From a virus (Duplodnaviria; Caudoviricetes), in the IMG/VR virus record IMGVR_UViG_3300045125_000015, positions 1 through 61,156 of that record: 61,156 nt of DNA. One strand, given 5' to 3'. The notes below the pieces were generated by a model. The model had not been told where the DNA came from. It saw nothing but the letters and a program-made list of their open reading frames with translations, and made no database searches. The position numbers were made by a program, and so were the translations under genes. Of the stretch, positions 1-61,156 are shown piece by piece. How positions within the stretch are numbered: position 1 is the stretch's first letter; each line of letters begins with the position of its first letter.

Positions 1-1458
1 GAGTCGTACCAGAAGAGGAACCACTTTGTTCACTACCCATACATTCCCGGCTTTGGCTTCTATGCCTTCGGCCTTATTCACCTTATCGGTGCTTTTGCTA
101 AGTCTGGTACTTCTATTATTCGTCAGCTTGTTGATGCTGGCACTCTATCGAACCTGCCAGGCGGTCTTAAGACTAAGGGGATGCGAGTCAAAGGGATGAC
201 ACTCCAATTGCTCCCGGCGAGTTCAGAGATGTGGACGTTGCCGCCGGAACGATCAGAGACAATATTCTCCCGCTTCCGTACAAAGAGCCGAGCCAAGTCC
301 TCCTTGGATTGATGAATCAGATCGTTGAGGAAGGCCGTCGTTTTGCAGCGGCGGCTGACCTCAAGATCGCAGACATGTCGGCCAACTCCCCAGTGGGAAC
401 CACGCTGGCTATTCTGGAGCGCACGCTCAAAGTCATGTCGGCAGTGCAGGCGCGTATCCACTACGCGATGAAGCAAGAGCTGAAACTGCTGAAAGACATC
501 ATTCGTGACTACACACCTGATGAGTATGACTATCAGCCGGTAGAGGGCACGCCCTCGTGCCGAAGAAGTCTGACTACGATCGAGGTAGATGTCATCCCAG
601 TAAGCGATCCCAACTCGGCCACGATGGCACAGAAGGTTGTGCAGTATCAGGCTGTGATGCAGATGGCAGCAGGCAACCCGCAGATCTATGACATGGTTGA
701 ACTGAACCGCCAGATGCTGGAAGTGTTGGGTATCAAGAACATCGGCAAGCTCGTTCCCAGTGCGGAAGATCAGAAGCCGAAAGACCCCGTGATCAGAGAA
801 CATGAACATCCTGAACGGCAAACCCGTGAAGGCGTTCATCTATCAGGATCACGAGGCACACATCACGGTGCATATGAGCGCCATGCAAGATCCGAAGATT
901 GCGCAGCTCATCGGCCAAAACCCGAAGGCGCAGATGATTCAGGCTGCAATGATGGCTCACATCAACGAGCACATCGCCTTCCAGTACCGCATGGAAATAG
1001 AGAAGCAGCTCGGCGTACCGCTCCCGGAGATGGACAAAGAACTTGCCGGAAGAGATGGAGGTCGAGGTATCTCGCATGATGGCCATGGCTGCGCAGAAGT
1101 TGTTGCAGAAGGATCAGGCAGAGGCTGCACAGAAGCAGGCACAGCAAGCGGCTCAAGACCCGCTCGTCCAGATGCAGCAGCAAGAACTGCAGCTCAAAGC
1201 GCAGGAAGTGGAGATCAAGAAGCAAAAGCTCGCGATGGACGCTGCGGCAAAAGCAGACCAGATCGAGATCGAGAAAGCCCGTATCGAAGCACAAGAGCGT
1301 ATTGCTGGCGTACAGGCCGGTGTCAAAGCAGCGGCAGAGAAAGAGCGTTTGGATGCAGAGATGCGAGGTCAAAGGTGTGGAGATTGGCAGCAGGATCGCC
1401 AAAGACCGGATGGAGATGCTCCAGACCACAGCCAAAGCCAACCAAACCAAAAGGCTAA
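1..1458 (+). CDS. Portal protein (5' truncated, frameshifted by indels)
   Basis: Frame from base 1 (ESYQKRNHFVHYPYIPGFGFYAFGLIHLIG...QLVDAGTLSNLPGG) continues into ORFs 231-1079, 802-1458 and 1043-1519. Gln/Ala-rich coiled C-terminus as in P22-like portals. First gene of the head module. Confidence 0.8.
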
Positions 1459-1461
1459 TTT

Positions 1462-1654
1462 ATGGACAAGACGCTTGAAGTACTCCTCAAACAGGTACGA
1501 GACAAGCGGATACAAATAGTAGAGGCTGTGTCCAACAACGCGGCCAAAGACTATTCTGAGTATCAAAAACTTTGTGGCGAGATTCGAGGCTCTATCACTG
1601 GCGGAGGGCTTTATCCTTGACCTCGCAAAACACATGGAGTTTTCTGATGAGTGA
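1462..1654 (+). CDS. Small conserved phage protein after portal
   Basis: MDKTLEVLLKQVRDKRIQIVEAVSNNAAKDYSEYQKLCGEIRG..., read by hand; indel near the 3' end. Confidence 0.55.
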
Positions 1655-2049
1655 AATTGCCATCGCCAGACAAGACGGTGAGAGTTTCAACGCTGCCAGA
1701 AACAGCGGAGGAGAAAGCAAAGCAACTGCCGGAGCCGACTGGGTATCACATCCTGGTTGCGCTGCCGGAAATAGAAGACAAGTTTGACAGCGGGCTGGTC
1801 AAGGCGGACTCAACCATCCACTTTGAGCAAGTGCTGGCAACCGTGTTCTTTGTCATCAAGATGGGACCAGACTGCTACAAAGATGAAAAGCGGTTTCCAA
1901 CGGCCCATGGTGCAAGGAAGGGGATTTCATTCTCGCCCGTCCTAACACCGGCACCCGCCTGAAGATCCATGGTCGAGAGTTCAGGCTCATCAACGACGAT
2001 GTGGTTGAGGCTGTGGTCCAAGACCCTCGCGGCATTAGCCGGGCTTAAC
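1647..2049 (+). CDS. groES: GroES/Cpn10-like co-chaperonin
   Basis: PTGYHILVALPEIEDKFDSGLVK...VIKMGPDCY...W(C)KEGDFIL...GTRLKIHGREFRLINDDVVEAVV follows the Cpn10 pattern. Two indels. Confidence 0.75.
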
Positions 2050-2062
2050 AAAGGAGAAACAA

Positions 2063-3013
2063 ATGGCACAGATGGAAATGGAAGAGTTTGAGTTCCCGGA
2101 CGAGAAGGAGGCAAAAGCCAAGCCTGCTGAGTCCGAGGAGTTTGAGTTTGAGATAGAGGACGACACGCCGCCGGAGGATCGTGGCCGTGAGCCGATGCCC
2201 AAGGAGATGGTCGAGGAGCTGGAAAACGACGAGCTTGAGGACTACTCGGAGAACGTCAAAACCCGCCTGAAGCAGATGAAGAAGGTGTGGCACGACGAGC
2301 GCCGGGAGAAGGAGCAGGCGCTACGTGAGCAGCAGGAGGCTCTGGACTATGCCCAGCGACTGATCGCAGGAAAACCAGGCGCTGAAAGGCCGGCTGACTC
2401 AGGGTGAGCAGGTCTATGTAGAGACCGCCAAGACCGCGGCCGAGCTAGAACTTGATGCGGCCAAGAAGGAGTACAAGGACGCCTATGATCATAGGCGACT
2501 CTGACTCATTGCTGGCGGCACAGGAGAAACTGAACGATGCGCAGTTCAAGCTGCAGCAGGTTCAGGATTTTGTTCCGTCTAGACAACGAGGCAGAAGTTG
2601 AGGTACAACCCCAGCAAACTCCAGTGTCTCGTCCTGACCAGAGGGCAGTTGCGTGGCAAGAGCGCAACGAATGGTTCGGTAAGGACGAGGAAATGACCAG
2701 CTTCGCTCTGGGTTTACATCAGAAGCTGGTCGCTCAGTACGGGACTTCATACCCCTCGACTGATGAATACTGGAAGAAGGTCGATGACACCATGCGTCGT
2801 CGATTCCCAGAGTATTTTGAAGAACGGGAGACGGCCCCCGCGCAGGACACAAAAACCCAGCGCGAGAAAGCACCCCCTGTCGTAGCTCCAGCAACACGTA
2901 GCACTGGTTCCAAAAAAATCAAGGTTACGCAGTCGGCAGTGAACGCGGCCAAAAAATTGGGCGTTCCACTGGAGATGTACGTACAGGAAATGATGAAATT
3001 GGAGGGTAGATAA
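2063..3013 (+). CDS. Putative capsid scaffolding protein (frameshifted)
   Basis: Acidic N-terminus and coiled-coil middle (ORFs 2063-2407, 2537-3013). AGGAG RBS. Lies between portal and capsid. Confidence 0.55.
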
Positions 3014-3481
3014 ATGGCTGAAAACCGTACACCACGTAATATCGAAACTCGTACCCAAGCGGAGCGTCCCAAGCAGTGGATGCCTCCGGAGCTTCTGCCA
3101 GAACCAGATAAGCAACCGGGTTACAAGTATCGTTGGATGCGCGTCACTCTTCAGGGTGAAACCGACGCTCGCAACATATCAATGAAGTTTCGAGAAGGTT
3201 GGGAGCCAGTGAAGATTGAGGAGCAGCCTCAGTATCAACTGCTAGTCAATGGCGAAGGCAGATGGAAAGACTGCGTTCAAATTGGCGATGTGTTGTTGGT
3301 CAAGACACCTGAAGAGCTGGCCGAGCAGCGGAATGATTACTATCTGAAGCAATCGGAGCAGCAAATCAAGGCAGTGGACAACAACCTTATGCGGCAAAAT
3401 GACCCACGTATGCCGCTATCTTCAAAGAGTCGAGTTCATCGACTTCGCGAGGAAATGGCAGCTAACTTTTTGGAGTTATAA
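3014..3481 (+). CDS. Conserved head-module hypothetical protein
   Basis: 155 aa ORF coupled to neighbours; GYKYRWMR...EGWEPV motif. Confidence 0.55.
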   Translation: MAENRTPRNIETRTQAERPKQWMPPELLPEPDKQPGYKYRWMRVTLQGETDARNISMKFREGWEPVKIEEQPQYQLLVNGEGRWKDCVQIGDVLLVKTPEELAEQRNDYYLKQSEQQIKAVDNNLMRQNDPRMPLSSKSRVHRLREEMAANFLEL

Positions 3482-4147
3482 ATGGCTTATCCTACTGTAT
3501 CGAAGCCTTACGGGCTTCAGCCGATCAATCTGATCGGCGGTCAGGTGTACGCCGGTTCGACTCGTCTGTTCCGTATCGCTAGCTAGCTACGGCACCAGCA
3601 TCTTCTACGGCGATGTGGTCAAGATCAACTCTGATGGCACTATCGTCAAAGATACTGGTACGACGACCGCGACCCCGGTTGGCATCTTCATGGGTTGCAC
3701 CTACACGAACCCGTCCACTCAGCCAAAAGCTGAACTACCAGTACGTACACTGGCAAGCACCAACTGCCCAAGACATCCAGGCGTACGTGGTTGACGATCC
3801 CGATGTTCTGTTCAAGGTTGCAGCAGTTTCGTCCGGCACTACTGTGGCTTTCTACAGCTCGCAGCAGATCGGCCTGAACGCAGCTCTGGTGCAGAACAAC
3901 GGTAACGAGCACCACTGGTGATTCGCAAGTTGCAATCGATGGCACTTCGTTTGCCACCACTGCATCTCTGCCTATCCGCGTTGTTGACATTGTTCCTGAT
4001 ACTTCAAATAGCGCTAACGGCTATTGCGAGTTCATTTGCAAATTCAACGCACCCTACATGGTTTCCACGCTTCACTAGCCCAGCGCAACACCGTGGCGAC
4101 TCGTGGTGACTGGCGGCCATGCGTATCTGAACCCGACTGGTGTTTAA
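3482..4147 (+). CDS. Putative capsid decoration/minor head protein (frameshifted)
   Basis: MAYPTVSKPYGLQPINLIGGQVYAGSTR...AYVVDDPDVLFKV; immediately upstream of the major capsid gene. Confidence 0.55.
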
Positions 4148-4157
4148 GGAGTAAGAC

Positions 4158-5068
4158 ATGGCTATTTCACGCGCACAACTACTGAAAGAGCTGCTGCCTG
4201 GCCTGAACGCACTGTTCGGCATGGAGTACGCTCGCTACGGCGAAGAGCACAAGGAGATCTACGAAACCGAGACCTCCGAGCGTTCGTTCGAAGAAGAGAC
4301 CAAGCTGTCTGGCTTCTAGCGCAGCGCCGGTCAAGAACGAAGGTTCGGCAATTCGCTACGACAACGGCCAAGAAGCTTGGACCGCTCGCTACAACCACGA
4401 AACCATTGCTCTGGGTTTCTCGCTGACCGAAGAGGCCATCGAGGACAACCTGTATGACAGCCTGTCTGGCCGTTATACCAAGGCTCTGGCTCGTGCCATG
4501 GCGTACACCAAGCAAGTCAAGGCTGCTGCTGTTCTGAACAACGGCTTCTCGTCCAGCTACCCCGGTGGCGACGGCGTGGCTCTGTTCAGCACTGCGCACC
4601 CGCTGGTGTCTGGTGGCACCAACAGCAACACCCCGACGACCCAGGTTGACCTGTCTGAAACCGCGTTGGAAAACGCAGTCATTCAGATCGCAGGTTGGAC
4701 TGACGAACGTGGTCTGCTGATCGCCGCTAAGCCCCGCAAGCTGATCGTCCCGCCGGCACTGCAATTCGTTGCAACCCGCCTGCTGGAAACTCAGCTCCGT
4801 CCAGGCACCAATGACAACGACGTCAACGCCATCGTCAACAACGGTTCGATTCCGGAAGGCTATACGATCAACCACTTCCTGACCGACAACGAACGGCTGG
4901 TATCTCACCACCGATGTACCGAACGGCATGAAGCACTTTGTTCGTATCCCGCTCCAGAATTCAATGGACGGGGATTTCGACACAGGGAATGTGCGTTACA
5001 AAGCACGTGAGCGTTACAGCTTTGGCTGGTCGGATCCGCTCGGCATGTTTGCATGTCAAGGCGCATGA
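4158..5068 (+). CDS. Major capsid protein, Mu gpT-like (frameshifted)
   Basis: MAISRAQLLKELLPGLNALFGMEY...ARYNHETIALGFSLTEEAIEDNLY...DGVALFSTAHPL...KPRKLIVPPAL...RYKARERYSFGWSDP. AAGGAG RBS. Followed by a terminator. Confidence 0.88.
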
Positions 5069-5090
5069 CCTAGTATTTATGCGGTATCTC

Positions 5091-5119
5091 AAGGGGGCTT
5101 CGGCCCCCTTGTTTTATTT
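5091..5119 (+). terminator. Intrinsic terminator after major capsid gene
   Basis: AAGGGGGC-TTCG-GCCCCCTT perfect 8-bp stem followed by GTTTTATTT. Confidence 0.85.
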
Positions 5120-5165
5120 CCAGAGTCCATGTATCATTACTCGTGTCATATAACAGGAGAGTGAT

Positions 5166-5751
5166 ATGGACTACAGCAGCTACCCTACAGATCGCGCGAC
5201 TGCTAAAGCGTACGGGTGCTCAGTATTACTTCACCGGCAAGCCATGCATTCGCGGCCACATAACTCTGCGAAAAACCAAGGGTTCGTGCGTGGATTGCAT
5301 GAAGGAAGACTGGGAGATAGACAACAAGAAGCGCAGCGAGAAGCCCAAGTCGGAAGCATCCAGAGCCGCTGGTCAGCAGGTATTACGAGAAGAACAAAGA
5401 GACTGGTCAAGGCTAGGGCAAACGCTAGGCCAAAAGATGAGGTCAACAAGTACAAGCAAAAATACAAACAGACAAATCCAGATCTGTAGTACAAGCCATG
5501 ACTAGCGTTCGCAAGCGCCGGCATCGCAACGCCACGCCTAAGTGGGTAACTAAAGAAGAAAAGTTGGCTATCAGAAAACTGTACCTGAAGGCCATGGAGC
5601 TAACCAAGCTGACCGGCGTGAGATATGTGGTGGATCATGACTACCCGCTGCATGGCGAAACCATCTGCGGTTTGCATGTTTTGAAGAACTTGACAGATCA
5701 TGACTCAGGAGGAAAATTTGAAGAAAGTCAAACAAGCTGCTTGAGTCATAG
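5166..5751 (+). CDS. HNH homing-type endonuclease (frameshifted)
   Basis: N-terminal YFTGKPCIRGH...CVDC; C-terminal ATPKW...YVVDHDYPLHGETICGLHVLKNL...ENLKKSNK. Confidence 0.8.
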
Positions 5752-5759
5752 AATTCCCC

Positions 5760-5788
5760 TTGCATTCCCTCTCGGCTCATAGTATAAG
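5760..5788 (+). promoter_or_regulatory. Sigma70-like promoter
   Basis: TTGCAT (5760-5765), 17 bp, TATAAG (5783-5788). Confidence 0.6.
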
Positions 5789-5797
5789 GCTATGAAT

Positions 5798-5870
5798 CCG
5801 GGAGTTCCCGGTGCGCTCGAACGGTCCCGGCCGACTTTCATGCAGATCGACGCACCTAACCGCATGAAGG
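5798..5870 (+). ncRNA. Pseudoknotted structured RNA, likely Mu-gpT downstream element (Mu-gpT-DE)-type motif
   Basis: Three interleaved pairings: CCGGGA/TCCCGG, GGTGCG(C)TCGA/TCGACGCACC, TTCATGC/GCATGAA. Downstream of a Mu gpT-like gene. Motif name assigned from context, not a covariance search. Confidence 0.55.
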
Positions 5871-5879
5871 GAAAATCTA

Positions 5880-6357
5880 ATGGCAGTTTCTACTACCCAA
5901 AGTATTTGGCGTTCGGGTGGCGGTGATAACACCCGCCAAGCCTATTGCGGCACCGGCGTCATGGCAGCAGGTTTCTATGTTGCTAACGCAGCAGTGCTCT
6001 GGCAACGTTGTAGTTGCTTCTGGCTCAGACTGCTGAACTTATTCTTCCAGCAAACGCTGTTGTCACGCAGGTGATGATCACCGACGGCCTTGACTTCGGC
6101 ACGATGAACGTCGGCTATGTGACGGTTGACGGCGCTACTAACAACACCTCGTACCTATGCAAACGGCTGCATCGGCTGTCGGCTGACTGTCAGCCCTGGC
6201 TCGACTGGCAGCGGCGCGGGTCTCGGTACTGGTGATGAGCGCGACGAAGAACGTCACAGTCACTACCGAGAGCACAGAGTTCGGCTGCTGGCAACGTTGG
6301 CGGCTATCATCTACCTACTACGTCACTGATCCCCTGTTTGGTCAGCAGAACAACTAA
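5880..6357 (+). CDS. Putative virion structural protein (frameshifted)
   Basis: MAVSTTQSIWRSGGGDNTRQAYCG...LILPANAVVTQV; beta-rich composition; head module. Confidence 0.5.
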
Positions 6358-6369
6358 TAGGGGGCCGGC

Positions 6370-6661
6370 ATGGCTCATGCAAACAGACGTTCAGGCCAGA
6401 GCTAATGGCCCTGCTGACGCGCACTGATGCTTCTGAAGGCCGCACTCGCGTGAAGGGCATGATCATTGCGCTGACATCGAGTGCTGGCAACGTTACTATC
6501 ATGGACGGCGGATCGAACGTAGTTCTCTGTTCAGCACCGGTGGCCAACGGCGAGGCATGTCGACTGCTTAGCATTCCTGCGTGAGGGCGTGTTGTGCTCG
6601 TCAAACGTGACCGTGACTGTGCAGTGTTGGTGCAAACTCGGTGACGGTGTTCTATGGCTAA
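6370..6661 (+). CDS. Small putative structural protein (indel-rich)
   Basis: MQTDVQA...GRTRVKGMII...VTVFYG; reading frame broken. Confidence 0.4.
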
Positions 6662-6913
6662 GAAGACTCCATCCCTTGCGATCGGCCGTGGTGAGAAGCT
6701 GCCCGTTTCAAGGGTGCGGGTCTTGACCGCCAAGGGTCGGGCTAAGTACAACACGGCGACCGGGCAGCCGAATCTCAAGGCTCCGCAGCCGGAAGGTGGC
6801 GCGCGCAAGAGGTCATTCTGCGCCCGGATGTCTGGGATGCCAGAGCTCCTATGAAAGATGAGAAAGGCCGCCCAACGAGGAAAGCGGCGTCTTTGAAAAG
6901 GTGGAAGTGTTGA
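6654..6913 (+). CDS. Small basic conserved phage protein
   Basis: MAKKTPSLAIGRGEKLP...GLTAKGRAKYN...NLKAPQPEGGARKRSFCARMSGM...KAASLKRWKC. Confidence 0.55.
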
Positions 6914-6915
6914 TC

Positions 6916-7165
6916 GTGGATATCAATCTTGTCTGGAATGGCGCTTTGTCGCTGTTTGTGGGCTTGTTTGCGTATATCGCCCATGAAAAATTCTCAGAGC
7001 TGGCTCGTATCACGATCCTGTTGAACAGGACTCGTGAGGAGATTGCGCGGGATAACGTGACCAAAGCAGAGGTTGATCGTATTACTGACCATATCGATCA
7101 GCGGTTCAATCAGGCTTGAGTCCAAGCTTGACCAGCTGATCGAATCTAACAGGAAGATCATATGA
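6916..7165 (+). CDS. Small protein with N-terminal TM helix and coiled tail
   Basis: LVWNGALSLFVGLFAYIA followed by an amphipathic helix. Confidence 0.5.
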
Positions 7166-9299
7166 GAAGCGCAAAGTCAAACGGTTTGCAGAAGGCAAGG
7201 AAGTGGAAATTGAAGAGCGTTCGACTAAAAGTCCTCGCTTGATTGCTGAAGAAAAGGCAAAGGCACCGGAAGATTATGCTGGCCTTGGTGGCCGCATGAA
7301 ACCCACTCCTGCCGCTTCTCCTTTTGCCGGTCCTCGTGAGTACATTACAGAGTCCAAGAAACTGAGGTAGAGGAATCCGAGCCGAGCTATGTCAGAAGGC
7401 ATCGCTGCTGGCAAAGGTGCTCGCAACCTTACGCTTGAAGAGTCCAGAAACAACCAAGGCTCAGCCCTGTAGCCAAGAAGAAACCTGTGGTGAAGAAAGC
7501 TTCTATATGAGGACACTGGCGCAAAGATTAGCAGTCAGTCGACTTTGAGTCCAGACTGAGCCTGCTGGACGAGCGCCGCTAAGACTGCCGATGACTTCGT
7601 GCTAACAAGACCAGCTGCTGGCAAGTCACTGTCAGCAAGATTCCAAAGAATACTTGCCTGACTCCTGAGCGTCTTGAGTCTTCGCGCAAGTCTACTACAG
7701 TGACTTTGAAGTCGCAAGCCTGTACGTAGCGCAGAAGACATTCGTGCGGCTCGTAGCATGATAGCTTCAGGTGGCAAAGCTTCCAGCGCATCTAGCCGTG
7801 CTGATGGCATTGCCACACGCGGCAAAACTCGTGGGAGGATCTGCTAATGGCTGATAAAGACCCAACTCGACGGTATGCAACCTATGGATGATTATTTAAG
7901 GTGCCATGTAACAGAAAAACGCGATGAATCGCAAAAAAGCTTTAGATACTATGACGACTAGGAATAGGCAATTAGGCGCTGTAGGTGCTATACCGAATTG
8001 GTATTGCAGAAAACATGTCCTGATGCAACAAGATTAACAAAAGAATACAAGCAGCACGGAAAAGTCAGGCATGGAATCCTCTGAGGTTGAAAATGCAAGC
8101 AAAGACCGGCGCGTAAAGAGAAGCAGCTACGAAGCGCTATGAAAAGTCAAAGTATGGCATGAAAAAAGGCGGCAAGGTTTCTTCTGCTTCTTCTCGCGCA
8201 GATGGCTGCGCACAACGCGGCAAAACCAGAGGGAAGATGGTATGAGAAAGCGCAAAAAGTTTGCTGATGGCGGTGTGACTGGCCAAACCCAGCAGCCTAC
8301 CTATCCTTTCTACGGCAATCAGCCGCAAGCTGGTGGCCAGAACGGCGGCATGAATCAGACCTTCAACATGCAGCCACAGGCTATGGCAGGCCCGAACGAT
8401 CAGATGGGTCAGAACCAGCGGTTCAAGAAGGGCGGCCAAGTCAAGGTCAAGAAGGTGATGGAAGAGTTTAAGGCTGGCAAGCTGAAGTCCTCATCTGGCC
8501 AGAAGGTAACTAACCCCAAGCAGGCGATTGCCATCGGGCTGTCGGAGGCTGGGATGTCCAAGAAGAAAGGTGGCGGTATGGCTGAGTCCAAGAACAATGG
8601 TTGAAGAAAGAAGTGTCCTTCATGAAGAAGAAGGGCGCTCCCAAGTCGATGATCAAACACGAGGAGGCTGAGATGAAAGCAATGAAAAACGGTGGCTATG
8701 CCAAGAAGGCGGCATATGGCTGCATCAAAGATGGGTGCGGTTAAGACAGCTGCTCCGAGTCGTGATGGCGTTGCCACCAAAGGCAAAACCAAAGGCACGA
8801 TGATCAAGATGGCCGGCAACAAAGGCATGAAGCACGGCGGCAAGTGCTGATATGAGGCCATCACGCGGCATGGGTGATATCAGCTCCAAGCAAGATGCCA
8901 AAGGCTAAGACGAAGCCACGCCGGGACAATACCGACTTCACCGAGTACAAGAAGGGTGGGAAGGTAAAACCGGTGTGGGAGAAGCCGCGTCCTAAACAGC
9001 TGGGCAAACCGTCGGTTCTGTCTGCTGTGAAGAAGGCTGCGGCAAAGTCTAGGGCGAAAGGCTGCTGGCCGGCCTTATCCCAACGCTGGTGGATAATATA
9101 TGGGCAGCTAGGAGAAAGTGATGGCAGAGAAATGGATCCAGTCCGCAATCAAGGAAAAGGGGGCGCTACGTTCTGCGCTCGGTGCAAAAAAGGAAAGAAC
9201 ATCCCGGCAGGGAAACTAGCTGCTGCTGCAAAAAAGCCCGGAAAGATGGGCCAACGAGCGCGACTAGCGGAAACATTAGGTAAGCTTCGTAAAAAATGA
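7162..9299 (+). CDS. Run of about five coupled small Lys/Gly/Met-rich proteins (approx. 7162-7847, 7847-8245, 8242-8850, 8852-9121, 9121-9299)
   Basis: Overlapping stop/start codons; shared KKGG and RADG..RGKTRG motifs. 8242-8850 carries KVKKVMEEFKAGKLKSSSGQKVTNPKQAIAIGLSEA (DUF6496-like). Heavy indel noise at 7400-8100. Confidence 0.55.
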
Positions 9300-9929
9300 A
9301 CTACCAAAAACTATATGATCAACTCATTGAACGCGCTAAGTTGCGCGTTTTGGATGGGTATTGTGAAAAACATCATATAGTTCCAAAATCGTTGGGCGGT
9401 AGTAACAATAAAGAAAATATAGTTTCCTTAACTGCAAGGGAACATTTTTTGGCGCATTGGTTACTTTTCAAAATTTATCAATGCCCAGCAATGGCCAAAG
9501 CTTTTAGGTTGATGCTTGATCATCAAAAAAGCGGAAAAGCAAAGATTACGAACAGGCAAAACGTGTTTATGCTTTGTCTATGGTTGGAAGCGCAAATGTA
9601 TCAAAGCGCCCAGAAGTAATAGCCAAACTTAAGAAAAATTTTGTTTCTGCTTTTGCTGGGAAAAAACGGCCTGATCATTCTTTGTTTTTGAAAATTCTGG
9701 AATTTTTGCTGGTAAAAATAACCCAATGTATGGCAAAGGACATTTGCAAAAAGGTTCTGCCAATCACATGGCTCGCAAAGTTCAAGGAACACACGAAGTG
9801 CATGGAGTTATGTTTTGGGACACGGCAAAATCAGCTTCTGAGCATATCGGCGTCAGTGTTCAAGCTATAGTTCAAGCAATAAAGAAAAATCACCGATCCA
9901 AGTTGTGGAATTTGGAGTATGTGTCATGA
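9296..9929 (+). CDS. HNH homing endonuclease with NUMOD-like C-terminus (frameshifted)
   Basis: MNYQKLYDQLIERAK...YCEKHHIVPKSLGGSNNKENIVSLTAREHFLAHWLL; C-terminal NPMYGKG and HTH-like end. AT-rich relative to flanks. Confidence 0.85.
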
Positions 9930-10668
9930 CCGGGTACACCACTTCTACTACATCGTTTAATCCAACGCTTAACGAAATTATTGAAGAAGCGTTTGAAAGA
10001 TGCGGCCTTGAACTTAGGTCTGGATATGATTTTAGAACTGCGCGACGAAGCCTTAATCTGTTGATAACAGATTGGAGCAATCGCGGCATTAACCTGTGGA
10101 CGATTGAGCAGGGCACGATCCCGCTGGTGCAGGGCACGATTACCTATGATCTCCCCAGCGACACGGTTGACCTGCTGGAGCATGTGATTAGGACATATCC
10201 CAATTCTCAGGCTAACCAGACGGACATCAACATCAACCGTATCTCGGTCAGCACGTACGCCACGATCCCGAACAAGCTTACGCAAGGCCGGCCGATTCAG
10301 GTCTGGGTAAACCGCCGTAGCGGGCAGACATCGGACGCGGTGGGTGCGACTGAGCAGTATCCGCAGATCAACGTGTGGCCATCGCCTGACCAAGGCACGG
10401 CAGAGACTCCGTACTACTACTTCGTGTACTGGCGTCTGCGCCGGATGGTCGATGCTGGCAACGGCGTGAACGTGGAAGATATTCCATTCCGTTTCATCGA
10501 GCCGATGATTGCTGGTCTGTCATACCGGCTGGCCATGAAGCTGCCGGGCGGTCTGGAGCGGTTACAGTTTTGAAGCAGCAGTACGATGAGGCGTGGGAAA
10601 TGGCGGCAGGCGAGGACCGTGAGAAAGCTCCGGATCGTCTGGTGCCACGGATGATTACGTACAGGTGA
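9926..10668 (+). CDS. Putative head-tail adaptor / tail tubular A-like protein
   Basis: EIIEEAFERCG...TARRSLNLL...IPFRFIEPMIAGLSYRLAMK; indel near 10565. Confidence 0.55.
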
Positions 10669-10671
10669 TCC

Positions 10672-11094
10672 ATGCCAAGTAAGTACGCAAGTGGCAAAAA
10701 TTCCATCTCTGAGTGTGACCGCTGCGGTTTCCGGTACATGCTCAAGGTGCTGAAGACACTGACGATCAAGACCAAGAACGTCAAGATCAAGGTGTGCCCT
10801 ACTTGCTGGGAGCCGGATCAGCCGCAGTTGTCACTTGGTCTTTACCCGGTGAACGACGCGCAAGCTGTACGGGAGCCGAGGCCGGATAAGTCGTACTGGC
10901 AGTCTGGTTTCAGCGGCGTGCAGACGGCGTTCAACTCTGGGCCGGCGATATCGCAGGACGGATATCCCAGTGAGGGTAGCCGGATCGTGCAGTGGGGCTG
11001 GGCACCGGTGGGTGGGGCAAGAGCAAATGATTATGGGCTGACGCCGAACAACCTGGTGGCGCAGACTACGGTAGCAAATGTGACCATAAACTAG
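10672..11094 (+). CDS. Hypothetical protein with Zn ribbon (CDRC...CPTC)
   Basis: Intact 140 aa ORF with two CxxC pairs. Confidence 0.6.
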   Translation: MPSKYASGKNSISECDRCGFRYMLKVLKTLTIKTKNVKIKVCPTCWEPDQPQLSLGLYPVNDAQAVREPRPDKSYWQSGFSGVQTAFNSGPAISQDGYPSEGSRIVQWGWAPVGGARANDYGLTPNNLVAQTTVANVTIN

Positions 11095-11103
11095 GAGTGA
11101 CAG

Positions 11104-11522
11104 ATGGACAAGAAACAGGTCAAGAAGATCGCTGATCAAGAGGTCAAAGCCCATGAAAAGCGTATGCACAAAGGCATGAAAAAAGGTGGCGTAACCACGG
11201 CCGATCTGAAAAAATACGGTCGTAACGAGGCGCGTATCCACAACCAGAAGACTAAGTGAGGCTGAGATGGCTAAGAAAAACATCCTGCCGGCTTCGTCCT
11301 ACGCCAAACCGCACACCATGAGCGGCAAGACCGTAGAGGCCAAGCTGAAGAAGATGGCTGATCCTAACAAGATGCCAGTGGACAAGCTTGGTCCTAACAC
11401 TGCTGTGCAGCGCGTGTCTGCTGGTGATCCTGGGCGTGAGGACGTCAAGACAGACCGGCATCAAGATCCGTGGCACTGGCGCAGCTACCAAGGGCGTGAT
11501 GGCTAGGGGACCGATGGCATGA
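11104..11522 (+). CDS. Two small basic proteins (11104-11255 and 11267-11522)
   Basis: MDKKQVKKIADQEVKAHEKRMHKGMKKGGVTT...; MAKKNILP...IRGTGAATKGVMARGPMA. Confidence 0.5.
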
Positions 11523-12207
11523 CGTACACGGAGTTGGTCGCGGCGATTCAGTCGTACACGGAGAACTACGAGCAGGAGTTTGTCTCGTATATCCCGACGT
11601 TCATTCGTCAGACTGAGACTCGCGTCTACAACACCGTTCAGATCCCTGCCCTCCGTCGCAACCAGACCGGCACCTTGACCTGCAAGCAACAAGTATCTGT
11701 CAGCGCCCGGCGACTTCCTGTCGGTGTACTCGATGGCCGTTATCCAGAACTACGGCACTGTCGAATGAGACCTACACGTACCTGCTGGACAAAGATGTGA
11801 ACTACATCCGTGAGGCGTATCCGACGCCAGCTGACACAAGGACTTCCTGCTGTACTACGCTATCTTTGGCCCGTCGGTCAGCAGCAACGTGGTCAGCGAT
11901 GAACTGACGTTTATCCTTGGCCCTACGCCCGATGCCGACTACAAGGTTGAGCTGCACTACTACTATTACCCAGAATCGATCTGTGACTGCTCCTGATGGC
12001 CGTACGTGGCTGGGCGACAACTTTGATCCGATTCTGCTGTATGGCTCACTGCGCGAAGCATATCTGTACATGAAGGGCGAGCAGGATTTGATCGCCAACG
12101 TCGAAGCGAAGTACGCCGAGGCTATGGGACAACTGAAACGTCTGGGCGATGGACTGGAGCGTCAGGACGCATACCGCAGCGGTCAGACTAGGGTGAGGGT
12201 CACATGA
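11519..12207 (+). CDS. Putative head-tail connector protein (frameshifted)
   Basis: MTYTELVAAIQSYTE...FIRQTETRVY...LGPTPD...TWLGDNFDPILLYGSLREAYLYMKG. Confidence 0.55.
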
Positions 12208-12629
12208 CGATCTACCAAGGTCTGACCACAAGCTTCAAAGTAGACATCTTGAATGGCCGGCAGAACATTGCATCGGACACGTTGAAGATGTCGCTGTATG
12301 ACGGTTATGCCGAGCTGGATGAAAACACCACGGCGTACACGACGACGAACGAGATTAGCGGTACTGGTTATACGGCTGGTGGAAACAACTTGTCCAACGT
12401 GACAATTCAGTCCACCAGCAATGGCATTGTGTATGTTAGCTTTGACAATGTTGTCTGGAATCCGGCAGAGTTTACGGTGAGAGGCGCGTTGATTTACAAC
12501 TACAGCAAGAGCAATGCTTCTGTAGCCACGCTGGATTTTGGTGGTGACAAGACGCAGGCTGGTAATGGAACTTTTACTGTAACTTTACCCCCTGATACGG
12601 CGTCGAGTGCGCTGATTCGCATTAACTAA
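12204..12629 (+). CDS. Putative tail structural protein
   Basis: Intact 141 aa ORF; TAYTTTNEISGTGYTAGG...RGALIYN motif. Confidence 0.55.
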   Translation: MTIYQGLTTSFKVDILNGRQNIASDTLKMSLYDGYAELDENTTAYTTTNEISGTGYTAGGNNLSNVTIQSTSNGIVYVSFDNVVWNPAEFTVRGALIYNYSKSNASVATLDFGGDKTQAGNGTFTVTLPPDTASSALIRIN

Positions 12630-12638
12630 GGAGTCATC

Positions 12639-13215
12639 ATGACTATTGAAAAATCCAAATCTAGCGAAACCGTTGCTGGCGCAGTGGAGCGCAAGACTGG
12701 TTTTGTTGAGGGTATGTCGGCAGGCGGTGTGTTTACCGTTACCTGCTATAGCAGCGACGGTGAGCAAAAGTGGGTAGATATTGCTCCCAACCTGGTGGTC
12801 AACACCGGCCTGCAAGACATGAACAGCAAGTACTTTACCGGCAGCGCGTACACCGCTGCTTGGTATATCGGTCTGGTCAATGGCACTTCTGCCAGCACCA
12901 CGTTCTCCGGCGGCGATACTCTGGCATCTCATGCAGGCTGGACAGAGAACTCAAGCTACACCGGCAACCGCAAGGCTGTGACCTTTGGTTCGGCCACGCT
13001 GGCAGATCCATCCAATATCAACAACGCATCGTCCACAGCATCGTTCACCATGAACGCCAACGCCACCATTGCTGGCGCGTTCGTGGCTAACGTAGCATCT
13101 GGCACTATCTGGCCTGCTGTTCTCGGCAGCAGACTTCCAGTCGCCCGGTGATCGTACCGTTGTCAGCGGCGACGTGCTGAACATCACCTACTCTTTCAAC
13201 CTGGATGCGACCTAA
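12639..13215 (+). CDS. Putative tail structural protein
   Basis: NLVVNTG...WYIGLV...TIAGAFV...GDVLNITYSF; indel near 13110. Confidence 0.55.
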
Positions 13216-13227
13216 TAGGAGTCAAGC

Positions 13228-13401
13228 ATGTATAAGATTGGTGATGTAGTACGCCTGAACCGTCCTGTCCCGCAAGGCCCTGTGGCTAAAATGCGGATGG
13301 ACGAAGACGGCACTATTTGGTACTTAGTATCGTGGACAGGCGATGATGGTCTGTCCCATGAGCGTTGGTTTACTGGTGATGATCTGGTGGCTGCGGAGTA
13401 A
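13228..13401 (+). CDS. Small hypothetical protein
   Basis: AGGAG RBS; MYKIGDVVRLNRPVPQGPV...HERWFTGDDLVAAE. Confidence 0.5.
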   Translation: MYKIGDVVRLNRPVPQGPVAKMRMDEDGTIWYLVSWTGDDGLSHERWFTGDDLVAAE

Positions 13402-13404
13402 TGT

Positions 13405-14310
13405 GTGGCAATTGTCGATGGCGGCTATAGCAGTGGTACATGGGGAGAGGCCGGCTGGGGATGCTCAGTCTACTACCCCATCATTGCGTATGGCGGTTGG
13501 AGCACTGGCACGTGGGGTCAAAATGGCTGGGGTTTTGGAGCAGGGTTCCTGTCCATATCTGATCAGACAAACGTAGCGGCCAATGCTCCGATACTTGCGA
13601 CATTCTCTGACACTGTAAATGTCAGTGACACTTATGACGCAGCGCCATTGTTGGTTGGTTCGATTGCGGAAACAGTAACAACAGCAGATACTGTAGCTTC
13701 AGGAATAGTGCTTGGTTCTAGTATTTCTGAAACTGCAAATGCAAGTGAAACAGTAACATCGCTCTTTATTATTTCTGGATCAGTAAGCGAGACAGTAAAC
13801 GCGGCAGACGTATTTGCTACACAGATCAACGTGTTCTCCTCAATTGAGGAAAACACGCAGGCGAGCGAAACGGTCAGCATGTACGTCACGTTCCCTGCAA
13901 GCATTACTGAAACCGCAAATGTTTCTGAAACAGTTGTTGCTGGCTTGGCTTATAGCAGCAACGTGTCGGAGACAGTAAATACGCAAGATTTGATTACCAG
14001 TGCGTTTGGCATTTCAGGCACGGTGTCTGAAACTGTGGTGATGTCAGACAGTGCAAATGTAACAAGGATTACCGAAGCGCAGATTACTGAGGATGTGGTT
14101 GCTCAAGATGTTGATTCCGCTCTGGCAGTATTCCTGTCTTCCATAGCTGAATCTTTGAATGCAGCAGATGGTGATGAAGCGGCAACAACGGGCGACATCA
14201 TAGCAAGAGAAACGGTTGGAATATCGGACAAGGTAAGCGCAAGATATTTGTGGGAACCGATTAACACAGGAAACACTACGACCTGGAATCTAATAGATAC
14301 CACCATGTAA
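13405..14310 (+). CDS. Repetitive Ser/Thr/Val-rich fibre-like virion protein
   Basis: N-terminal G-x-W-G repeats followed by degenerate 'SETVNxSD' repeats. Confidence 0.55.
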   Translation: MAIVDGGYSSGTWGEAGWGCSVYYPIIAYGGWSTGTWGQNGWGFGAGFLSISDQTNVAANAPILATFSDTVNVSDTYDAAPLLVGSIAETVTTADTVASGIVLGSSISETANASETVTSLFIISGSVSETVNAADVFATQINVFSSIEENTQASETVSMYVTFPASITETANVSETVVAGLAYSSNVSETVNTQDLITSAFGISGTVSETVVMSDSANVTRITEAQITEDVVAQDVDSALAVFLSSIAESLNAADGDEAATTGDIIARETVGISDKVSARYLWEPINTGNTTTWNLIDTTM

Positions 14311-14319
14311 GGAAAGATT

Positions 14320-15280
14320 ATGGCAAGTACATATTCCCAGTTAAAGATTGAGCTGATCGGCACTGGCGACCAATCAGGTACGTGGGGCGCGACTACCAAC
14401 ACCAACCTTGGCACTGCCATACAAGAAGCTATTACAGGTAATGCTACGGTTACGTTTGCTAGCGCTAACGCGGCGATTGCTCTGACAGACACTAACGCCA
14501 CGCAGACCGCACGTAACTTGCGGCTAAATCTGTCGGGCACCATTAGCACAAGCTCAGTACCTGTTTGTACCTGCTATCACCAAGCAATACATTGTTAATA
14601 ACGGCCTGACTTTTCCGGTCATTATTGCTAACGGAACAAACTCAGGTGCTACTGGCACGACGTTTACGTTGCCTGCTGGACGCAGTTCTATTGTGTTTAA
14701 CGACGGTACTAACATCAACGATGTTGTGACATTTGTTTCATCGTTAGCAAACGTGTCGATAAATCAAGGCACGGCAAACGGTATTGTTATCAGCAACGTC
14801 AGCATCATCAGCGGCAACGCAAATAACATTACGTCTAACGCATCCACGTTTACAAACGCCACTATTACAACGGCGACAGTCAATGGCGGTACGGCTAACG
14901 GTGTAACGGAAAGCAACGTCACCATCATCAGCGGTACTGTTGGCAACACTACTATCAACGGATATACCGAAGCCGTAACGACCGGGTACGTAAATACAGG
15001 TAGTGCATACACTATCAACATTGCCAACAGCACAATTATCACGGCAAACCTGTCGGCTACCTGCACATTTACGATGCCTGCAAACACCGCTGGTAAGTCG
15101 TTTATCCTGTTCCTTAAAACTGGTGCAGGAACAAACACCGCCACGTTTACTGGTGTTAAGTGGGTCAGCAATACAGCGCCGACGATTACGGCTACCGCAA
15201 ACCGCATGGATATTTTGACGTTTACGGCTGACGGGACTAACTGGTACGGCAACTATGCTCAAGGCTTCAATCCGAACTGA
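14320..15280 (+). CDS. Tail fibre-like protein (frameshifted)
   Basis: MASTYSQLKIELIGTGDQSGTWGATTNTNL N-terminus; Asn/Thr-rich beta repeats; C-terminal VKW...APTIT...DILTF..DGTNWYG. Confidence 0.6.
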
Positions 15281-15289
15281 GGATAAGTA

Positions 15290-16879
15290 ATGTTTGCTTA
15301 TACGAAAATAATGCAAGCGATGACGGCTGCTAGTAGCGGCTATACCGTCGTCCAAACATTTACCGCATCTGGCACTTGGACTGCTCCTACTGGCGTTACT
15401 AGAGTTGACTATTTGGTTGTGGCTGGCGGTGGTGGGGGTGGTTTTGATGTTGGTGGTGGTGGCGGTGCTGGCGGCTTTCTTACTGGCACTGGGTTAAGTG
15501 TTACTGCTGGTACAGATTATACGATTACCGTCGGCGCTGGAGGCGCGGGAGACACAGCGTCTGGTGGAACTGGAACAAACGGTAGCAATTCGGCATTTTC
15601 TACTATCACATCAGCAGGGGGTGGTGGCGGTGGAACTTTAGGTTCAAGTGGTGCTGCCGGAGGTTCTGGCGGTGGTGGTGCTGGTGCTGGCACAGCAACT
15701 AGCGGAGGTGCTGGAAATACACCATCAACTCCTGTCTCACAAGGAAATAACGGCGGCGCAAATGCCGGAGGTTCTAATTATGGCGCTGGTGGCGGCGGCG
15801 GCGCTGGAGCAACTGGAAATAATAGCTCCACTATAGTTGCTGGTAATGGCGGCGCTGGAACTGCATCAACAATCAGCGGTTCCTCGGTAACTTATGCCGG
15901 AGGTGGCGGCGGCGGCGCTGTTGGCACGGCTGGTGGCACTGCTGGTACTGGAGGCTCTGGCGGCGGTGGCAATGGTTCTGCGCCTTCATCTTCAGCCGGA
16001 AGCAATGGCACTGCAAATACAGGTGGTGGCGCTGGTGGAGGTGCTAACTCTGGCGCTGGTGGAACGGGCGGTTCCGGCATCGTTATCCTGAAATATACCG
16101 TCGCATCGCAGACTGTATTTACGTTTAAATCATCGACTAAGTGGGTTGCTCCTACTGGTGTGACTAGTGTGGATTACCTTGTCGTGGCTGGTGGTGGTGG
16201 TGGTGGTTCTCTGCGCGGTGGTGGTGGAGGCGCAGGTGGATTTCGTACTGGAACGAGTTTCTCTGTAACAGCTGGAACTGAATATGCGATAACTGTTGGC
16301 GGTGGTGGGACAGGTTCAACATCTTTTACAGTAAAAGGAGCAAGTGGCTCTAATTCTGTATTCAGCACAATTACCTCCGCTGGAGGTGGTGGCGCCGGTT
16401 CTGTAGATAATAAAAATGGCGACAATGGAGGTTCTGGTGGCGGCGGCGCTGGAGAAGATACTGCTTCTGGCACTGGAGGAACTGGCAATACACCAAGCAC
16501 CACCCCATCACAAGGAAGCAATGGAGGCGCTGGAGTAACTGGCGGTTTATCAACTTCTGGTGCTGGTGGTGGAGGTGGCGGTGCATCTGCGGCAGGTACT
16601 GCGGCAAGCGCACCAAGAACATCAGGCAATGGTGGCGCAGGTACGGCTTCCAGTATTTCCGGTAGCAGCCAGACTTATAGCGGTGGCGGTGGCGGCGGTA
16701 CGTTTTCACCGGGAACTGCTGGAAATGGTGGCGCAGGCGGTGGAGCAAATGGTTCACTTGGAAGTGCGCCTTCAGCTACAGCAAACACAGGTGGCGGTGG
16801 TGGGGGCGGGGAGGCAATTCTCCGTCTTATGGCGGCGCAGGCGGTCTCCGGCATCGTCATCATCAAGATCAATCAATAA
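15290..16879 (+). CDS. Glycine-rich tail fibre/receptor-binding-like protein with two tandem domains
   Basis: Two copies of TF..S..W.APTGVT.VDYLVVAGGGGGG...SGIVI.K. Confidence 0.7.
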   Translation: MFAYTKIMQAMTAASSGYTVVQTFTASGTWTAPTGVTRVDYLVVAGGGGGGFDVGGGGGAGGFLTGTGLSVTAGTDYTITVGAGGAGDTASGGTGTNGSNSAFSTITSAGGGGGGTLGSSGAAGGSGGGGAGAGTATSGGAGNTPSTPVSQGNNGGANAGGSNYGAGGGGGAGATGNNSSTIVAGNGGAGTASTISGSSVTYAGGGGGGAVGTAGGTAGTGGSGGGGNGSAPSSSAGSNGTANTGGGAGGGANSGAGGTGGSGIVILKYTVASQTVFTFKSSTKWVAPTGVTSVDYLVVAGGGGGGSLRGGGGGAGGFRTGTSFSVTAGTEYAITVGGGGTGSTSFTVKGASGSNSVFSTITSAGGGGAGSVDNKNGDNGGSGGGGAGEDTASGTGGTGNTPSTTPSQGSNGGAGVTGGLSTSGAGGGGGGASAAGTAASAPRTSGNGGAGTASSISGSSQTYSGGGGGGTFSPGTAGNGGAGGGANGSLGSAPSATANTGGGGGGGEAILRLMAAQAVSGIVIIKINQ

Positions 16880-16887
16880 GGATAACA

Positions 16888-17142
16888 ATGGACACTAAGG
16901 TTTATCGGTATTTAGGGATAGATGTTGCTATGGAACTACTTCGCCCCGGTGCGAAGTGGGAGATTAGCAACAATATGTTTACTCGTTGGGAAGATTCACG
17001 TCCATGCCCATCTATTGATGAGGTGTATTGGGTCATGGATAAGATCAAAGAGTTCGAGGACAGCATCCCTACCGTATGGACTGACGAGCAATTGAAAGAG
17101 ATGAAAGTTAAGAAAGAGGAATTTGAAAGGGCTGTAGCATGA
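16888..17142 (+). CDS. Small tail-associated protein (XkdW-like)
   Basis: AMELLRPGAKWEI...WEDSRPCPSIDEV. Confidence 0.45.
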   Translation: MDTKVYRYLGIDVAMELLRPGAKWEISNNMFTRWEDSRPCPSIDEVYWVMDKIKEFEDSIPTVWTDEQLKEMKVKKEEFERAVA

Positions 17143-17734
17143 ATATGCACAACCTATTTCCTATTCCTATCGGTATGTTTGACTTAGATCGTGAACTTAC
17201 TGATGAAGAATTATTGTTTGTTCGTGGTCAGGAAACTAGGCCAAATGAAGGCAATACAACTAGTGTTAATAATTTTGTATTACGCGACATGACTTCACTA
17301 CGGGATTGGATTGAAGGTTGCGTTGCAGAATACTTTAAGGCTACCAGCGATCCTAAGCATGATGTTCATTTAAGAATAACTCAGAGCTGGTTTAATTATT
17401 CAGAACAAGGCCAATGGCATCATAAACACGCTCATCCTAATAGTTTTGTATCTGGTGTTTTTATTTCAATACAAATCCTGACGACAAGATTTATTTCTAT
17501 CGTTCTGGATGGCAACAGATTAAATTCCCGCCTGAGTCATGGAATCCGTATAACTCTGAAACATGGTGGTTTGAGGCAATTAAAGGAAGATTGATATTGT
17601 TTCCTTCATCGCTGGAGCATAACGTGCCGACGGTGCAAGGTGATGACGTGCGAATTAGCATGAGTTTTAATACATTCCCGGTCGGTGTTGTTGGGGATGA
17701 GATGTCACTTACAGGTTTGAAACTGGAGGCTTAA
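17139..17734 (+). CDS. 2OG-Fe(II) oxygenase-like protein (TIGR02466-like; frameshifted)
   Basis: LFPIPI...ITQSWFN...HHKHAHPNSFVSGVF...GRLILFPSSLEHNV...RISMSFN. Confidence 0.8.
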
Positions 17735-17735
17735 T

Positions 17736-18098
17736 ATGGCGCACTTTGCCAAGCTTGATGAAAATAACATCGTGACTCAGGTTATCGTAGTAGATAACAA
17801 AGACACAGCAGATGCGTCTGGCGTTGAAAAAGAACACATCGGTGCGGCTTTCTGTGAGCGCCTGCTGGGTGGTCGCTGGGTGCAAACCAGCTACAACGGC
17901 AACAAGCGCAAGAACTACGCCGGTCAAGGTTACATCTTTGACGAGCAGCGTGATGCGTTCATTCCACCTAAGCCTTTTGCAAGCTGGGTTCTGAACGAAG
18001 ATACCTGCCAGTGGAAGGCTCCTGTGGACATGCCTACAGATGGTATGTATTCATGGGATGAGGCTACGACCTCGTGGAAAGCCACAGAGGCTGCTTAA
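17736..18098 (+). CDS. Conserved tail-region hypothetical protein
   Basis: MAHFAKLDENNIVTQVIVV...WVQTSYN...RKNYAG.GY..D..RDAFIPPKPFASW. Confidence 0.6.
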   Translation: MAHFAKLDENNIVTQVIVVDNKDTADASGVEKEHIGAAFCERLLGGRWVQTSYNGNKRKNYAGQGYIFDEQRDAFIPPKPFASWVLNEDTCQWKAPVDMPTDGMYSWDEATTSWKATEAA

Positions 18099-18100
18099 TC

Positions 18101-18361
18101 ATGAGCTGGGCAGACGCACTCAAAGCAATTATCCCTATCGTAGTGGCTAGTCTGGCGTGGCTGCTGGGCGAGGTTGGATCCTTCAATACGCGGCTGACTA
18201 AAATTGAGGGATCGATGCCTGCCCTTATCACGCCTCAAGGTGTGCCTACCGATAGCCCGATATCTGCCGAGCGTCGCCATGCCTTGAAGGAAGAGATTTA
18301 CAAAGACCTGCACGACCTGCAAGTGCGAATCAAGCTTATGGAAGAAAGGGCAAAGAAATAA
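18101..18361 (+). CDS. Small membrane protein of the lysis region
   Basis: One TM segment (AIIPIVVASLAWLLG) plus coiled C-terminus. Confidence 0.5.
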   Translation: MSWADALKAIIPIVVASLAWLLGEVGSFNTRLTKIEGSMPALITPQGVPTDSPISAERRHALKEEIYKDLHDLQVRIKLMEERAKK

Positions 18362-18855
18362 TGATTCCATTACTTGCCCCTATCCTGACTCAGCTTGCTG
18401 GCGCTGGTCTACAGAAAGTCGCTGATGCCGTGCTGGACAAAGGCGTCGAGCACGTTGAGGAGAAGCTGGGTATCAAGCTGACCCCCAACGAGGACGGTGT
18501 TCTGGACGATAGCAAGCTGGCAGACCTGCAAATGGCAGCGATGAAGCATGAAGAGTTCATGGCAGAGATAGACCTAAAGAACACGCAAGATGCTAGAGAT
18601 ATGCAAGAGAAGGCTATGGAAAGCGCAGACCCGTGGGTTCGGCGGTTTGTCTACCAGTTTGCATGGTACTGGTCTTTTTTTGCTACAGCCTACATCATCA
18701 TTATCACCACCGTTAATATCCCGGAAAAGAACATTCGGTTTGTTGATGTCGTGCTTGGCTTCATTATGGGCACGGTGGTTTCGACGATACTGAACTTCTT
18801 CTTTGGCTCCAGCCAGAGCAGCAAGGATAAGACCAAGGAGCTGATGAAGAAATGA
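18361..18855 (+). CDS. Putative holin (3TM holin-like)
   Basis: DARDMQ...two hydrophobic helices...LNFFFGSSQSSKDK; directly upstream of the endolysin. Confidence 0.65.
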   Translation: MIPLLAPILTQLAGAGLQKVADAVLDKGVEHVEEKLGIKLTPNEDGVLDDSKLADLQMAAMKHEEFMAEIDLKNTQDARDMQEKAMESADPWVRRFVYQFAWYWSFFATAYIIIITTVNIPEKNIRFVDVVLGFIMGTVVSTILNFFFGSSQSSKDKTKELMKK

Positions 18856-19313
18856 AGCTATCGCCCAACTTTTCCTTGGAGGAGCTGACCGTCAGCGATT
18901 ACGCCGCCAGGAACGGTCTGGACAATACGCCTCAGAACGATCATCTGATGAACCTTCGCCGGCTGGCAGCGTTCCTAGAGTCGCTTCGGTCTTATCTCGG
19001 CAAGCCAATTTCCATCAATTCAGCCTACCGTAGCCCGGAAGTCAACGAGGCAATCAAAGGCTCAAAGACTAGCCAGCACTGCCATGGCACAGCAGCCGAT
19101 ATTCGTGTGGCAGGGATGGTCCCAGATCAGGTGGTAAAGCGTATCATTGCTTCCACGTTGCCATTCGATCAGGTTATTCGGGAGTTTTCTGACCCGGTAC
19201 GCGGCGGTGGTTGGACTCATGTGAGCATTCCAAACACCCGCGACGCGAAGCCCAGAAAGATGGCTCTTATCATCGACAAGAAGGGCACGCGCCCGTACAA
19301 GTCAGGTGGATGA
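18852..19313 (+). CDS. Endolysin, peptidase M15A family
   Basis: LSPNFSLEEL...PISINSAYRSPEVN...SQHCHGTAADI...WTHVS zinc-peptidase motifs. Confidence 0.85.
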   Translation: MKLSPNFSLEELTVSDYAARNGLDNTPQNDHLMNLRRLAAFLESLRSYLGKPISINSAYRSPEVNEAIKGSKTSQHCHGTAADIRVAGMVPDQVVKRIIASTLPFDQVIREFSDPVRGGGWTHVSIPNTRDAKPRKMALIIDKKGTRPYKSGG

Positions 19314-20144
19314 CATGGCCTTTCTTTCAGCCCACCGCAGCTTTTGCGATTCTGATATTTTTTGTTTCTGCGCTTCGGTTTTTGGCCGGCGCAGTTTAGC
19401 CTGAACTTCGGGGGTTTTCATTGTGGCAGCTCGTATCTCAGCAGATTGCTTCACGCCCTCACTGATATTCAGTGATGCCTGCTTGAGCGCGGCCACTCGT
19501 TTTGCATTGTATTCCGGGTCTTTGTTCCGCTCGGTCAGCAGCTTCCTGCGGTATTCCCTTAGTTCTTCCGGTGTGCGCTTGGCAGGTTTGGGCTTGCGAC
19601 GGAGCGCTAAGTTTTGCTTGGTATTCAGGCGATGCTATGGTTGCCCGTAGCTTGGCCAGTCTGGCAGCCTTATTTTCGGGATCGTTGAGGGCGGCAGATA
19701 TCTTGGCTTGCACATCTGGTGAGCGCAAGGCTTCAACGCGTTTTGCATGGATCTCTGGAGTCGGTGTTCAAAACTTGATGCTAGCTGCCGCATTGGATTG
19801 CGATGGGTTCGACAGGCGCAATCTCTTGGCTTCTCGCTCTGCCGCCGGTGGATTGATGTTGCCTTCCCCGCCATCAGTAAAGTTGTACAGAACGCCGCCG
19901 CTGTCATGCCGGCCAAAGCAGGCAATGAGCGATCGTTCCGCAACACAGGCGTCCTCCCAAGTTTCAAAGAACATGCGTTGCACTTTGATGTTTTCTGCGC
20001 CATATTTGGCTATGGTGCGCATGCAAGCTTCATTGCGGTCTTTGGCTTTGGCTCGCACAGGATTCCAGCGATTCCGTGTCTTGCCGATGCCAACATAAAC
20101 GGGGACCAGTCAGGTTTGAACCAAATGTATACGTATGATTTCAT
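19302..20144 (-). CDS. GIY-YIG-like homing endonuclease with NUMOD3-like repeats (frameshifted)
   Basis: MKSYVYIWFKPDWSP(F)YVGIGK...ERSLIACFGR...LYNFTDGGEG followed by TPEVQAK(I/L) repeats. Antisense to the late operon; AAGGAGG RBS. Confidence 0.75.
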
Positions 20145-20170
20145 ACTATCCTCCTTCATAGGAGTATAAT

Positions 20171-22310
20171 GTGCCTTTACAGAAACTTCAACTCCGTCCA
20201 GGTCTGAACAGTGAAGGAACGTCGCTTGCCAACGAGGGTGGTTGGTTTGAGTGCGACAAGATCCGGTTTAGGTCTGGTTATCCTCAGAAGCTAGGCGGTT
20301 GGACGCCTATCTCCAGCAGTACGTATCTTGGTGTTGCCCGTTCTATGTGGAACTGGGTGACGCTGCGCGGCTATAACCTGCTGGGCGTCGGCACGAACCT
20401 GAAGTACTACGTCGAGAGCGGCGGTACGTACAACGACATCACGCCGATCCGGGACACGAATGTCCTGACCAATCCGTTTGCCACGACTATCAGCTCCACA
20501 ACGGTCACTGTTACTGATGCTGGTCACGGTGCTATTGCTGGCGACTTTGTGACGTTCTCTGGTGCGACTGCTGTAGGTGGGTTGACTATCAACGGCGAGT
20601 ACGAGATTGTTACTGCGACCACCAACACATACACCATTACTGCTGCGTCGGCTGCTACATCCACAGCGACAGGCGGTGGCACGGTTACGGCGGTATATCA
20701 GATCAACGTCGGTGCTCCTATCTATGGATTCCAGACTGGTTGGGGCGCTGGTTTGTGGGGCGGCTTTGTATCCGGTACTACGCAGACTACTTTGTCTGTC
20801 AGCCTGAACTCGTCCAATACCAACATCTCTGTGGTATCTACCACTGGTTCTCGAATGCTACCGGCACGATCCTGATTGATCAGGAATTGATCAAGTACGG
20901 TGGCAATACTGCCATCTTGTTTACCAGCGCCACACGCGGTGCGAACGGAACTGTAGCTACAAGTCACAGCAATGCCACCACGGTTTACAACGCCAACACG
21001 TTTACTGGCTGGGGTCAGTCTGCGGCATTTGGTATCCCGCAGCAGCTGCGTCTGTGGTCAGAGGCCAACTTTGGTGATTACCTGATCATCAACCCTCGCG
21101 GCGGTGCGCTGTACATGTGGGTGCCGGCATATACCGGAGCAGGCGTCATTGCTGTTTAGCACACCAGCAACGCTGCTTTCCAGCACCAGCGCAGGCATAT
21201 ATCAGACGGATGCCAACTGTCCCAGCATTTGCAGCTTAGTCATGGTGTCGGACTCCAGCCGGTTTGTGATTGGTTTTGGCGTCAACGATTACGGTGATAC
21301 TGCGCAAGATCCGCTGCTGGTGCGTTGGTCAGATCAGGAAAACTACCAAGTCTGGACTCCGGCAATTACCAATCAGGCCGGCAGCTACCGCCTGTCATCC
21401 GGCTCGACCATCGTGGCTGCCCAGCAGACTCGTCAGGAGATATTGGTATTCACAGACAGCGCCGTGTTCTCAATGCAGTATCTTGGGACCGCCGTACGTC
21501 TGGGGCTTCAACATCCTGTCGGACAACATCTCGATTGCTGGTCCGAACGCTGTGGCTACGGCCAACAACATTACGTACTGGATGGGCACAGACAAGTTCT
21601 ACGCCTACACCGGCCGTGTGGAAACATTGCCATGCTCGCTGCGTCAGTTTGTCTACGACGACATCAACCTTGACCAAGCTGCATCAGATCTTTGCTGGCA
21701 CGAACGAGGGATACAGCGAGGTCTGGTGGTTCTACTGCTCGGCTAGGTTCAACCGTGGTTGACCGCTACGTCATCTACAACTATCTGGATCAGGTCTGGT
21801 ACTACGGCACGCTTGGCCGCACGGCATGGCTGGACAGCCCGCTGCGCAGCTATCCGATGGGTGCAACGTACAACCAGACAGTTGTGTACCACGAGAACGG
21901 CAACGATGACGTAGAGGTCAGCGGTCAGGCTAATCCAATCATCTGCGTACATCCAGTCTTCTGACTTTGACATTGGTGACGGTCACAACTTTGGTTTTGT
22001 GTGGCGGATGATCCCAGACATTACGTTTGACGGATCGAGCACGGCTACGCCTAACAAGCCGGAGGTGACGTTCACGGTTCGCCCGCGTCAGAACCCTGGT
22101 GCTCCGTACGGCGTGGCAGATACACCAACGGTTGCCTCAACGCAGTCGTACAACGGCGTCAGGTACTACACGGTTCAGGAGTTCACGGAGATTGTGTACA
22201 CCCGCCTGCGCGGCCGGCAGATGGCATTCAAGGTCAGCTCGGATCAGCTTGGATGTGCATGGCAGCTAGGTGCGCCCAGAATTGATGTGCGTCCTGATGG
22301 CAGACGATAG
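20171..22310 (+). CDS. Tail hub/nozzle-like (tubular B / stabilisation) protein (frameshifted)
   Basis: MPLQKLQLRPG...GWFECDKIRFRSGYPQKLGGW...VRWSDQE...RLRGRQMAFKV...WQLGAPRIDVRPDGRR. Confidence 0.65.
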
Positions 22311-22327
22311 AATTTTGACAACATTTA

Positions 22328-22994
22328 ATGGCTAACCTTACCGTCACGAACAACATTCTTGTCCCGGCAGTCCCGGCGTTGCCGCTGGGTACTGTCAACT
22401 ACAGCCGCGAGTATCAGGATGAGCTGAACCGCGTGCTGCGCCTGTACTTTCAGCAGCTGGGCGGTGCGTTTCAGGCGTACTTGAATGAAGGCGGCGGCAG
22501 GTTTCTGAGCGTGCCATGCGGGTCATGGTTTTCTAACCAAGCGGTAACGTTCTCATGCAAATGTTGCCACAGTTGTCACATCTGAACAACACGGATGCGA
22601 ATGCCACGATAGATACCACGTTGTCCAACGGCAGCGTGCAGGTGACGTATCCCGGCATCTACAATTACCAGTTCTCTGCCCAGTTCGACAAACTCTGATT
22701 CACAGGCTCACGATGTAGATATCTGGATCACGGGTAGATGGCACAGATGTCTATGAATCTGCATCGCAAGTAACGGTTCCCAGCAGGCATGGCAGCACGC
22801 AACGGAGCAGTAATTGCAGCGTGGAACTTCTTTGTTGACGGCAAGCGCAACAGCGTTATTGATTTAGTAATGGCAGCTAACCATCCAGATGTATCGTTGG
22901 CATGCTTTGCCAGCGTCGATCTAGCCCGTTTGTGCGGCCATCAATACCGTCGCTAATTACCACGGTAACCTTTGTTTCACGGTTGCCTGCATGA
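22328..22994 (+). CDS. Hypothetical virion protein (indel-rich)
   Basis: PALPLGTVNYSREYQDELNRVLRLYFQQL...YPGIYNYQFSAQF. Confidence 0.5.
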
Positions 22995-23025
22995 TACGAT
23001 TGACAAAATTTCTTGAAGGTGCGTT

Positions 23026-26000
23026 ATGAGTCTGCACACCCTAGCCCAACATCTCCAGAGCGCCGGCCGCAGGCGATGACCGCGTGCTTGTACATATGAC
23101 CCCGCAGCGAGGTCAGCGGCCTACAGTCCTTGGCCATGGCGCACGGCGGCAGCCTTACCATCAACCCTGAGACTGGCCTGCCAGAAGCGGGCTTCCTGTC
23201 TGGCCATTCTTCCCTGTGGTTGCTGGCGCTGCACTTACTGCTACGGGCGTTGGTGCGCCCATGGCTGCGCTAATGGTTGGCGGTGCTGGTGCGGCTGGCC
23301 ACAGGCAGCTTGAGCAAGGGTTTGATGATGGGCTTGGGCGCATATGGTGGCGCAAGCATGGGTGCGGGTCTTGGTGCTTGGCCAAGCGGCTGCTGCTGGA
23401 TCTGCTGGCTGCAAGCTGCTGCACCAGCGATTGCGGCTGCTGCTGCCTACAGCATTTGCTGGTGGCACAACTCTGTTTACAATGCCAACGCGTCACAGCA
23501 CTTGCTGTAGCACTAGCTCCAATGGTGGCGCTAGGTGTATACCTGGCGGCTGGGGCTCCGGCAGCAGGCAACACCTTTACTGTGCAGCAGTTCCAATTCG
23601 CAACCTGTTGTATCTACGAGCGCCAGCTCAAGCGGCGCGCAGCCAGCTGCTCCTCCAAGCGTAGAGTCCAGCATCATGGACAGGCTAAAAACAGCTGGCG
23701 GCAACGTTGGTAAGTTGTTTGGTTCTTCTGATGAAGACAAAGCATACCGAGAGCAGTTTCTAAAAGAACAGAAATTGCCAATGATAGGTGCAGGTATTGC
23801 TGCTCTGTCGTTGTCACAAGATCAGATGAAACAGCCTCAAAGAGGCTGGCACATACCAGACATTCAATCCTACTTGGAACCGGATGATGCAGTCTGGCGG
23901 CAACTATCAGCCTGGCGCATACACTGGCAACGAGCGAGCGCAGATACTTTGCTGATGGCGGTTTGGCAAATCTGCCAGTTGAGCAGATGTCCCAGCAGAG
24001 CATCTGTAGGCGCAAACACCGATTACCCCATGGCTACACATCCAGTCCGTACGGATACGCAGTGCCGCGCAACGTGCCGGTATCTGAGAACGTGTTCAAG
24101 CCTATGGACTACCAGACGCACTAGATCCGTACACAGGCGAGCAGAAGTTTGCCGGCGGCGGTCTTGCATCGCTTGGTCAGCATGGCTACGGGCGGATTTG
24201 TATCCAAGCTCAAAGCTGTGACCAAGCCAGCAGAGGTCAAACCTAAGCTGCAAAGCACGGCGGCGCTGGACAAACAGATTGCCAACCTTGAGAAGTACAG
24301 CAACGTTGATGAGGTTAAGGGACGATATGCTGACTTGCAAAACCAGATCAAGGATTTGCAGGCAAGCAAGAAAGACCGTGACGCGCAGGCAGCACAGGCG
24401 GCCAAGGATTACAACGCAGCAATTGCGGCTATCAACAAAGAGAAGGCTGCCAACCTGTCTAGCCTGAACGCTGACTTTAGCCAACCGCATCAAGCAGACT
24501 TCAAGCTGACAAAGGTATGCCTGCTAAGGAAAAGCAGGCTGCTATTGCTGGCATCCAGAAGGAACAGAAGGATGCGCAGACAGGCCTGAACACAGACTTT
24601 GCCAACCGTATCAAAGACCGTCAGAACGAGTACAAGGGCTACCAGTCAGAGTTGGCTTGCGTTCAACAAAGACTACAGCACCCAGCTGTCGGCGTTGAAC
24701 AAAGATCTTGGCACGGCTAAGAATGCAACATACCTATGCCACTCAGTACCAGACTGCGGTTGCCAACCGTGACAAGATGCTGGCTGCGAACGAAGCTGCA
24801 ACGAACAAGGCTCAGCGAGACAGAACGATGCTGCGATGGCCAAGTACAACCAGTACCAAGATGCGCTGAATGCAGAGAAGCAGGCGTGGCAGGAAGAGAC
24901 TGGACGCAAGGCGACAGGCATTCAAGCTATCCGTCCGCAGACCACAACCAAAGTCTTGCTGGATAATGCTGCGCAAGATTGCTGATCTTGAAAAACAGAA
25001 TGGCATCATTGCCAACTGGACCGGATGGGAGGTCCCAATCCGCAAGCAGCAGAAATCCAGAAACAGATTGACAATCTGAGAGCTGGTGCACATCTGCCGG
25101 TTATACGCCTGCGTATGTCAAAGATCCAAAGACTGGCAAGCTGATTCCTTCGTCGGAAGTTCCTCCAACTACAGAATTCAAGGCGTTTACCAAGGTTCCA
25201 GGATACGACACGACCAAGCGCCTGATGGAAGAGAAGGACATCTCTGCGGTGTTTGAGGATGTGGCTGGCCGTCGTCCGACTAGCAGTCGGAGATGGACAA
25301 GTTCCTTGGCACTCAGTCCACTGATGCTGCTATCGCTCAGTACGCCATGAACCTGCCGGATGTGAAGCAGGCCATGAAGTACACGGATGACGACTTCAAG
25401 GAAAACTTCCAGTACTACATTGGCCGTCAGCCTACTACCGGCGAGCTGGCATCGATGAAGAAGGCGAAGATTACCAACTTCAACCAGATGCGCAACTTCC
25501 TGCAACAGCAGCCTGCGTACCTGAAGAACCTGAACGCGGTTGCCCAGCAGTCGTTTGCCGCACAACAGAAATCCGCAGAAGATGCGCTGGCAGAACAGGC
25601 AAGATTGTCAGCATCGTTGACTCCAGAGCAGGTATCTACGGCCTACCGTGATGCGCTTGGTCGTCAGCCCACGATGGATGAGCTGCGTCAGTACATGGGC
25701 GCACAGCAGACACAAGAAGGTTTGGCTGGCGTGCTGAAGGGTACGCCTGAGTACCTGACCAAGCTGACTCAGCCTTTGGTTCCAACGCCGTCAGCACCTA
25801 AGTACGCTCCGGGCACTGTGTATTGGATACACGCCAGAGCAGAAGGCGGCTACAGGATTGGGCGCTATTACTGGTGGTGTGCAGCCTACGCCGTCAGGCT
25901 TGCAGGCTCCGCTGACCCGTGGTGCTGTGACACTGGAAGGCGCGATGCCGCTGAATCCTACGTTCACAGAGCAGATGGGATTGCAGACTCTGGCTTCTCA

Positions 26001-26491
26001 AGCGGCAGAGAAAGCACCTGCAGTTGCAGACTGGCTTGCAATTCGCAGCTGCCCAGCCGCAGAACGTGTTTGGATTCCAGCCTTATGGTCAGCCAGCCGC
26101 AAGGATCGCCACAGTCTATCGAGGCAATGCTGGCAGCTCTTCGCGCACAACAGCAGCAGGGTGTGACGCAGATGGCAGACGGTGGCTACGCTGGCGGCGG
26201 ATATCACTTAGGCGATTACTCGGACGGTGGTCGTTTGCTGAAAGGACCAGGAAACGGCAGTTAGCGATTCTATTCCCGCTTCTATTGGCGATAAACAGCC
26301 AGCACGACTTGCTGACTGGAGAATTTGTTTTGCCCGGCGAGAATTGTTTCTGAACTTGGCAACGGTGATACGGACGCTGGCGCACGAGAGTTGTACGCGA
26401 TGATGGATCGTATCCAACGGGCAGGGGAAAACCGTTGGCAAAGGTAAAGTAGCTGTAGATGCAAGAGCTAGAAAAGCTGCTTCCTGCATGA
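23026..26491 (+). CDS. Large internal virion/ejection protein (many indels; may be more than one gene)
   Basis: MSLHTLAQHLQSAGR...VLVHMTP.EV.GLQSLAMAHGGSLTINPETGLPEA; Ala/Gly-rich segment and coiled coils; C-terminal GRLLKGPG.G.SDSIPA...GEFV...VSELGNG. Confidence 0.55.
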
Positions 26492-26933
26492 AGCTAGACA
26501 TAGCTTTCATACCGTATGGCTCGATAGCCGGGACTATCCCCGCCATCATGCCGTATCTGGCAGAGTCGGCTAAACGCAGTAGGGGACGGGCAAGCGTGGA
26601 CGATATCCTGCGCTTCCTGTTCTCCGGCGAGATGCAGCTCTGGGTGGTATTTGATGATGAGACCAAAGAGGCGCACGGTCACTTCATCACAGAGGTCAAG
26701 CAGTACCCGCAGTGCAAGATGTTGGTCATCCAGTACGCAGCCATGATTGCCGAACTACATGGCTGAGATTGAGGCGACTGATGCAGAGTTATGCAGAAGA
26801 TTACGCGGTAAGGGCTGGCTGCAAGGGCATTGAGTTCGTTGGCAGACCGGGATGGAAGAAGCACGCTGAGAAGTATGGCTACACAGCACAGAGCGTGACG
26901 TACCAGAGATTTTTTGAGCAGGGGCTACTATGA
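26488..26933 (+). CDS. GNAT-like virion-associated protein (frameshifted)
   Basis: SGEMQLWVV...ITEVKQYPQCKML...GCKGIEFVGRPGWKK...YGY. Confidence 0.55.
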
Positions 26934-28042
26934 GCCGTATATCTTTTGGGATGATGGAAGCTGGGTTTATCCCCGGTGATCTTGGCGCTTTCAAGGCAGA
27001 GGGCGGCAAGATCCGTTTGTATGACAGCGGCGGCGGCGGCAGCCAGCCTAGCGCAACCACGCAGACTCAGCTGACCTATCCGGCAGAGTTCAAGCCGATG
27101 GTCTACGAGACCGCGCAGCGGGCGATGGCCGAGGCATCTACTCCGTACACGGCGTACAAGGGTGAGCGGATTGCTGGCTTTGACCCGTTCCAACTGACCG
27201 CCCAGCAGGCTGTGGCCAACCTTGGTCCATCCCAGCAGCTTGGTACTGCCAGCCAGTTTGCTACCGGCGCAGGTCTGAAAGCAGGCGATGTGCAGTACGC
27301 TCCGCAGCAGTTTGGCACGGCAAGCTTTACCACGCCCGGTCTGGCTGGTCTGTACATGTCGCCCTACGCCCAGAACGTCATCGACATCCAGCAGCGCGAG
27401 GCACAGCGTCAGGCAGACATCGCTGGCTCAAGCAGCTGAAAGCGCAGGCGGTCAGCTCGTGGTGCGTACGGCGGTAGCCGTCAGGCAATTCTGGAGGCAG
27501 AGGCAGCACGTAACCTTGCTACAGCAGAAGGGTGACATCCAGAAGGCTGGCTTACAAGCAGCTTACGAGCAGGCACAGAATCTCTACGGCACAGAGGCAC
27601 AGCGTGCGCTGGCAGCCCAGCAGGCGCAGGAGACAGTCGCGTCAGTACGGCGCAGGGCTTGACCATGCAGGGATTGCAGACGCAGCTACAGGCGGCACAA
27701 GGGCTTGGGTGCGCTGGGGCAAGAGCAGATGCAGCAGCAGCAGGCAATTATCAACGCCCTGCAAGCGGCTGGCCAGCAGCGTCAGGCGCTCCAGCAGGCA
27801 CAGCTTACCCGCCAGTACGAAGACTTTCTCCAGCAGAAACAGTACCCGTACCAGCAGCTTGCGTTCATGCAGGAAATGCTCAAGGGCGTGCCGCAGCAGA
27901 CAACACAGTCAATCTACCAAGCACCGCCGTCTACTACCGCACAGCTGGCTGGCTATGGGTACGGCGCTGTACGGTGCGAGCAAGCTATTTGCCAGGCGGC
28001 GGCCTAGCCGATCTGGCAGTTGAACATCTCTCGAAAGGTTGA
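26930..28042 (+). CDS. Putative DNA ejection/pilot protein (frameshifted)
   Basis: PYTAYKGERIAGF...YMSPYAQNVID...GAYGGSRQAILEAE; Gln/Ala-rich. Confidence 0.55.
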
Positions 28043-28044
28043 TC

Positions 28045-29389
28045 ATGAAGCGTGATGATTTCGGGATGCGGATAGATGAAGTCCGCGAGCTGGCAACGAA
28101 GTACTCGAAGCCAGAGCTGGCGCGGATGGTGCAGATGGGGCTGATTCCCCCGCAGCAGGCTTTGATGGCCGGCATGATGATCGACCGCATTGCCAAGTCC
28201 GCTATGCAGCCTCCGCAGACTACCGTGGCTCAGGATGTATTGGCGGCTCCAGCAGCTCCCGCAGCAAGGCATTATGGGTGCGCCTGGTGCTCCGGCTCCT
28301 AGCGGCGGGGTGGCAACGTTGCCATCTGGCCTGCAAAACATGGCGGGTGGCGGCATTGTCGCGTTTGCTGACGGCGGCACCCCAGAGGACATGATCCGCG
28401 CTAACCGCGAGGCTAACGCTGCTTTGTCTGGCATGTCACAAGATCAGGGGCTGACGCTGCCGGGCGGCTTCCAATTCCGGCCGTACGACATGCCTAAGCC
28501 TACGGACATCAAGTCTGAGATGGCGGCACAGCGCGAAGCAGAGCGTGAGGCTGGCGTAGATCCTGACCTGTACAAGCGCATGCGTGAGGAAGAAGCTGGC
28601 CGTCGTGATGAGCTGAAAGGACGTCGCGAGGAGGCTAAGGGCGAGGCGCTGTTGATGGCTGGCCTTGGTCTGATGGGTGCCCGCAAGGGTCAGGAGTTCC
28701 AAGCTCTGTCAGACGTTGGCCGTCAGGCTGTGCAACAGTACAGCGGCGCTTTGCGTGAGATACGCGACACAGAGAAGGACATCAAGAAAACCGAGCGTGA
28801 GCTTATGTTTGCCGAGGATCGTGCCAAGCGCGACCAGTCCGGCAAGGCGTTGTCTCGTGTGCAATCCAAGCAGGACAAACTGGATGAGTTGCAAGTTCGC
28901 CAGACGGACCAGTACAACAAGGCTGCTGAGAAGGCATCTGACCTGTTTGTCACCAAGTACGGCATCGACGAGAACGCGAAGAAAGCGCTGGAAGTTGCCA
29001 AGACTAGCGGCGCTTACCAAATTGCCGTTGCAAAAATCCATGCGGCAGCTGCTGGCAAACCAGGAGAAACAGAACGATTGCTTGGCAGATACCATGACAT
29101 TCTGGCTAAGGAAGGTCCAGAGGCTGCGGCAAAATTCATGGGCGATGTTGAGCGTGTGCGCGGTGCGGGAAAACCTCAGAACATTCTAAGTTTTGAGGAA
29201 GCCATGAAAATTGTGGCTAACAATCCTATTAACGCCGCAAAATCTCCTGAAGAGCAGATGGCTATGGCTAAAAAACTGATGGCATCTGATCCTATGCGTG
29301 CAGGTCAAGCCGGCGGCACAACTGTTCCTAATCCATTTAAACTTAGCCCCGAGGCAGAAGCAGCACTGAAACAATACGGCGGACGATAA
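28045..29389 (+). CDS. Putative internal virion protein (frameshifted)
   Basis: ORFs 28039-28302 and 28190-29389; MAGGGIVAFADGG motif; helical. Confidence 0.55.
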
Positions 29390-32300
29390 ATGGCAACGGT
29401 ACAAGAGCTTGAGCGAGCCTTTCTAAACGCACACAACGCGGGGGATAAGCAGGCCGCACAGGCTCTGGCTGATGCTCTCCGTCAGTCCATGGTTTCCCAG
29501 CCGAGAACCAGCAGCGCCCCAAGAAAGACCTGAAACTGGCTTTGTGGCCGGCATCAAATCTGGCTACGAGCGCCTGAAGGGCGACATCGGCGCTATTGGT
29601 GCGGCAGCTGGGGTTCCAAGGTGCGGAGGAATACGCCGCCAAGCAGCGGGAGAAAGCAGGCGAGATCTACCGCCAGCCTGAGTTCACAGAAGCTCCTGTC
29701 TCGTATCTGACCGGCCTGCTTGGCCAATCCATCCCGTACATGGCAGCGCCTGTAGCAGCGGCCGCAGCAGCTCCCGAAGCATTGGGTGCGCTGGGTGCGG
29801 CTGGTCTGGCTGGCTTGGCATCGGCTACACAGTTCACCGGCTCCAACATTTCCCGCCAGCTTGAGGAAGGCGTATCCGCTAAGGACGCAAATGTCCTCAA
29901 AGCTGTTGCTGCGTCTGTCCCGCAGGCAGCGCTGGATGTGGTCAGTTTCCGCATGATCCCCGGCATCAGAAGATCTTTGGTTCTGTTGGTCGTGAACTGA
30001 CGGAGCAGGAGGCAGCTGTTATTGCCAAGGACGGAATCCTCGGCAGACCATGACCAACGCGGTCAAGTCATACGGTCCATCAGCCCTGAAGACTGCCGGC
30101 GTGGAAGGGACCACAGAAGCTGGCGCAACAGTTCTTTGAGCGCCTGCAAGCTGGGTTATCCATATCGGACGAGGATGCTCGCCGTGAGTATCTGGATAAC
30201 TTTGTCGGTGGCGCATTACTGGGTGGAACTCTGTCTATACCAGGTCGGGCGGTGGAGAAAGCTCAGGCTCGTCAGCGACTGGCAGCCCAGCGGGAAGAAG
30301 CTCCAGCCGAACAAGTGGCAACGTTGCCACCCTCCAAGGCTGTTGCCAGATCCAGTGGCGCCAAGCTGCACCTGCCGTAGAGGCTCTGCCTGTTGCTCCG
30401 CCACCTACCGCCCCAGAAGCCGTAGCTCCAAAGGTTGCTGCCACAGAAGAGGACAAGACTTCGCGCTCAGGGCAGAGGCCGCGCCAGAGGGTGAGTACGT
30501 ATCCGAGTGAGCCGCAGCCGAAAGCCGCCAGAAAGTTGCGGACATCAGAAAGAGCGTACAGACTTTGAGAAGCAGGTTGAAACGCTGAAGAAAGGCCAGC
30601 CGGGCAAGAGCTTGTGGTCGGCAGTCCAAAGGCAAGCTGGTTCCGTCAGAGCTTGCAGAACTGGGCGAGCGCTAAGCGTTTGTTCAGCCTGCGTGCGGCT
30701 AAGGATACTCGTGGCTACACCATTGCCGATCTTGTGGCTGATGGTGAGCTGGACGCTTGGTTGCCGCCGGAATACCGCAAAGGTTCCGGTTGATGCAGAG
30801 ATGCAGATGGATCCGCGGGCGGCACTGGATCGTGACCTTGCGGCAGAAGAGCACATTAAAGAAATTGTTCAGGTCTGGCAACTACCTGACGCTATGCGAC
30901 CACATGAAAGACTTAGAGCAAATTGGTTCCGGATCATTGTCAGATTTAGAGGACTGCTTACCGGGAGACATATCGATGCAAAAACATTCAACGATCTCGT
31001 CCAAGAAGCGGTCGATGAGCAAGGAAGAATTTATCAAGACGCTGAGGCAGCTCTCACCGAAGCAGAGGTTGGAGGTCTTGAGCCACCTGCGCGAGTTTTC
31101 GAAACCATCCCAGAACAGAGAGTAGAGGATGAATACTATCCCGATATGAGTGAGGTGAGAGACACCTCCTCCTCAGAACTGCGCTAAGAGATAAAGGAAG
31201 ACAAGATTGATAAAGAGCAGCAAAAATCTGCTGGCCTATCAGAAACAATAGGTGAGCTGCTCCGCATAAATCAAGTTCCAGAAAGCATTAAACACCGAGC
31301 CAAAATACAAAAGGGTTGAGGGTGAGTGTTTCTATGTCTTTCGAGGGTGAACCTAACAAACAGCTATCTGATTTTGTTTCCAATAACGAATCAAGCGGTG
31401 TTATCTCGGCACTTCAAAATAGCGGCAATCCATTTCATCCAAAGGATTGGCGATAACGCTTGCCAGTCAAGCCAGCCCGTTTAGGTGTTGGGCTTTATCC
31501 TGATAATGCCGCAAGAAGCATCAAGAAGTATGCAGGTATTTATGTGCCGGGCGAGCGCAAACATTCTACATGCGCAGCAAAGCAATGGCTGCATCTGGCA
31601 GTCATGCGGTTGCGCATGAGGTTGTACATCACCTAACGCTTGATGCTTTGCGTAACGCCAACCGCAGAACAAAAACGCGTGATCTGTTGAGCAAAATAGA
31701 AAAACTACTTCAAGCACTGAGTAGAGTTATTCGTCTTGCTCAAACAAGGAAAGGGAAAACTTTATGGTTTGAAGAAATCAACGCGCTGAGTTCGTTGCAG
31801 AAGCTAACTGCAAGCGTTAAGTTTTCAATACGAGCTATGCAGAAGATACCTTAGCGAAAGCAAAATGGCGATCGGATGCATTTGACACGATTGTTGTATC
31901 CGCAAGTTGCTTGGTTGTTACCAAGCCATACCAAACGGCGCTGGATCACGGTAAAGACCATCAGAATCCATCTTTGACGAAGATGTAGACGTTGTTGTCG
32001 ACAAGACCATAGCCAAGCAGCAAAGTATGGAAAAGAAGAAGTAATTGGGTTGGAGAAAGAAGAGCCAAGCAAGGTTGAGAAAGCCAAGGAAGCGGTCAAG
32101 GCTGCCATCCAGCCCCGCAAGCTGCCGAAGAGTCAGTTCGATGGCGTGGCTGACGATTACTACGATGCACTCAAGCCTATCTTTGCGCCTGAGAAAAAGA
32201 CCATCGTGGACAAGATCGACGGTATGCGCGATGACTTCTGGCGCAAGCTGGCGCAGGGCATAGCTGACCAGTACCGCACGATTAAGGACTACAGCGAAGA

Positions 32301-34802
32301 AGCCTACATGAAGGCTCGCATGTCCAAGACCATAGACGGTGCGCTGGAGGGCATCCTGTTCAACGGCGAGGTCAAGCTGACTGACGGTGCGCTGGATATT
32401 GCCAAGGACACCAAGGGTCTGCTGAAAGTGCTGGAGCCGATTGGCAACGAGGTTGATCGTTACCAGATTTGGGTGGCACTAAACCGTGATGCGCAGCTGG
32501 TCAAGCAGGGCAAAGCTCCGTCCGTCAATAAGGATCTGGTTGCTCGACGTAATGAGCTGGCTGCCGGCAAGATTGGTAACAAATCCAGGCTGGAGGTATA
32601 TCAGCAGGTTCAGAAGGATATGAACAAGCTGAATCGTTCTGTGCTGAAGTATCGCTGTCCCGGCAGGGCATCATCGACAAAGAGGCGTACAAGATCTACG
32701 CCCGTGACATCAACTACATTCCGTTCTACAAAGTCATGGACGAGAACGGTGATGTGCAGTCTGCCGCTACCAAGTCAGGGCTGGTCAGCCAGTACTTCTC
32801 AAAGGCGCTGAAGGGTGGAGAGAAGCCGTTCGGTGATCTTGATGGAAAACACCCTGCGGAACTGGAGCCATATCCTGTCAGCCTCCATGAAGAACGAGGC
32901 TGCGAATGCCACGGTCCGTGCAGCTATGGACATGGGCGCTGCGTATCCAAACCTCAAAGGTCGGGCTCGATGTGGCGTGACGGCAAGGTCTACAGCGCCA
33001 AGTCTGGTCGAGCTGGTCAACGGCGGCAAGCTCAAGCCTGAGTTCACCACCAGCGGCAAGGGCATGGTCAAGACCATGATCGGTGGCAAGCAAGCGTACT
33101 TTGATGTGGTAGATCCGCTGCTGCTTGAGTCCATCATGTCCATCGGCTACATGGGTCCGAAGTCCAAGTTCTTGGATGTGGCGCGTGACTTCAAGAACAT
33201 GCTGCAATTTGGCGTTACGCTATCGCCTGCGTTCAAGATCCGCAACTTGTTCCGCGACTCCATCATCCGCCATGGCGGTCAGTGACCTGAAGAAGAACCC
33301 GTTTGCCAACGTGGTGAATGGCTGGGTATGCATCAGACAATGAACAACCCTGCGCATATCTCTGCACTGGCTGGCGGCGCGATCTTCAACTTTGGTTCTG
33401 CCTATGAAGGCGACCAAGCCAAGATGATCAAGCGCCTGCTGGACAAGGGCGTGTCTGGTGACTCCATCCTCGACAACGAGAAGAAGATTGAGCGCGGTCT
33501 GAAGGCGGCATACAAGGCGTACCAAGACTGGGGCAACAAGTCTGAAGCGGCCAACCGTATGGCGCTGTACAACCAGCTCAAGAGAAAAAGGACTACAGCC
33601 ATCTTGAGGCATCGTTCTACGCCCGTGACATGCTGGACTTTTCCATGCAGGGTGCGTGGCCTGCCTTCCGGCTGGTTACGCAGGTAGTGCCGTTCCTGAA
33701 CGCTCGTGTGCAGGGTCTGTACAAGCTTGGCCGTGACGGACTTATCCCTACCAGCCGCGTGATCTACAACACTGTCTACTGGCAAGCCGATAGATGCTAC
33801 GGACAAGCAGAAAGCCGAGCAGTTCAGCGTAGTCATGGGCGCTGTGGCACTGGCCTCGCTCATGCTGTACATGGCGTTCAAGGACGACGACGAGTTCAAG
33901 AAGCGCGAGCAGTGGGACCGCGATAACTTCTGGTGGTTCAAGTTGCCAGGCATGGATTCGGCTATCCGCGTACCTAAGCCATTTGAGATTGGTGCGCTAT
34001 GGAACTATGGCCGAGCGCGTGGCAGAGCAGATCTTTGACAGCGGCGCGGAAGGCAAAGTGTTTGAGCAGAGCATGAAGCGTATGCTGACTGACACGTTCG
34101 CCATCAACCCCATCCCGCAGATGATCAAGCCGCTGGTGGATCTGTACGCCAACAAGGACAGCTTCACCGGTGCGCCGATTGAGACTGCCGGCATGGAACG
34201 TCTGTCCAAGGATCAAGCGTATTGCAGAGAAGACCAGCCCGCTGGCTATCGCACTGTCCAAGGTATCCAACGTATTCCTGCCAGAGTCCACGGAGGTCTC
34301 TCCTGTGCAGGCCGACTATGCGATCAAGGCGTACTTTGGCTGGCTGGGCGGTACGGCATCGTGGGCATCTCACTACGCTGTGCAGCCGTTCTCAAAGTCT
34401 GCCTACCCGGACAATGACTGGACTGAAACTATGTCGATGGGATTCATCAAGTCCCTGCCGGCAACGCAGTCCAAGTACGTCACGGCGTTCTACGAGAACA
34501 ACAAGGAGATCAGCCAAGCTTATGCTGACATGCGCCACTTCGCCCAGCTAGGCGAGGCAGACAAGGTGCAGGAGATCCTGAAGGAGAAGGGCGACAAGAT
34601 TGCCATGGCCAAGTTCTATGACAATGCGTCCAAGGATATGGCCAAGGTACGCCAAGCCATCCTGCACATCCGGGCGGATGAGAACATGACTGGCGCTCAG
34701 AAGAAGGAAGAGATTGACCGGCTGAAGATAATCATCGGCGAGATAGCCAAGCAGATGGAGGACGCAAGGCTGATGGTTAAGAAGAGTTATGCCGCTCAAT
34801 AG
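29390..34802 (+). CDS. Large polyvalent/ejection protein with HExxH motif and C-terminal LPD38-like domain (many indels)
   Basis: AHEVVHH at about 31612-31632; INYIPFYK; QFGVTLSPAFKIRNLFRD; VVPFLNARVQG; W.RDNFWWF...RVPKPFEIG; DLYANKDSFTGAPIE. Last gene of the + strand module. Confidence 0.65.
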
Positions 34803-35062
34803 TCATGGCCATCAAGATCCCACTCTGTGAGCTTGTACCGTGTATAAAACCCTCTGCTTCCTAACCCGTGGTAGCCAGCTTGATCCCTGATGGTGCTCTG
34901 GGCAGAGTGGAATCACCAGCCAGTCTGAAGCCCGCTGCGCTCCTCCGACCGCGTCCCGTGGATGGTGGAGGTGAGCAGGCGTGTGACCGTAGCCCAAGAT
35001 GGTGGCAGAGCACGCAGCCAATCTCTGGCTACTTCGTTCATATACTGCTTAACTGTCTTCAT
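34777..35062 (-). CDS. Ref-like (recombination enhancement) HNH nuclease
   Basis: GC.LC...LGYGHTPAHLHHPR...RASDWLVIPLCPEHHQGS...; indels. Confidence 0.65.
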
Positions 35063-35249
35063 TGATTCGATCCAGAACTAGCTGCGGCAGAGTCTCTGCC
35101 GTCGTCAATGATGTACGTGGTCTTGAGGATAAGGAATGCACCGCTTGGTAGCCGCATCCCATCCGGCAGAAAAGGCAGACTCTTGCAAGACCCCATGCTT
35201 TGACGCATCCATGGCAGACCAGCTTTTGTAGCTCTCACTCTTCTTCATC

Positions 35250-35441
35250 TTCCCTCCCAAATTTTCGGTAGTTTGTAGTACTTCTCCCATGTCTCCTGCG
35301 GTATCTCGATGGACATCATCTTGATAGTCGCAGTCCTTGCAAACGCGCTGACGCTGCACGAAGTCAAACGTGTTCGATGATGTCACGATACCGCCTGGTG
35401 TCAGTGACGGCGGTCTTCTTATCGCAGTGTGGGCACCACAT
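35250..35441 (-). CDS. Small NrdR-like Zn-ribbon protein
   Basis: MWCPHCDKKTAVTDTR...VQRQRVCKDCDY. Confidence 0.5.
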
Positions 35442-35442
35442 A

Positions 35443-36355
35443 TTATTTAAGTATCTTGTCTGCTGCGAGGAAAATGGTCTCCAGCGATGTAAGCGTAGGC
35501 CGGTATCCCAGTGCGTAGGCTGCGGTGTTCGTGGAGTAGTACTTCTCCTTGATGCCCGTGGTTGGCATTCCTGCCGGGTAGCCAGTGGTCTCGTACTCCA
35601 GCCCGTACCGCTCGGCCATCTTGACCAGCAGGGTGTCCTTGCTGACAGGCTGCCGGCTGTAGCAGTCTATCGCCGTGTTGATGTTGTCCGTGGATAGCAG
35701 CACGTTGATCATCTGGAAGAAGTCCAGCGGGCCGATGTAATCCCGGACGATCTGGTTGCGGTCTACGCGGTAAGTCACCTTGTCTTGTATGGCGCGGATC
35801 ATGTCTGTGATCATGAACCTGTGCTTCAAGCTCATGCTGTGGCTGAAGTAATTGAACACCCGCAGGTCGATGATGTTGCGGTCAGACACGCGGTGCCGTA
35901 TCTCTGCCATGGCCTTGGCTGCGCCGTAGTAATGCTCAGGCTGGAGGTTGTTGATGGGCAGCACACAGGTCTTCTGTGCAGTCTGCGGGCGTGGAGAAGT
36001 TGTCTCCGAACGCTGCGCCGCTGGACATAAAGATGTACAGGCAGTGTTTGTTGTGATCCAGATAATCCATCGCCATCCGGTCAAACGTTTCCGTGATGTT
36101 GAAGATGTTGGCACCCATCTTCTTGACCCGCTCAGGGTTGCCTGCGCCCACGAAGTTGATGATGGCGTCCAGCCCGCTGGTGGCAGGAAAGTCAAAGTAC
36201 GTGCGGCTGTTGTAGTTCCGCAGGTTCTTTTCAACCATCCACCTGCCCATAGCCGTAGCCTCGCGGGAGAACAGTTCAAGATGGTGCTCGTCACCGAAGG
36301 ACTGGATCAGGTCTTTGGCGATCTGGCTGGTAGCGCCGAGGATAGCGATCTTCAT
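35443..36355 (-). CDS. NAD-dependent epimerase/dehydratase/reductase (extended SDR)
   Basis: MKIAILGATSQIA Rossmann start; YIFMSSGAAFG; YYGAAK (YxxxK); LRVFNYF; RDYI. Indel near 35990. Confidence 0.85.
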
Positions 36356-38134
36356 AGTGGCACCACCATTTCTGCGGCCAGTTCTTCGTCAGACAGGAAC
36401 GGGAACCATGTCATGCAGGGGGCCTGCTTGCCGTCCTTAAATGACTTGCGATGGCATGGATCTGCTGGTTCTCTGTGCAGAGCACGTCAACGATGTATGG
36501 GCGCGTCCAGCTTGAATGACCATCGGCAGGTGTTTGTTCAAAGTGGGTATGCTCACATGCTCGCTCGCGTATCTATCTTGAATGTCCTGGCTACTTCCTC
36601 AAAGTCTGGGGAACCACAAACCAGTTTCTGATGTTCACGCCGTGCACGCTTCCGTCGTAGAACCTGGACTGCGTGTTCTTGATGCTGAGATATCCCTTGG
36701 TTGTTCAGGATAATGATCTTGATGGGCAGGTTATGCTCACGGATAACTGCCAGCTCCTGCATGTTGGACATGAAGCTGCCGTCACCTACTATGACGATGA
36801 CGTTCTTTGCTCCTGCCTTGGCCACGCCGATGGCGGCCGGCAATGCCCAGCCCATGTCGCCCTGAGATTGGCTATGAACGAACCGCTGCTGCGCCCTGGA
36901 TGCGGACAGCTTGCGGCACCGTGTAGAAAGCAGTGCCTGCGTCGGCCATGAACACGGCATCGTCCGGGGCGTGGCGGTAGATGGCATCCAGTACGGCGTA
37001 GATGTTCAGGCCGTTGGTGTCATTCAAATACTCCGGCTGCATGACTGGCCACTTGGCTTTCCAGTGGTTGCACTTGTCTATCCATTCCTGTCTGGTCATA
37101 GCATGGCTCCGAAGAATTGATGTAGCGGTACGGTTATCTTGTGGTCTACCGGCACGATGTCCTTGGCCAGCTCGTCAGGTTCAATGTCCACGTAGATCTT
37201 GTCGGCTCTGCGGGCTGAACTGTTTGGGGTCATAGCCAATCACGCCGGCATTCATGGATGTGCCAAGGATCAGCAGCAAGGTCAGCGTTCTGCATGGCAA
37301 AGTTGCCAAACCTGGTGCCGCGTGAGCCTATGGTTCCCATGTTCAGCGGGTGGTCGTAGGGCAGGTAATCCTGTGCGCCGTAGGTGGTGACGAACGGTGA
37401 TCTCGTACTTGTGACGAACTGGACAAACTGATCCACCATGCCTGACTGCCGGATGCCCATGCCTGCCAAGATGATCGGGCGCTCGGCGTTCTTCATGTCG
37501 TGCCAGATGGTCTTCGGGTCAAAGACGTACTCAAGTTTGGCGTCTGTCTGAATGTTCTGATTATTTATGTGATATGGAACTGCGTCGTCCGGCATTTCTG
37601 CCTGTTGAACATCTATGGGGATGTCTATCCATACCAGGTCCCGGTCTTCCTGATATTGCGTGATGTACTGCCGGCCTCAAGTGCAATCCTGACAACATTA
37701 ACATCGGAAACAAAGAGCGATAACTTGGTCATCGACCTCATGGTTGCTGCGATGTCGTGCTCTTGCAGTCCGTAGTGGCGCAGGGACAAGTTTCTTTCTT
37801 TGTTGATATGCGCTGTGCAGGTATCCTTGCGCACGTTGCCGGAGATGAACAAGTACCGGCACTCCATCCTGCCAAGCGTTCAGCACACTGGTTGCGCAGT
37901 TGGTTCCACCGCAGCCGGTAGTGGGATTAACCACGGCCAGCTTGCCTGTGTACTTAGCCTCACCTATAGCTGCATGGCCAGCGCCCTGCTCATGGTGGTA
38001 GCAGATGTACTCGATGCCGCCGTGCTTGATGAAGCCGTCGTTCAAGCCAGCTGCTCCGCCACCCATCAGCCCATGCACCCGGCGTACGCCTATGCTGTCA
38101 GAGATACTCTGCTAATCCAGTCAGCAACTCTCAT
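36352..38134 (-). CDS. Thiamine-diphosphate-dependent enzyme, acetolactate synthase-like (YerE-like)
   Basis: HHEQGAGHAA; TTGCGGTN..TSVLNAWQD; ERPIILAGMG; GNFAMQNAD; ADAG; GDMGWALPAAIG; GDGSFMSNMQEL...LNN ThDP motif. Confidence 0.88.
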
Positions 38135-39367
38135 TGGTACTCCTCCATGAACTTGTCGATGGTGTCGCACATATAGTCCAGCATGGGCTGCGTCAGTGCT
38201 GGCTGTACGCCCATCCAGAACGTGTTGTGCATGACGTAATCTGTCTGGTCTCAGGCTGCCGTGGACTCGGTAGACCTGATCCTTCAGGAACGGCTGCTTG
38301 GTAGCGTTGCCAGCAAACAGCAGGCGAGTGCCGATGTTGTGACCGGCCAGCCACTGGATCAGATCATCCCGCTTGAACTTGACCTCCGGCGACAGCGTGA
38401 TCGGCAGACCAAACCAGCTAGGATGTGCGTCCGGGTAGACGGTCGGCAACCACAGCTGCTCATGGTTCGACAGCCGGTTGTGCAGGTAGGCGTAGTTGTT
38501 CCTGCGCATGGAGATGAAGTAGTCCAGCTTCTCCAGCTGTGCCACGCCACAGGCTGCCTGCATCTCAGTGATCTTCAGGTTGTAGCCCAGATGCGTGAAC
38601 ACGTACTTGTGGTCATAGCCGTAGGGCAATCCCTCGAACTGCTGGCAGTACCGCTGCTTGCAGGTGTTGTCCTTGCCAGGCTCGCACCAGCAGTCCCTGC
38701 CCCAGTCGCGGAATGACTCCACCAGCCGGGTCAGCTTTGGGTTGTTGATGACCACCGCCCCGCCCTCGCCCATGGTGATGTGGTGCGCAGGGAAGAAAGA
38801 CATGGTAGCCAGATCGCCGAACGTGCCCACGTTCTGGTTACTGCCAGCGAGCGCCCAGCGCGTCACAGCAGTCCTCGATGAGCCACAGGTTGTGCTTGCT
38901 CTGCCAACGCCACGATCTCTTCCAGGTTGAACGGATTGCCCATCGTGTGCGCGAGGAAGATGGCCTTGGTCTTGGGCGTGATGGCGGCCTCCAGATCCGT
39001 GGTGGCGATGTTCAGGGTGGTGTTGATGTCCAAGAACACTGGCACAGCGCCGAACTGGATGATCGGGGCGATGGTCGTGGGAAACCCGCAGGCCACGCTG
39101 ATTACCTCGTCGCCCTTCTTGATAGCCCGCTCGCCCAGCTTGGGGATGGTCAGTGCCATGAAGGCCACGAGGTTGGCAGAACTGCCAGAGTTGACAGTCC
39201 TGATCGCCTTGCGCCCAGCCAGCGGCAGAGCGTGTCCTCGAACTCGCGGTTGAAGGAACTGGCCGTCAGCCAGCCCTGTCCACAGCCTTGTGCATCAGCT
39301 CCTTCTCCCGCTCTCCGATCACTTGACCGGAGGCTGGGATAAAGGTCTCGCTGGGTATGAATGTCAT
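38131..39367 (-). CDS. rfbH: CDP-4-keto-6-deoxyglucose 3-dehydrase (E1, RfbH/DdhC)
   Basis: IPASGQVIG; VNSGSSANL; GDEVISVACGFPTT; AHTMGNPF; SFFPAHHITMGEGG (His where the aminotransferases have Lys); FRDWGRDCWC.PG.DNTC Fe-S motif; GYDHKY. Confidence 0.9.
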
Positions 39368-40144
39368 ACAGCCTCTGCTGTGGGTTGCGGGGGTTGTGGT
39401 TTCTCTGTCAGGATGCCGTCGAACTTGTGGGTGCCGATATGCGCACAGCTGTGCCCACGGTGCTGCCCATACGCTGACCGCCGCACTTCTCGCGCCAGAT
39501 CTTGCAGAAGTGGTAGTCCTCGGACAGCAGGCGCTCGCCCAGCGGCTCGATGCTGGTAGCAAAGTACTCATAGATACGCTCGTTGCCAATCGCGCCAGCT
39601 CAGGTCATGGGTGTCATTGATGTAGCTGGGCACATGATCGCGCGAGCTGCTCGAACACTTCGCGCTTGATCATCATGAAGCCAGTGCCGCCGTTCCAGAT
39701 CTCGACCGGCTGGTTCAGGTCTACGCGCTGCTCGTTCTGGTAATCCACCAGGTTGACCACGAAGGAGCCGCTGTACTTGCGCAGGTCTTGCGGGGGTACG
39801 CCTGCCAGAGCGGCTGCATGGATCTGTGTCCAGTTCGATCTCTTTCTTGGGGTAGATACCGCAGATGATGGGCTTGTCTGCCAGCAGCATCGGCAGAACG
39901 TCGTGCGGATTGAAGTGGATGTCAGCGTCGATAAACATCAGGTGGGTGAAGTCTGTCTTCAGGAACCCGTGGACCAAGCGCGTTACGGGCACGCTGGATC
40001 AGGGACTCGTTGAACAGAAAGCTGGCAGCCATGTCCACGCGGTTGTCCCGGCAGGATGTTCTGCAAGCTGCATCAAGTGACTGGGCGAAATAGCCGTAGC
40101 AAAGTCCACCGTACATCGGGGTAGGCTACGAAAAGTTTTGCCAT
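39364..40144 (-). CDS. GT-A fold glycosyltransferase-like protein
   Basis: PMYGGLC; NESLIQRARN; LMFIDADI; GTGFMMIKREVFE; LSEDYHFC. Confidence 0.7.
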
Positions 40145-40159
40145 TGTGTTTTCTCCTAA

Positions 40160-40872
40160 GAAGTTAAAGACTTGGGGTTTTGTCCAAGGGAAGTCAGTGA
40201 AGCGCTGTTTCATGAACTCGTTGTTGCCGATAAATGCGTCTCTGGCGTCATGCCGCCGGTGCCATCGTGGGACAGCCGGTAGCTGACGCTGTGCTTGCCG
40301 GTAGTGCCGCACTTGATCCTGCTGCCCGCATCAGCTCTGCTTGGAACGCCCGGTCAGACACAATCGGCACGTACCAAGCATGGCTGTGCTTGCGGGCAAC
40401 GTCTGTGCGTACGGCATAGCAGGAGTTATCCACAAGGTAATGACCGCTGGCGTTAGGCTGGCAGCCCAGCGACTCGCAGTTGTCATCGCAGATCCAGTTG
40501 CCATCGTTGTCCACGATCTTGCGCAGGCTGTACGCCCAGCCGAGGTCGTGCTTGGTGATCAGCGAGACAAGGGACTCGACGTGGTCGGGGTCGTAGAAGT
40601 TGTCGTCGTCGAGGTAGAAGATGATGTCTTCATCCACAACGAAGGGGGCAAGAGCAAAAACAGGAGCCATGCCATAACCGCCACCGCCATTAGCGTTAGG
40701 TAGGTATACGGCGACCGTATCAGTCCGCGACCAGAGACTCTGACCTTGTCGGAATGCTCTTCGCCATGGGAGAAAACATAATGTCGTAGCCTTGTATGTT
40801 TGGTTATGTACGCTCTATGCAGCGAGTAAGTGTTGGCCTGCCCTGTGTGCTGGTAATGACGGCTACTTTCAT
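40160..40872 (-). CDS. GT2-like glycosyltransferase
   Basis: MKVAVITST; IFYLDDDNFYDPDHVESL; VDNSCYAVR; SDRAF. 3' end uncertain. Confidence 0.7.
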
Positions 40873-41060
40873 TCCTTCCGCTTCTCTTCCAGCCATTTGC
40901 TAAACATCTGCTCGAACTCCTTTTCCCACTTGGTAGGCAAGGAGAATTCAATCCATGTGGTTGGTTCTTTTGCTTTTATCGCCGCTATCTCTTCCGGCGT
41001 TGGGTCTGGCTGGGCGTTGTCAAACTTGGACCCACTGTCCCTCTGCGCGAATGGGCGCAT
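40869..41060 (-). CDS. Hypothetical protein
   Basis: 63 aa ORF coupled to the next gene. Confidence 0.45.
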   Translation of the reverse strand: MRPFAQRDSGSKFDNAQPDPTPEEIAAIKAKEPTTWIEFSLPTKWEKEFEQMFSKWLEEKRKE

Positions 41061-41073
41061 CTACCGAATCCGT

Positions 41074-42024
41074 TCATCGGTGCTCCTCGATTAACTTGTA
41101 CAGCTGCTTGACCTCGTTGCCGCAGTCGAACTGGTCAGCCTTGCTCCGACCGGATGAAACTGTCTATCGCCTCCAGGTACCCGCAGTACGTGGTGTAGTC
41201 CATCTCCCGCAGGAAGTTGTACAGCTCCTTGTACGACTTGAACTCCCGCATGTCGATGTAGCACTCGGGCGGGATATGGTCGTGGACGTTAGGCGCACCC
41301 CAGTACACAGGCACGATGCCGGCCATGAAGGCGTCCAAGATCTTCTCGCTGATGTATCCAACGTCCTTGTCGGTGTTCTCGAACGTGATGGCAAAGTGGT
41401 AATTGGCTGTAGGTTGGCCAGCTTGTTGATTGGTCGTGTCCTTTGTAGAACGGGATGTGTACGGATATCCCAGCCACGTCCGTACAGGTCGAGGTCAAAG
41501 ATGGCGTTGTCCTTGAACCACTGGATCAGCTCTATGCGCTTCTCGTACAGGCTGCCGGGTATGTTCTTGGCGGTCTGGATCATGACTGCCAGCTTGTGGG
41601 TGAAGAAGTCTCCCCGCGATTTCTCGCACGGCCAGCGGTCATTCCAGTCCACGGTGAAGTTGTGCTTCTCGTATTTCTTCTTGATGGTCAGCCTGTCATC
41701 CCATGTCAGCACCCGGCTGAACTGGTCGTGGTACGCCTCGTCCCAGTTATCGGGCAGGATCAGCGGCGGCTCGTACAGGATCAGGACTTTGCTGGCACCT
41801 GGTACGTCAGGCTCCACGCGAGGGCGATCCATGTAGATCACGAGGTCCACGATGTGCGGGTCTACTTGGTCGAGGGTGTACAGCTCGATGCCGGTGGACT
41901 TGCACAGTTTGTACAGGTCGTTCCAAGACTTCAGCAGGTTGTGGCCGATGTCACTGTTCTGGTTCTTGAACAGGTAGCCATCGGTCGTGATGAACTCGTA
42001 GTGGTTATGAACTGCGACTCTCAT
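41074..42024 (-). CDS. GT10 (alpha-1,3-fucosyltransferase-like) glycosyltransferase
   Basis: LYEPP; LYEKRIELIQWF; DLYGRGW; FAITFENT...GYISEKILDAFMAGIVPVYWGAPN...YIDMREF. Confidence 0.82.
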
Positions 42025-42891
42025 AGACCGTTCTTCTCCTTCAGCTTGGCTTCGATGGCGCTGGCAAACGTATTCAGAGCCATCCCAAAAATAGGATCGG
42101 AGTACAAACACTCCTGTCGTTCCTCATCCGTCAGCCCTTGCCATTCGCGCTGTGGTGGTATGAAACGATCAAACTCGCCACCAGACAAATTCAAATCTGC
42201 TTGCATCAAGTCCTCAAGAACTTGCTCGTCTTCTTCGTGCCAATTTTCCGGGTAGGCTTGCTTGAAGGTATCCAGCGTATCCCAAGCGCGACGCAGTAAG
42301 TTAATCATGTTCATTCTTCTCAAAAGGCAGCGGGCCGAGTTCTTGCATAAAGTCATCTTCCATCTTGCATACCCAAGCTTCCTCTTCTGGATTCCAAGTA
42401 AATGCAAGGGCAACATCAAGGTCATCAACCTGGACCACAACTTAACTCTTTTCATTCTTCTCCCCTTCGTATGGCTGCCGCTATGTCTAGGCTGCCCATC
42501 TCCTCACATACCCTCGCGCACCGCTCCCGTTCCTGTGTTGCTACCATCTTTGCAAACTTGCGCATCCAAGCCATGGCCGCCGAGTCTGGGGCGTAGATCA
42601 GCTCCTCCTCCTCGGCAGCCTTGTTGGCCAGCTCAAAGAGCTTCCGACTCATCTAAACAGCCAGTCGAACATCGCCCGCACGACAGTCAGCGCTACACCT
42701 ATGGCCGCATAGAACAGGATGATCCACGCACCCACATCGATGGACGACAGGTACTTCTCGTGGATATGCTGCCAGCGGTTGGTGTACTCGACTGTCGGGT
42801 TCTCGTCCGTCACGGTCTTATAGAAAGGTGCGACGTACGCAGAGCCGATCTTGGGCGGCTCTTCCTTAATGAACTTTCCATCTCTTAGCAT
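42021..42891 (-). CDS. Cluster of small hypothetical proteins
   Basis: Coupled ORFs 42021-42455, 42452-42652, 42649-42891; REWQGLTDEE and ERERCA motifs. Confidence 0.5.
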
Positions 42892-42907
42892 CTTTGCCTC
42901 CTACGTG

Positions 42908-43672
42908 TTATTCCTACCAGCCCGCATCAGGTCGCCGGCGTATACGTGTTGCCCAACATGCCGTAGCTCTATTGTTGGATCAGCAAAGATTTTACCGCCC
43001 TCCCTTTTCCACAGCTCGCAGAAGTGATAATCCTCTGACAACAGCAGTCCTGAGCTCAGTAATGCTGGTGCCGAAGAACTCGCGGGTTAGCGGCGGCTAG
43101 GAACTGGCCGTTGGCCGGGTTCGTGATCAGGCTGGTGCGGTAGGTTGGCACCTTGAATCTCAACTGCTTGAACACGTTTCTGTGGATCATCATGAAGCCT
43201 GTGCCGCCGTGCAGGACTTCCACCAGCCCGTCTTCGTTCAGCGGGACCTTGTCGCCGTCGTCAGCCACGGCATTCAAGTACATACGAGCAGCCGAACTTC
43301 TCGATATCCTTTTCACCGCGCAGGGCAGCCTCGCGGATCCGGTCCCAGAACAGAAACTTCTTGGGGTAGATCACCGCAGACCATATCCTTGCTCGTGCTG
43401 CAGCAAGCTTGTAGATGCCGTCTGTCGGGAACCAGATGTCGGCATCAATGAACATCAGGTAATCGTCCTGAGTCTCATCCAAGAAGTACCGGGCAATCTC
43501 GTTACGGGCGCGGGTGATCAGCGCCTCTTTGTTCATGAACTGCCAGCGGGTGCGGATACCCTGCTGCTCAAGGAAGGACAGGTTCCGGGCTAGGCTGTCT
43601 ACGTACTCCATGAACATGGCACCGCCGTAGGCAGGGGTGCCGATCATGATGGTTGGTTTTGCCGTCAATCAT
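42908..43672 (-). CDS. GT-A fold glycosyltransferase-like protein (paralog of 39364-40144)
   Basis: IMIGTPAYGG; EALITRARN; LMFIDADI; YPKK; GTGFMMIHRNVF; LSEDY.FCELW. Confidence 0.7.
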
Positions 43673-44112
43673 TCTTGCTTCCCATTCCGTCGGATGGCCA
43701 ATCTGGCTATGTAGTTGTCTGGCCATACAACATGTAGCTCTGCTTTTCCAACCCAAGCGTCAGCGCAGCCGGTGCGCGACCATAGCAGGTTTCCAGTGAA
43801 GTGCTGGCTCACAGTGCTAACCGTCCAGCGATGACTGACATTGATTCTGCATCAGGTCTATTTACGGTCATCATGCCAGCCTCCTTGCGCGAATTGCTCC
43901 CGCGACGCATTAGCAGCGTCATGCCGTTACACCATCAATTTTCTGCTAGGATCAGCGCATTCACACGACTGCCATCGACTTTCTTAGCGGCGTGACTCAT
44001 GATGTTGCGAATAAGATCCATCGTTCATCTGCAATCACCGCATTATAGCAAGTCCACGTACTCGGCTGCTAATGGCGAGGATAGGCTCATTCACAGTGCA
44101 ATGCGTTCTTCC

Positions 44113-45023
44113 TCAGTCATTGATCAGCCCCTCTATCTGGTCGATCAGGTGGTCAGCAATCCGCTTGTCATTCACAGACACTGTGCCGGCCAGCTCGTCC
44201 TTGTGGATCAGATCCATGGCATCCCGCAGCCCTTTGTTGTAGCCGCTGGTGAACTGGTCTGTCCCTTCAAGGATCATGGTGATGGCATCCCGCACGATCT
44301 TGCTGGCCTGGCGGGCGCGAGCCTTCTCCTTCAGCGCAACATGGACTTCCTCTGACAGATAGACCGAGTACGGTATCAGTCGCTTCGAGCCTTCCATGAC
44401 GCGAACTCCTGCTTTAGCCCCAGCATCTTCTCTACGGCTTGCTGACTTTTTGCGATGTCCGCCCGGCTGTCTACCTTCAGATACGTCTTTAACCATGTCG
44501 TTGCTTCCTTCTCTGTCTTATCAATAATCTCGCCCGACTCACCCAAGAACTCCCAGAACTTCGGGTCCCTGCACAGCATCCCGCTTACCCGCACCATGTC
44601 CTTGGATAACTCTGCCTCTCGGTTCATAGGCCGCTCTTCCTCGTTCAGCCGCACCATCACGGTCATGTACCTGCTGCCAACGAAATCTCTTGCGACCGTC
44701 TCTGGTATCTCGTCTGGGTGTATACGCAGCGTCAGGATGTAGCCAGAGCTGTCCTGCTTTAGCCCACCTTGATTGCCTCGAACTGGCTAGTCTCCATCTT
44801 TCACCCCTATCAAATCCTTGTATGTCCCGTCTGCGTACACAAACCTGACGCCGACCAGATTTTCATCCTTGTCGTAGTAGCAGGCAAACATGTTGCCATC
44901 CACCCACGGCGCCCTTGGTTGCAGGCTCAGGCTGGTCATTTGCTCTGGCACGAAGTAGTGCATTGCCCCTACATAGCTTGGGTGCGGGTTCCGCTGGTAG
45001 TCGTACAGTTTGATATCCGGCAT
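44113..45023 (-). CDS. Three hypothetical proteins (44113-44397 possibly ribbon-helix-helix; 44376-44797; 44787-45023)
   Basis: Coupled ORFs; IPYSVYLSEEVHVALKEKA...ASKIVRDAI resembles an RHH pattern. Confidence 0.45.
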
Positions 45024-45026
45024 CAG

Positions 45027-45345
45027 CTAATGTCCTCCACTCTCAACACGTACCGCCCCTTGCTGTTCTTCGTCCAGCCCCATACCTGAATCACGCCAAG
45101 CCGGCTTCGCGCACCTTCGGCAGATACTCGCTCTCCTGAATCTTTCGTATCCGCTCTGCCACACCGGAAGATGTGCATTGCACGGCCAGCGTTTCATCCC
45201 GCTTGATTGCCAGCACATCGATGAGACCAAGAGATCCTGGCGTATCCGCGCATGTGGATTCCACTTCTCCACAATGGCGCAGGTATAACCCTGCTCCCTG
45301 AGTTCCTTCAACGCTGCGCTCGGTAGGTGACTTACTAGATGCCAT
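45027..45345 (-). CDS. PD-(D/E)xK nuclease, Holliday junction resolvase-like (frameshifted)
   Basis: LREQGY...RQDL.GLIDVLAIK..ETLAVQCTS. Confidence 0.6.
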
Positions 45346-45347
45346 TA

Positions 45348-45637
45348 TCAGAAAGGCACATCTTGTGAATCATCAACCGGCGGTGGTGGCGGCGGGGTGG
45401 CAACGTTGCCATCAGGCTTCTTGTACGTGTTCACTTTGATACTGAACCACGCGCCGTAGTTGCCATCCTGCTGCCAGCCGTCAAGCTTGATAACAATGTC
45501 ATCCTCGTCTGTCTGTTCCATCAAGCCCTTCAGGAAATGACGGTCAAGCACCAGCTCGCCGTACAGATCGGGAGACTTCGGGTGGATCTTGCGCTGGCTG
45601 TAGTTCAGCCGGCCAGAGTTGGGAACTTAGTTGCCAT
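45348..45637 (-). CDS. Putative single-stranded DNA-binding protein
   Basis: SPDLYGEL...LDGW...FSIKV; Pro-rich linker and acidic DDSQDVPF tail. Near erf. Confidence 0.65.
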
Positions 45638-45836
45638 TTTCCCTCCGTTATTCGGCCGACGCCACAAAGATTCTTTTACTTTCTTTGCGCCAAGCATTAC
45701 CAGCTCATTCCACTTGTACTCAGTAAAATTGTTCCATGCGTAACCGGGGCCAACGTAACAATCTTTGGAGTAATGAGGAACGTACAAAATTCCGTTTAGC
45801 TCCAAACAATCTGTAATAAAAGTATCCATTTTTACA

Positions 45837-46540
45837 TCAGCCATCGAATGACTCCTTGTAGGTCTTGAATGTAGCGGTCAGCTCCCCGTAGGCTTCGGCA
45901 TCCTGCTGCTCAATGACCTTGTAGATGTTGGCGTTCGTCCGCCAGATGTTCATAACGTCATCCTTGCTTGCCGCAGTGTCCAGTGCCGTAATCGTAAGTT
46001 CAACCACCACCGTGAGCCAGTCTTCAAAACTGGTGCCTGGATCGGCCGAGACTTTGAGCTGCCACTCCGCGTCTTTCCCTTCCACCTTCTTCGGCGTAAC
46101 AACCGGAGGCTTGGGTGGCGTCGGGACGGCCGGCGCTGCTTTAGGAGCCGCTTGCGGCGGCGCAGTCTTCGTTGCTGCGTTGCCATCGTCGTCCTCCGGG
46201 GCAATGCCACAGGCGGCCATCAGGCTGTACCTGCGGGCATAAGACAAAGCCGAGCCAAAACCCTGGGCGTCGTTCTTGGTGGCTGGCATGAACAGAGTTG
46301 CCACCGGACAGCTGCTCGCCAGACTCGTGGATAAAGGTGGTGGATACCTTGACGCCAGTCTCGGTGCTCTTCTGTCAGCTGCATCAGGAAGATGCCGTTG
46401 TTATTCAAGGCATCGATGACCGCTTCCACGCAGGCTGACAGGTCAGCGTAGCGGCTGCGGAAGTGTGGGTTGGTACTGGTCTTCAGCGCAGGACCAAACT
46501 CCCGCTGCGCTTTGACCAGTGCCGAGGCGATTGCTTTCAT
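45837..46540 (-). CDS. erf: Erf-family single-strand annealing protein (frameshifted)
   Basis: ALVKAQ...NPHFRSRYADL...AQGFGSALSYARRYSLMAACGIAPEDDDGNAA. Confidence 0.9.
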
Positions 46541-46730
46541 TTGTTCTCCTTCGTTCTGTACTGGCGCGGTCAGGTTCTGCGAGGTGTGCCATCCATCTTG
46601 CAGACCGTACGGGGCATCAGCGTGACTTGCCGCCAAGGTTGCGCATCTTCACGCCCAGAGCCTTGGCAATAGTTACCAGCTGCTCAGGCTTGGCGTCCTC
46701 AATCTGGATGTTGATCTTCATGGCTGCACC

Positions 46731-46880
46731 TTAGAAGCAGTTGGTATTGCAGTTGCCTGCGTAGTCACAGCAGGTGGTGCATGTAATGTACCGGCCGTTC
46801 TGCTGGTAGGTATGGGTGGTGCAAGCTGCGTAGGACAGGCTTGCTGCGGTGATAGCCCAGATAGCGATGAGGTATTTCAT
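46731..46880 (-). CDS. 49 aa signal-peptide-bearing Cys-rich peptide
   Basis: MKYLIAIWAITAASLSYA-ACTTHTYQQNGRYITCTTCCDYAGNCNTNCF, intact frame. Confidence 0.55.
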   Translation of the reverse strand: MKYLIAIWAITAASLSYAACTTHTYQQNGRYITCTTCCDYAGNCNTNCF

Positions 46881-47760
46881 AGTTCACTCTCCTTACGGTA
46901 GTTTTTCCACTGATCGCAGAACGGTGCTGCCTGACAGAAGCTCTCGCATCGTGTCCTGCCGCCCTCTCTGGTCTCAACGTAATGCGCTCCTTTCTGTTCG
47001 GCCAGGAACGCTTCGGCCTCCTGCTTGATGGCAAATACTTTCTTCGCCCGCTTGCCGCCGTCCTTGAAGACAGCGTAGGTCGTAGGCTTCTCCCACATCT
47101 CTGCCGGCGTACACTCAGGCATCTGGCCAGAGACTGCGGCGAAGTTGGCCTCGTTGTGCTGGTGCAGCCGTGTCGCGCACAAACTGCTCGCGGGTGTCCT
47201 GATCCCACAGCGGGATGTCCAGTGGTCACGATGGGTGCCTGCGGGTAGGCGTCCTTGTAGGCTGCTTCCCTGCGGCTCCAGTCCCGCACGATGCCGACAA
47301 TCTTCAGGCCGGTGACAGGCACAGACTTCACGCGCTCGACCAGCCATGCGTACATGTTGAGCTGGTCTATCCAGTCGGTCTTCTCCTGCTGGACTGCCCA
47401 CGCGCTGGTGACTTTGTAGTCGCTGATAATCACGCTGCCGTCAGACTGGTATTCCTGCAAGTCAATCTGGCCAGAGATGCGCCAGCCCTCGAAGGTGGTG
47501 AACAGCCGCTCCTCGACTACGTGATGGTCATCCTTGCCGTGCTGGAGGATGTTGTGGCAGGCTGATCCGAACAGGCTCCATACCTGGTCAGCGGCATCTA
47601 CCTCGATCTCCTCGGCATGGCGGCGGCGTAGCTGCACCAGCTGCGGCGGGGACAGGATCTCAGTCACACTGATCTCGCTGTCGCCACGGCTGTAGGTAGG
47701 CCGCGCTGATGACGGTAACGGAATGTGGCGGGACAGTTGTGTTTGTTGGTCAACTTCAGT
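46877..47760 (-). CDS. PD-(D/E)xK / Cas4-like exonuclease (frameshifted)
   Basis: SVTEIL...GSACHNIL...ISGQID...ISDYKVT...QLNMYAWL; C-terminal RC...C.....C. Confidence 0.75.
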
Positions 47761-47969
47761 GTCTTTGTCCTCTATGGCACAACGCGGTAAAAATATCACC
47801 AGCAAGTTCATGGTTTCTTCAGCGTGTCTCTCTGCATGTCTCAAGTCAAATTCCCAACGACAACGCGCATCTTGTCGTATGCGGCGTGAGCTGGCGAAGC
47901 GTACGGTCGATAAGTGCCGTCCTCAGGTAATTGCTTTGCTCATGTGTTCTCCTCCTAGATCTAGATATT

Positions 47970-48034
47970 ATCCTAGTCCTACATTTAGATCATGTCAATA
48001 GGTAGTTGCAGGCAGGAACAATGTGTTGTATCAT
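47970..48034. promoter_or_regulatory. Divergent sigma70-like promoters
   Basis: Leftward TTGACA (47998-47993), 17 bp, TAGGAT (47975-47970). Rightward TTGCAG (48006-48011), 17 bp, TATCAT (48029-48034). Located at the strand switch. Confidence 0.6.
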
Positions 48035-48188
48035 ACATCACATGTGGAAGAACTGCCACGAGCTGGGAAAAGGTGGTAGAGTTTTCACGGGTCAGTCCGT
48101 CGGTGATCACTCTCCCTTTGCTTGATCTCCTCAGCTGGCGTGGCTGACCCCTGAATTCTCGCGGTCGCTAAGAGGCGAGCGGCGCTTT

Positions 48189-48220
48189 GCCCCGGTCTCG
48201 GTGATGCCGGGGTCTTTTTT
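48189..48220 (+). terminator. Intrinsic terminator
   Basis: GCCCCGG...CCGGGGT stem followed by CTTTTTT. Confidence 0.65.
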
Positions 48221-48351
48221 CAGGAGTTGCCGGAGATGGCCGATAGCACCACGGCCACGAGAAAGACGGCAGCAACGACGCCCAGCCGGGGGTGGCGAGT
48301 AACACCGGCAGCCGGGGCTCGACTTTGCCTATAGAGCCAGTGACCCGGCGC

Positions 48352-48380
48352 TTGCATGAAGTCTCATACTGTCTTACACT
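48352..48380 (+). promoter_or_regulatory. Sigma70-like promoter
   Basis: TTGCAT, 17 bp, TACACT. Confidence 0.55.
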
Positions 48381-48389
48381 GTGCGCGTC

Positions 48390-48494
48390 ACTGTGTCGGG
48401 CAGCGACAAGCCACCGAACCCTTGAGGTTTGGTTCTTACCCCTGAGGGAACGTGCCCTACACACGGAGAGCCAAGCCTCAAGGGTTTTTCATTT
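48390..48494 (+). ncRNA. Structured leader/antisense-type RNA
   Basis: 20-bp stem 48417-48436/48467-48486 with G-U pairs and a U-rich tail; internal TGCCCTACACA is complementary (10/11) to upstream TGTGTCGGGCA. Confidence 0.5.
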
Positions 48495-48822
48495 CCGGCT
48501 AGTGACCGTACCTTCCGCGATGAGCAGAGAGCCTGCATGGGCTGCCGAAGAGAGAACACCGGCTACCGAGCACCCCGGCAACGCCGCGCAGCCTGTTAGT
48601 GAGGGACTGCACAAGATTACGGAGCCAGTGGTGAGACAAATCCGTGGTCGAAGCAATCGCTACCTTCTGGGAGCCAGAGCAAGTAACGGGATACGAAAGT
48701 ACCCAGCACAAGCGACCGGCAGCCAGGATCAGCAGGAATCATTGCTGGTCTGGGCAGGTGTGATACTCCAGTCGTGACCTGCGGTAGGGGAAACGGCACG
48801 GCTTATCACCCTTGGAGGACCT

Positions 48823-49356
48823 ATGGGAGAAATGATGGGAGCGTCAAAAATTGGTATGGCCATGCTTTCCAGGTACATCAAGCACCGGCTTGGCTGCGGA
48901 GCAAAGAATGGAGTCAGCCCGTACGACTTGGCCTGCAAGGTCTTGGAGATGGATGGGAAACGTAAGCCTTTTGGCTTGAAGTCGAAAGCATGGGTGGAGC
49001 GCAACCTTGAGCACATATCTGCAATCTCGCGGCAGTACGTCAGCACAAAGCCATACCAACCACCGCCAAAACCAAAGAAGAAAGCGCCAGCAATTAGTCC
49101 CAACGTTATCTCAAATGATTTATTTTTAAAAACATATGAGTGGCGTCGTCTTCGCATGGAAGCGTTGAAAAAGTATGGGCCGAAGTGTATGTGCTGCGGC
49201 GCTACGCCTGCGACTGGTGCGGTCATGAACGTGGATCACATCAAGCCACGCAAGTTATTCCCAGAGCTGGCGTTGGAGATATCCAACCTTCAGATCCTCT
49301 GCCATGAGTGCAACCACGGCAAAGGCAACTGGGATCAGTCGGACTGGCGGTCGTGA
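48823..49356 (+). CDS. HNH endonuclease
   Basis: WRRLRMEALKKYGPKCMCCG...VDHIKP...NLQILCHECNHGK. Confidence 0.88.
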   Translation: MGEMMGASKIGMAMLSRYIKHRLGCGAKNGVSPYDLACKVLEMDGKRKPFGLKSKAWVERNLEHISAISRQYVSTKPYQPPPKPKKKAPAISPNVISNDLFLKTYEWRRLRMEALKKYGPKCMCCGATPATGAVMNVDHIKPRKLFPELALEISNLQILCHECNHGKGNWDQSDWRS

Positions 49357-49387
49357 TTCTTTTTACTATTGAAGCAATACATGAGTG

Positions 49388-49433
49388 TTGACAGGAACAA
49401 TGTGTTGACGGATACTAGATGTAGAGGTACAGT
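49388..49433 (+). promoter_or_regulatory. Tandem sigma70-like promoters upstream of the repeat locus
   Basis: TTGACA-17-GATACT (49388-49416) and TTGACG-17-TACAGT (49405-49433). Confidence 0.6.
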
Positions 49434-49456
49434 GATTCCTAGATATAGGAGTGGAT

Positions 49457-49618
49457 ATGAAAGAGGGGGAGTGGCTGCGGGAGTATGTGCAGGAATTTGC
49501 GGACAAGCTGGAGCAGTCTGTGGTGGAGCGGGAGCGCGAGCGTGCGGCCATGATCTGTCATGCCTGTCGTGACCTGCCGCCGGAGGTCATCGCGGAAAGG
49601 ATTTTGGATCGTAAGTAA
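49457..49618 (+). CDS. 53 aa hypothetical protein
   Basis: AGGAG RBS; MKEGEWLREYVQEFADKLEQSVVERERERAAMICHACRDLPPEVIAERILDRK. Confidence 0.55.
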   Translation: MKEGEWLREYVQEFADKLEQSVVERERERAAMICHACRDLPPEVIAERILDRK

Positions 49619-49623
49619 TACCT

Positions 49624-50000
49624 GGCGAGGCACGGCTTGGCTCGCCAAGGCGAGGTCGGGAAAGGTGGGGGCTGGCAACAGCGGATAGGGGATTCTCAAG
49701 AGTCCTCCTTCCCCTGGCAAGCTAGTGCTGGGCACGGCAGTGTCCGGCAAGGTTCGGTCAGGTGCGGTATGGGCTGGAAACAGCGTACAGAATCTTCTAC
49801 GAGGGTCTCTGTGCGATGTGAAGAAATCAAACACTGCGAGGCGAGGCTAGGCTGGGTAGAGCTTGGTCCGGCTAGGCAAGGTATGGGCTGCTGTGCAGCG
49901 TATAGCAGGTTCTCTGAGCCTGTTATGCGATGCGTAAGCATCAAGGGTTCGGCGCGGTCTGGAATGCAATGGCGGTGCAGGGACTGGTATGGCAAGGTTC
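49624..50000 (+). repeat. Array of four (GGY-NN)n pentamer tracts separated by hairpin cassettes; candidate guide-RNA array
   Basis: Unbroken 5-nt register in tracts 49624-49668, 49716-49770, 49835-49884 and 49946-50000. Tracts 1-3 end in GGGCTG-loop-CAGC plus a long hairpin. Confidence 0.85.
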
Positions 50001-50021
50001 TTTTAACTTAGGAGAGTGATC

Positions 50022-50636
50022 ATGGCAAAAGCCAAACAAGTAGCAGAAGTTTCCAACGGCGGCGCAGAGTCAATCGAGTACGGCATCCCGTACACCGCGC
50101 ATGTCACCATCGAAGGCAGCGCAGACTTCCTGTTCCATCGCTGGAACTGCGAGGCCGTAGAAGCAAAATCCAAAGCGGCAAAGAATTCCGCAGCCAAGAA
50201 AACAGACGACATCGAGTCCTACGTCTGGCGCAACGACGACGGCGAACTGTGCTGCCCCGGCGAGTACCTGCGGCAGTCCATCATCATGGCCGCCAAGTTC
50301 AAGCAAGACCCACGTTCACCACGCAAGTCAGCGATGGATCTGACCAAGGCGGGCGTAGTCAGCCTGACCAACTTGGCCAGCTTCGGCAAGACAGAGTGGG
50401 ACTACGAAGACAAGCGCCGCGTTGTCATCCAACGTGCAGGCGTGAACCGTGTGCGTCCGGCGATGAAGGCGGGCTATCGGCTCGACTTTGACCTGATGGT
50501 TCTGACACCGGAATACATCGATCAGTTCTGGCTGCAAGACACGTTATCTATGGCCGGCAGACTGGTCGGTATCGGTGACTTCCGTCCGACGTTTGGCCGG
50601 TTCAACGTAGTGAAGTTTGATATCTCTCAAGGGTGA
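50022..50636 (+). CDS. Stand-alone RAMP/Cas7-like protein associated with the GGY-NN tracts
   Basis: Intact 204 aa ORF. N-terminal strand YTAHVTIEGSADFLFH; GELCCPGEYLRQSI (cf. Cas7/Csm3 P.IPGSSLKG); C-terminal Gly-rich loop AGRLVGIGDFRPTFGRF. Fold inferred from motifs only. Confidence 0.65.
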   Translation: MAKAKQVAEVSNGGAESIEYGIPYTAHVTIEGSADFLFHRWNCEAVEAKSKAAKNSAAKKTDDIESYVWRNDDGELCCPGEYLRQSIIMAAKFKQDPRSPRKSAMDLTKAGVVSLTNLASFGKTEWDYEDKRRVVIQRAGVNRVRPAMKAGYRLDFDLMVLTPEYIDQFWLQDTLSMAGRLVGIGDFRPTFGRFNVVKFDISQG

Positions 50637-50706
50637 GGTGCGGCGATGATCAGGCAGCAGTGGACGGGCAATGCAGGGATTAGGTTCAGGTCAGGCACGG
50701 TATGGG
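50632..50706 (+). repeat. Fifth GGY-NN tract, downstream of the RAMP-like gene
   Basis: GGTga GGTgc GGCga ... GGAcg GGCaa TGCag GGA.. GGT.. GGTca GGCac GGTat GGG, with a few 1-nt register slips. Confidence 0.7.
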
Positions 50707-50723
50707 TTTTATAGGAGAGTTTC

Positions 50724-51843
50724 ATGCTTCAATTTAATAGGTACATTTTGCGCGGCGAAACTGATGACTTCCACATCCGGTTCATCGCGCTGGTCAACTC
50801 CATCATCCACGAGCTGCCGGGTGACATGAAGGGCAGCATGGACAAGCTGCGTGAACTAGCACACAGGTATCCGCTGAACGACCGCCTGCCAGCAGTAGCG
50901 GCCAGGTTGTTCTTCTGGGGCAAGGTTGCATGGGATGACATCAAAGACATCCTGCCGGCAGAACTTCCATCGGCCTTCTTCTACAAGCAGGAGATCGTCG
51001 GCTGTCTAGGATACGAGCGGGCATGGCGCAGGTACGGCATCAACGAGGATCAGTGGATGCTGTATCAAGGCATGGATACCTACACCCCGCACAGTTCTCA
51101 GCCCGGCGGCTTCATCTGCTACCAGCCGCGCAGCAGCGGGTTCTTCTCCGTGATCGAGAACATCATCGCCGCTGACATTGCCGCCAGCATCGAGGGATAC
51201 GCAAATGGTTCTTCGATATGTCCGGCAACTGGTGGGCGTACGATGAGCCGTTCGAGGATATTTTCGGCGACATTTTCCAGTACCCAAAGAACGGCATGTT
51301 GCCCAAGATGAACTTCGATGCCATGCGCAAGATCTGGATGACGCCGACAGACACCACGGCATCCTTGCTGTCCACCATGAAGGCAACCTGGTACGCCCAT
51401 ATCTATCAAGCTATCGGCGCGTACGCTCCGGAGGTCAAGGGCATGGATAACTGCGGCGTAATCTTCGTGCGCGGCGGTGACAAGCTACATGACCGAGACT
51501 ATTCCATCGCCCACGCAGCCTGATCAGGCGTGACCTGAAGACGATGGAACGCTTGTGCCAGACGCGGTACGTCCTGTCTGATGACAAGGAAGCAGGCGCG
51601 AGGGTAGCGGGTCTGGATGGGTATGTCATTGACCGCAGCCATCAGGTAGAGGGCGGCTATCATCATCGCCCCGGCCAGAAGACCAGCTGCATGAACATCC
51701 TCGGCAACTATCTGGCTATGGTGGAAGCCAAGATGAACATGTCCTGCCCGTCAGCCAACCTTGTCAACGCAGCGCAGTGGACGCGGAACGATGACGAGAA
51801 CTGGAGCCAGGCCAACCCTGTTTACCGATACCTTTTGATTTAG
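50724..51843 (+). CDS. GT23/NodZ-like fucosyltransferase-type protein (frameshifted)
   Basis: SSGFFSVIEN; GVIFVRGGDKL (cf. HVRRTDK); YVLSDD; NILGNYLAMVEA...SANL. Confidence 0.55.
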
Positions 51844-51852
51844 GGGTTGTTA

Positions 51853-53425
51853 TGACTGCTATCGGATTTTTTGTTTGATGACCTGCTTAGTAATTGGCTC
51901 TTTTGCATCTAATTTTATTGCTCCTAAATGGTTTGAATATTGTTTTGATGCGCTTGCCCTGATTGGTGTTGTTTTATTTGTGCTTGGCGTAGGAAAATTT
52001 CTTTGGGAAGTAATGCCATGAACTTCATCATCCACACCAAATCTTTCCTGCTCGGCATGGTGTTCGCATGGATAGCCAGCTATGCCATAGCAGCCTTGTA
52101 CAAGATGATCTTCGGGAGGCCAGAATGAATGACCGCGAACTGATGCAACAAGGATATGAAGTTCCGCTAGTGGAACAGCTTGATGCTGTGCCAAGAAATG
52201 CGCGATTGTGGATTGAAAATCCAAACGGAATGGGTAGCCGCCATTTCCCAATTGGCCTTATGTGTTACAAAGCCGCAGAAGCCCTCCGCGCCCGACTCGC
52301 GCAGCCTGAACCGGAGCCGTATGGATACATAGCGCGACGCAATTGGAAAATGCCAGTGTTCATTGAAGCTGACAATGTAGAAGCGACAGGATTACCATAC
52401 AACAACGCTGACTACGAGCCGGTATTTAAAGCCCCACCACAGCGCGAACGAGTGCAATTCCCGACGATGCTACGCAAGATGTGGAGTGGTGGCGAGGATG
52501 CAAGCGTGGCTGGATGAGAATGTAAACAAGGAGAATAACAATGGATAGACAGTGTTCAAGTTGCGGAGGCTTTTGTAAGAAGTCAGGGTGTGAACGTGAG
52601 AACGTAAAGCCGAAGGAATGGCAAGGGCTGACGAATGAAGAAATAGAGGACGCGTATCTGTCTGGAACTGGCTTTGTGTTAGCGCGGCAAAATAATGTGC
52701 AGCAACATTTGAGCAGATACGACAATTTTTGTTTTGCCCGTGCTATTGAAAAAACTTTGAGAAAGAAAAACAATGGATAACTTAGATGCAATATTGTCAA
52801 TGCACGACCCACAACATCAATATGTAAGGCGCTTAGTTGGCTGCGGGCATGGGGTTTTGTTCAAAGATTACTGCCGTGATTGTGAATTAGTGCTGCTTGT
52901 TGCCAATTATAAAAACGCCCAAAAAACCATACAAAAAGTGCGAAACAGGTTAAAAGAAATGGGCGTTGATGATTTTCCAGAAGGGACAATCACATGAATA
53001 ACCCTGTGGCATGGATACATAGGTTTATTGAAGGTGGCATTTCAATAGGCAAGAAGCCGGTAGATTTAGACAGACACCCAGATCGTTGGATGCCGGTTTA
53101 TGCCGATCCAACGCCATGTCAAACCTGCGAAGCACTAGCGCGAACAGTGATGATGGATCAAACATCGCACGACACCCCACCACAGCGCGAATGGCAAGGG
53201 CTTACGGACGAGGAAATAGACGAACTATTTGATGTGATCGTCTATGACTTACCACATGCTATTCAAGTTACCCGCGCCATCGAAGCCAAGCTGAGGGAAA
53301 AAATGGAAACCTTTGAATGGTTGACGCTACTCGGTGGCGTGATGATCGGCATGGGAGTGTTGTTATTTATGTTCGCGGCAGCCGTCGCATTTTTTATAGG
53401 AGCAGCAGATGAACCTGAGTCTTGA
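51853..53425 (+). CDS. Cluster of small accessory hypothetical proteins
   Basis: Coupled ORFs including 52068-52517, 52541-52780, 52773-52997, 52994-53425; shared EWQGLTDEE/RAIE modules. Confidence 0.5.
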
Positions 53426-54206
53426 CAAGATAAGAATTGATGGCGGCACACAAAGCCGACTCAAGATAGACGAGAACGTAGTAGCGCAGTACGCCTATGA
53501 CTTAGAGAATGGTGCTGAGTTCCCGCCGGTGGTGGTCTATAACGACGGCACAGATTACTGGCTGTCTGATGGCTTCCACCGCTACCTATCCCGCAAGCGT
53601 ATCAACAGCCCAGGGATCAACGTAACCGTCCGTGAAGGCACATCCAGGGACGCCCTGCTCAACGGTATAGAGGCCAACAATAAACACGGCCTGCGCCCAT
53701 CTAACGAAGATAAGCGGCACGGTGTACTCATCATGCTTAAAGATATCGAGTGGCAGGACATGAGCGACCGGCAGATAGCCAAGATCGCAGGCGTGAGTCA
53801 CACCTACGTCAGTAACTTGCGCAGAGAACTGAAGGAAGAAAACAAGAAAAGTGTAAACGTTGCCACAAGCAAGAATCGTACCAAAGAAGAAAAGCCTGCT
53901 GATCCTGTCGCTGATTTTACCGAGGCGGAGGTTGAGCGCGAGACCATGGCGGCGGCGGTAGAGGAATTGCAAAAGCAGAATGAGGACTTGCAAGATCAGC
54001 TGGCGATTGTCATGGCTGCAAGTACGGATGATATCCAGAAGGAAAGAGCTGAGTCAGTCATCAAAGATTTACGCGCACAACTGCGGGCAGCGGAGATAGA
54101 ATTAAAAGAAGTCACCATCAGCCGCGACATGTACCAGCGTGAGAACGGCGAGCTGAAGAAGCAAGTGACTTCCCTCCTGAAGAAACTCAAGAAGTACGAA
54201 CAATAG
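53409..54206 (+). CDS. ParB-like N-terminal domain protein with HTH and coiled coil
   Basis: IRIDGGTQSR...FPPVVVY...WLSDGFHRY...N..HGL...SDRQIAKIAGVSHTYV. Confidence 0.8.
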   Translation: MNLSLDKIRIDGGTQSRLKIDENVVAQYAYDLENGAEFPPVVVYNDGTDYWLSDGFHRYLSRKRINSPGINVTVREGTSRDALLNGIEANNKHGLRPSNEDKRHGVLIMLKDIEWQDMSDRQIAKIAGVSHTYVSNLRRELKEENKKSVNVATSKNRTKEEKPADPVADFTEAEVERETMAAAVEELQKQNEDLQDQLAIVMAASTDDIQKERAESVIKDLRAQLRAAEIELKEVTISRDMYQRENGELKKQVTSLLKKLKKYEQ

Positions 54207-54250
54207 GAAACGCCCAAGCCGGCGGGCGTGTGTGCCGGTAGGAGAAACTA

Positions 54251-55739
54251 ATGCCTCTAACATTGCGGGACTACCAAGAAGAAGCTATCCAAAAACTCAG
54301 AGAAGGATTCGCGAAGGGACACAGATCACAACTGTTATATCTAGGAACTGGCGGCGGCAAGACTGAGATTGCCATCGCCATGCTGGATGCGGCCAAGAAG
54401 AAGGGCAGCAAGGCAGCGATGATCCTAGATCGTATCGTCCTGTGCGATCAGACAAGTCGGCGGCTCGACAAGTACAGCGTCGATCACGGCGTACTCCAAG
54501 CAGGTCACTGGCGGTACAAGCCATACGAGAACATCCAAGTCTGCTCTGCTCAGACATTGGAGAAGCGCGGAGACTTTCCAGGTCTTGATCTTTTGGTCGT
54601 TGACGAGTGCCATGCCCAGCGTAAGCAGACCATCGAGTTCATCAAGAACAATCCGCACGTTCGTGTGGTCGGATTGTCTGCTAGTCCGTTTACCAAAGGG
54701 CTGGCCAACACTTATTCCAACGTCGTCAGTCCCATCACCACCAAGCAGCTAGTCGAGCAGGGTTCGCTGGTTCCGCTGCGCGTGTTCATCGCCAAAGAAG
54801 TGGACATGACTGGAGCCAAGAAGGTAGCGGGCGAGTGGAGCCAGGCAGATGCGACCGAGCGCGGCCTCAAGATCACCGGCGATGTGGTCACAGAGTGGGC
54901 GAAGAAAACCCGCGAGATATTTGGTGAGCCTCGCAAGACCATCGTGTTCGCGTCCGGCGTTGCGCATGGTGCAGATCTGGCGGCCAAGTTCCAAGCACTC
55001 GGCTACAACTTTGTCAGTCTGAGCTACAAAGATGATGAGGAGTGGAAGCGCGAGGTGATCGAGGACTTTGCCAAGCCCGACAGCAAGATCATCGGCCTGA
55101 TTGCCTGCGACATTCTGACCAAAGGATTTGACAACGAGCATGTCATGATCGGCGTGTCGGCGCGTCCGTTCTCCAAGTCATTCAGCAGCCATGTCCAGCA
55201 GATGGGCAGGGTCATGCGGGCAAACCAGACCAACCCTGAATCCAAACCGTTCGCTGTGTGGCTAGACCATAGTGGCAACTACCTTGCGGTTTCGCACCGA
55301 CTGGGAGGAGCTGTACGACGTAGGCGTAACCAAGCTGGAGGATGGTAAAGAGAAGCCCAAGAAAGAACTGACAGAGAAGCAGAAGAAGGAAAGCAAGTGT
55401 CCTGTCTGTGCAGCGTTGTGGGTTGGTGGGTCTGATACTTGTTACAACTGCGGCCACGTTCGTGAGCGTCGGAACATGGTGCAAGAGGTTGACGGCAAGC
55501 TGGAGGAACTCAGCGGCCATGTCCCGAAGGAAAACAAGCAGCAGTTCTGGTCTGAGATGGTCTGGATGATGCGGTATCAAGGCTGGTCGAAGGGTAGGGC
55601 AAGCCATACCTATCGGGAGAAGTTCGGAGTCTGGCCGAAAGGTCTGAGCGACAACACTCCGTCCGTACCATCGGCAGAAACCAAGAAGTTTATCGACAAG
55701 AAGCTACACGCATTCCTTAAAAAGATAGGCAGAAGATAA
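54251..55739 (+). CDS. SF2 DExH helicase with C-terminal Zn finger (indel near 55288)
   Basis: LRDYQ; GTGGGKT; VDECH; GLSASP; QQMGRVMR; LDHSGN; CPVC...CYNCG. Confidence 0.9.
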
Positions 55740-55981
55740 TGAATGAACTTATTTTGTACGATATAGGCGTGGCTATTCCAATTTGCGCGGTGTGTGACAA
55801 GCCAGTTGATAAAGTGGAGTCTATGTATGACCCAAACTATGACGGGAAAATATTTAGGGTGTACTGCCACGGCAAAATGGAGCAGCAGATTCTTGGGGCT
55901 TACATCATGATGGACGCTAAAGAAATAACTTTTGGCAAGGCGTTTGACTATCCAAAATTACCAAAGCAGGAGGGCGAGTGA
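55739..55981 (+). CDS. Hypothetical protein (AT-rich)
   Basis: Intact 80 aa ORF with CAVC, between helicase and primase. Confidence 0.5.
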   Translation: MNELILYDIGVAIPICAVCDKPVDKVESMYDPNYDGKIFRVYCHGKMEQQILGAYIMMDAKEITFGKAFDYPKLPKQEGE

Positions 55982-56853
55982 TGGACTTCATTGACATTTG
56001 CCCGCAGCCACGGCATCATCATCAACGAGCTGCCACCCATCGGCGTATGGAAACGCTACCGCACGCAAGATCACCCGCGTAAGCGCAACGGCGCGGCCAA
56101 GTACATGGGAACTCATGGGTTCGTGCAGAACCATGCGCTGTCAACCGTTGTCAGTCTGTGGAAGCCTGACTCACTCGACCGTCTGAACTCACCCGATATG
56201 CGGGCGATCATCATAGGTCAGGCGAAGGCCGAGCAGGAGCGCAAGAAGTTGCAGACCGAGGCGGTCGGCAAGGCAGTCAGGATGCTGAACGATAGCGGCC
56301 TCAGTACGCATGAGTACCTGACAGCAAAGGGATTTCCAGATGAGCAGGGAAATGTTCTTCTGATCGAAGAACAAGCCTGTCCTTCTCATTCCAATGAGGT
56401 GCGGCAAGTCGCTCGTCGGAGTGCAGCAGATATGGCCGGACGGCAACAAGAAATTCCTGTACGGCCAGCGCACAGCAGGCGCGACCTTCTCATTCGATAA
56501 CAAGGGAATCAATATCGTCTGCGAGGGATACGCGACCGCGTTGTCCGTTCGTGCGGCCATGAAGCAGATGAAGCGGCGGTACAACATCCATGTGTGCTTC
56601 AGTGCTGGCAACATGGTGCGCGTGGCGGCGGGGCTGGAGCCTGGGCTGGTCATCGCTGACAATGACAAAAGCGGGACGGGACAACAGGCGCGCGCAAGAA
56701 ATTGGCTGGCCTGTTTGGATGTCTGATCGGGAAACAGAGGACGCAAACGACTGCCACCGTCGGATCGGCTTGTTTCAGTTCTCACAAAGCCTGACTCATT
56801 CAATGCTCAACATCGGTGCGGGCTGGCATGACGAGCGACAATCCACCGTCTGA
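55981..56853 (+). CDS. Toprim-domain primase-like protein (frameshifted)
   Basis: HEYLTAKG; Q.I.PDGNKKFL.G; IVCEGYATALS; FSAGN; IADND.SGTG; DAND. Confidence 0.8.
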
Positions 56854-59800
56854 GAACGGCTGAACCGCCGACAGCATGGACATGATTTCCACGCCCATGC
56901 TCAAGCAGCGGTCGCCTTGCCCGCTATAGTCGGAAACTACCCTGACCTGCCCGAACTCATCTTCGATCAGGTACAGGGTGAACATGCGCAGGTGATTATT
57001 CATGCGCGCAGGATAGCAGGTCGGCTGCGGCGCGCTCGAAAGCGGAGCGTGTATCGTCAATCATCTCGGCGATGTCGCGGCCGGAATAATCCTCGACGGC
57101 TTCCCAAGCGATGATGTCATCGTGCTCCAGATATTCGTCTGACCGAAGCTGGTCTAATATTTCTTGATACGTCATATCGCAGGGCGTGTCGGAAAGCCAC
57201 TGATTCAGCTCAAAAGTTTCTGCGGTTTCGCGTAGTGTGTTCATCGTCTGATCTCCTATAAGTTATCAAAAGTTTAATGTGGTAACGTTTCCACATTGCG
57301 AATTTGGCAAGACTGACTCATTCGTTTTCGGCGCGGTCGATAACTGCCAGCATTTCTAAACGCAACTGTCGGACGGCTCCAAGCTTGTATGCGGTATCGG
57401 CTTCAATATCTTCAATAAAGGGTAACAGGCGGTAAAGCATGTCGAGCATGTCCGGCGCGGCTGCCATCAGTCGGCCGATATTCAGCGGTATGTCGCGGGC
57501 TATTTCCTGATCGCCTGAGCCGATCGTACATCGGTCGTCGGCAATATCGGCAAGCCAGATTTGCTCGGCGGTCGTGGAGTAGGTCATCGTCTGATCTCCT
57601 AAAAATTCTTGGCAATTTGCTTAAAGGTGCGCAGATAATCCAGCGCGTTGCGGTAGTCGTCGCATCTGATCTTGTCGTGCAGTTCGCCGTTTGGCCGGTA
57701 GCATTTGACAGTCCAAAAATGGCGCGGGCGGTCGGCTTCGATGACGGTGTGCGCGCCATTGCGGGAAGGTTTTAATTTGAATCATCGTCTGATCTCCTAT
57801 TAATTGGCGTTCCATGCTCGATGATTGGGAGGCGCGTTGATACGGCTTGCCGCGAATCCAGCTTCGGCCAATACATTTGAAAATCGCGGACGTCTTGCAG
57901 GCGCGGCAGCTCGCTTCGCGCAGCGGTCGCAAAGTTCGTAACCCTGGTCGGCGGTGGATTTCGAGTCGGGCACTAAGGCAAGCTGGCCGTTCTCGTTGGC
58001 GGTCGATGGCCGGAAGTACAAGTAAAAGCGGCTCCAGGTTTCCGAGCGTTTGCTGGCATCCTGGCGCGGTTGTGATGCCGGCCTCAGCGCAAGCGGTCAC
58101 AATGTCATTAAATTTCATCCACGGTTGTCATCGTGCGGTCTCCAGTGAGGCAATCATTCGGGGCGGTGGGCTGAATACTTCGATGGCGATAACCCAGCGC
58201 GGCAATATCTCGCAGGGCGTGGGCGGTCAGCGTCTTTAGTGCCGGCGATGCGGGCGAATAGCTTGCAGCGGCTTTGCAGGCGGGATAGTAGGTCAATAAT
58301 CCGTAGTTTTTATCTGTGCGAATAGTTATTTTCATTTTGATAATCCTTTACAAGTAGCATATCCATTTTGTTTGAGATATTCGCTTAGTTCTCAAAGGTT
58401 GCTTGTGTTGCAGCCTGACATAATTGTTAAAACTTTTAACTATTGGGGCTTCAATTGCGCCGATTTTTGTTGTGCGTAATTGGTCGGGCGGGCAATTTAA
58501 AATTACTGCGCCATCGCTTAATAATTTTTCGTAAAGCGGGAACCAGTCGGGAACTAATTTCATAGGAACTTCGGAAACCTGCAAACCTTCCGCAAGTTTC
58601 CAAAAATCCGTCTGTGATTTGCGGGCTTTCATGCGCTTACCTAAACCAGCGTTGCGCTACTGCGGCAGATAATTCGCGGCGGGCGGTGCGTCTGATCTCG
58701 TCGGCCGTTTTGCGGTCGTCTGGTAGGTCTGCGCGGAATCTATCCCAAAGGGCTGACGATAAAACGGCGCAAGCTGCGCGGCGGTATTCAGTCGGCCAAT
58801 ATTGGCCGGTGCAATAGTCACGCGATAACCTGATTCTGTTTTGACCAGGGACAAGCGGCCGGAATAACTGCTGCGGGCGGCTTCGAGTAAATCTTGGGCG
58901 GTGATACTGTCGCGCCAGCTAATAGCTGCAAGTAGTGCCTGGGCGTGGTGCAGGTCGCGGGTTATGCTGCGGCTTTCGCTGCGGTAGGCTGAAACATCCC
59001 CATAATTGCAGGAATTCCAGGCCAGGGCGTTGACGTATCCAGCGGTCGAGGGCGGCGATTATTTGGGCTTTTTCGTTTTGCATGGTGGTGGCTCCAATTA
59101 GTTTAGGTCTAGGGCTTGCTGCTGCGGGTAGCGGGCGTGGTTGGTGAAATAAAACCGGACGGTGTAACAGTCGGCGTGTAAACGGCTTATAGCGTCAACG
59201 GCGAACTGTGATTGATCGTCGGCGGTGCTTATGGTCAAGTCGGGCAGCGCGGCGAACGTCATCATGTAAGCGTCAAGTTCGGCGGCCTCATCGTCCGATA
59301 GTCCGGTGTAATCGGCATTGATAAGGGCTGGCAGCCAATGAGCGGCAAGCGTTTCTTCGTAGTAGTCGTTTAATCGGTGCATGGTCGGCCTCAGTCGATT
59401 TCAGGTTGTGTGCGGGCAAGGGCGGCGCAAAATAGGCTTGTGCCGGTGGTGAATAGTCCGCTGGCGTGGTCAATGTGGCCGAGAGTCCAGGCGGCAAGAC
59501 AGATACCGGCCAGGATCAGGCAAGCGGCGCAAAGGGCGAGATTAAATAGGCGCATGGTTGGCCTCTGGAATGGTAAAAGTGGCGATAAGCCAGCAGCAAT
59601 CAGGAAAGCCTCGGTTATCGTGGCGCAGGTGGGCTGGCGGCTTGTCAGTGCCGAGCGGAAAGGTGTACAGGTCGGCGTGTTTGAAGCCGAATTCCTGCAT
59701 GGCTTGCACGAGTGCGCCGAATTGGCCTTTTCCAACAGCAACAGACAGTCCGAGTTCACCGCCTGCATGGTGAGCGCATTGCGCGGCCTCGATAGCGCTT

Positions 59801-60340
59801 GTAAACGGCAAGCGGGTATCTTGCGGAAGGTCGAAAAACGATCGGTTCATAGTATTGGCTCCAATGGTGGCCGAGCGCGGCGGCTCGGCCGGTATTAGTC
59901 AATAAAGCTCGTCGGCGTGATCTTCGAGGGCGGTTACAAGTCCGTCAAAATCTTCAGATGCGCCCAGGATTGATGCGAGCGTGAAAACGGTCTGCGTGTC
60001 GATGCCGAAATCTTCGGCCAGTGCTTCAAGGTATTCGCGGCGGTTGGTGTATCCGTTGGCGGTGTAATCGTTCATGGTCGGCCTCTTATGGTTGAAAGCG
60101 GGGAAGGTTGCGAACGAAGGTATTTTCCTGGTACAGCTCGCGGTATTCGACCGGTTGGCCAGCGGCGGTCTTTGCGGCGTGGAAAACCGCAAAATCGCAA
60201 TCTTCTTCCAGGTATGCTATATCGTCGCGCTGGTAAGAGTAATTACTGATCTTGTGGGTTATGCCGAGCGAGTCCAGCTCGGCGCGGGAACTTCCAGCCA
60301 GCCATGGCCAGGGTCGGTAATAAAGCGGTATGTCATGATT
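56800..60340 (-). CDS. Cluster of about 12 small leftward (probably early) hypothetical genes
   Basis: Examples: 56800-57003, 56996-57244, 57318-57587 (LMAAAPDML), 58108-58335, 58348-58632, approx. 58637-59083, 59098-59382, 59899-60075, approx. 60090-60337 (FITDPGHGWLEV...YLEEDCD). Most have recognisable RBSs. Confidence 0.55.
57241..57799 (-). repeat. Three exact 18-bp repeats TAGGAGATCAGACGATGA covering RBS and start codon
   Basis: + strand TCATCGTCTGATCTCCTA at 57241-57258, 57584-57601, 57782-57799. Confidence 0.9.
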
Positions 60341-60563
60341 TCACTCTCCAGGTTAGGCGATACAGGGGTGCATCGCATGGGCTAAAGACTAGCAGAATGC
60401 AATACATTCGCAAGTGTCGAATCATGTTTTATTGATGGTATTTATTGATTGATTTGGGCGGGTTGATTGATTTTCTGTATTTGTTCCGGTATCGTGCGGG
60501 CAAATAGGGGCGCAGCCTGGAGGGTTGCGCGGCGGCAAGTGAGCGAAGCGAACATCGGTACAA

Positions 60564-61156
60564 ATGAATCGAAAGTCCATCAAAGCACAAGTAAAGGAAA
60601 GAGGGATAGAACAGGCAATGCGTGTTCCCAAAGGTACGCTCACACCTAAAATGCGGAAGTTCGCGGAAGCTGTAGCGTTAGGCAATACCGGCGCGGATGC
60701 TTACCGGCAAGCGTATAGCGACAAGGGAAGCGTCGATACCATCGGCAATAATGCCAGCCGGTTAAAAGCGGACGCTAGGATAAAAGCAGAGATCGATCGC
60801 ATAGAACGGGCTAATCAGTTGGCTGCGTTGCATTCTGCAGCTGGCTTGCGTTCTATCGTTATTTCAACGCTTGCCGAGATAGCAACAAATCCCGATTCAA
60901 AGGATGCTGTGCGCGTCCAGGCTGTGCGCTCCATCGGGCAGCTTGTTGGCGTGGACGCGTTCAGGGAAACCAAGCGCGTCGAGCACGTCCAGGATTCGGG
61001 CGAGATCAAAGCGCAGATATTAGACCAGCTGAAACGTATGGTGCTGAACACCGGCGAAGCGGAAACAGTGGACGCGGAATCGCTGCTCAGTGAAATAGCT
61101 GGCGACGGAACCCACCGTGGGGGCACCACCCCAAATCAGAATCGGGACTCCGACTC
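60564..61156 (+). CDS. Terminase small subunit-like protein (3' truncated)
   Basis: Open frame to the window edge: LTPKMRKFAEAVALGNTGADAYRQAY...NASRLKADARIKAEI...RVQAVRSIGQLVG. Confidence 0.65.
   Translation, partial: MNRKSIKAQVKERGIEQAMRVPKGTLTPKMRKFAEAVALGNTGADAYRQAYSDKGSVDTIGNNASRLKADARIKAEIDRIERANQLAALHSAAGLRSIVISTLAEIATNPDSKDAVRVQAVRSIGQLVGVDAFRETKRVEHVQDSGEIKAQILDQLKRMVLNTGEAETVDAESLLSEIAGDGTHRGGTTPNQNRDSD

Follow-up and report, generated by a model that had tools for sequence, protein, structure and literature searches.

The window analyzed here, i.e., the whole 61,156-base stretch of DNA, is the record of an aquatic phage of ~61 kb with a GC content of 54%. The features located at and next to positions 49388-51311 are listed below, and their names follow those used for VIPR (Viral Interference Programmable Repeat) systems, as given in the available text of three bioRxiv preprints from 2026 (10.64898/2026.04.26.720920, 10.64898/2026.04.26.720927, 10.64898/2026.10.15.759431).

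48823..49356, + strand: HNH endonuclease gene (PF01844, E 9.8e-9)
49388-49416 and 49405-49433, + strand: two overlapping sigma-70-like promoter matches (TTGACA-17-GATACT and TTGACG-17-TACAGT)
49457..49618, + strand: leader ORF, 53 aa, between the promoters and the first guide
49624..49715, + strand: vrRNA1, 9 units (49624-49668) and a class A tail (49669-49715)
49716..49834, + strand: vrRNA2, 11 units (49716-49770) and a class B tail (49771-49834)
49835..49945, + strand: vrRNA3, 10 units (49835-49884, the first degenerate) and a class B tail (49885-49945)
49946..50021, + strand: vrRNA4, 11 units (49946-50000), without a structured tail
50022..50636, + strand: vipr, encoding the 204-aa Vipr protein, a minimal RAMP/Cas7-like RNA-binding subunit by homology and model
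50632..50708, + strand: vrRNA5, a tract beginning on the vipr stop codon, without a structured tail and irregular in the record
50724..51311, + strand: downstream ORF, 195 aa as read, with homology stopping near residue 160, in the position of an accessory gene

Three promoter-like sites were detected in 49200-51500, where 1.1 were expected; two of them are located at 49388-49433, a stretch that is almost identical in L001 and L002, the two closest relatives of the locus. They correspond to the tandem promoters placed here by an earlier reading of the sequence (hereafter, the original prediction), and are presumed from their sequence to mark the start of the VIPR transcription unit. The leader ORF belongs to no Pfam or PHROG family, and of 80 vipr loci L001 and L002 alone were found to encode homologs. 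An aquatic RNA library contains contigs that match the leader, all four upstream guides, and the beginning of vipr at 95-100% identity; they may derive from library DNA, and their coverage of the array is a weak hint of transcription.

No CRISPR-like or regular repeat-spacer array was found in the 61,156-base window, no PADLOC Cas model matched at E <= 1e-5 in the 71 ORFs scanned (out of 111 ORFs of 70 aa or more), and there was no Cas protein among the PHROG matches of 72 window ORFs, in agreement with the claim that CRISPR repeats and cas genes are missing. Searches for other RNA elements were likewise negative: no Rfam family was matched within 49300-50800, no tRNA gene was detected in the whole window, and neither hammerhead nor tRNA-like separators were seen at the locus. 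Many genes of the record appear split; an alternative genetic code was rejected as the cause, as no reassigned stop yields long ORFs, and frameshifts in the window record are the better reading. Such shifts seem to be numerous in the record, and minor features of tract 5 and the downstream ORF are accordingly not reliable.

GGY-NN tracts and their 3' tails

Upstream of the 204-aa gene, positions 49624-50000 hold four tracts of 9-11 GGY-NN pentamers each. Tract 1 (49624-49668) reads GGCga GGCac GGCtt GGCtc GCCaa GGCga GGTcg GGAaa GGTgg, letter for letter as originally quoted, and GGY opens 7 of its 9 units, compared with 8/11 in tract 2, 8/10 in tract 3, and 7/11 in tract 4. Periodicity was assessed by counting GGY at 10 successive 5-nt steps on both strands of the whole window. 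Clusters scoring at least 6/10 number four, all on the + strand at 49609-50000, with maxima of 7, 7, 8, and 6; the window holds no others, and the - strand has none at this threshold anywhere. The highest count in each of 50 first-order Markov random sequences was 4 for 31 of them, 5 for 18, and 6 for one. Tandem Repeats Finder did not call the tracts. The variable dinucleotides of vrRNA1 spell the guide GA AC TT TC AA GA CG AA GG, and those of vrRNA2 the guide AA AG TG AC AG CC AA TC CA GC AT.

The predicted fifth tract after the gene is also real, albeit irregular. It ends 15 nt 5' of the next start codon and stays below 6/10 in the window record because of two one-base register shifts. An RNA-library contig of a related strain carries this tract with four small indels, which bring 14 units into one unbroken 5-nt register, and 10 of the 12 loci nearest to the window locus (L001-L012) have a called tract at this position.

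A structured 3' tail comprising two or three hairpins follows each of tracts 1-3. The class A tail of vrRNA1 consists of a GCUG-GCAA-CAGC hairpin followed by a second one (fold -21.2 kcal/mol, z -2.0); this tail type is common to L001, L006, and L008, and helix 2 shows paired changes in an alignment read by eye. Both vrRNA2 and vrRNA3 have class B tails, the third hairpin being decayed in the former, while the latter retains all three (-32.5 kcal/mol, z -4.9). Across 15 tails from the window and nine related loci, 98.6% of cells were paired compared with 87.8% in shuffles and 21-52% in slid controls, and compensatory changes were found in 7 of the 10 pairs of helix 2. These changes point to the tails of vrRNA1-3 being RNA structures.

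The tracts might be something other than RNA guides, namely DNA-level elements (protein-binding iterons or an origin) or an odd coding region, as a mechanical 124-aa ORF (49637-50011) runs through tracts 1-4. A 5-nt period is, however, incompatible with the codon period, and the number and length of the tracts vary freely even between close relatives. Moreover, GGY tracts adjoin the gene, on its own strand, at 75 of 79 viral loci encoding a homolog (only two tracts lie on the opposite strand, and four loci lack any tract), which bears out the expectation that homologs of the protein would neighbour such tracts. Together with the compensatory base changes in the tails and the homology of the adjacent protein to a solved RNA-binding Vipr (see below), these observations render a non-guide function extremely improbable.

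Tracts 4 and 5 have no structured tail, and both run into ribosome-binding sites. Tract 4 ends 21 nt 5' of the vipr start codon and is followed at once by a U-run and by the ribosome-binding site of vipr (50001-50021), and tract 5 bridges the interval from vipr to the gene after it; GG-U5-6 ... AGGAG closes both, and this conserved motif recurs just 5' of the vipr start in relatives down to 58% protein identity. A speculative reading, to which we give a small though not negligible chance, is that these tail-less tracts serve as Vipr assembly sites on its own mRNA as well as possible trans-acting guides. Translation of vipr and its downstream neighbour could then be tuned either by growth of a Vipr filament or by base-pairing between the U-run and the Shine-Dalgarno sequence. 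If true, this would constitute an autoregulatory loop that is absent from the descriptions of VIPR in the portion of the published text available.

The Vipr protein and neighbouring genes

The vipr ATG is preceded by AGGAGAG at a distance of 6 nt. A profile of the protein's family A1 (70 sequences) matched PDB chain 36pp_D, 'SUSP1 Vipr protein', with an E-value of 1.2e-17 over chain residues 5-189, so the match to VIPR suggested in the original prediction is borne out. With the single 204-aa sequence the match is weaker (E 9e-5) and limited to the C-terminal 70 residues. The AF2 model of the protein has a mean pLDDT of 94.3 and displays a β-hairpin thumb (128-148) and a Gly-rich loop (183-193, GIGDFRPTFGR). 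Foldseek ranks Cas7 of type VII and Csm3 highest for this model (E 2e-8, probability 1.0), in a fold library of releases up to 2026-04-08 that does not contain the solved Vipr structure; the proposed RAMP/Cas7-like character of the protein is thereby supported by structure prediction. The protein has no Pfam family, falls into phrog_4652 (unknown function; E 2e-13), and has 6331 homologs at E <= 0.001.

According to the available text on the SUSP1 cryo-EM work, H17, D177, R138, W178, and R179 hold the repeat bases G1, G2, and Y3, and H17, E71, K82, R138, D177, W178, and R179 are the residues named as GGY- or DNA-binding (10.64898/2026.04.26.720920, 10.64898/2026.04.26.720927). In alignments read by eye, these correspond in the window protein to H39 (H17), E81 (E71), K92 (K82), R145 (R138), D186 (D177), F187 (W178), and R188 (R179). 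Conservation among the 70 relatives of A1 reaches at least 90% at R145, D186, and R188, and W178 of SUSP1 is replaced by F in the window protein.

Directly upstream of the promoters lies the HNH gene (48823-49356), which was passed over when the original prediction described a lone vipr-type gene without a nuclease. One could suppose that this enzyme is an accessory nuclease and that targets are destroyed rather than silenced: the gene abuts the promoters, and, in the text available, VIPR types III-V encode predicted nucleases or helicases, with HNH domains listed among the accessory proteins (10.64898/2026.04.26.720920, 10.64898/2026.04.26.720927). An HNH homolog adjoins vipr in only 3 of 80 loci, however, and the gene is situated 5' of the promoters, outside the transcription unit. 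The gene is missing from this position in related strains, whose contigs part from the window upstream of 49374 and there resemble the HNH-less locus L002 (read by eye). In addition, a second homing-type endonuclease is encoded at 9296-9619 in the same window. Free-standing mobile endonuclease genes are usual in phages. We therefore consider destruction of targets by this enzyme very unlikely; the HNH gene is probably a mobile homing endonuclease and not a VIPR component.

On the other side of vipr, the ORF at 50724..51311 matched neither Pfam nor PHROG families and gave no usable Atlas match. A search of 5.8 billion proteins yielded only four homologs, and the ORF is not conserved, occurring at just 2 of 80 vipr loci. 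A conserved accessory (vap) gene could not be recognised.

Targets of the guides

Targets were searched for under the published one-base-skip rule (NNxNNx), counting the specified bases only. Guide 2 fits an early gene of Limnohabitans-type prophages at 22 of 22 informative bases. Its 20-base pattern occurs in 18 viral contigs, all 18 of which also fit the 11th unit, giving 22/22, and the site differs among them at skip bases only; one of these target contigs, of 44.8 kb and 57% GC, is classed as a provirus. The 22-base pattern was further found in eight bacterial records, four of them Limnohabitans by title and one each Comamonadaceae, Burkholderiales, and beta proteobacterium; the site is present in the Limnohabitans sp. 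15K record. In the eight translated bacterial records the site is in codon phase, with the skipped base at the wobble position. It covers 11 codons (I-A-C-E-F/L-G-L-V-H-L-F), the most conserved of a 140-153-aa gene, and in an alignment of 11 distinct target proteins it is located on the invariant block WIACE.GLVHLFS, although identity between subgroups is 47-53%. When 127 genomes from the genus to which Limnohabitans sp. 15K belongs were screened, the site was present in 13 at <=2 mismatches (five with 0, three with 1, and five with 2), compared with 0/127 for the reversed control; the diverged matches are homologs and were therefore counted as one event. The target protein has no Pfam or PHROG family, clusters only with 'hypothetical' entries in the Atlas, and yields a weak fold model (pLDDT 65.6) without a structural match.

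The remaining guides gave no comparable result. The 16-base core of guide 1 matched 24 viral stretches, 14 of which share a single context in which the ninth unit also fits (18/18); the match there is in codon phase and falls on codons 8-16 of a portal gene (phrog_9232) belonging to a jumbo-phage group. This match was not accepted as a target: the other 10 stretches fall into seven unrelated groups, and one extended family is about what chance would yield. A complete jumbo member of 209.7 kb has a GC content of 39%, compared with 54% in the window, and is fitted by no other guide; guide 2 has no match in the jumbo-phage records, and guide 1 none in the five genomes carrying the guide-2 target. 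The portal gene is retained as a lead only. Guide 3 gave 12 viral and 26 metagenome matches, all unrelated, with the leading unit fitting in only one of the 26, and no convincing target emerged from either set. The 20-base pattern of guide 4 occurs in one viral contig (L146) and one Marivita record, in both of which it covers the start codon of the same Sak4-like ATPase gene. This candidate was rejected, as the reversed control places it at chance level and about one chance match is expected, by estimate, in genome contigs; guide 4 was found in 0/127 Limnohabitans-genus genomes and 0/5 target-prophage records, and a sister guide in L006 with seven units in common had no match in viral contigs. 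For the variant form of tract 5, a local search revealed no target, its best score of 20/28 equalling the null. Self-targets were absent from the window (best 13/18, 15/22, 14/20, and 16/22 for the four upstream guides, within the range of shuffled guides), and nothing above the null was obtained against the vipr loci of relatives. A convincing target is thus available for one of the five guides only.

The VIPR system could be real and the guide-2 match nonetheless coincidental, the natural targets of the five guides being elsewhere or outside the collections searched. The reversed 20-base control still matched two viral contigs of one family, which places single-family 20-base matches at chance level. 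The Sak4-like match of guide 4 is of this kind, the 18/18 portal match of guide 1 is one of eight families reached by its 16-base core, and the matches of guide 3 are unrelated. Guide 2, however, fits 22 bases rather than 20, in codon phase and on the one invariant block of the protein; seven of its eight bacterial matches come from one lineage, the genus-wide count of 13/127 stands against none in the control, and the target element is a provirus, as in the published Pseudomonas fulva clade. We regard coincidence as unlikely, and consider it probable, given the two additional bases, the agreement with codon phase, the location on the invariant block, and the coherent host lineage, that the prophage gene is a genuine target of guide 2. 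The target points to a Limnohabitans-like host for the phage, as far as sequence can tell; none of the 127 Limnohabitans-genus genomes contains a vipr homolog, so this host assignment is drawn solely from the target.

Taken together, the Vipr homology, the Cas7-like fold, the co-occurrence of homologs with GGY tracts, and a target read with one-base skips identify the stretch 49388-51311, very probably, as a VIPR locus, with the mechanism assigned by homology. The leader ORF, vrRNA1-4, vipr, the fifth tract, and one more ORF would form a single transcription unit starting from the tandem promoters. Each guide comprises 9-11 five-base units of GGY plus a free NN, ending, in guides 1-3, in the covarying tail of two or three hairpins. 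By homology to the SUSP1 Vipr-vrRNA filament, Vipr subunits would align on this RNA, one per pentamer, with GGY buried and NN displayed; the filament would read double-stranded DNA as NNxNNx, skipping every third base, and, once bound, would obstruct transcription. Guide 2 would be directed at the early-operon prophage gene in Limnohabitans and related Burkholderiales genomes, and most likely the phage thereby silences early genes of a resident prophage competing in the same host. The original prediction of subunits that grip GGY and display NN, in a nuclease-free programmable repressor perhaps acting on competing phages, agrees with what the VIPR preprints report (10.64898/2026.04.26.720920, 10.64898/2026.04.26.720927).

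Comparison with known systems

VIPR is already in print in the 2026 preprints, and the locus brings no new principle. It offers instead a worked example beyond the enterobacterial and Pseudomonas systems studied so far, adding a large, well-sampled Vipr subfamily, a simple-hairpin tail, and guides inside the 5' leaders of genes. Guide 2 gives a concrete phage-versus-prophage pairing in Limnohabitans, and its target doubles as a host prediction for an uncultured phage. Bacteria of this genus are abundant in lakes, and, to our knowledge, few phage-host links are known for them.

The best-described relative is the type II VIPR of the Escherichia phage SUSP1. Both systems are phage-borne and directed at a competing mobile element, encode a homologous Vipr of ~200 aa (E 1.2e-17) with the GGY-binding residues kept, and use GGY-NN guides (within 9-16 units) with a structured 3' tail. 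Both read their targets with a one-base skip on wobble positions, and both lack self-targets, a CRISPR array, and cas genes. The sequences are nevertheless distant, a single-sequence match covering the C-terminal 70 residues only. The window has four guides upstream and one downstream of vipr, compared with one upstream and three downstream in SUSP1, and its tails, as folded here, are two or three simple hairpins with GNRA loops; the SUSP1 tail includes a pseudoknot. Unlike in SUSP1, tracts 4 and 5 lack tails and adjoin ribosome-binding sites, the target belongs to the early genes of a prophage rather than to a satellite, and no homolog of a conserved accessory gene was recognised in the window.

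The VIPR of a Pseudomonas fulva prophage, by its description, has the same order of guides, vipr, and downstream gene, and most of its targets are, in the text available, resident prophages, like that of guide 2; its carrier is a prophage, whereas the window is a free phage contig with a Burkholderiales-like host lineage. Compared with Csm3 (type III-A) and type VII Cas7, the window Vipr model has the RRM core, thumb hairpin, and Gly-rich loop in common (Foldseek E 2e-8 to 1e-6, TM about 0.55, identity 8-14%). Vipr, by homology, and Cas7 both polymerise on a guide RNA at a fixed step, which, by the preprints' account, is 5 nt with three bases buried in VIPR and 6 nt with one base flipped in class 1 Cas7 (10.64898/2026.04.26.720920, 10.64898/2026.04.26.720927). 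In contrast to class 1 CRISPR effectors, the window locus combines a noncontiguous guide with the absence of a repeat-spacer array and of Cas5, Cas6, Cas10, and Cas1.

Architecture of the locus and its guide tracts

The elements of the Viral Interference Programmable Repeat (VIPR) locus, at 49388-51311, all lie on the + strand of the window, an entire virus record with a length of 61,156 bases.

Elements of the VIPR locus
49388-49433, +, two overlapping sigma-70-like promoter matches (promoter motif matches)
49457-49618, +, leader ORF, 53 aa
49624-50000, +, four tracts of five-base units, guides 1-4 (direct reading)
50022-50636, +, vipr, 204-aa ORF with a strong ribosome-binding site
50632-50708, +, fifth tract, guide 5, which begins on the vipr stop codon
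50724-51311, +, downstream ORF

The original prediction had reported tandem promoters, four pentamer tracts, a protein gene and a fifth tract, and this observation was confirmed: the overlapping promoter matches precede the tracts, the quoted sequence of tract 1 is identical on direct reading, and tract 5 follows the gene, in a register that is irregular in this record. GGY starts 30 of the 41 units of tracts 1-4. Periodicity was assessed by counting GGY over ten successive 5-nt steps, and the window was compared with 50 random sequences of the same first-order make-up. Counts of at least 6/10 were found at only four places in the whole window, namely tracts 1-4, all on the + strand; the random-sequence maxima were 4 in 31, 5 in 18 and 6 in one. 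A glycine-rich region of GGT/GGC repeats inside a tail-fibre-like gene (15290-16879; phrog_2295, phrog_863) has a period of 3 rather than 5 and was not called by this test.

Two one-base register shifts keep tract 5 below 6/10 in this record; in a related-strain contig from a public run, four small indels bring it to 14 units in one register. Because many window genes are divided among two or three frames, these shifts may be errors of the record. The record as a whole looks rich in frameshift errors: at 32050-34802, 36553-38078, 45837-46636 and 20171-21673, phage families (phrog_18222, phrog_11199, Erf-like and phrog_3287, respectively) are each broken up among two or three ORFs that differ in frame, the longest ORF of the 61-kb record has 530 aa, and no stop-codon reassignment tried on the window mends the split ORFs.

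Two further repeats were observed. The promoter hexamers are followed by a direct repeat made up of CTAGATGTAG and CTAGATATAG (49412-49452); L001 and L002, the two closest relatives, retain this repeat, which is a possible operator. Elsewhere, a 24-nt direct repeat, TCATCGTCTGATCTCCTATAAGTT, occurs in three copies that are 92-100% alike (57241-57264, 57584-57607 and 57782-57805); read on the - strand it contains AGGAG and ATG, and genes of that strand may share it as a promoter or translation-start region.

Guides 1-3 end, both here and in the closest relatives, in a conserved last unit (GGTAT, GGTAA or similar) followed by a tail. The class B tail of guides 2 and 3 begins with a hairpin of 5 bp, continues with one of 10 bp that has a 9-nt loop, and in many cases has a third one, of 5 bp and with a GNRA loop. 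Across 15 class B tails, 98.6% of cells pair, compared with 87.8% in shuffles and 21-52% with slid partners, and 7 of the 10 pairs of the long helix show changes on both sides; single-sequence folding reproduced the structure, with a z of -4.9 for the guide 3 tail. The class A tail of guide 1 shares the first hairpin and has a different second one, with paired changes over five copies on reading of the alignment. Rfam and ARAGORN returned no RNA family or tRNA match. Tracts 4 and 5 are devoid of a structured tail: each closes with GG, followed by a U-run and then by the AGGAG belonging to the next gene. Relatives with as little as 58% protein identity show the same ending ahead of vipr.

The Vipr protein, its family and its neighbourhood

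In two VIPR preprints (bioRxiv 10.64898/2026.04.26.720920, 10.64898/2026.04.26.720927), Vipr is described as a minimal RAMP of ~20 kDa, and the guide RNAs as 9-16 GGY-NN units that lead into a structured tail. One subunit occupies each unit, burying GGY and presenting NN; the complex blocks transcription and, in reading double-stranded DNA, skips one base per unit. Competing satellites and prophages are given as natural targets in these two and a third preprint (bioRxiv 10.64898/2026.10.15.759431).

The proposed RAMP/Cas7-like nature of the 204-aa protein was borne out by structure prediction (pLDDT 94.3) and a search of solved structures, in which Cas7 of type VII effectors and Csm3 were the best matches (E 2e-8 to 1e-6). 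The VIPR identity that had originally been suggested was upheld as well. Against PDB chain 36pp_D, "SUSP1 Vipr protein" of an Escherichia phage, the single sequence gave E 9e-5 over its last 70 residues, and a profile of 70 relatives gave E 1.2e-17 over residues 5-189. On reading of the alignments, with residue roles from the structure preprint, the GGY-holding residues and one essential DNA clamp of SUSP1 align with similar residues, namely H39, R145, D186, F187 (W in SUSP1), R188, E81 and K92; conservation across the 70 relatives is 90% or more at R145, D186 and R188. Pfam holds no family for the protein, and its one PHROGs match is annotated as unknown function. Judged by sequence, the protein is a member of the Vipr family, and the original interpretation is supported.

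The family comprises 6331 proteins at E <= 0.001, from 6459 candidates, and 933 cluster representatives in a wider library. A homolog is present in a single cultured-phage record, DSL-LC04 (OR003939.1; 70% identity), a GenBank entry from lake water; there the homolog (4001-4618) is annotated as a helix-turn-helix transcriptional regulator and is preceded by an unannotated gap of 320 nt, in the position expected for guides. The closest relatives in bacterial genomes (70-72% identity) come from Tepidimonas, Caldimonas, a Burkholderiales MAG and Thermomonas, and the remoter ones mostly from Phycisphaerales.

Homologs were also found to neighbour GGY tracts, as the original prediction had proposed to check: same-strand tracts adjoin the gene in 75 of the 79 viral loci encoding a relative. 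One of the four loci without tracts is cut directly after the gene, and only two opposite-strand tracts occur over all 79. Of 72 distinct loci, 47 have an upstream tract, and in 15 of these no more than 35 nt separate its last unit from the vipr start; 52 have a downstream tract, which begins at most 35 nt from the vipr stop in 35.

The commonest upstream neighbours of vipr are a DUF669-like gene (44/81 loci) and a Sak4-like AAA_24 ATPase gene (37/81), and the commonest downstream neighbour is a helicase (31/81); vipr therefore tends to be part of the replication-recombination module, which in the window includes Erf-like, exonuclease, ParB-like and helicase genes. The HNH endonuclease gene that immediately precedes the locus (48823-49356) has a counterpart adjoining vipr in only 3 of 80 loci. 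It is missing at this place from related-strain contigs of public runs, which part from the window upstream of 49374 and, on reading of the alignment, resemble L002 there; L002 lacks the gene at this place too. A second HNH or homing endonuclease gene is located at 9296-9619. The downstream ORF belongs to no recognisable family and has four homologs only in 5.8 billion proteins.

Predicted targets of the guides

For the target search, each guide was converted to the published pattern, in which the NN are joined by one free base. Within the window phage genome, no guide exceeds the shuffled-guide level. The 20-base pattern of guide 2 occurs in 18 viral contigs, and the last unit fits in 18/18, giving 22/22 informative bases; the sites differ at skip bases only, and their flanks are widely divergent. 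In species-representative bacterial genomes, the 22-base pattern matched 8 records, by title four Limnohabitans (including isolate 15K, with the site on a 493-kb contig) and one each of Comamonadaceae, Burkholderiales, beta proteobacterium and a Bacteroidetes MAG.

The site is antisense to a 140-153-aa ORF and in phase with its codons, and therefore every skip base is a wobble position. It spans codons I-A-C-E-F/L-G-L-V-H-L-F, the one invariant block of target proteins that share 47-53% identity between subgroups. Near the beginning of a rightward operon, the gene has a sigma-factor-like gene on one side and a gene for a Sak4-like AAA_24 ATPase on the other, and one carrier is classed as a provirus (44.8 kb, GC 57%). 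With up to 2 mismatches, the site was detected in 13 of 127 genomes of isolate 15K's genus, and the reversed pattern in 0 of the 127. A reversed control of the guide 2 pattern with 20 specified bases matched two near-identical viral contigs of ~265 kb (L185, L186; one family), so single-family 20-base matches are not significant in this viral collection. The case for guide 2 therefore rests on five points: two more matching bases, a site in phase with the codons, its position on an invariant block, hits from a single host lineage, and a resemblance to published prophage targeting. We consider it probable, from these sequence matches, that guide 2 targets a prophage gene in Limnohabitans-type genomes, and this predicted target also suggests the host of the phage.

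Two other candidate matches are at chance level: a jumbo-phage portal gene for guide 1 (18/18 in 14 of 24 matches) and the start codon of a Sak4-like gene for guide 4 (one viral contig and a Marivita record); Sak4-like genes are also common vipr neighbours. The one-base-skip pattern search found no target for guide 3.

Strain variation and relation to published VIPR systems

The best public match for the locus stretch is an aquatic metatranscriptome, with contigs that are 95-100% identical to it over the leader ORF, guides 1-4, the vipr start and tract 5; the stretch is present in this RNA library, which is not proof of transcription. Strain variants among these contigs include some in which the tails are unchanged and other tracts are linked to them. 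Related-strain contigs of runs X1 and X16 include a type with an extra tail-plus-tract unit (window 49885-49945; the joint steps back by 57 bases and has 59 other letters in between) and a different type in which the middle of tract 5 is replaced (50638-50693). Guides differ between strains and tails are constant, which fits hypervariable guides on constant scaffolds.

The window locus is a VIPR system, a kind in print since April 2026 (bioRxiv 10.64898/2026.04.26.720920, 10.64898/2026.04.26.720927). To the published systems it adds the anatomy of five guides, hairpin tails, tail-less tracts abutting ribosome-binding sites, and a predicted target in Limnohabitans prophages with a suggested host.

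Follow-up and report, generated by a model that had tools for sequence, protein, structure and literature searches.

The window analyzed here, a stretch of 61,156 nucleotides from a Caudoviricetes virus (IMG/VR record IMGVR_UViG_3300045125_000015, positions 1 to 61,156), raises the question of what is encoded in a 400-nt gap, directly upstream of an open reading frame (ORF; 50022-50636, plus strand), that contains four tracts of GGY-NN pentamers interspersed with hairpin-forming sequences. Within this gap, GG recurs 29, 26 and 24 times at lags of 5, 10 and 15, respectively, and 3-5 times at lags of 2-4; a scan of the whole 61-kb genome found GG-phased tracts confined to 49619-49951, on the plus strand only. 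An initial annotation had proposed that each tract ends in a structurally conserved, sequence-variable hairpin ‘cassette’ that functions as plus-strand RNA, serving as a processing or capping handle that defines separate RNAs of about 90-120 nt. The sequence elements it quoted are all present where it placed them, and tracts 1-3 are closed by structured tails; tract 4 (49946-49990) has none, so that ‘each’ was too broad.

The region has no blastn match among 50,697 phage records, and a search for tRNA and tmRNA genes found none. An ORF overlapping the array (49637-50011, 124 amino acids), which belongs to no Pfam or PHROG family, was rejected as coding and is regarded as an artefact of the pentamer repeat, because a 5-nt period is incompatible with coding. 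A small plus-strand ORF upstream of the array (49457-49618, 53 amino acids), also lacking a Pfam or PHROG family, recurs in just two of 80 related loci, and is probably context lying outside the system described below.

The cassettes can be explained because the array is adjoined by a Cas7-like gene. The 204-amino acid product of ORF 50022-50636, a RAMP assigned to PHROG 4652 (function unknown), is by sequence comparison a Vipr, the predicted protein partner of the guide RNAs in VIPR, a CRISPR-like DNA-silencing system using a pentamer guide with a structured 3′ tail (bioRxiv 10.64898/2026.04.26.720920). A profile of 35 relatives matches the ‘SUSP1 Vipr protein’ (PDB 36pp_D) at E 9.7e-10, and the single sequence matches SUSP1 Vipr pairwise at E 9e-5, a similarity that is weak but specific. 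The structures closest to an AF2 model (pLDDT 86.5) are type VII Cas7 and Csm3 (TM about 0.5 at a Foldseek E of 4e-7; Z 11.2, rmsd 3.2 over 134-148 residues), in keeping with the fold expected of a Vipr, a small RAMP that has one RRM, a G-loop and a thumb. Of the GGY-binding residues given for SUSP1 Vipr in section 5 of the structural report (H17, R138, D177, W178 and R179; 10.64898/2026.04.26.720927), D177, W178, R179 and R138 align with D186, F187, R188 and R145 here, and H17 with H39, the latter in a weak part of the alignment only; H39, R145, D186, F187 and R188 are invariant or nearly so in the 35 relatives. Earlier ideas, namely binding sites for a TRAP-like ring protein, arrays of two-tetrad G-quadruplexes, and a cos or terminase site beside the HNH gene, were dropped once the link to Vipr was made.

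The family of this protein was found on 80 viral contigs, in 72 of which GG-phased tracts adjoin the vipr-family gene on the same strand; tracts on the opposite strand occur in one of the 80 loci. Most published VIPR types carry a vap accessory gene beside vipr, but none is conserved there across the 80 related loci, and the downstream ORF (50724-51311) has no family match and recurs in only two of them. Together with the array, the gene makes this a VIPR system with a tail shape of its own, VIPR itself being already known from 2026 preprints as a newly reported mode of DNA reading by a discontinuous RNA guide. The locus adds a distant, environmentally widespread clade to a system whose published detail comes mainly from two close relatives, SUSP1 and P. 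fulva.

The four tracts, of 9-11 pentamers each, lie at 49624-49990 on the same strand as vipr, and their lengths fall within the 9-16 repeats of published vrRNAs. Guide 1 (49624-49668) has nine pentamers, guide 2 (49716-49770) eleven, three of them degenerate, guide 3 (49835-49884) ten, and guide 4 (49946-49990), the one with no cassette after it, nine. Target scans of IMG/VR, which followed the published rule of skipping one base, returned predicted targets in other phages for three of these guides. In 18 of 45 stretches, all 22 NN positions of guide 2 match codons of a conserved IACE[F/L]GLVHLF peptide; outside the 16 forced bases, the 6 further positions all match, as does one of two in the next pentamer, and at least 7 of 8 unforced matches would arise by chance with a probability of about 4e-4. 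For guide 1, a site at the 5′ end of a portal gene matches at 18/18 NN positions in 14 of 21 stretches. Guide 4, likewise at 18/18, matches the start-codon region of a Sak4-like AAA_24 ATPase gene, the full match occurring in 63 of the 80 stretches listed (of 91 found), which encode MSLPIISAD (58 stretches) or ISLPIIRAD (5). Guide 2 is the strong case, and guides 1 and 4 are weak taken alone: their unforced matches amount to a single pentamer (chance 1/16), each scan yields about 20 stretches by chance, and the many matching stretches, as copies of one gene family, count as a single event. For guide 3, none of 21 stretches matched in full, and the best (19/20) were two unrelated stretches.

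In the targets of guides 1, 2 and 4, the skipped base falls at the codon wobble position, and the match stops exactly before GGGCUG, the sequence leading into the cassette; for guide 1, the next two pentamers, which form the first hairpin, do not match the portal site. Sites in the phage's own genome score at most 15-16 of 22-24, and shuffled unit order reaches 16-19, so that no self-target stands above shuffled guides; within the fetched stretches, no target element was approached by several guides. These predicted targets, namely the start of a portal gene, the start codon of a Sak4-like ATPase gene and a small conserved ORF, lend support to the published view of VIPR as a means of conflict between phages.

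Three cassettes (49671-49712, 49773-49814 and 49887-49942, plus strand) close tracts 1-3, each consisting of a short hairpin (P1) and a 13-bp hairpin (P2), to which unit 3 adds another (P3). In unit 1, P1 (49671-49682) is a 4-bp GCUG-GCAA-CAGC hairpin that begins within the last GG pentamer, and P2 (49683-49712), which we assign to class A, comprises stretches of 3 and 8 bp, separated by a 2x2 internal loop and capped by a UCAA loop. Unit 2 has GCUG-GAAA-CAGC as its P1 (49773-49784), a class B P2 (49785-49814) in which a UAC loop closes 13 bp interrupted by one bulged base, and a linker (49815-49834) that starts with GAUG and has no stable P3. Unit 3 combines GCUGC-UGU-GCAGC (P1, 49887-49899), a class B P2 of 13 contiguous pairs, including three G-U, with a UCU loop (49900-49928), and the optional third hairpin GAUGC-GUAA-GCAUC (P3, 49929-49942).

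The plus strand of unit 3 folds at -32.5 kcal/mol (z -5.15; none of 200 shuffles as good), that of unit 2 at -20.6 kcal/mol (z -3.57; 1/200), and that of unit 1 at -21.2 kcal/mol (z -1.69; 11/200), and the reverse strands of units 1, 2 and 3 give z values of -0.37, -0.55 and -1.95, respectively. Unit 1 by itself is thus not significant on energy, and its support is covariation. Over the whole gap (49600-50030), the plus strand reaches z -5.14 (0/100 shuffles), as opposed to +0.47 for the minus strand. This strand-limited folding and the conserved G-U pairs described below bear out the earlier proposal of function as plus-strand RNA.

Covariation among homologous units, which the initial annotation had named among the checks on its proposal, is found in both classes. 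In an alignment of 16 distinct class B tails, from the window and related loci L001-L012, 93.8% of cells pair, compared with 84.3% after shuffling, and none of 500 shuffles reaches the observed value; the tail sequences share kinship, and these shuffle counts, here and for class A, are not probabilities. When the partners are slid by 1-3 columns, pairing drops to 28-51%. Two-sided changes occur at 8 of the 13 pairs of P2, where 97.1% of cells are paired, and two positions are U.G in all 16 tails. P3, with 82.5% of cells paired, is present in 12 of these tails and absent from 4. Class A, with five tails in all (unit 1 of the window and four relatives), shows 89.4% pairing, compared with 79.8% shuffled (0/500), with two-sided changes at 6/13 pairs of P2. 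A covariance model, R1, scores the unit 2 and unit 3 cassettes at 55.7 and 81.9 bits, respectively; on the cassettes it gives 53-82 bits for the plus strand, compared with 13-28 bits for the minus strand at these sites.

The stem of P1 is invariant in sequence among the relatives, and so gives no covariation evidence. RNAalifold proposes a competing extension of P2, in which the 3′ half of P1 pairs with GAUG, undoing both P1 and P3, and the same fold appears in the minimum-energy structure of full-length unit 2. The one pair in it that varies (GC in 12 tails, AU in 2, GU in 2) does so in step with the lack of P3 and is not decisive. The pairing of P1 is accordingly a prediction, unproven because P1 never varies, as is the extended P2 that would come at the cost of P1 and P3. 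Among the relatives, guides and cassettes occur in differing combinations.

The closest published comparison is Escherichia phage SUSP1, whose VIPR is called type II (10.64898/2026.04.26.720920) and has been described by cryo-EM (10.64898/2026.04.26.720927) and in its biology (10.64898/2026.10.15.759431). As presented in the first two of these reports, small-RNA sequencing and cryo-EM define discrete SUSP1 guide RNAs, about 100 nt long and capped by a tail at the 3′ end (60 nt of repeats and about 40 nt of tail, by the published sizes); in the published vrRNAs, a pseudoknot caps the 3′ end. The two systems share a small RAMP in which the G-loop motif and the GGY-contact residues are the same, and guides that lie on the vipr strand, consist of 9-12 GGY-NN pentamers and match genes of other phages with the wobble base skipped and without self-targets. 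In both, a structured element opens at a 4-bp stem directly behind the last GG, and the next guide is preceded by a long junction hairpin that has a YUU/AGR apex. The order of last GG, 4-bp stem, junction hairpin, AUG and next guide is collinear.

In contrast to SUSP1, whose Vipr shares only about 25-41 bits with the one here, in the C-terminal third, the present array lies entirely upstream of vipr, with its last guide running into the vipr ribosome-binding site, has no conserved vap gene, and belongs to a phage of a freshwater bacterium. The SUSP1 tail, called invariable in the paper, has a stem 1 loop complementary to downstream sequence; here, tails of two classes and variable sequence share one array, and the P1 loops, of 3-5 nt, have no downstream pairing partner. 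A conserved H-type pseudoknot of about 40 nt of the SUSP1 type was not found after the last repeat, the minimum-energy folds showing three hairpins side by side. The 3′ module of this clade is thus a covarying hairpin cassette, in two classes with one protein, rather than a fixed pseudoknot, which narrows recognition by Vipr or a processing enzyme to helix geometry and a three-pair apex. R1 matches the junction hairpins of SUSP1 and not its pseudoknots: among 33 matches in 46 kb, the five junction hairpins rank 1, 3, 5, 6 and 9, the best at 17 bits (E 0.004, on a rough calibration), with unrelated hairpins at ranks 2, 4, 7 and 8; this likeness rests on paralogous copies.

With structure, covariation, strand specificity, linkage to vipr and a guide/tail boundary set by the target matches all observed at this locus, we consider that the cassettes are, very probably, the structured modules that stay constant in a guide-RNA array of the VIPR kind. 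A single plus-strand transcript would carry the four guides and then the vipr mRNA, starting probably at two overlapping sigma-70-like promoter matches at 49388-49433 (by consensus only: TTGACA-17-GATACT, 10/12 positions, and TTGACG-17-TACAGT, 9/12). By analogy with SUSP1, one Vipr protomer would bind each pentamer, hiding GGY and presenting the NN pair, and the resulting filament, reading competing phages' double-stranded DNA with each third base passed over, would silence transcription; for this locus, transcription, processing, Vipr binding and silencing are inferences. Each cassette would close its guide and set it apart from the next. P1, which starts in the last GG pentamer, the position of SUSP1 stem 1, most likely stops the filament and sets its register. 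P2, with 13 bp and a fixed apex (S-S, U-A, U.G), often followed by GAUG, stands at the position of the SUSP1 junction hairpin and most likely marks the cut between successive guide RNAs, in the manner of a CRISPR repeat.

Contigs assembled from three RNA libraries of two studies (X1, X12 and X20) and from DNA run X2, placed on 48800-51400, cover parts of the array and vipr. Those from the RNA libraries reveal neither RNA ends nor strand, and DNA carry-over is possible; the contig ends coincide with repeated cassette sequence and are not readable as RNA ends. The HNH gene is not covered by these contigs, which proves nothing.

The earlier proposal that the cassettes are handles defining separate RNAs survives in part. 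They are constant, structured modules closing each variable guide of tracts 1-3, but guide 4 has plausible targets with no cassette, and in L002 and L003 a nearly identical guide occurs once with and once without one; a cassette is therefore not needed to define a guide. After guide 4, the interval 49991-50021 holds two extra GG pentamers, a U-rich stretch and the vipr ribosome-binding site (50009-50016), and a tail-less last guide precedes vipr in all eight relatives displayed.

What becomes of the modules in the mature RNA can be read in more than one way. It is quite possible, though we would not presume it, that the whole cassette (P1 and P2, with P3 where present) is kept as a stable handle at the 3′ end, needed for Vipr loading and for protection from exonucleases and equivalent in function to the SUSP1 pseudoknot tail. 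Published tails do cap the 3′ end, a shared tail making the vrRNA competent for the Vipr complex, and the three helices abut without unpaired bases, as would suit a compact exonuclease-resistant end; the units, which would in this case yield RNAs of 92-119 nt (92, 119 and 111 nt for units 1, 2 and 3), as the initial annotation had supposed, agree with the published length of about 100 nt. However, SUSP1 has a P2-like hairpin in addition to its pseudoknot, placed outside the mature RNA by the published sizes, and guide 4 looks functional without any cassette.

P2 may instead be a processing signal rather than a lasting cap, and if it lies outside the mature RNA, as in SUSP1, the guide RNAs would be about 60-70 nt. 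More tentatively, P2 could be a junction hairpin conserved in VIPR from SUSP1 to the freshwater clade (S-S / U-A / U.G apex, about 13-15 bp, then (G)AUG and the next guide) and a hitherto undescribed maturation signal for ribozyme-free arrays, leaving P1 as the true 3′ cap. Recognition of P2 would then fall to a host RNase or, in the way of Cas6, to Vipr itself, and the last guide, which has no tail and runs into the vipr 5′ untranslated region, may link the making of guides to feedback on vipr translation. In its resemblance to the SUSP1 hairpins, P2 is a testable candidate for how ribozyme-free arrays are cut, a step that the VIPR main texts searched do not address.

That silence also leaves room for a less likely reading, in which the cassettes are processing signals only, for a host RNase or Vipr, and are fully removed, so that mature guides in this clade are tail-less. 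There are N-1 cassettes for N guides, all of them between guides, the first guide and guide 4 each lacking one on one side. An invariant P1 that begins in the last GG pentamer is nevertheless more in keeping with an end-piece that stays bound than with a spacer that is discarded, and the helices (13 bp, or 17-18 bp if stacked) are too short for a classical RNase III site.

Functions outside the guide RNA fare much worse. Stable, GC-containing hairpins upstream of a gene might act as terminators or attenuators of transcription and so fix how much guide RNA is made relative to vipr mRNA, but this is very improbable: no U-run follows any cassette, a scan of 49200-51500 finds no terminator-like site, and the next guide begins 3-20 nt past each cassette. 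We give equally little credence to inverted repeats acting as DNA, whether as protein-binding sites or as recombination sites for guide shuffling; the differing guide and cassette combinations among relatives would suit the latter, but the invariably U.G positions of class B, folding above shuffles on the plus strand only and the far higher plus-strand R1 scores all speak for RNA. Self-cleaving ribozymes, like the hammerheads that the discovery paper reports interspersed between vrRNAs in VIPR types I and V, are the least credible, as the helices abut with no conserved unpaired core, Rfam gives no match that reaches the gathering score anywhere in the window and, at E up to 10 over 49300-50100, nothing ribozyme-like and no hammerhead between adjacent guides (the single match, E 0.46 to a structureless lncRNA model, is taken as compositional), and the sole hammerhead in 20 related loci (L042:555-621) lies far from the array.

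The preferred reading, constant modules of a guide-RNA array, brings the locus close to CRISPR, in which hairpin repeats processed by Cas6-type enzymes likewise alternate with variable guides in one precursor, and the Cas7/Csm3-like fold of the protein recalls the Cas7 backbone filaments of class 1. In contrast to CRISPR, the guide itself is a 5-nt repeat that is read discontinuously, there is no 6-nt periodicity and no Cas6, Cas5, Cas1 or Cas2 gene, and the modules differ in sequence within one array, their hairpin cleavage being putative.

Among named phages, a close Vipr relative is known only from DSL-LC04 (OR003939.1; 70% identity over 99% of the length), a lake-water phage that also has a genome of about 61 kb and a GGY-NN array directly upstream of vipr. 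R1 finds no cassette there (best score 2.6 bits); unlike those described here, the DSL-LC04 guides are bracketed by long-range inverted repeats, the last ending in a hairpin and a U-run. In the OR003939.1 record, the vipr relative is annotated as a helix-turn-helix regulator.

The hairpin cassettes that follow guide tracts 1-3 of the 61,156-base record, with their observed structure, + strand orientation, linkage to vipr and boundary with the guides, are very probably constant modules of a Viral Interference Programmable Repeat (VIPR) guide array, a kind of system already known from three 2026 preprints (10.64898/2026.04.26.720920, 10.64898/2026.04.26.720927, 10.64898/2026.10.15.759431). The discovery preprint describes Vipr as an ancestral RAMP, and seven VIPR types are published. 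A vrRNA consists of 9-16 YNNGG repeats with a structured 'tail' at the 3' end, which in the SUSP1 clade is a pseudoknot; the mature form is given as 60 nt of repeats plus a ~40 nt tail, and SUSP1 small-RNA sequencing as yielding transcripts of ~100 nt. The NN pairs are reported to recognise double-stranded DNA while skipping one base, the natural targets being rival phages and satellites (10.64898/2026.04.26.720920). In the SUSP1 complex, as presented in the cryo-EM preprint, each repeat is bound by one protomer, the 3' end is capped by the pseudoknot, and DNA engagement begins near this cap (10.64898/2026.04.26.720927).

The record is 97% complete by its own estimate and represents a complete or nearly complete phage, in which a non-coding gap of 400 nt separates a small ORF (49457-49618) from the ORF at 50022-50636. 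Four tracts with GG every five bases make up this gap (GG-to-GG distances of 5, 10 and 15 occur 29, 26 and 24 times, versus 3-5 times for distances of 2-4), and such phased tracts are found here only in the whole genome, on the + strand only. Sequence inspection places a cassette after each of tracts 1-3, as the initial annotation had described: P1 (GCUG-loop-CAGC, starting inside the last GG pentamer), P2 (a 13-bp stem abutting P1) and, in unit 3 only, P3 (GAUGC-GUAA-GCAUC). The broader claim that each tract ends in this way fails for tract 4, which together with its 3' flank (49946-50021) has two extra GG pentamers and a U-rich stretch, then the vipr ribosome-binding site, and no cassette. 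The same arrangement, a cassette-less last guide running into the vipr ribosome-binding site, is seen in all eight close relatives displayed. A Vipr filament on guide 4 could occlude this site, in which case the system would regulate itself.

The 204-aa product of the downstream ORF has no Pfam family and belongs solely to PHROG 4652 (function unknown), with relatives on 80 viral contigs; in 72 of these 80 loci the gene has GG-phased pentamer tracts next to it on the same strand, and in one there are tracts on the opposite strand. A profile of 35 relatives (alignment A1) has a single hit among solved structures, 'SUSP1 Vipr protein' (PDB 36pp chain D; E 9.7e-10, C-terminal 74 residues), and the window's sequence by itself matches SUSP1 Vipr at E 9e-5. 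Its AlphaFold model (pLDDT 86.5) most resembles type VII Cas7 and Csm3 (Foldseek E 4e-7; Z 11.2). The residues named for GGY recognition in the consulted part of the SUSP1 structural study, H17, R138, D177, W178 and R179 (10.64898/2026.04.26.720927), align with H39, R145, D186, F187 and R188, the H17/H39 part weakly, and all five window residues vary little or not at all in A1. The homologue in Phage DSL-LC04 (L260 1501-2118; OR003939.1 22429-23046) is annotated 'helix-turn-helix transcriptional regulator', probably a mis-annotation.

Folding energies of units 1, 2 and 3 on the + strand are -21.2, -20.6 and -32.5 kcal/mol (z -1.69, -3.57 and -5.15, energy alone not being significant for unit 1), compared with reverse-strand z values of -0.37, -0.55 and -1.95; the whole gap has a + strand z of -5.14 and a - strand z of +0.47. 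The twelve closest related loci (L001-L012; downstream protein 86-92% identical), which with the window formed the covariation set, bear the same cassettes in two classes, A (unit 1) and B (units 2 and 3). In class B (alignment A2, 16 distinct sequences including units 2 and 3), 93.8% of cells pair versus 84.3% when shuffled and 28-51% with slid partners, and 0 of 500 shuffles reach the observed value, a count that is not a probability because the sequences are related. P2 of this class has 97.1% of cells paired and two-sided changes in 8 of 13 pairs. For class A (alignment A3, five sequences including unit 1) the figures are 89.4% versus 79.8%, with two-sided changes in 6 of 13 P2 pairs, and three pairs at the P2 apex (S-S, U-A, U.G) are fixed in both classes. 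The proposal that pairing is kept while stem sequences differ is thereby borne out for P2; since P1 never varies, the case for its pairing is purely energetic. Function as + strand RNA, also proposed, agrees with these z values and with a covariance model of the class-B cassette (R1), whose 28 + strand matches (53-82 bits, many being seed sequences or their duplicates) all fall in the window and L001-L012; the - strand at the same places scores 13-28 bits, and the best match outside the clade 21.7 bits. RNAalifold returns a competing fold, in which P2 is extended and the 3' half of P1 pairs with GAUG, and the minimum-energy fold of full-length unit 2 has the same extension; the columns involved are invariant, so covariation favours neither this nor the cassette fold.

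For the target search, each guide was reduced to its NN pairs, separated by one free base; stretches of a collection of viral contigs in which eight units in a row (16 fixed bases) matched exactly were then scored at the remaining units. Guide 2 matches at 22 of 22 positions (11 pentamers, including three degenerate 5' ones) in 18 of 45 stretches, and the next pentamer, GGGCU at the start of P1, matches at 1 of 2; the site carries the IACE[F/L]GLVHLF codons of a conserved ~144-aa ORF of unknown family, which lies on the opposite strand, and all skipped bases are at wobble positions. This is strong evidence, as 7 of 8 unforced positions match (chance ~4e-4 per stretch). Guide 1 matches at 18 of 18 positions of pentamers 1-9 in 14 of 21 stretches, the site being codons PFRSLDNVS near the 5' terminus of a PHROG 9232 portal gene, and neither of its P1-forming pentamers matches the target. 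For guide 4, 91 stretches were found and 80 listed; 63 of those listed match at 18 of 18 positions, and the site, reading MSLPIISAD in 58 and ISLPIIRAD in 5, lies where a Sak4-like AAA_24 ATPase gene has its start codon. Taken alone, guides 1 and 4 provide weak evidence, with two unforced positions matching (chance 1/16) against a background, estimated from guide 3, of ~20 chance stretches per scan; for each guide, many matching stretches represent one gene family. Guide 3 has no full match among 21 stretches, and the four guides match their own genome no better than guides with shuffled unit order. The tracts thus behave as VIPR guides that end directly before GGGCUG, which makes the cassette the constant part.

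The tail in SUSP1 is an H-type pseudoknot with a first stem of 4 bp directly after the last GG, where the window has P1; the second pseudoknot stem, between short stem and junction hairpin, is present in SUSP1 only. A long hairpin is present at every SUSP1 junction, between leader and guide 1, tail 1 and vipr, vap and guide 2, and a tail and the guide after it (L261 1040-1075, 1176-1201, 2309-2333, 2457-2481 and 2600-2624). It shares the apex of P2, with pyrimidine-U-U in the 5' arm and A-G-purine in the 3' arm, and AUG and then the next guide come after it. These YUU/AGR-apex hairpins are separate from the published pseudoknot tail, and the main-text passages searched make no mention of them. 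In an unfiltered R1 search of 46 kb of SUSP1 they rank 1, 3, 5, 6 and 9 of 33 (17, 12, 10.1, 10.1 and 7.5 bits; best E 0.004, with rough calibration), ranks 2, 4, 7 and 8 going to unrelated hairpins; being paralogues, the five amount to only one or two independent matches. The window and SUSP1 therefore seem collinear, each running from the last GG through a short stem, the junction hairpin and (G)AUG to the next guide.

In the most likely mechanism, whose transcription, cutting, Vipr binding and silencing steps are inferred from the SUSP1 work, a single transcript from promoter-like sites at 49388-49433 would carry guides 1-4 and vipr, no terminator-like site being found up to 51500. Each guide would be coated by Vipr protomers, P1 would stop the filament and set its register, and P2 would mark the cut between neighbouring RNAs. 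The published mature size (60 nt of repeats plus ~40 nt) puts the SUSP1 junction hairpin outside the RNA; for P2, retention on the mature RNA and removal from it are about equally probable. In the main texts of 10.64898/2026.04.26.720920 and 10.64898/2026.10.15.759431, nothing was found on maturation of ribozyme-less arrays. Cassette-less guide 4 and the occurrence of N-1 cassettes for N guides speak against a strict model in which every guide needs its handle. Counting against it as well is a near-identical guide that is internal with a class-B cassette in L003 (2698-2760) and last without one in L002 (2920-2985); by eye, 9 of 10 units have identical NN pairs in the two, so guides and cassettes recombine independently of one another.

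Particular to this locus are a distant freshwater Vipr clade, with Phage DSL-LC04 (70% identity) as the sole named relative; a pseudoknot-free, sequence-variable tail with two classes in one array; an array entirely upstream of vipr, with a cassette-less last guide in the vipr 5' UTR; the lack of a conserved accessory gene; and the resemblance of P2 to the SUSP1 junction hairpin. Immediately before the VIPR promoter lies an HNH endonuclease gene (48823-49356), for which L001 alone has a counterpart (77% identity). After vipr, a 195-aa ORF (50724-51311) without Pfam or PHROG family recurs downstream of vipr in just 2 of 80 loci, so the clade seems to have no fixed accessory (vap) gene; array and vipr behave like a mobile unit of two parts whose neighbourhood varies.

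Inter-guide elements are quite different in other clades of the family, indicating that the tail evolves fast relative to the protein. At L016 (2650-3000) and in DSL-LC04 (L260 1290-1400), from a subclade with Vipr ~70% identical, mutually complementary segments of ~15 nt bracket a guide, so that a long-range stem would enclose the guide in its loop. L054 (3583-4263) has ~680 nt of unbroken GGY-NN pentamers downstream of vipr, without recognisable tails, and may correspond to the array type that the discovery preprint calls 'staggered/overlapping' (10.64898/2026.04.26.720920). A conserved inter-guide element of ~110 nt occurs in L041 (2915-3020 and 3305-3395), where an Rfam scan gave no match to it, and one of ~55 nt with apparent pseudoknot potential in L073 (3160-3215 and repeats). 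Finally, L042 contains a type II hammerhead ribozyme (555-621; 51.9 bits), 2.4 kb upstream of vipr and outside the guide array.
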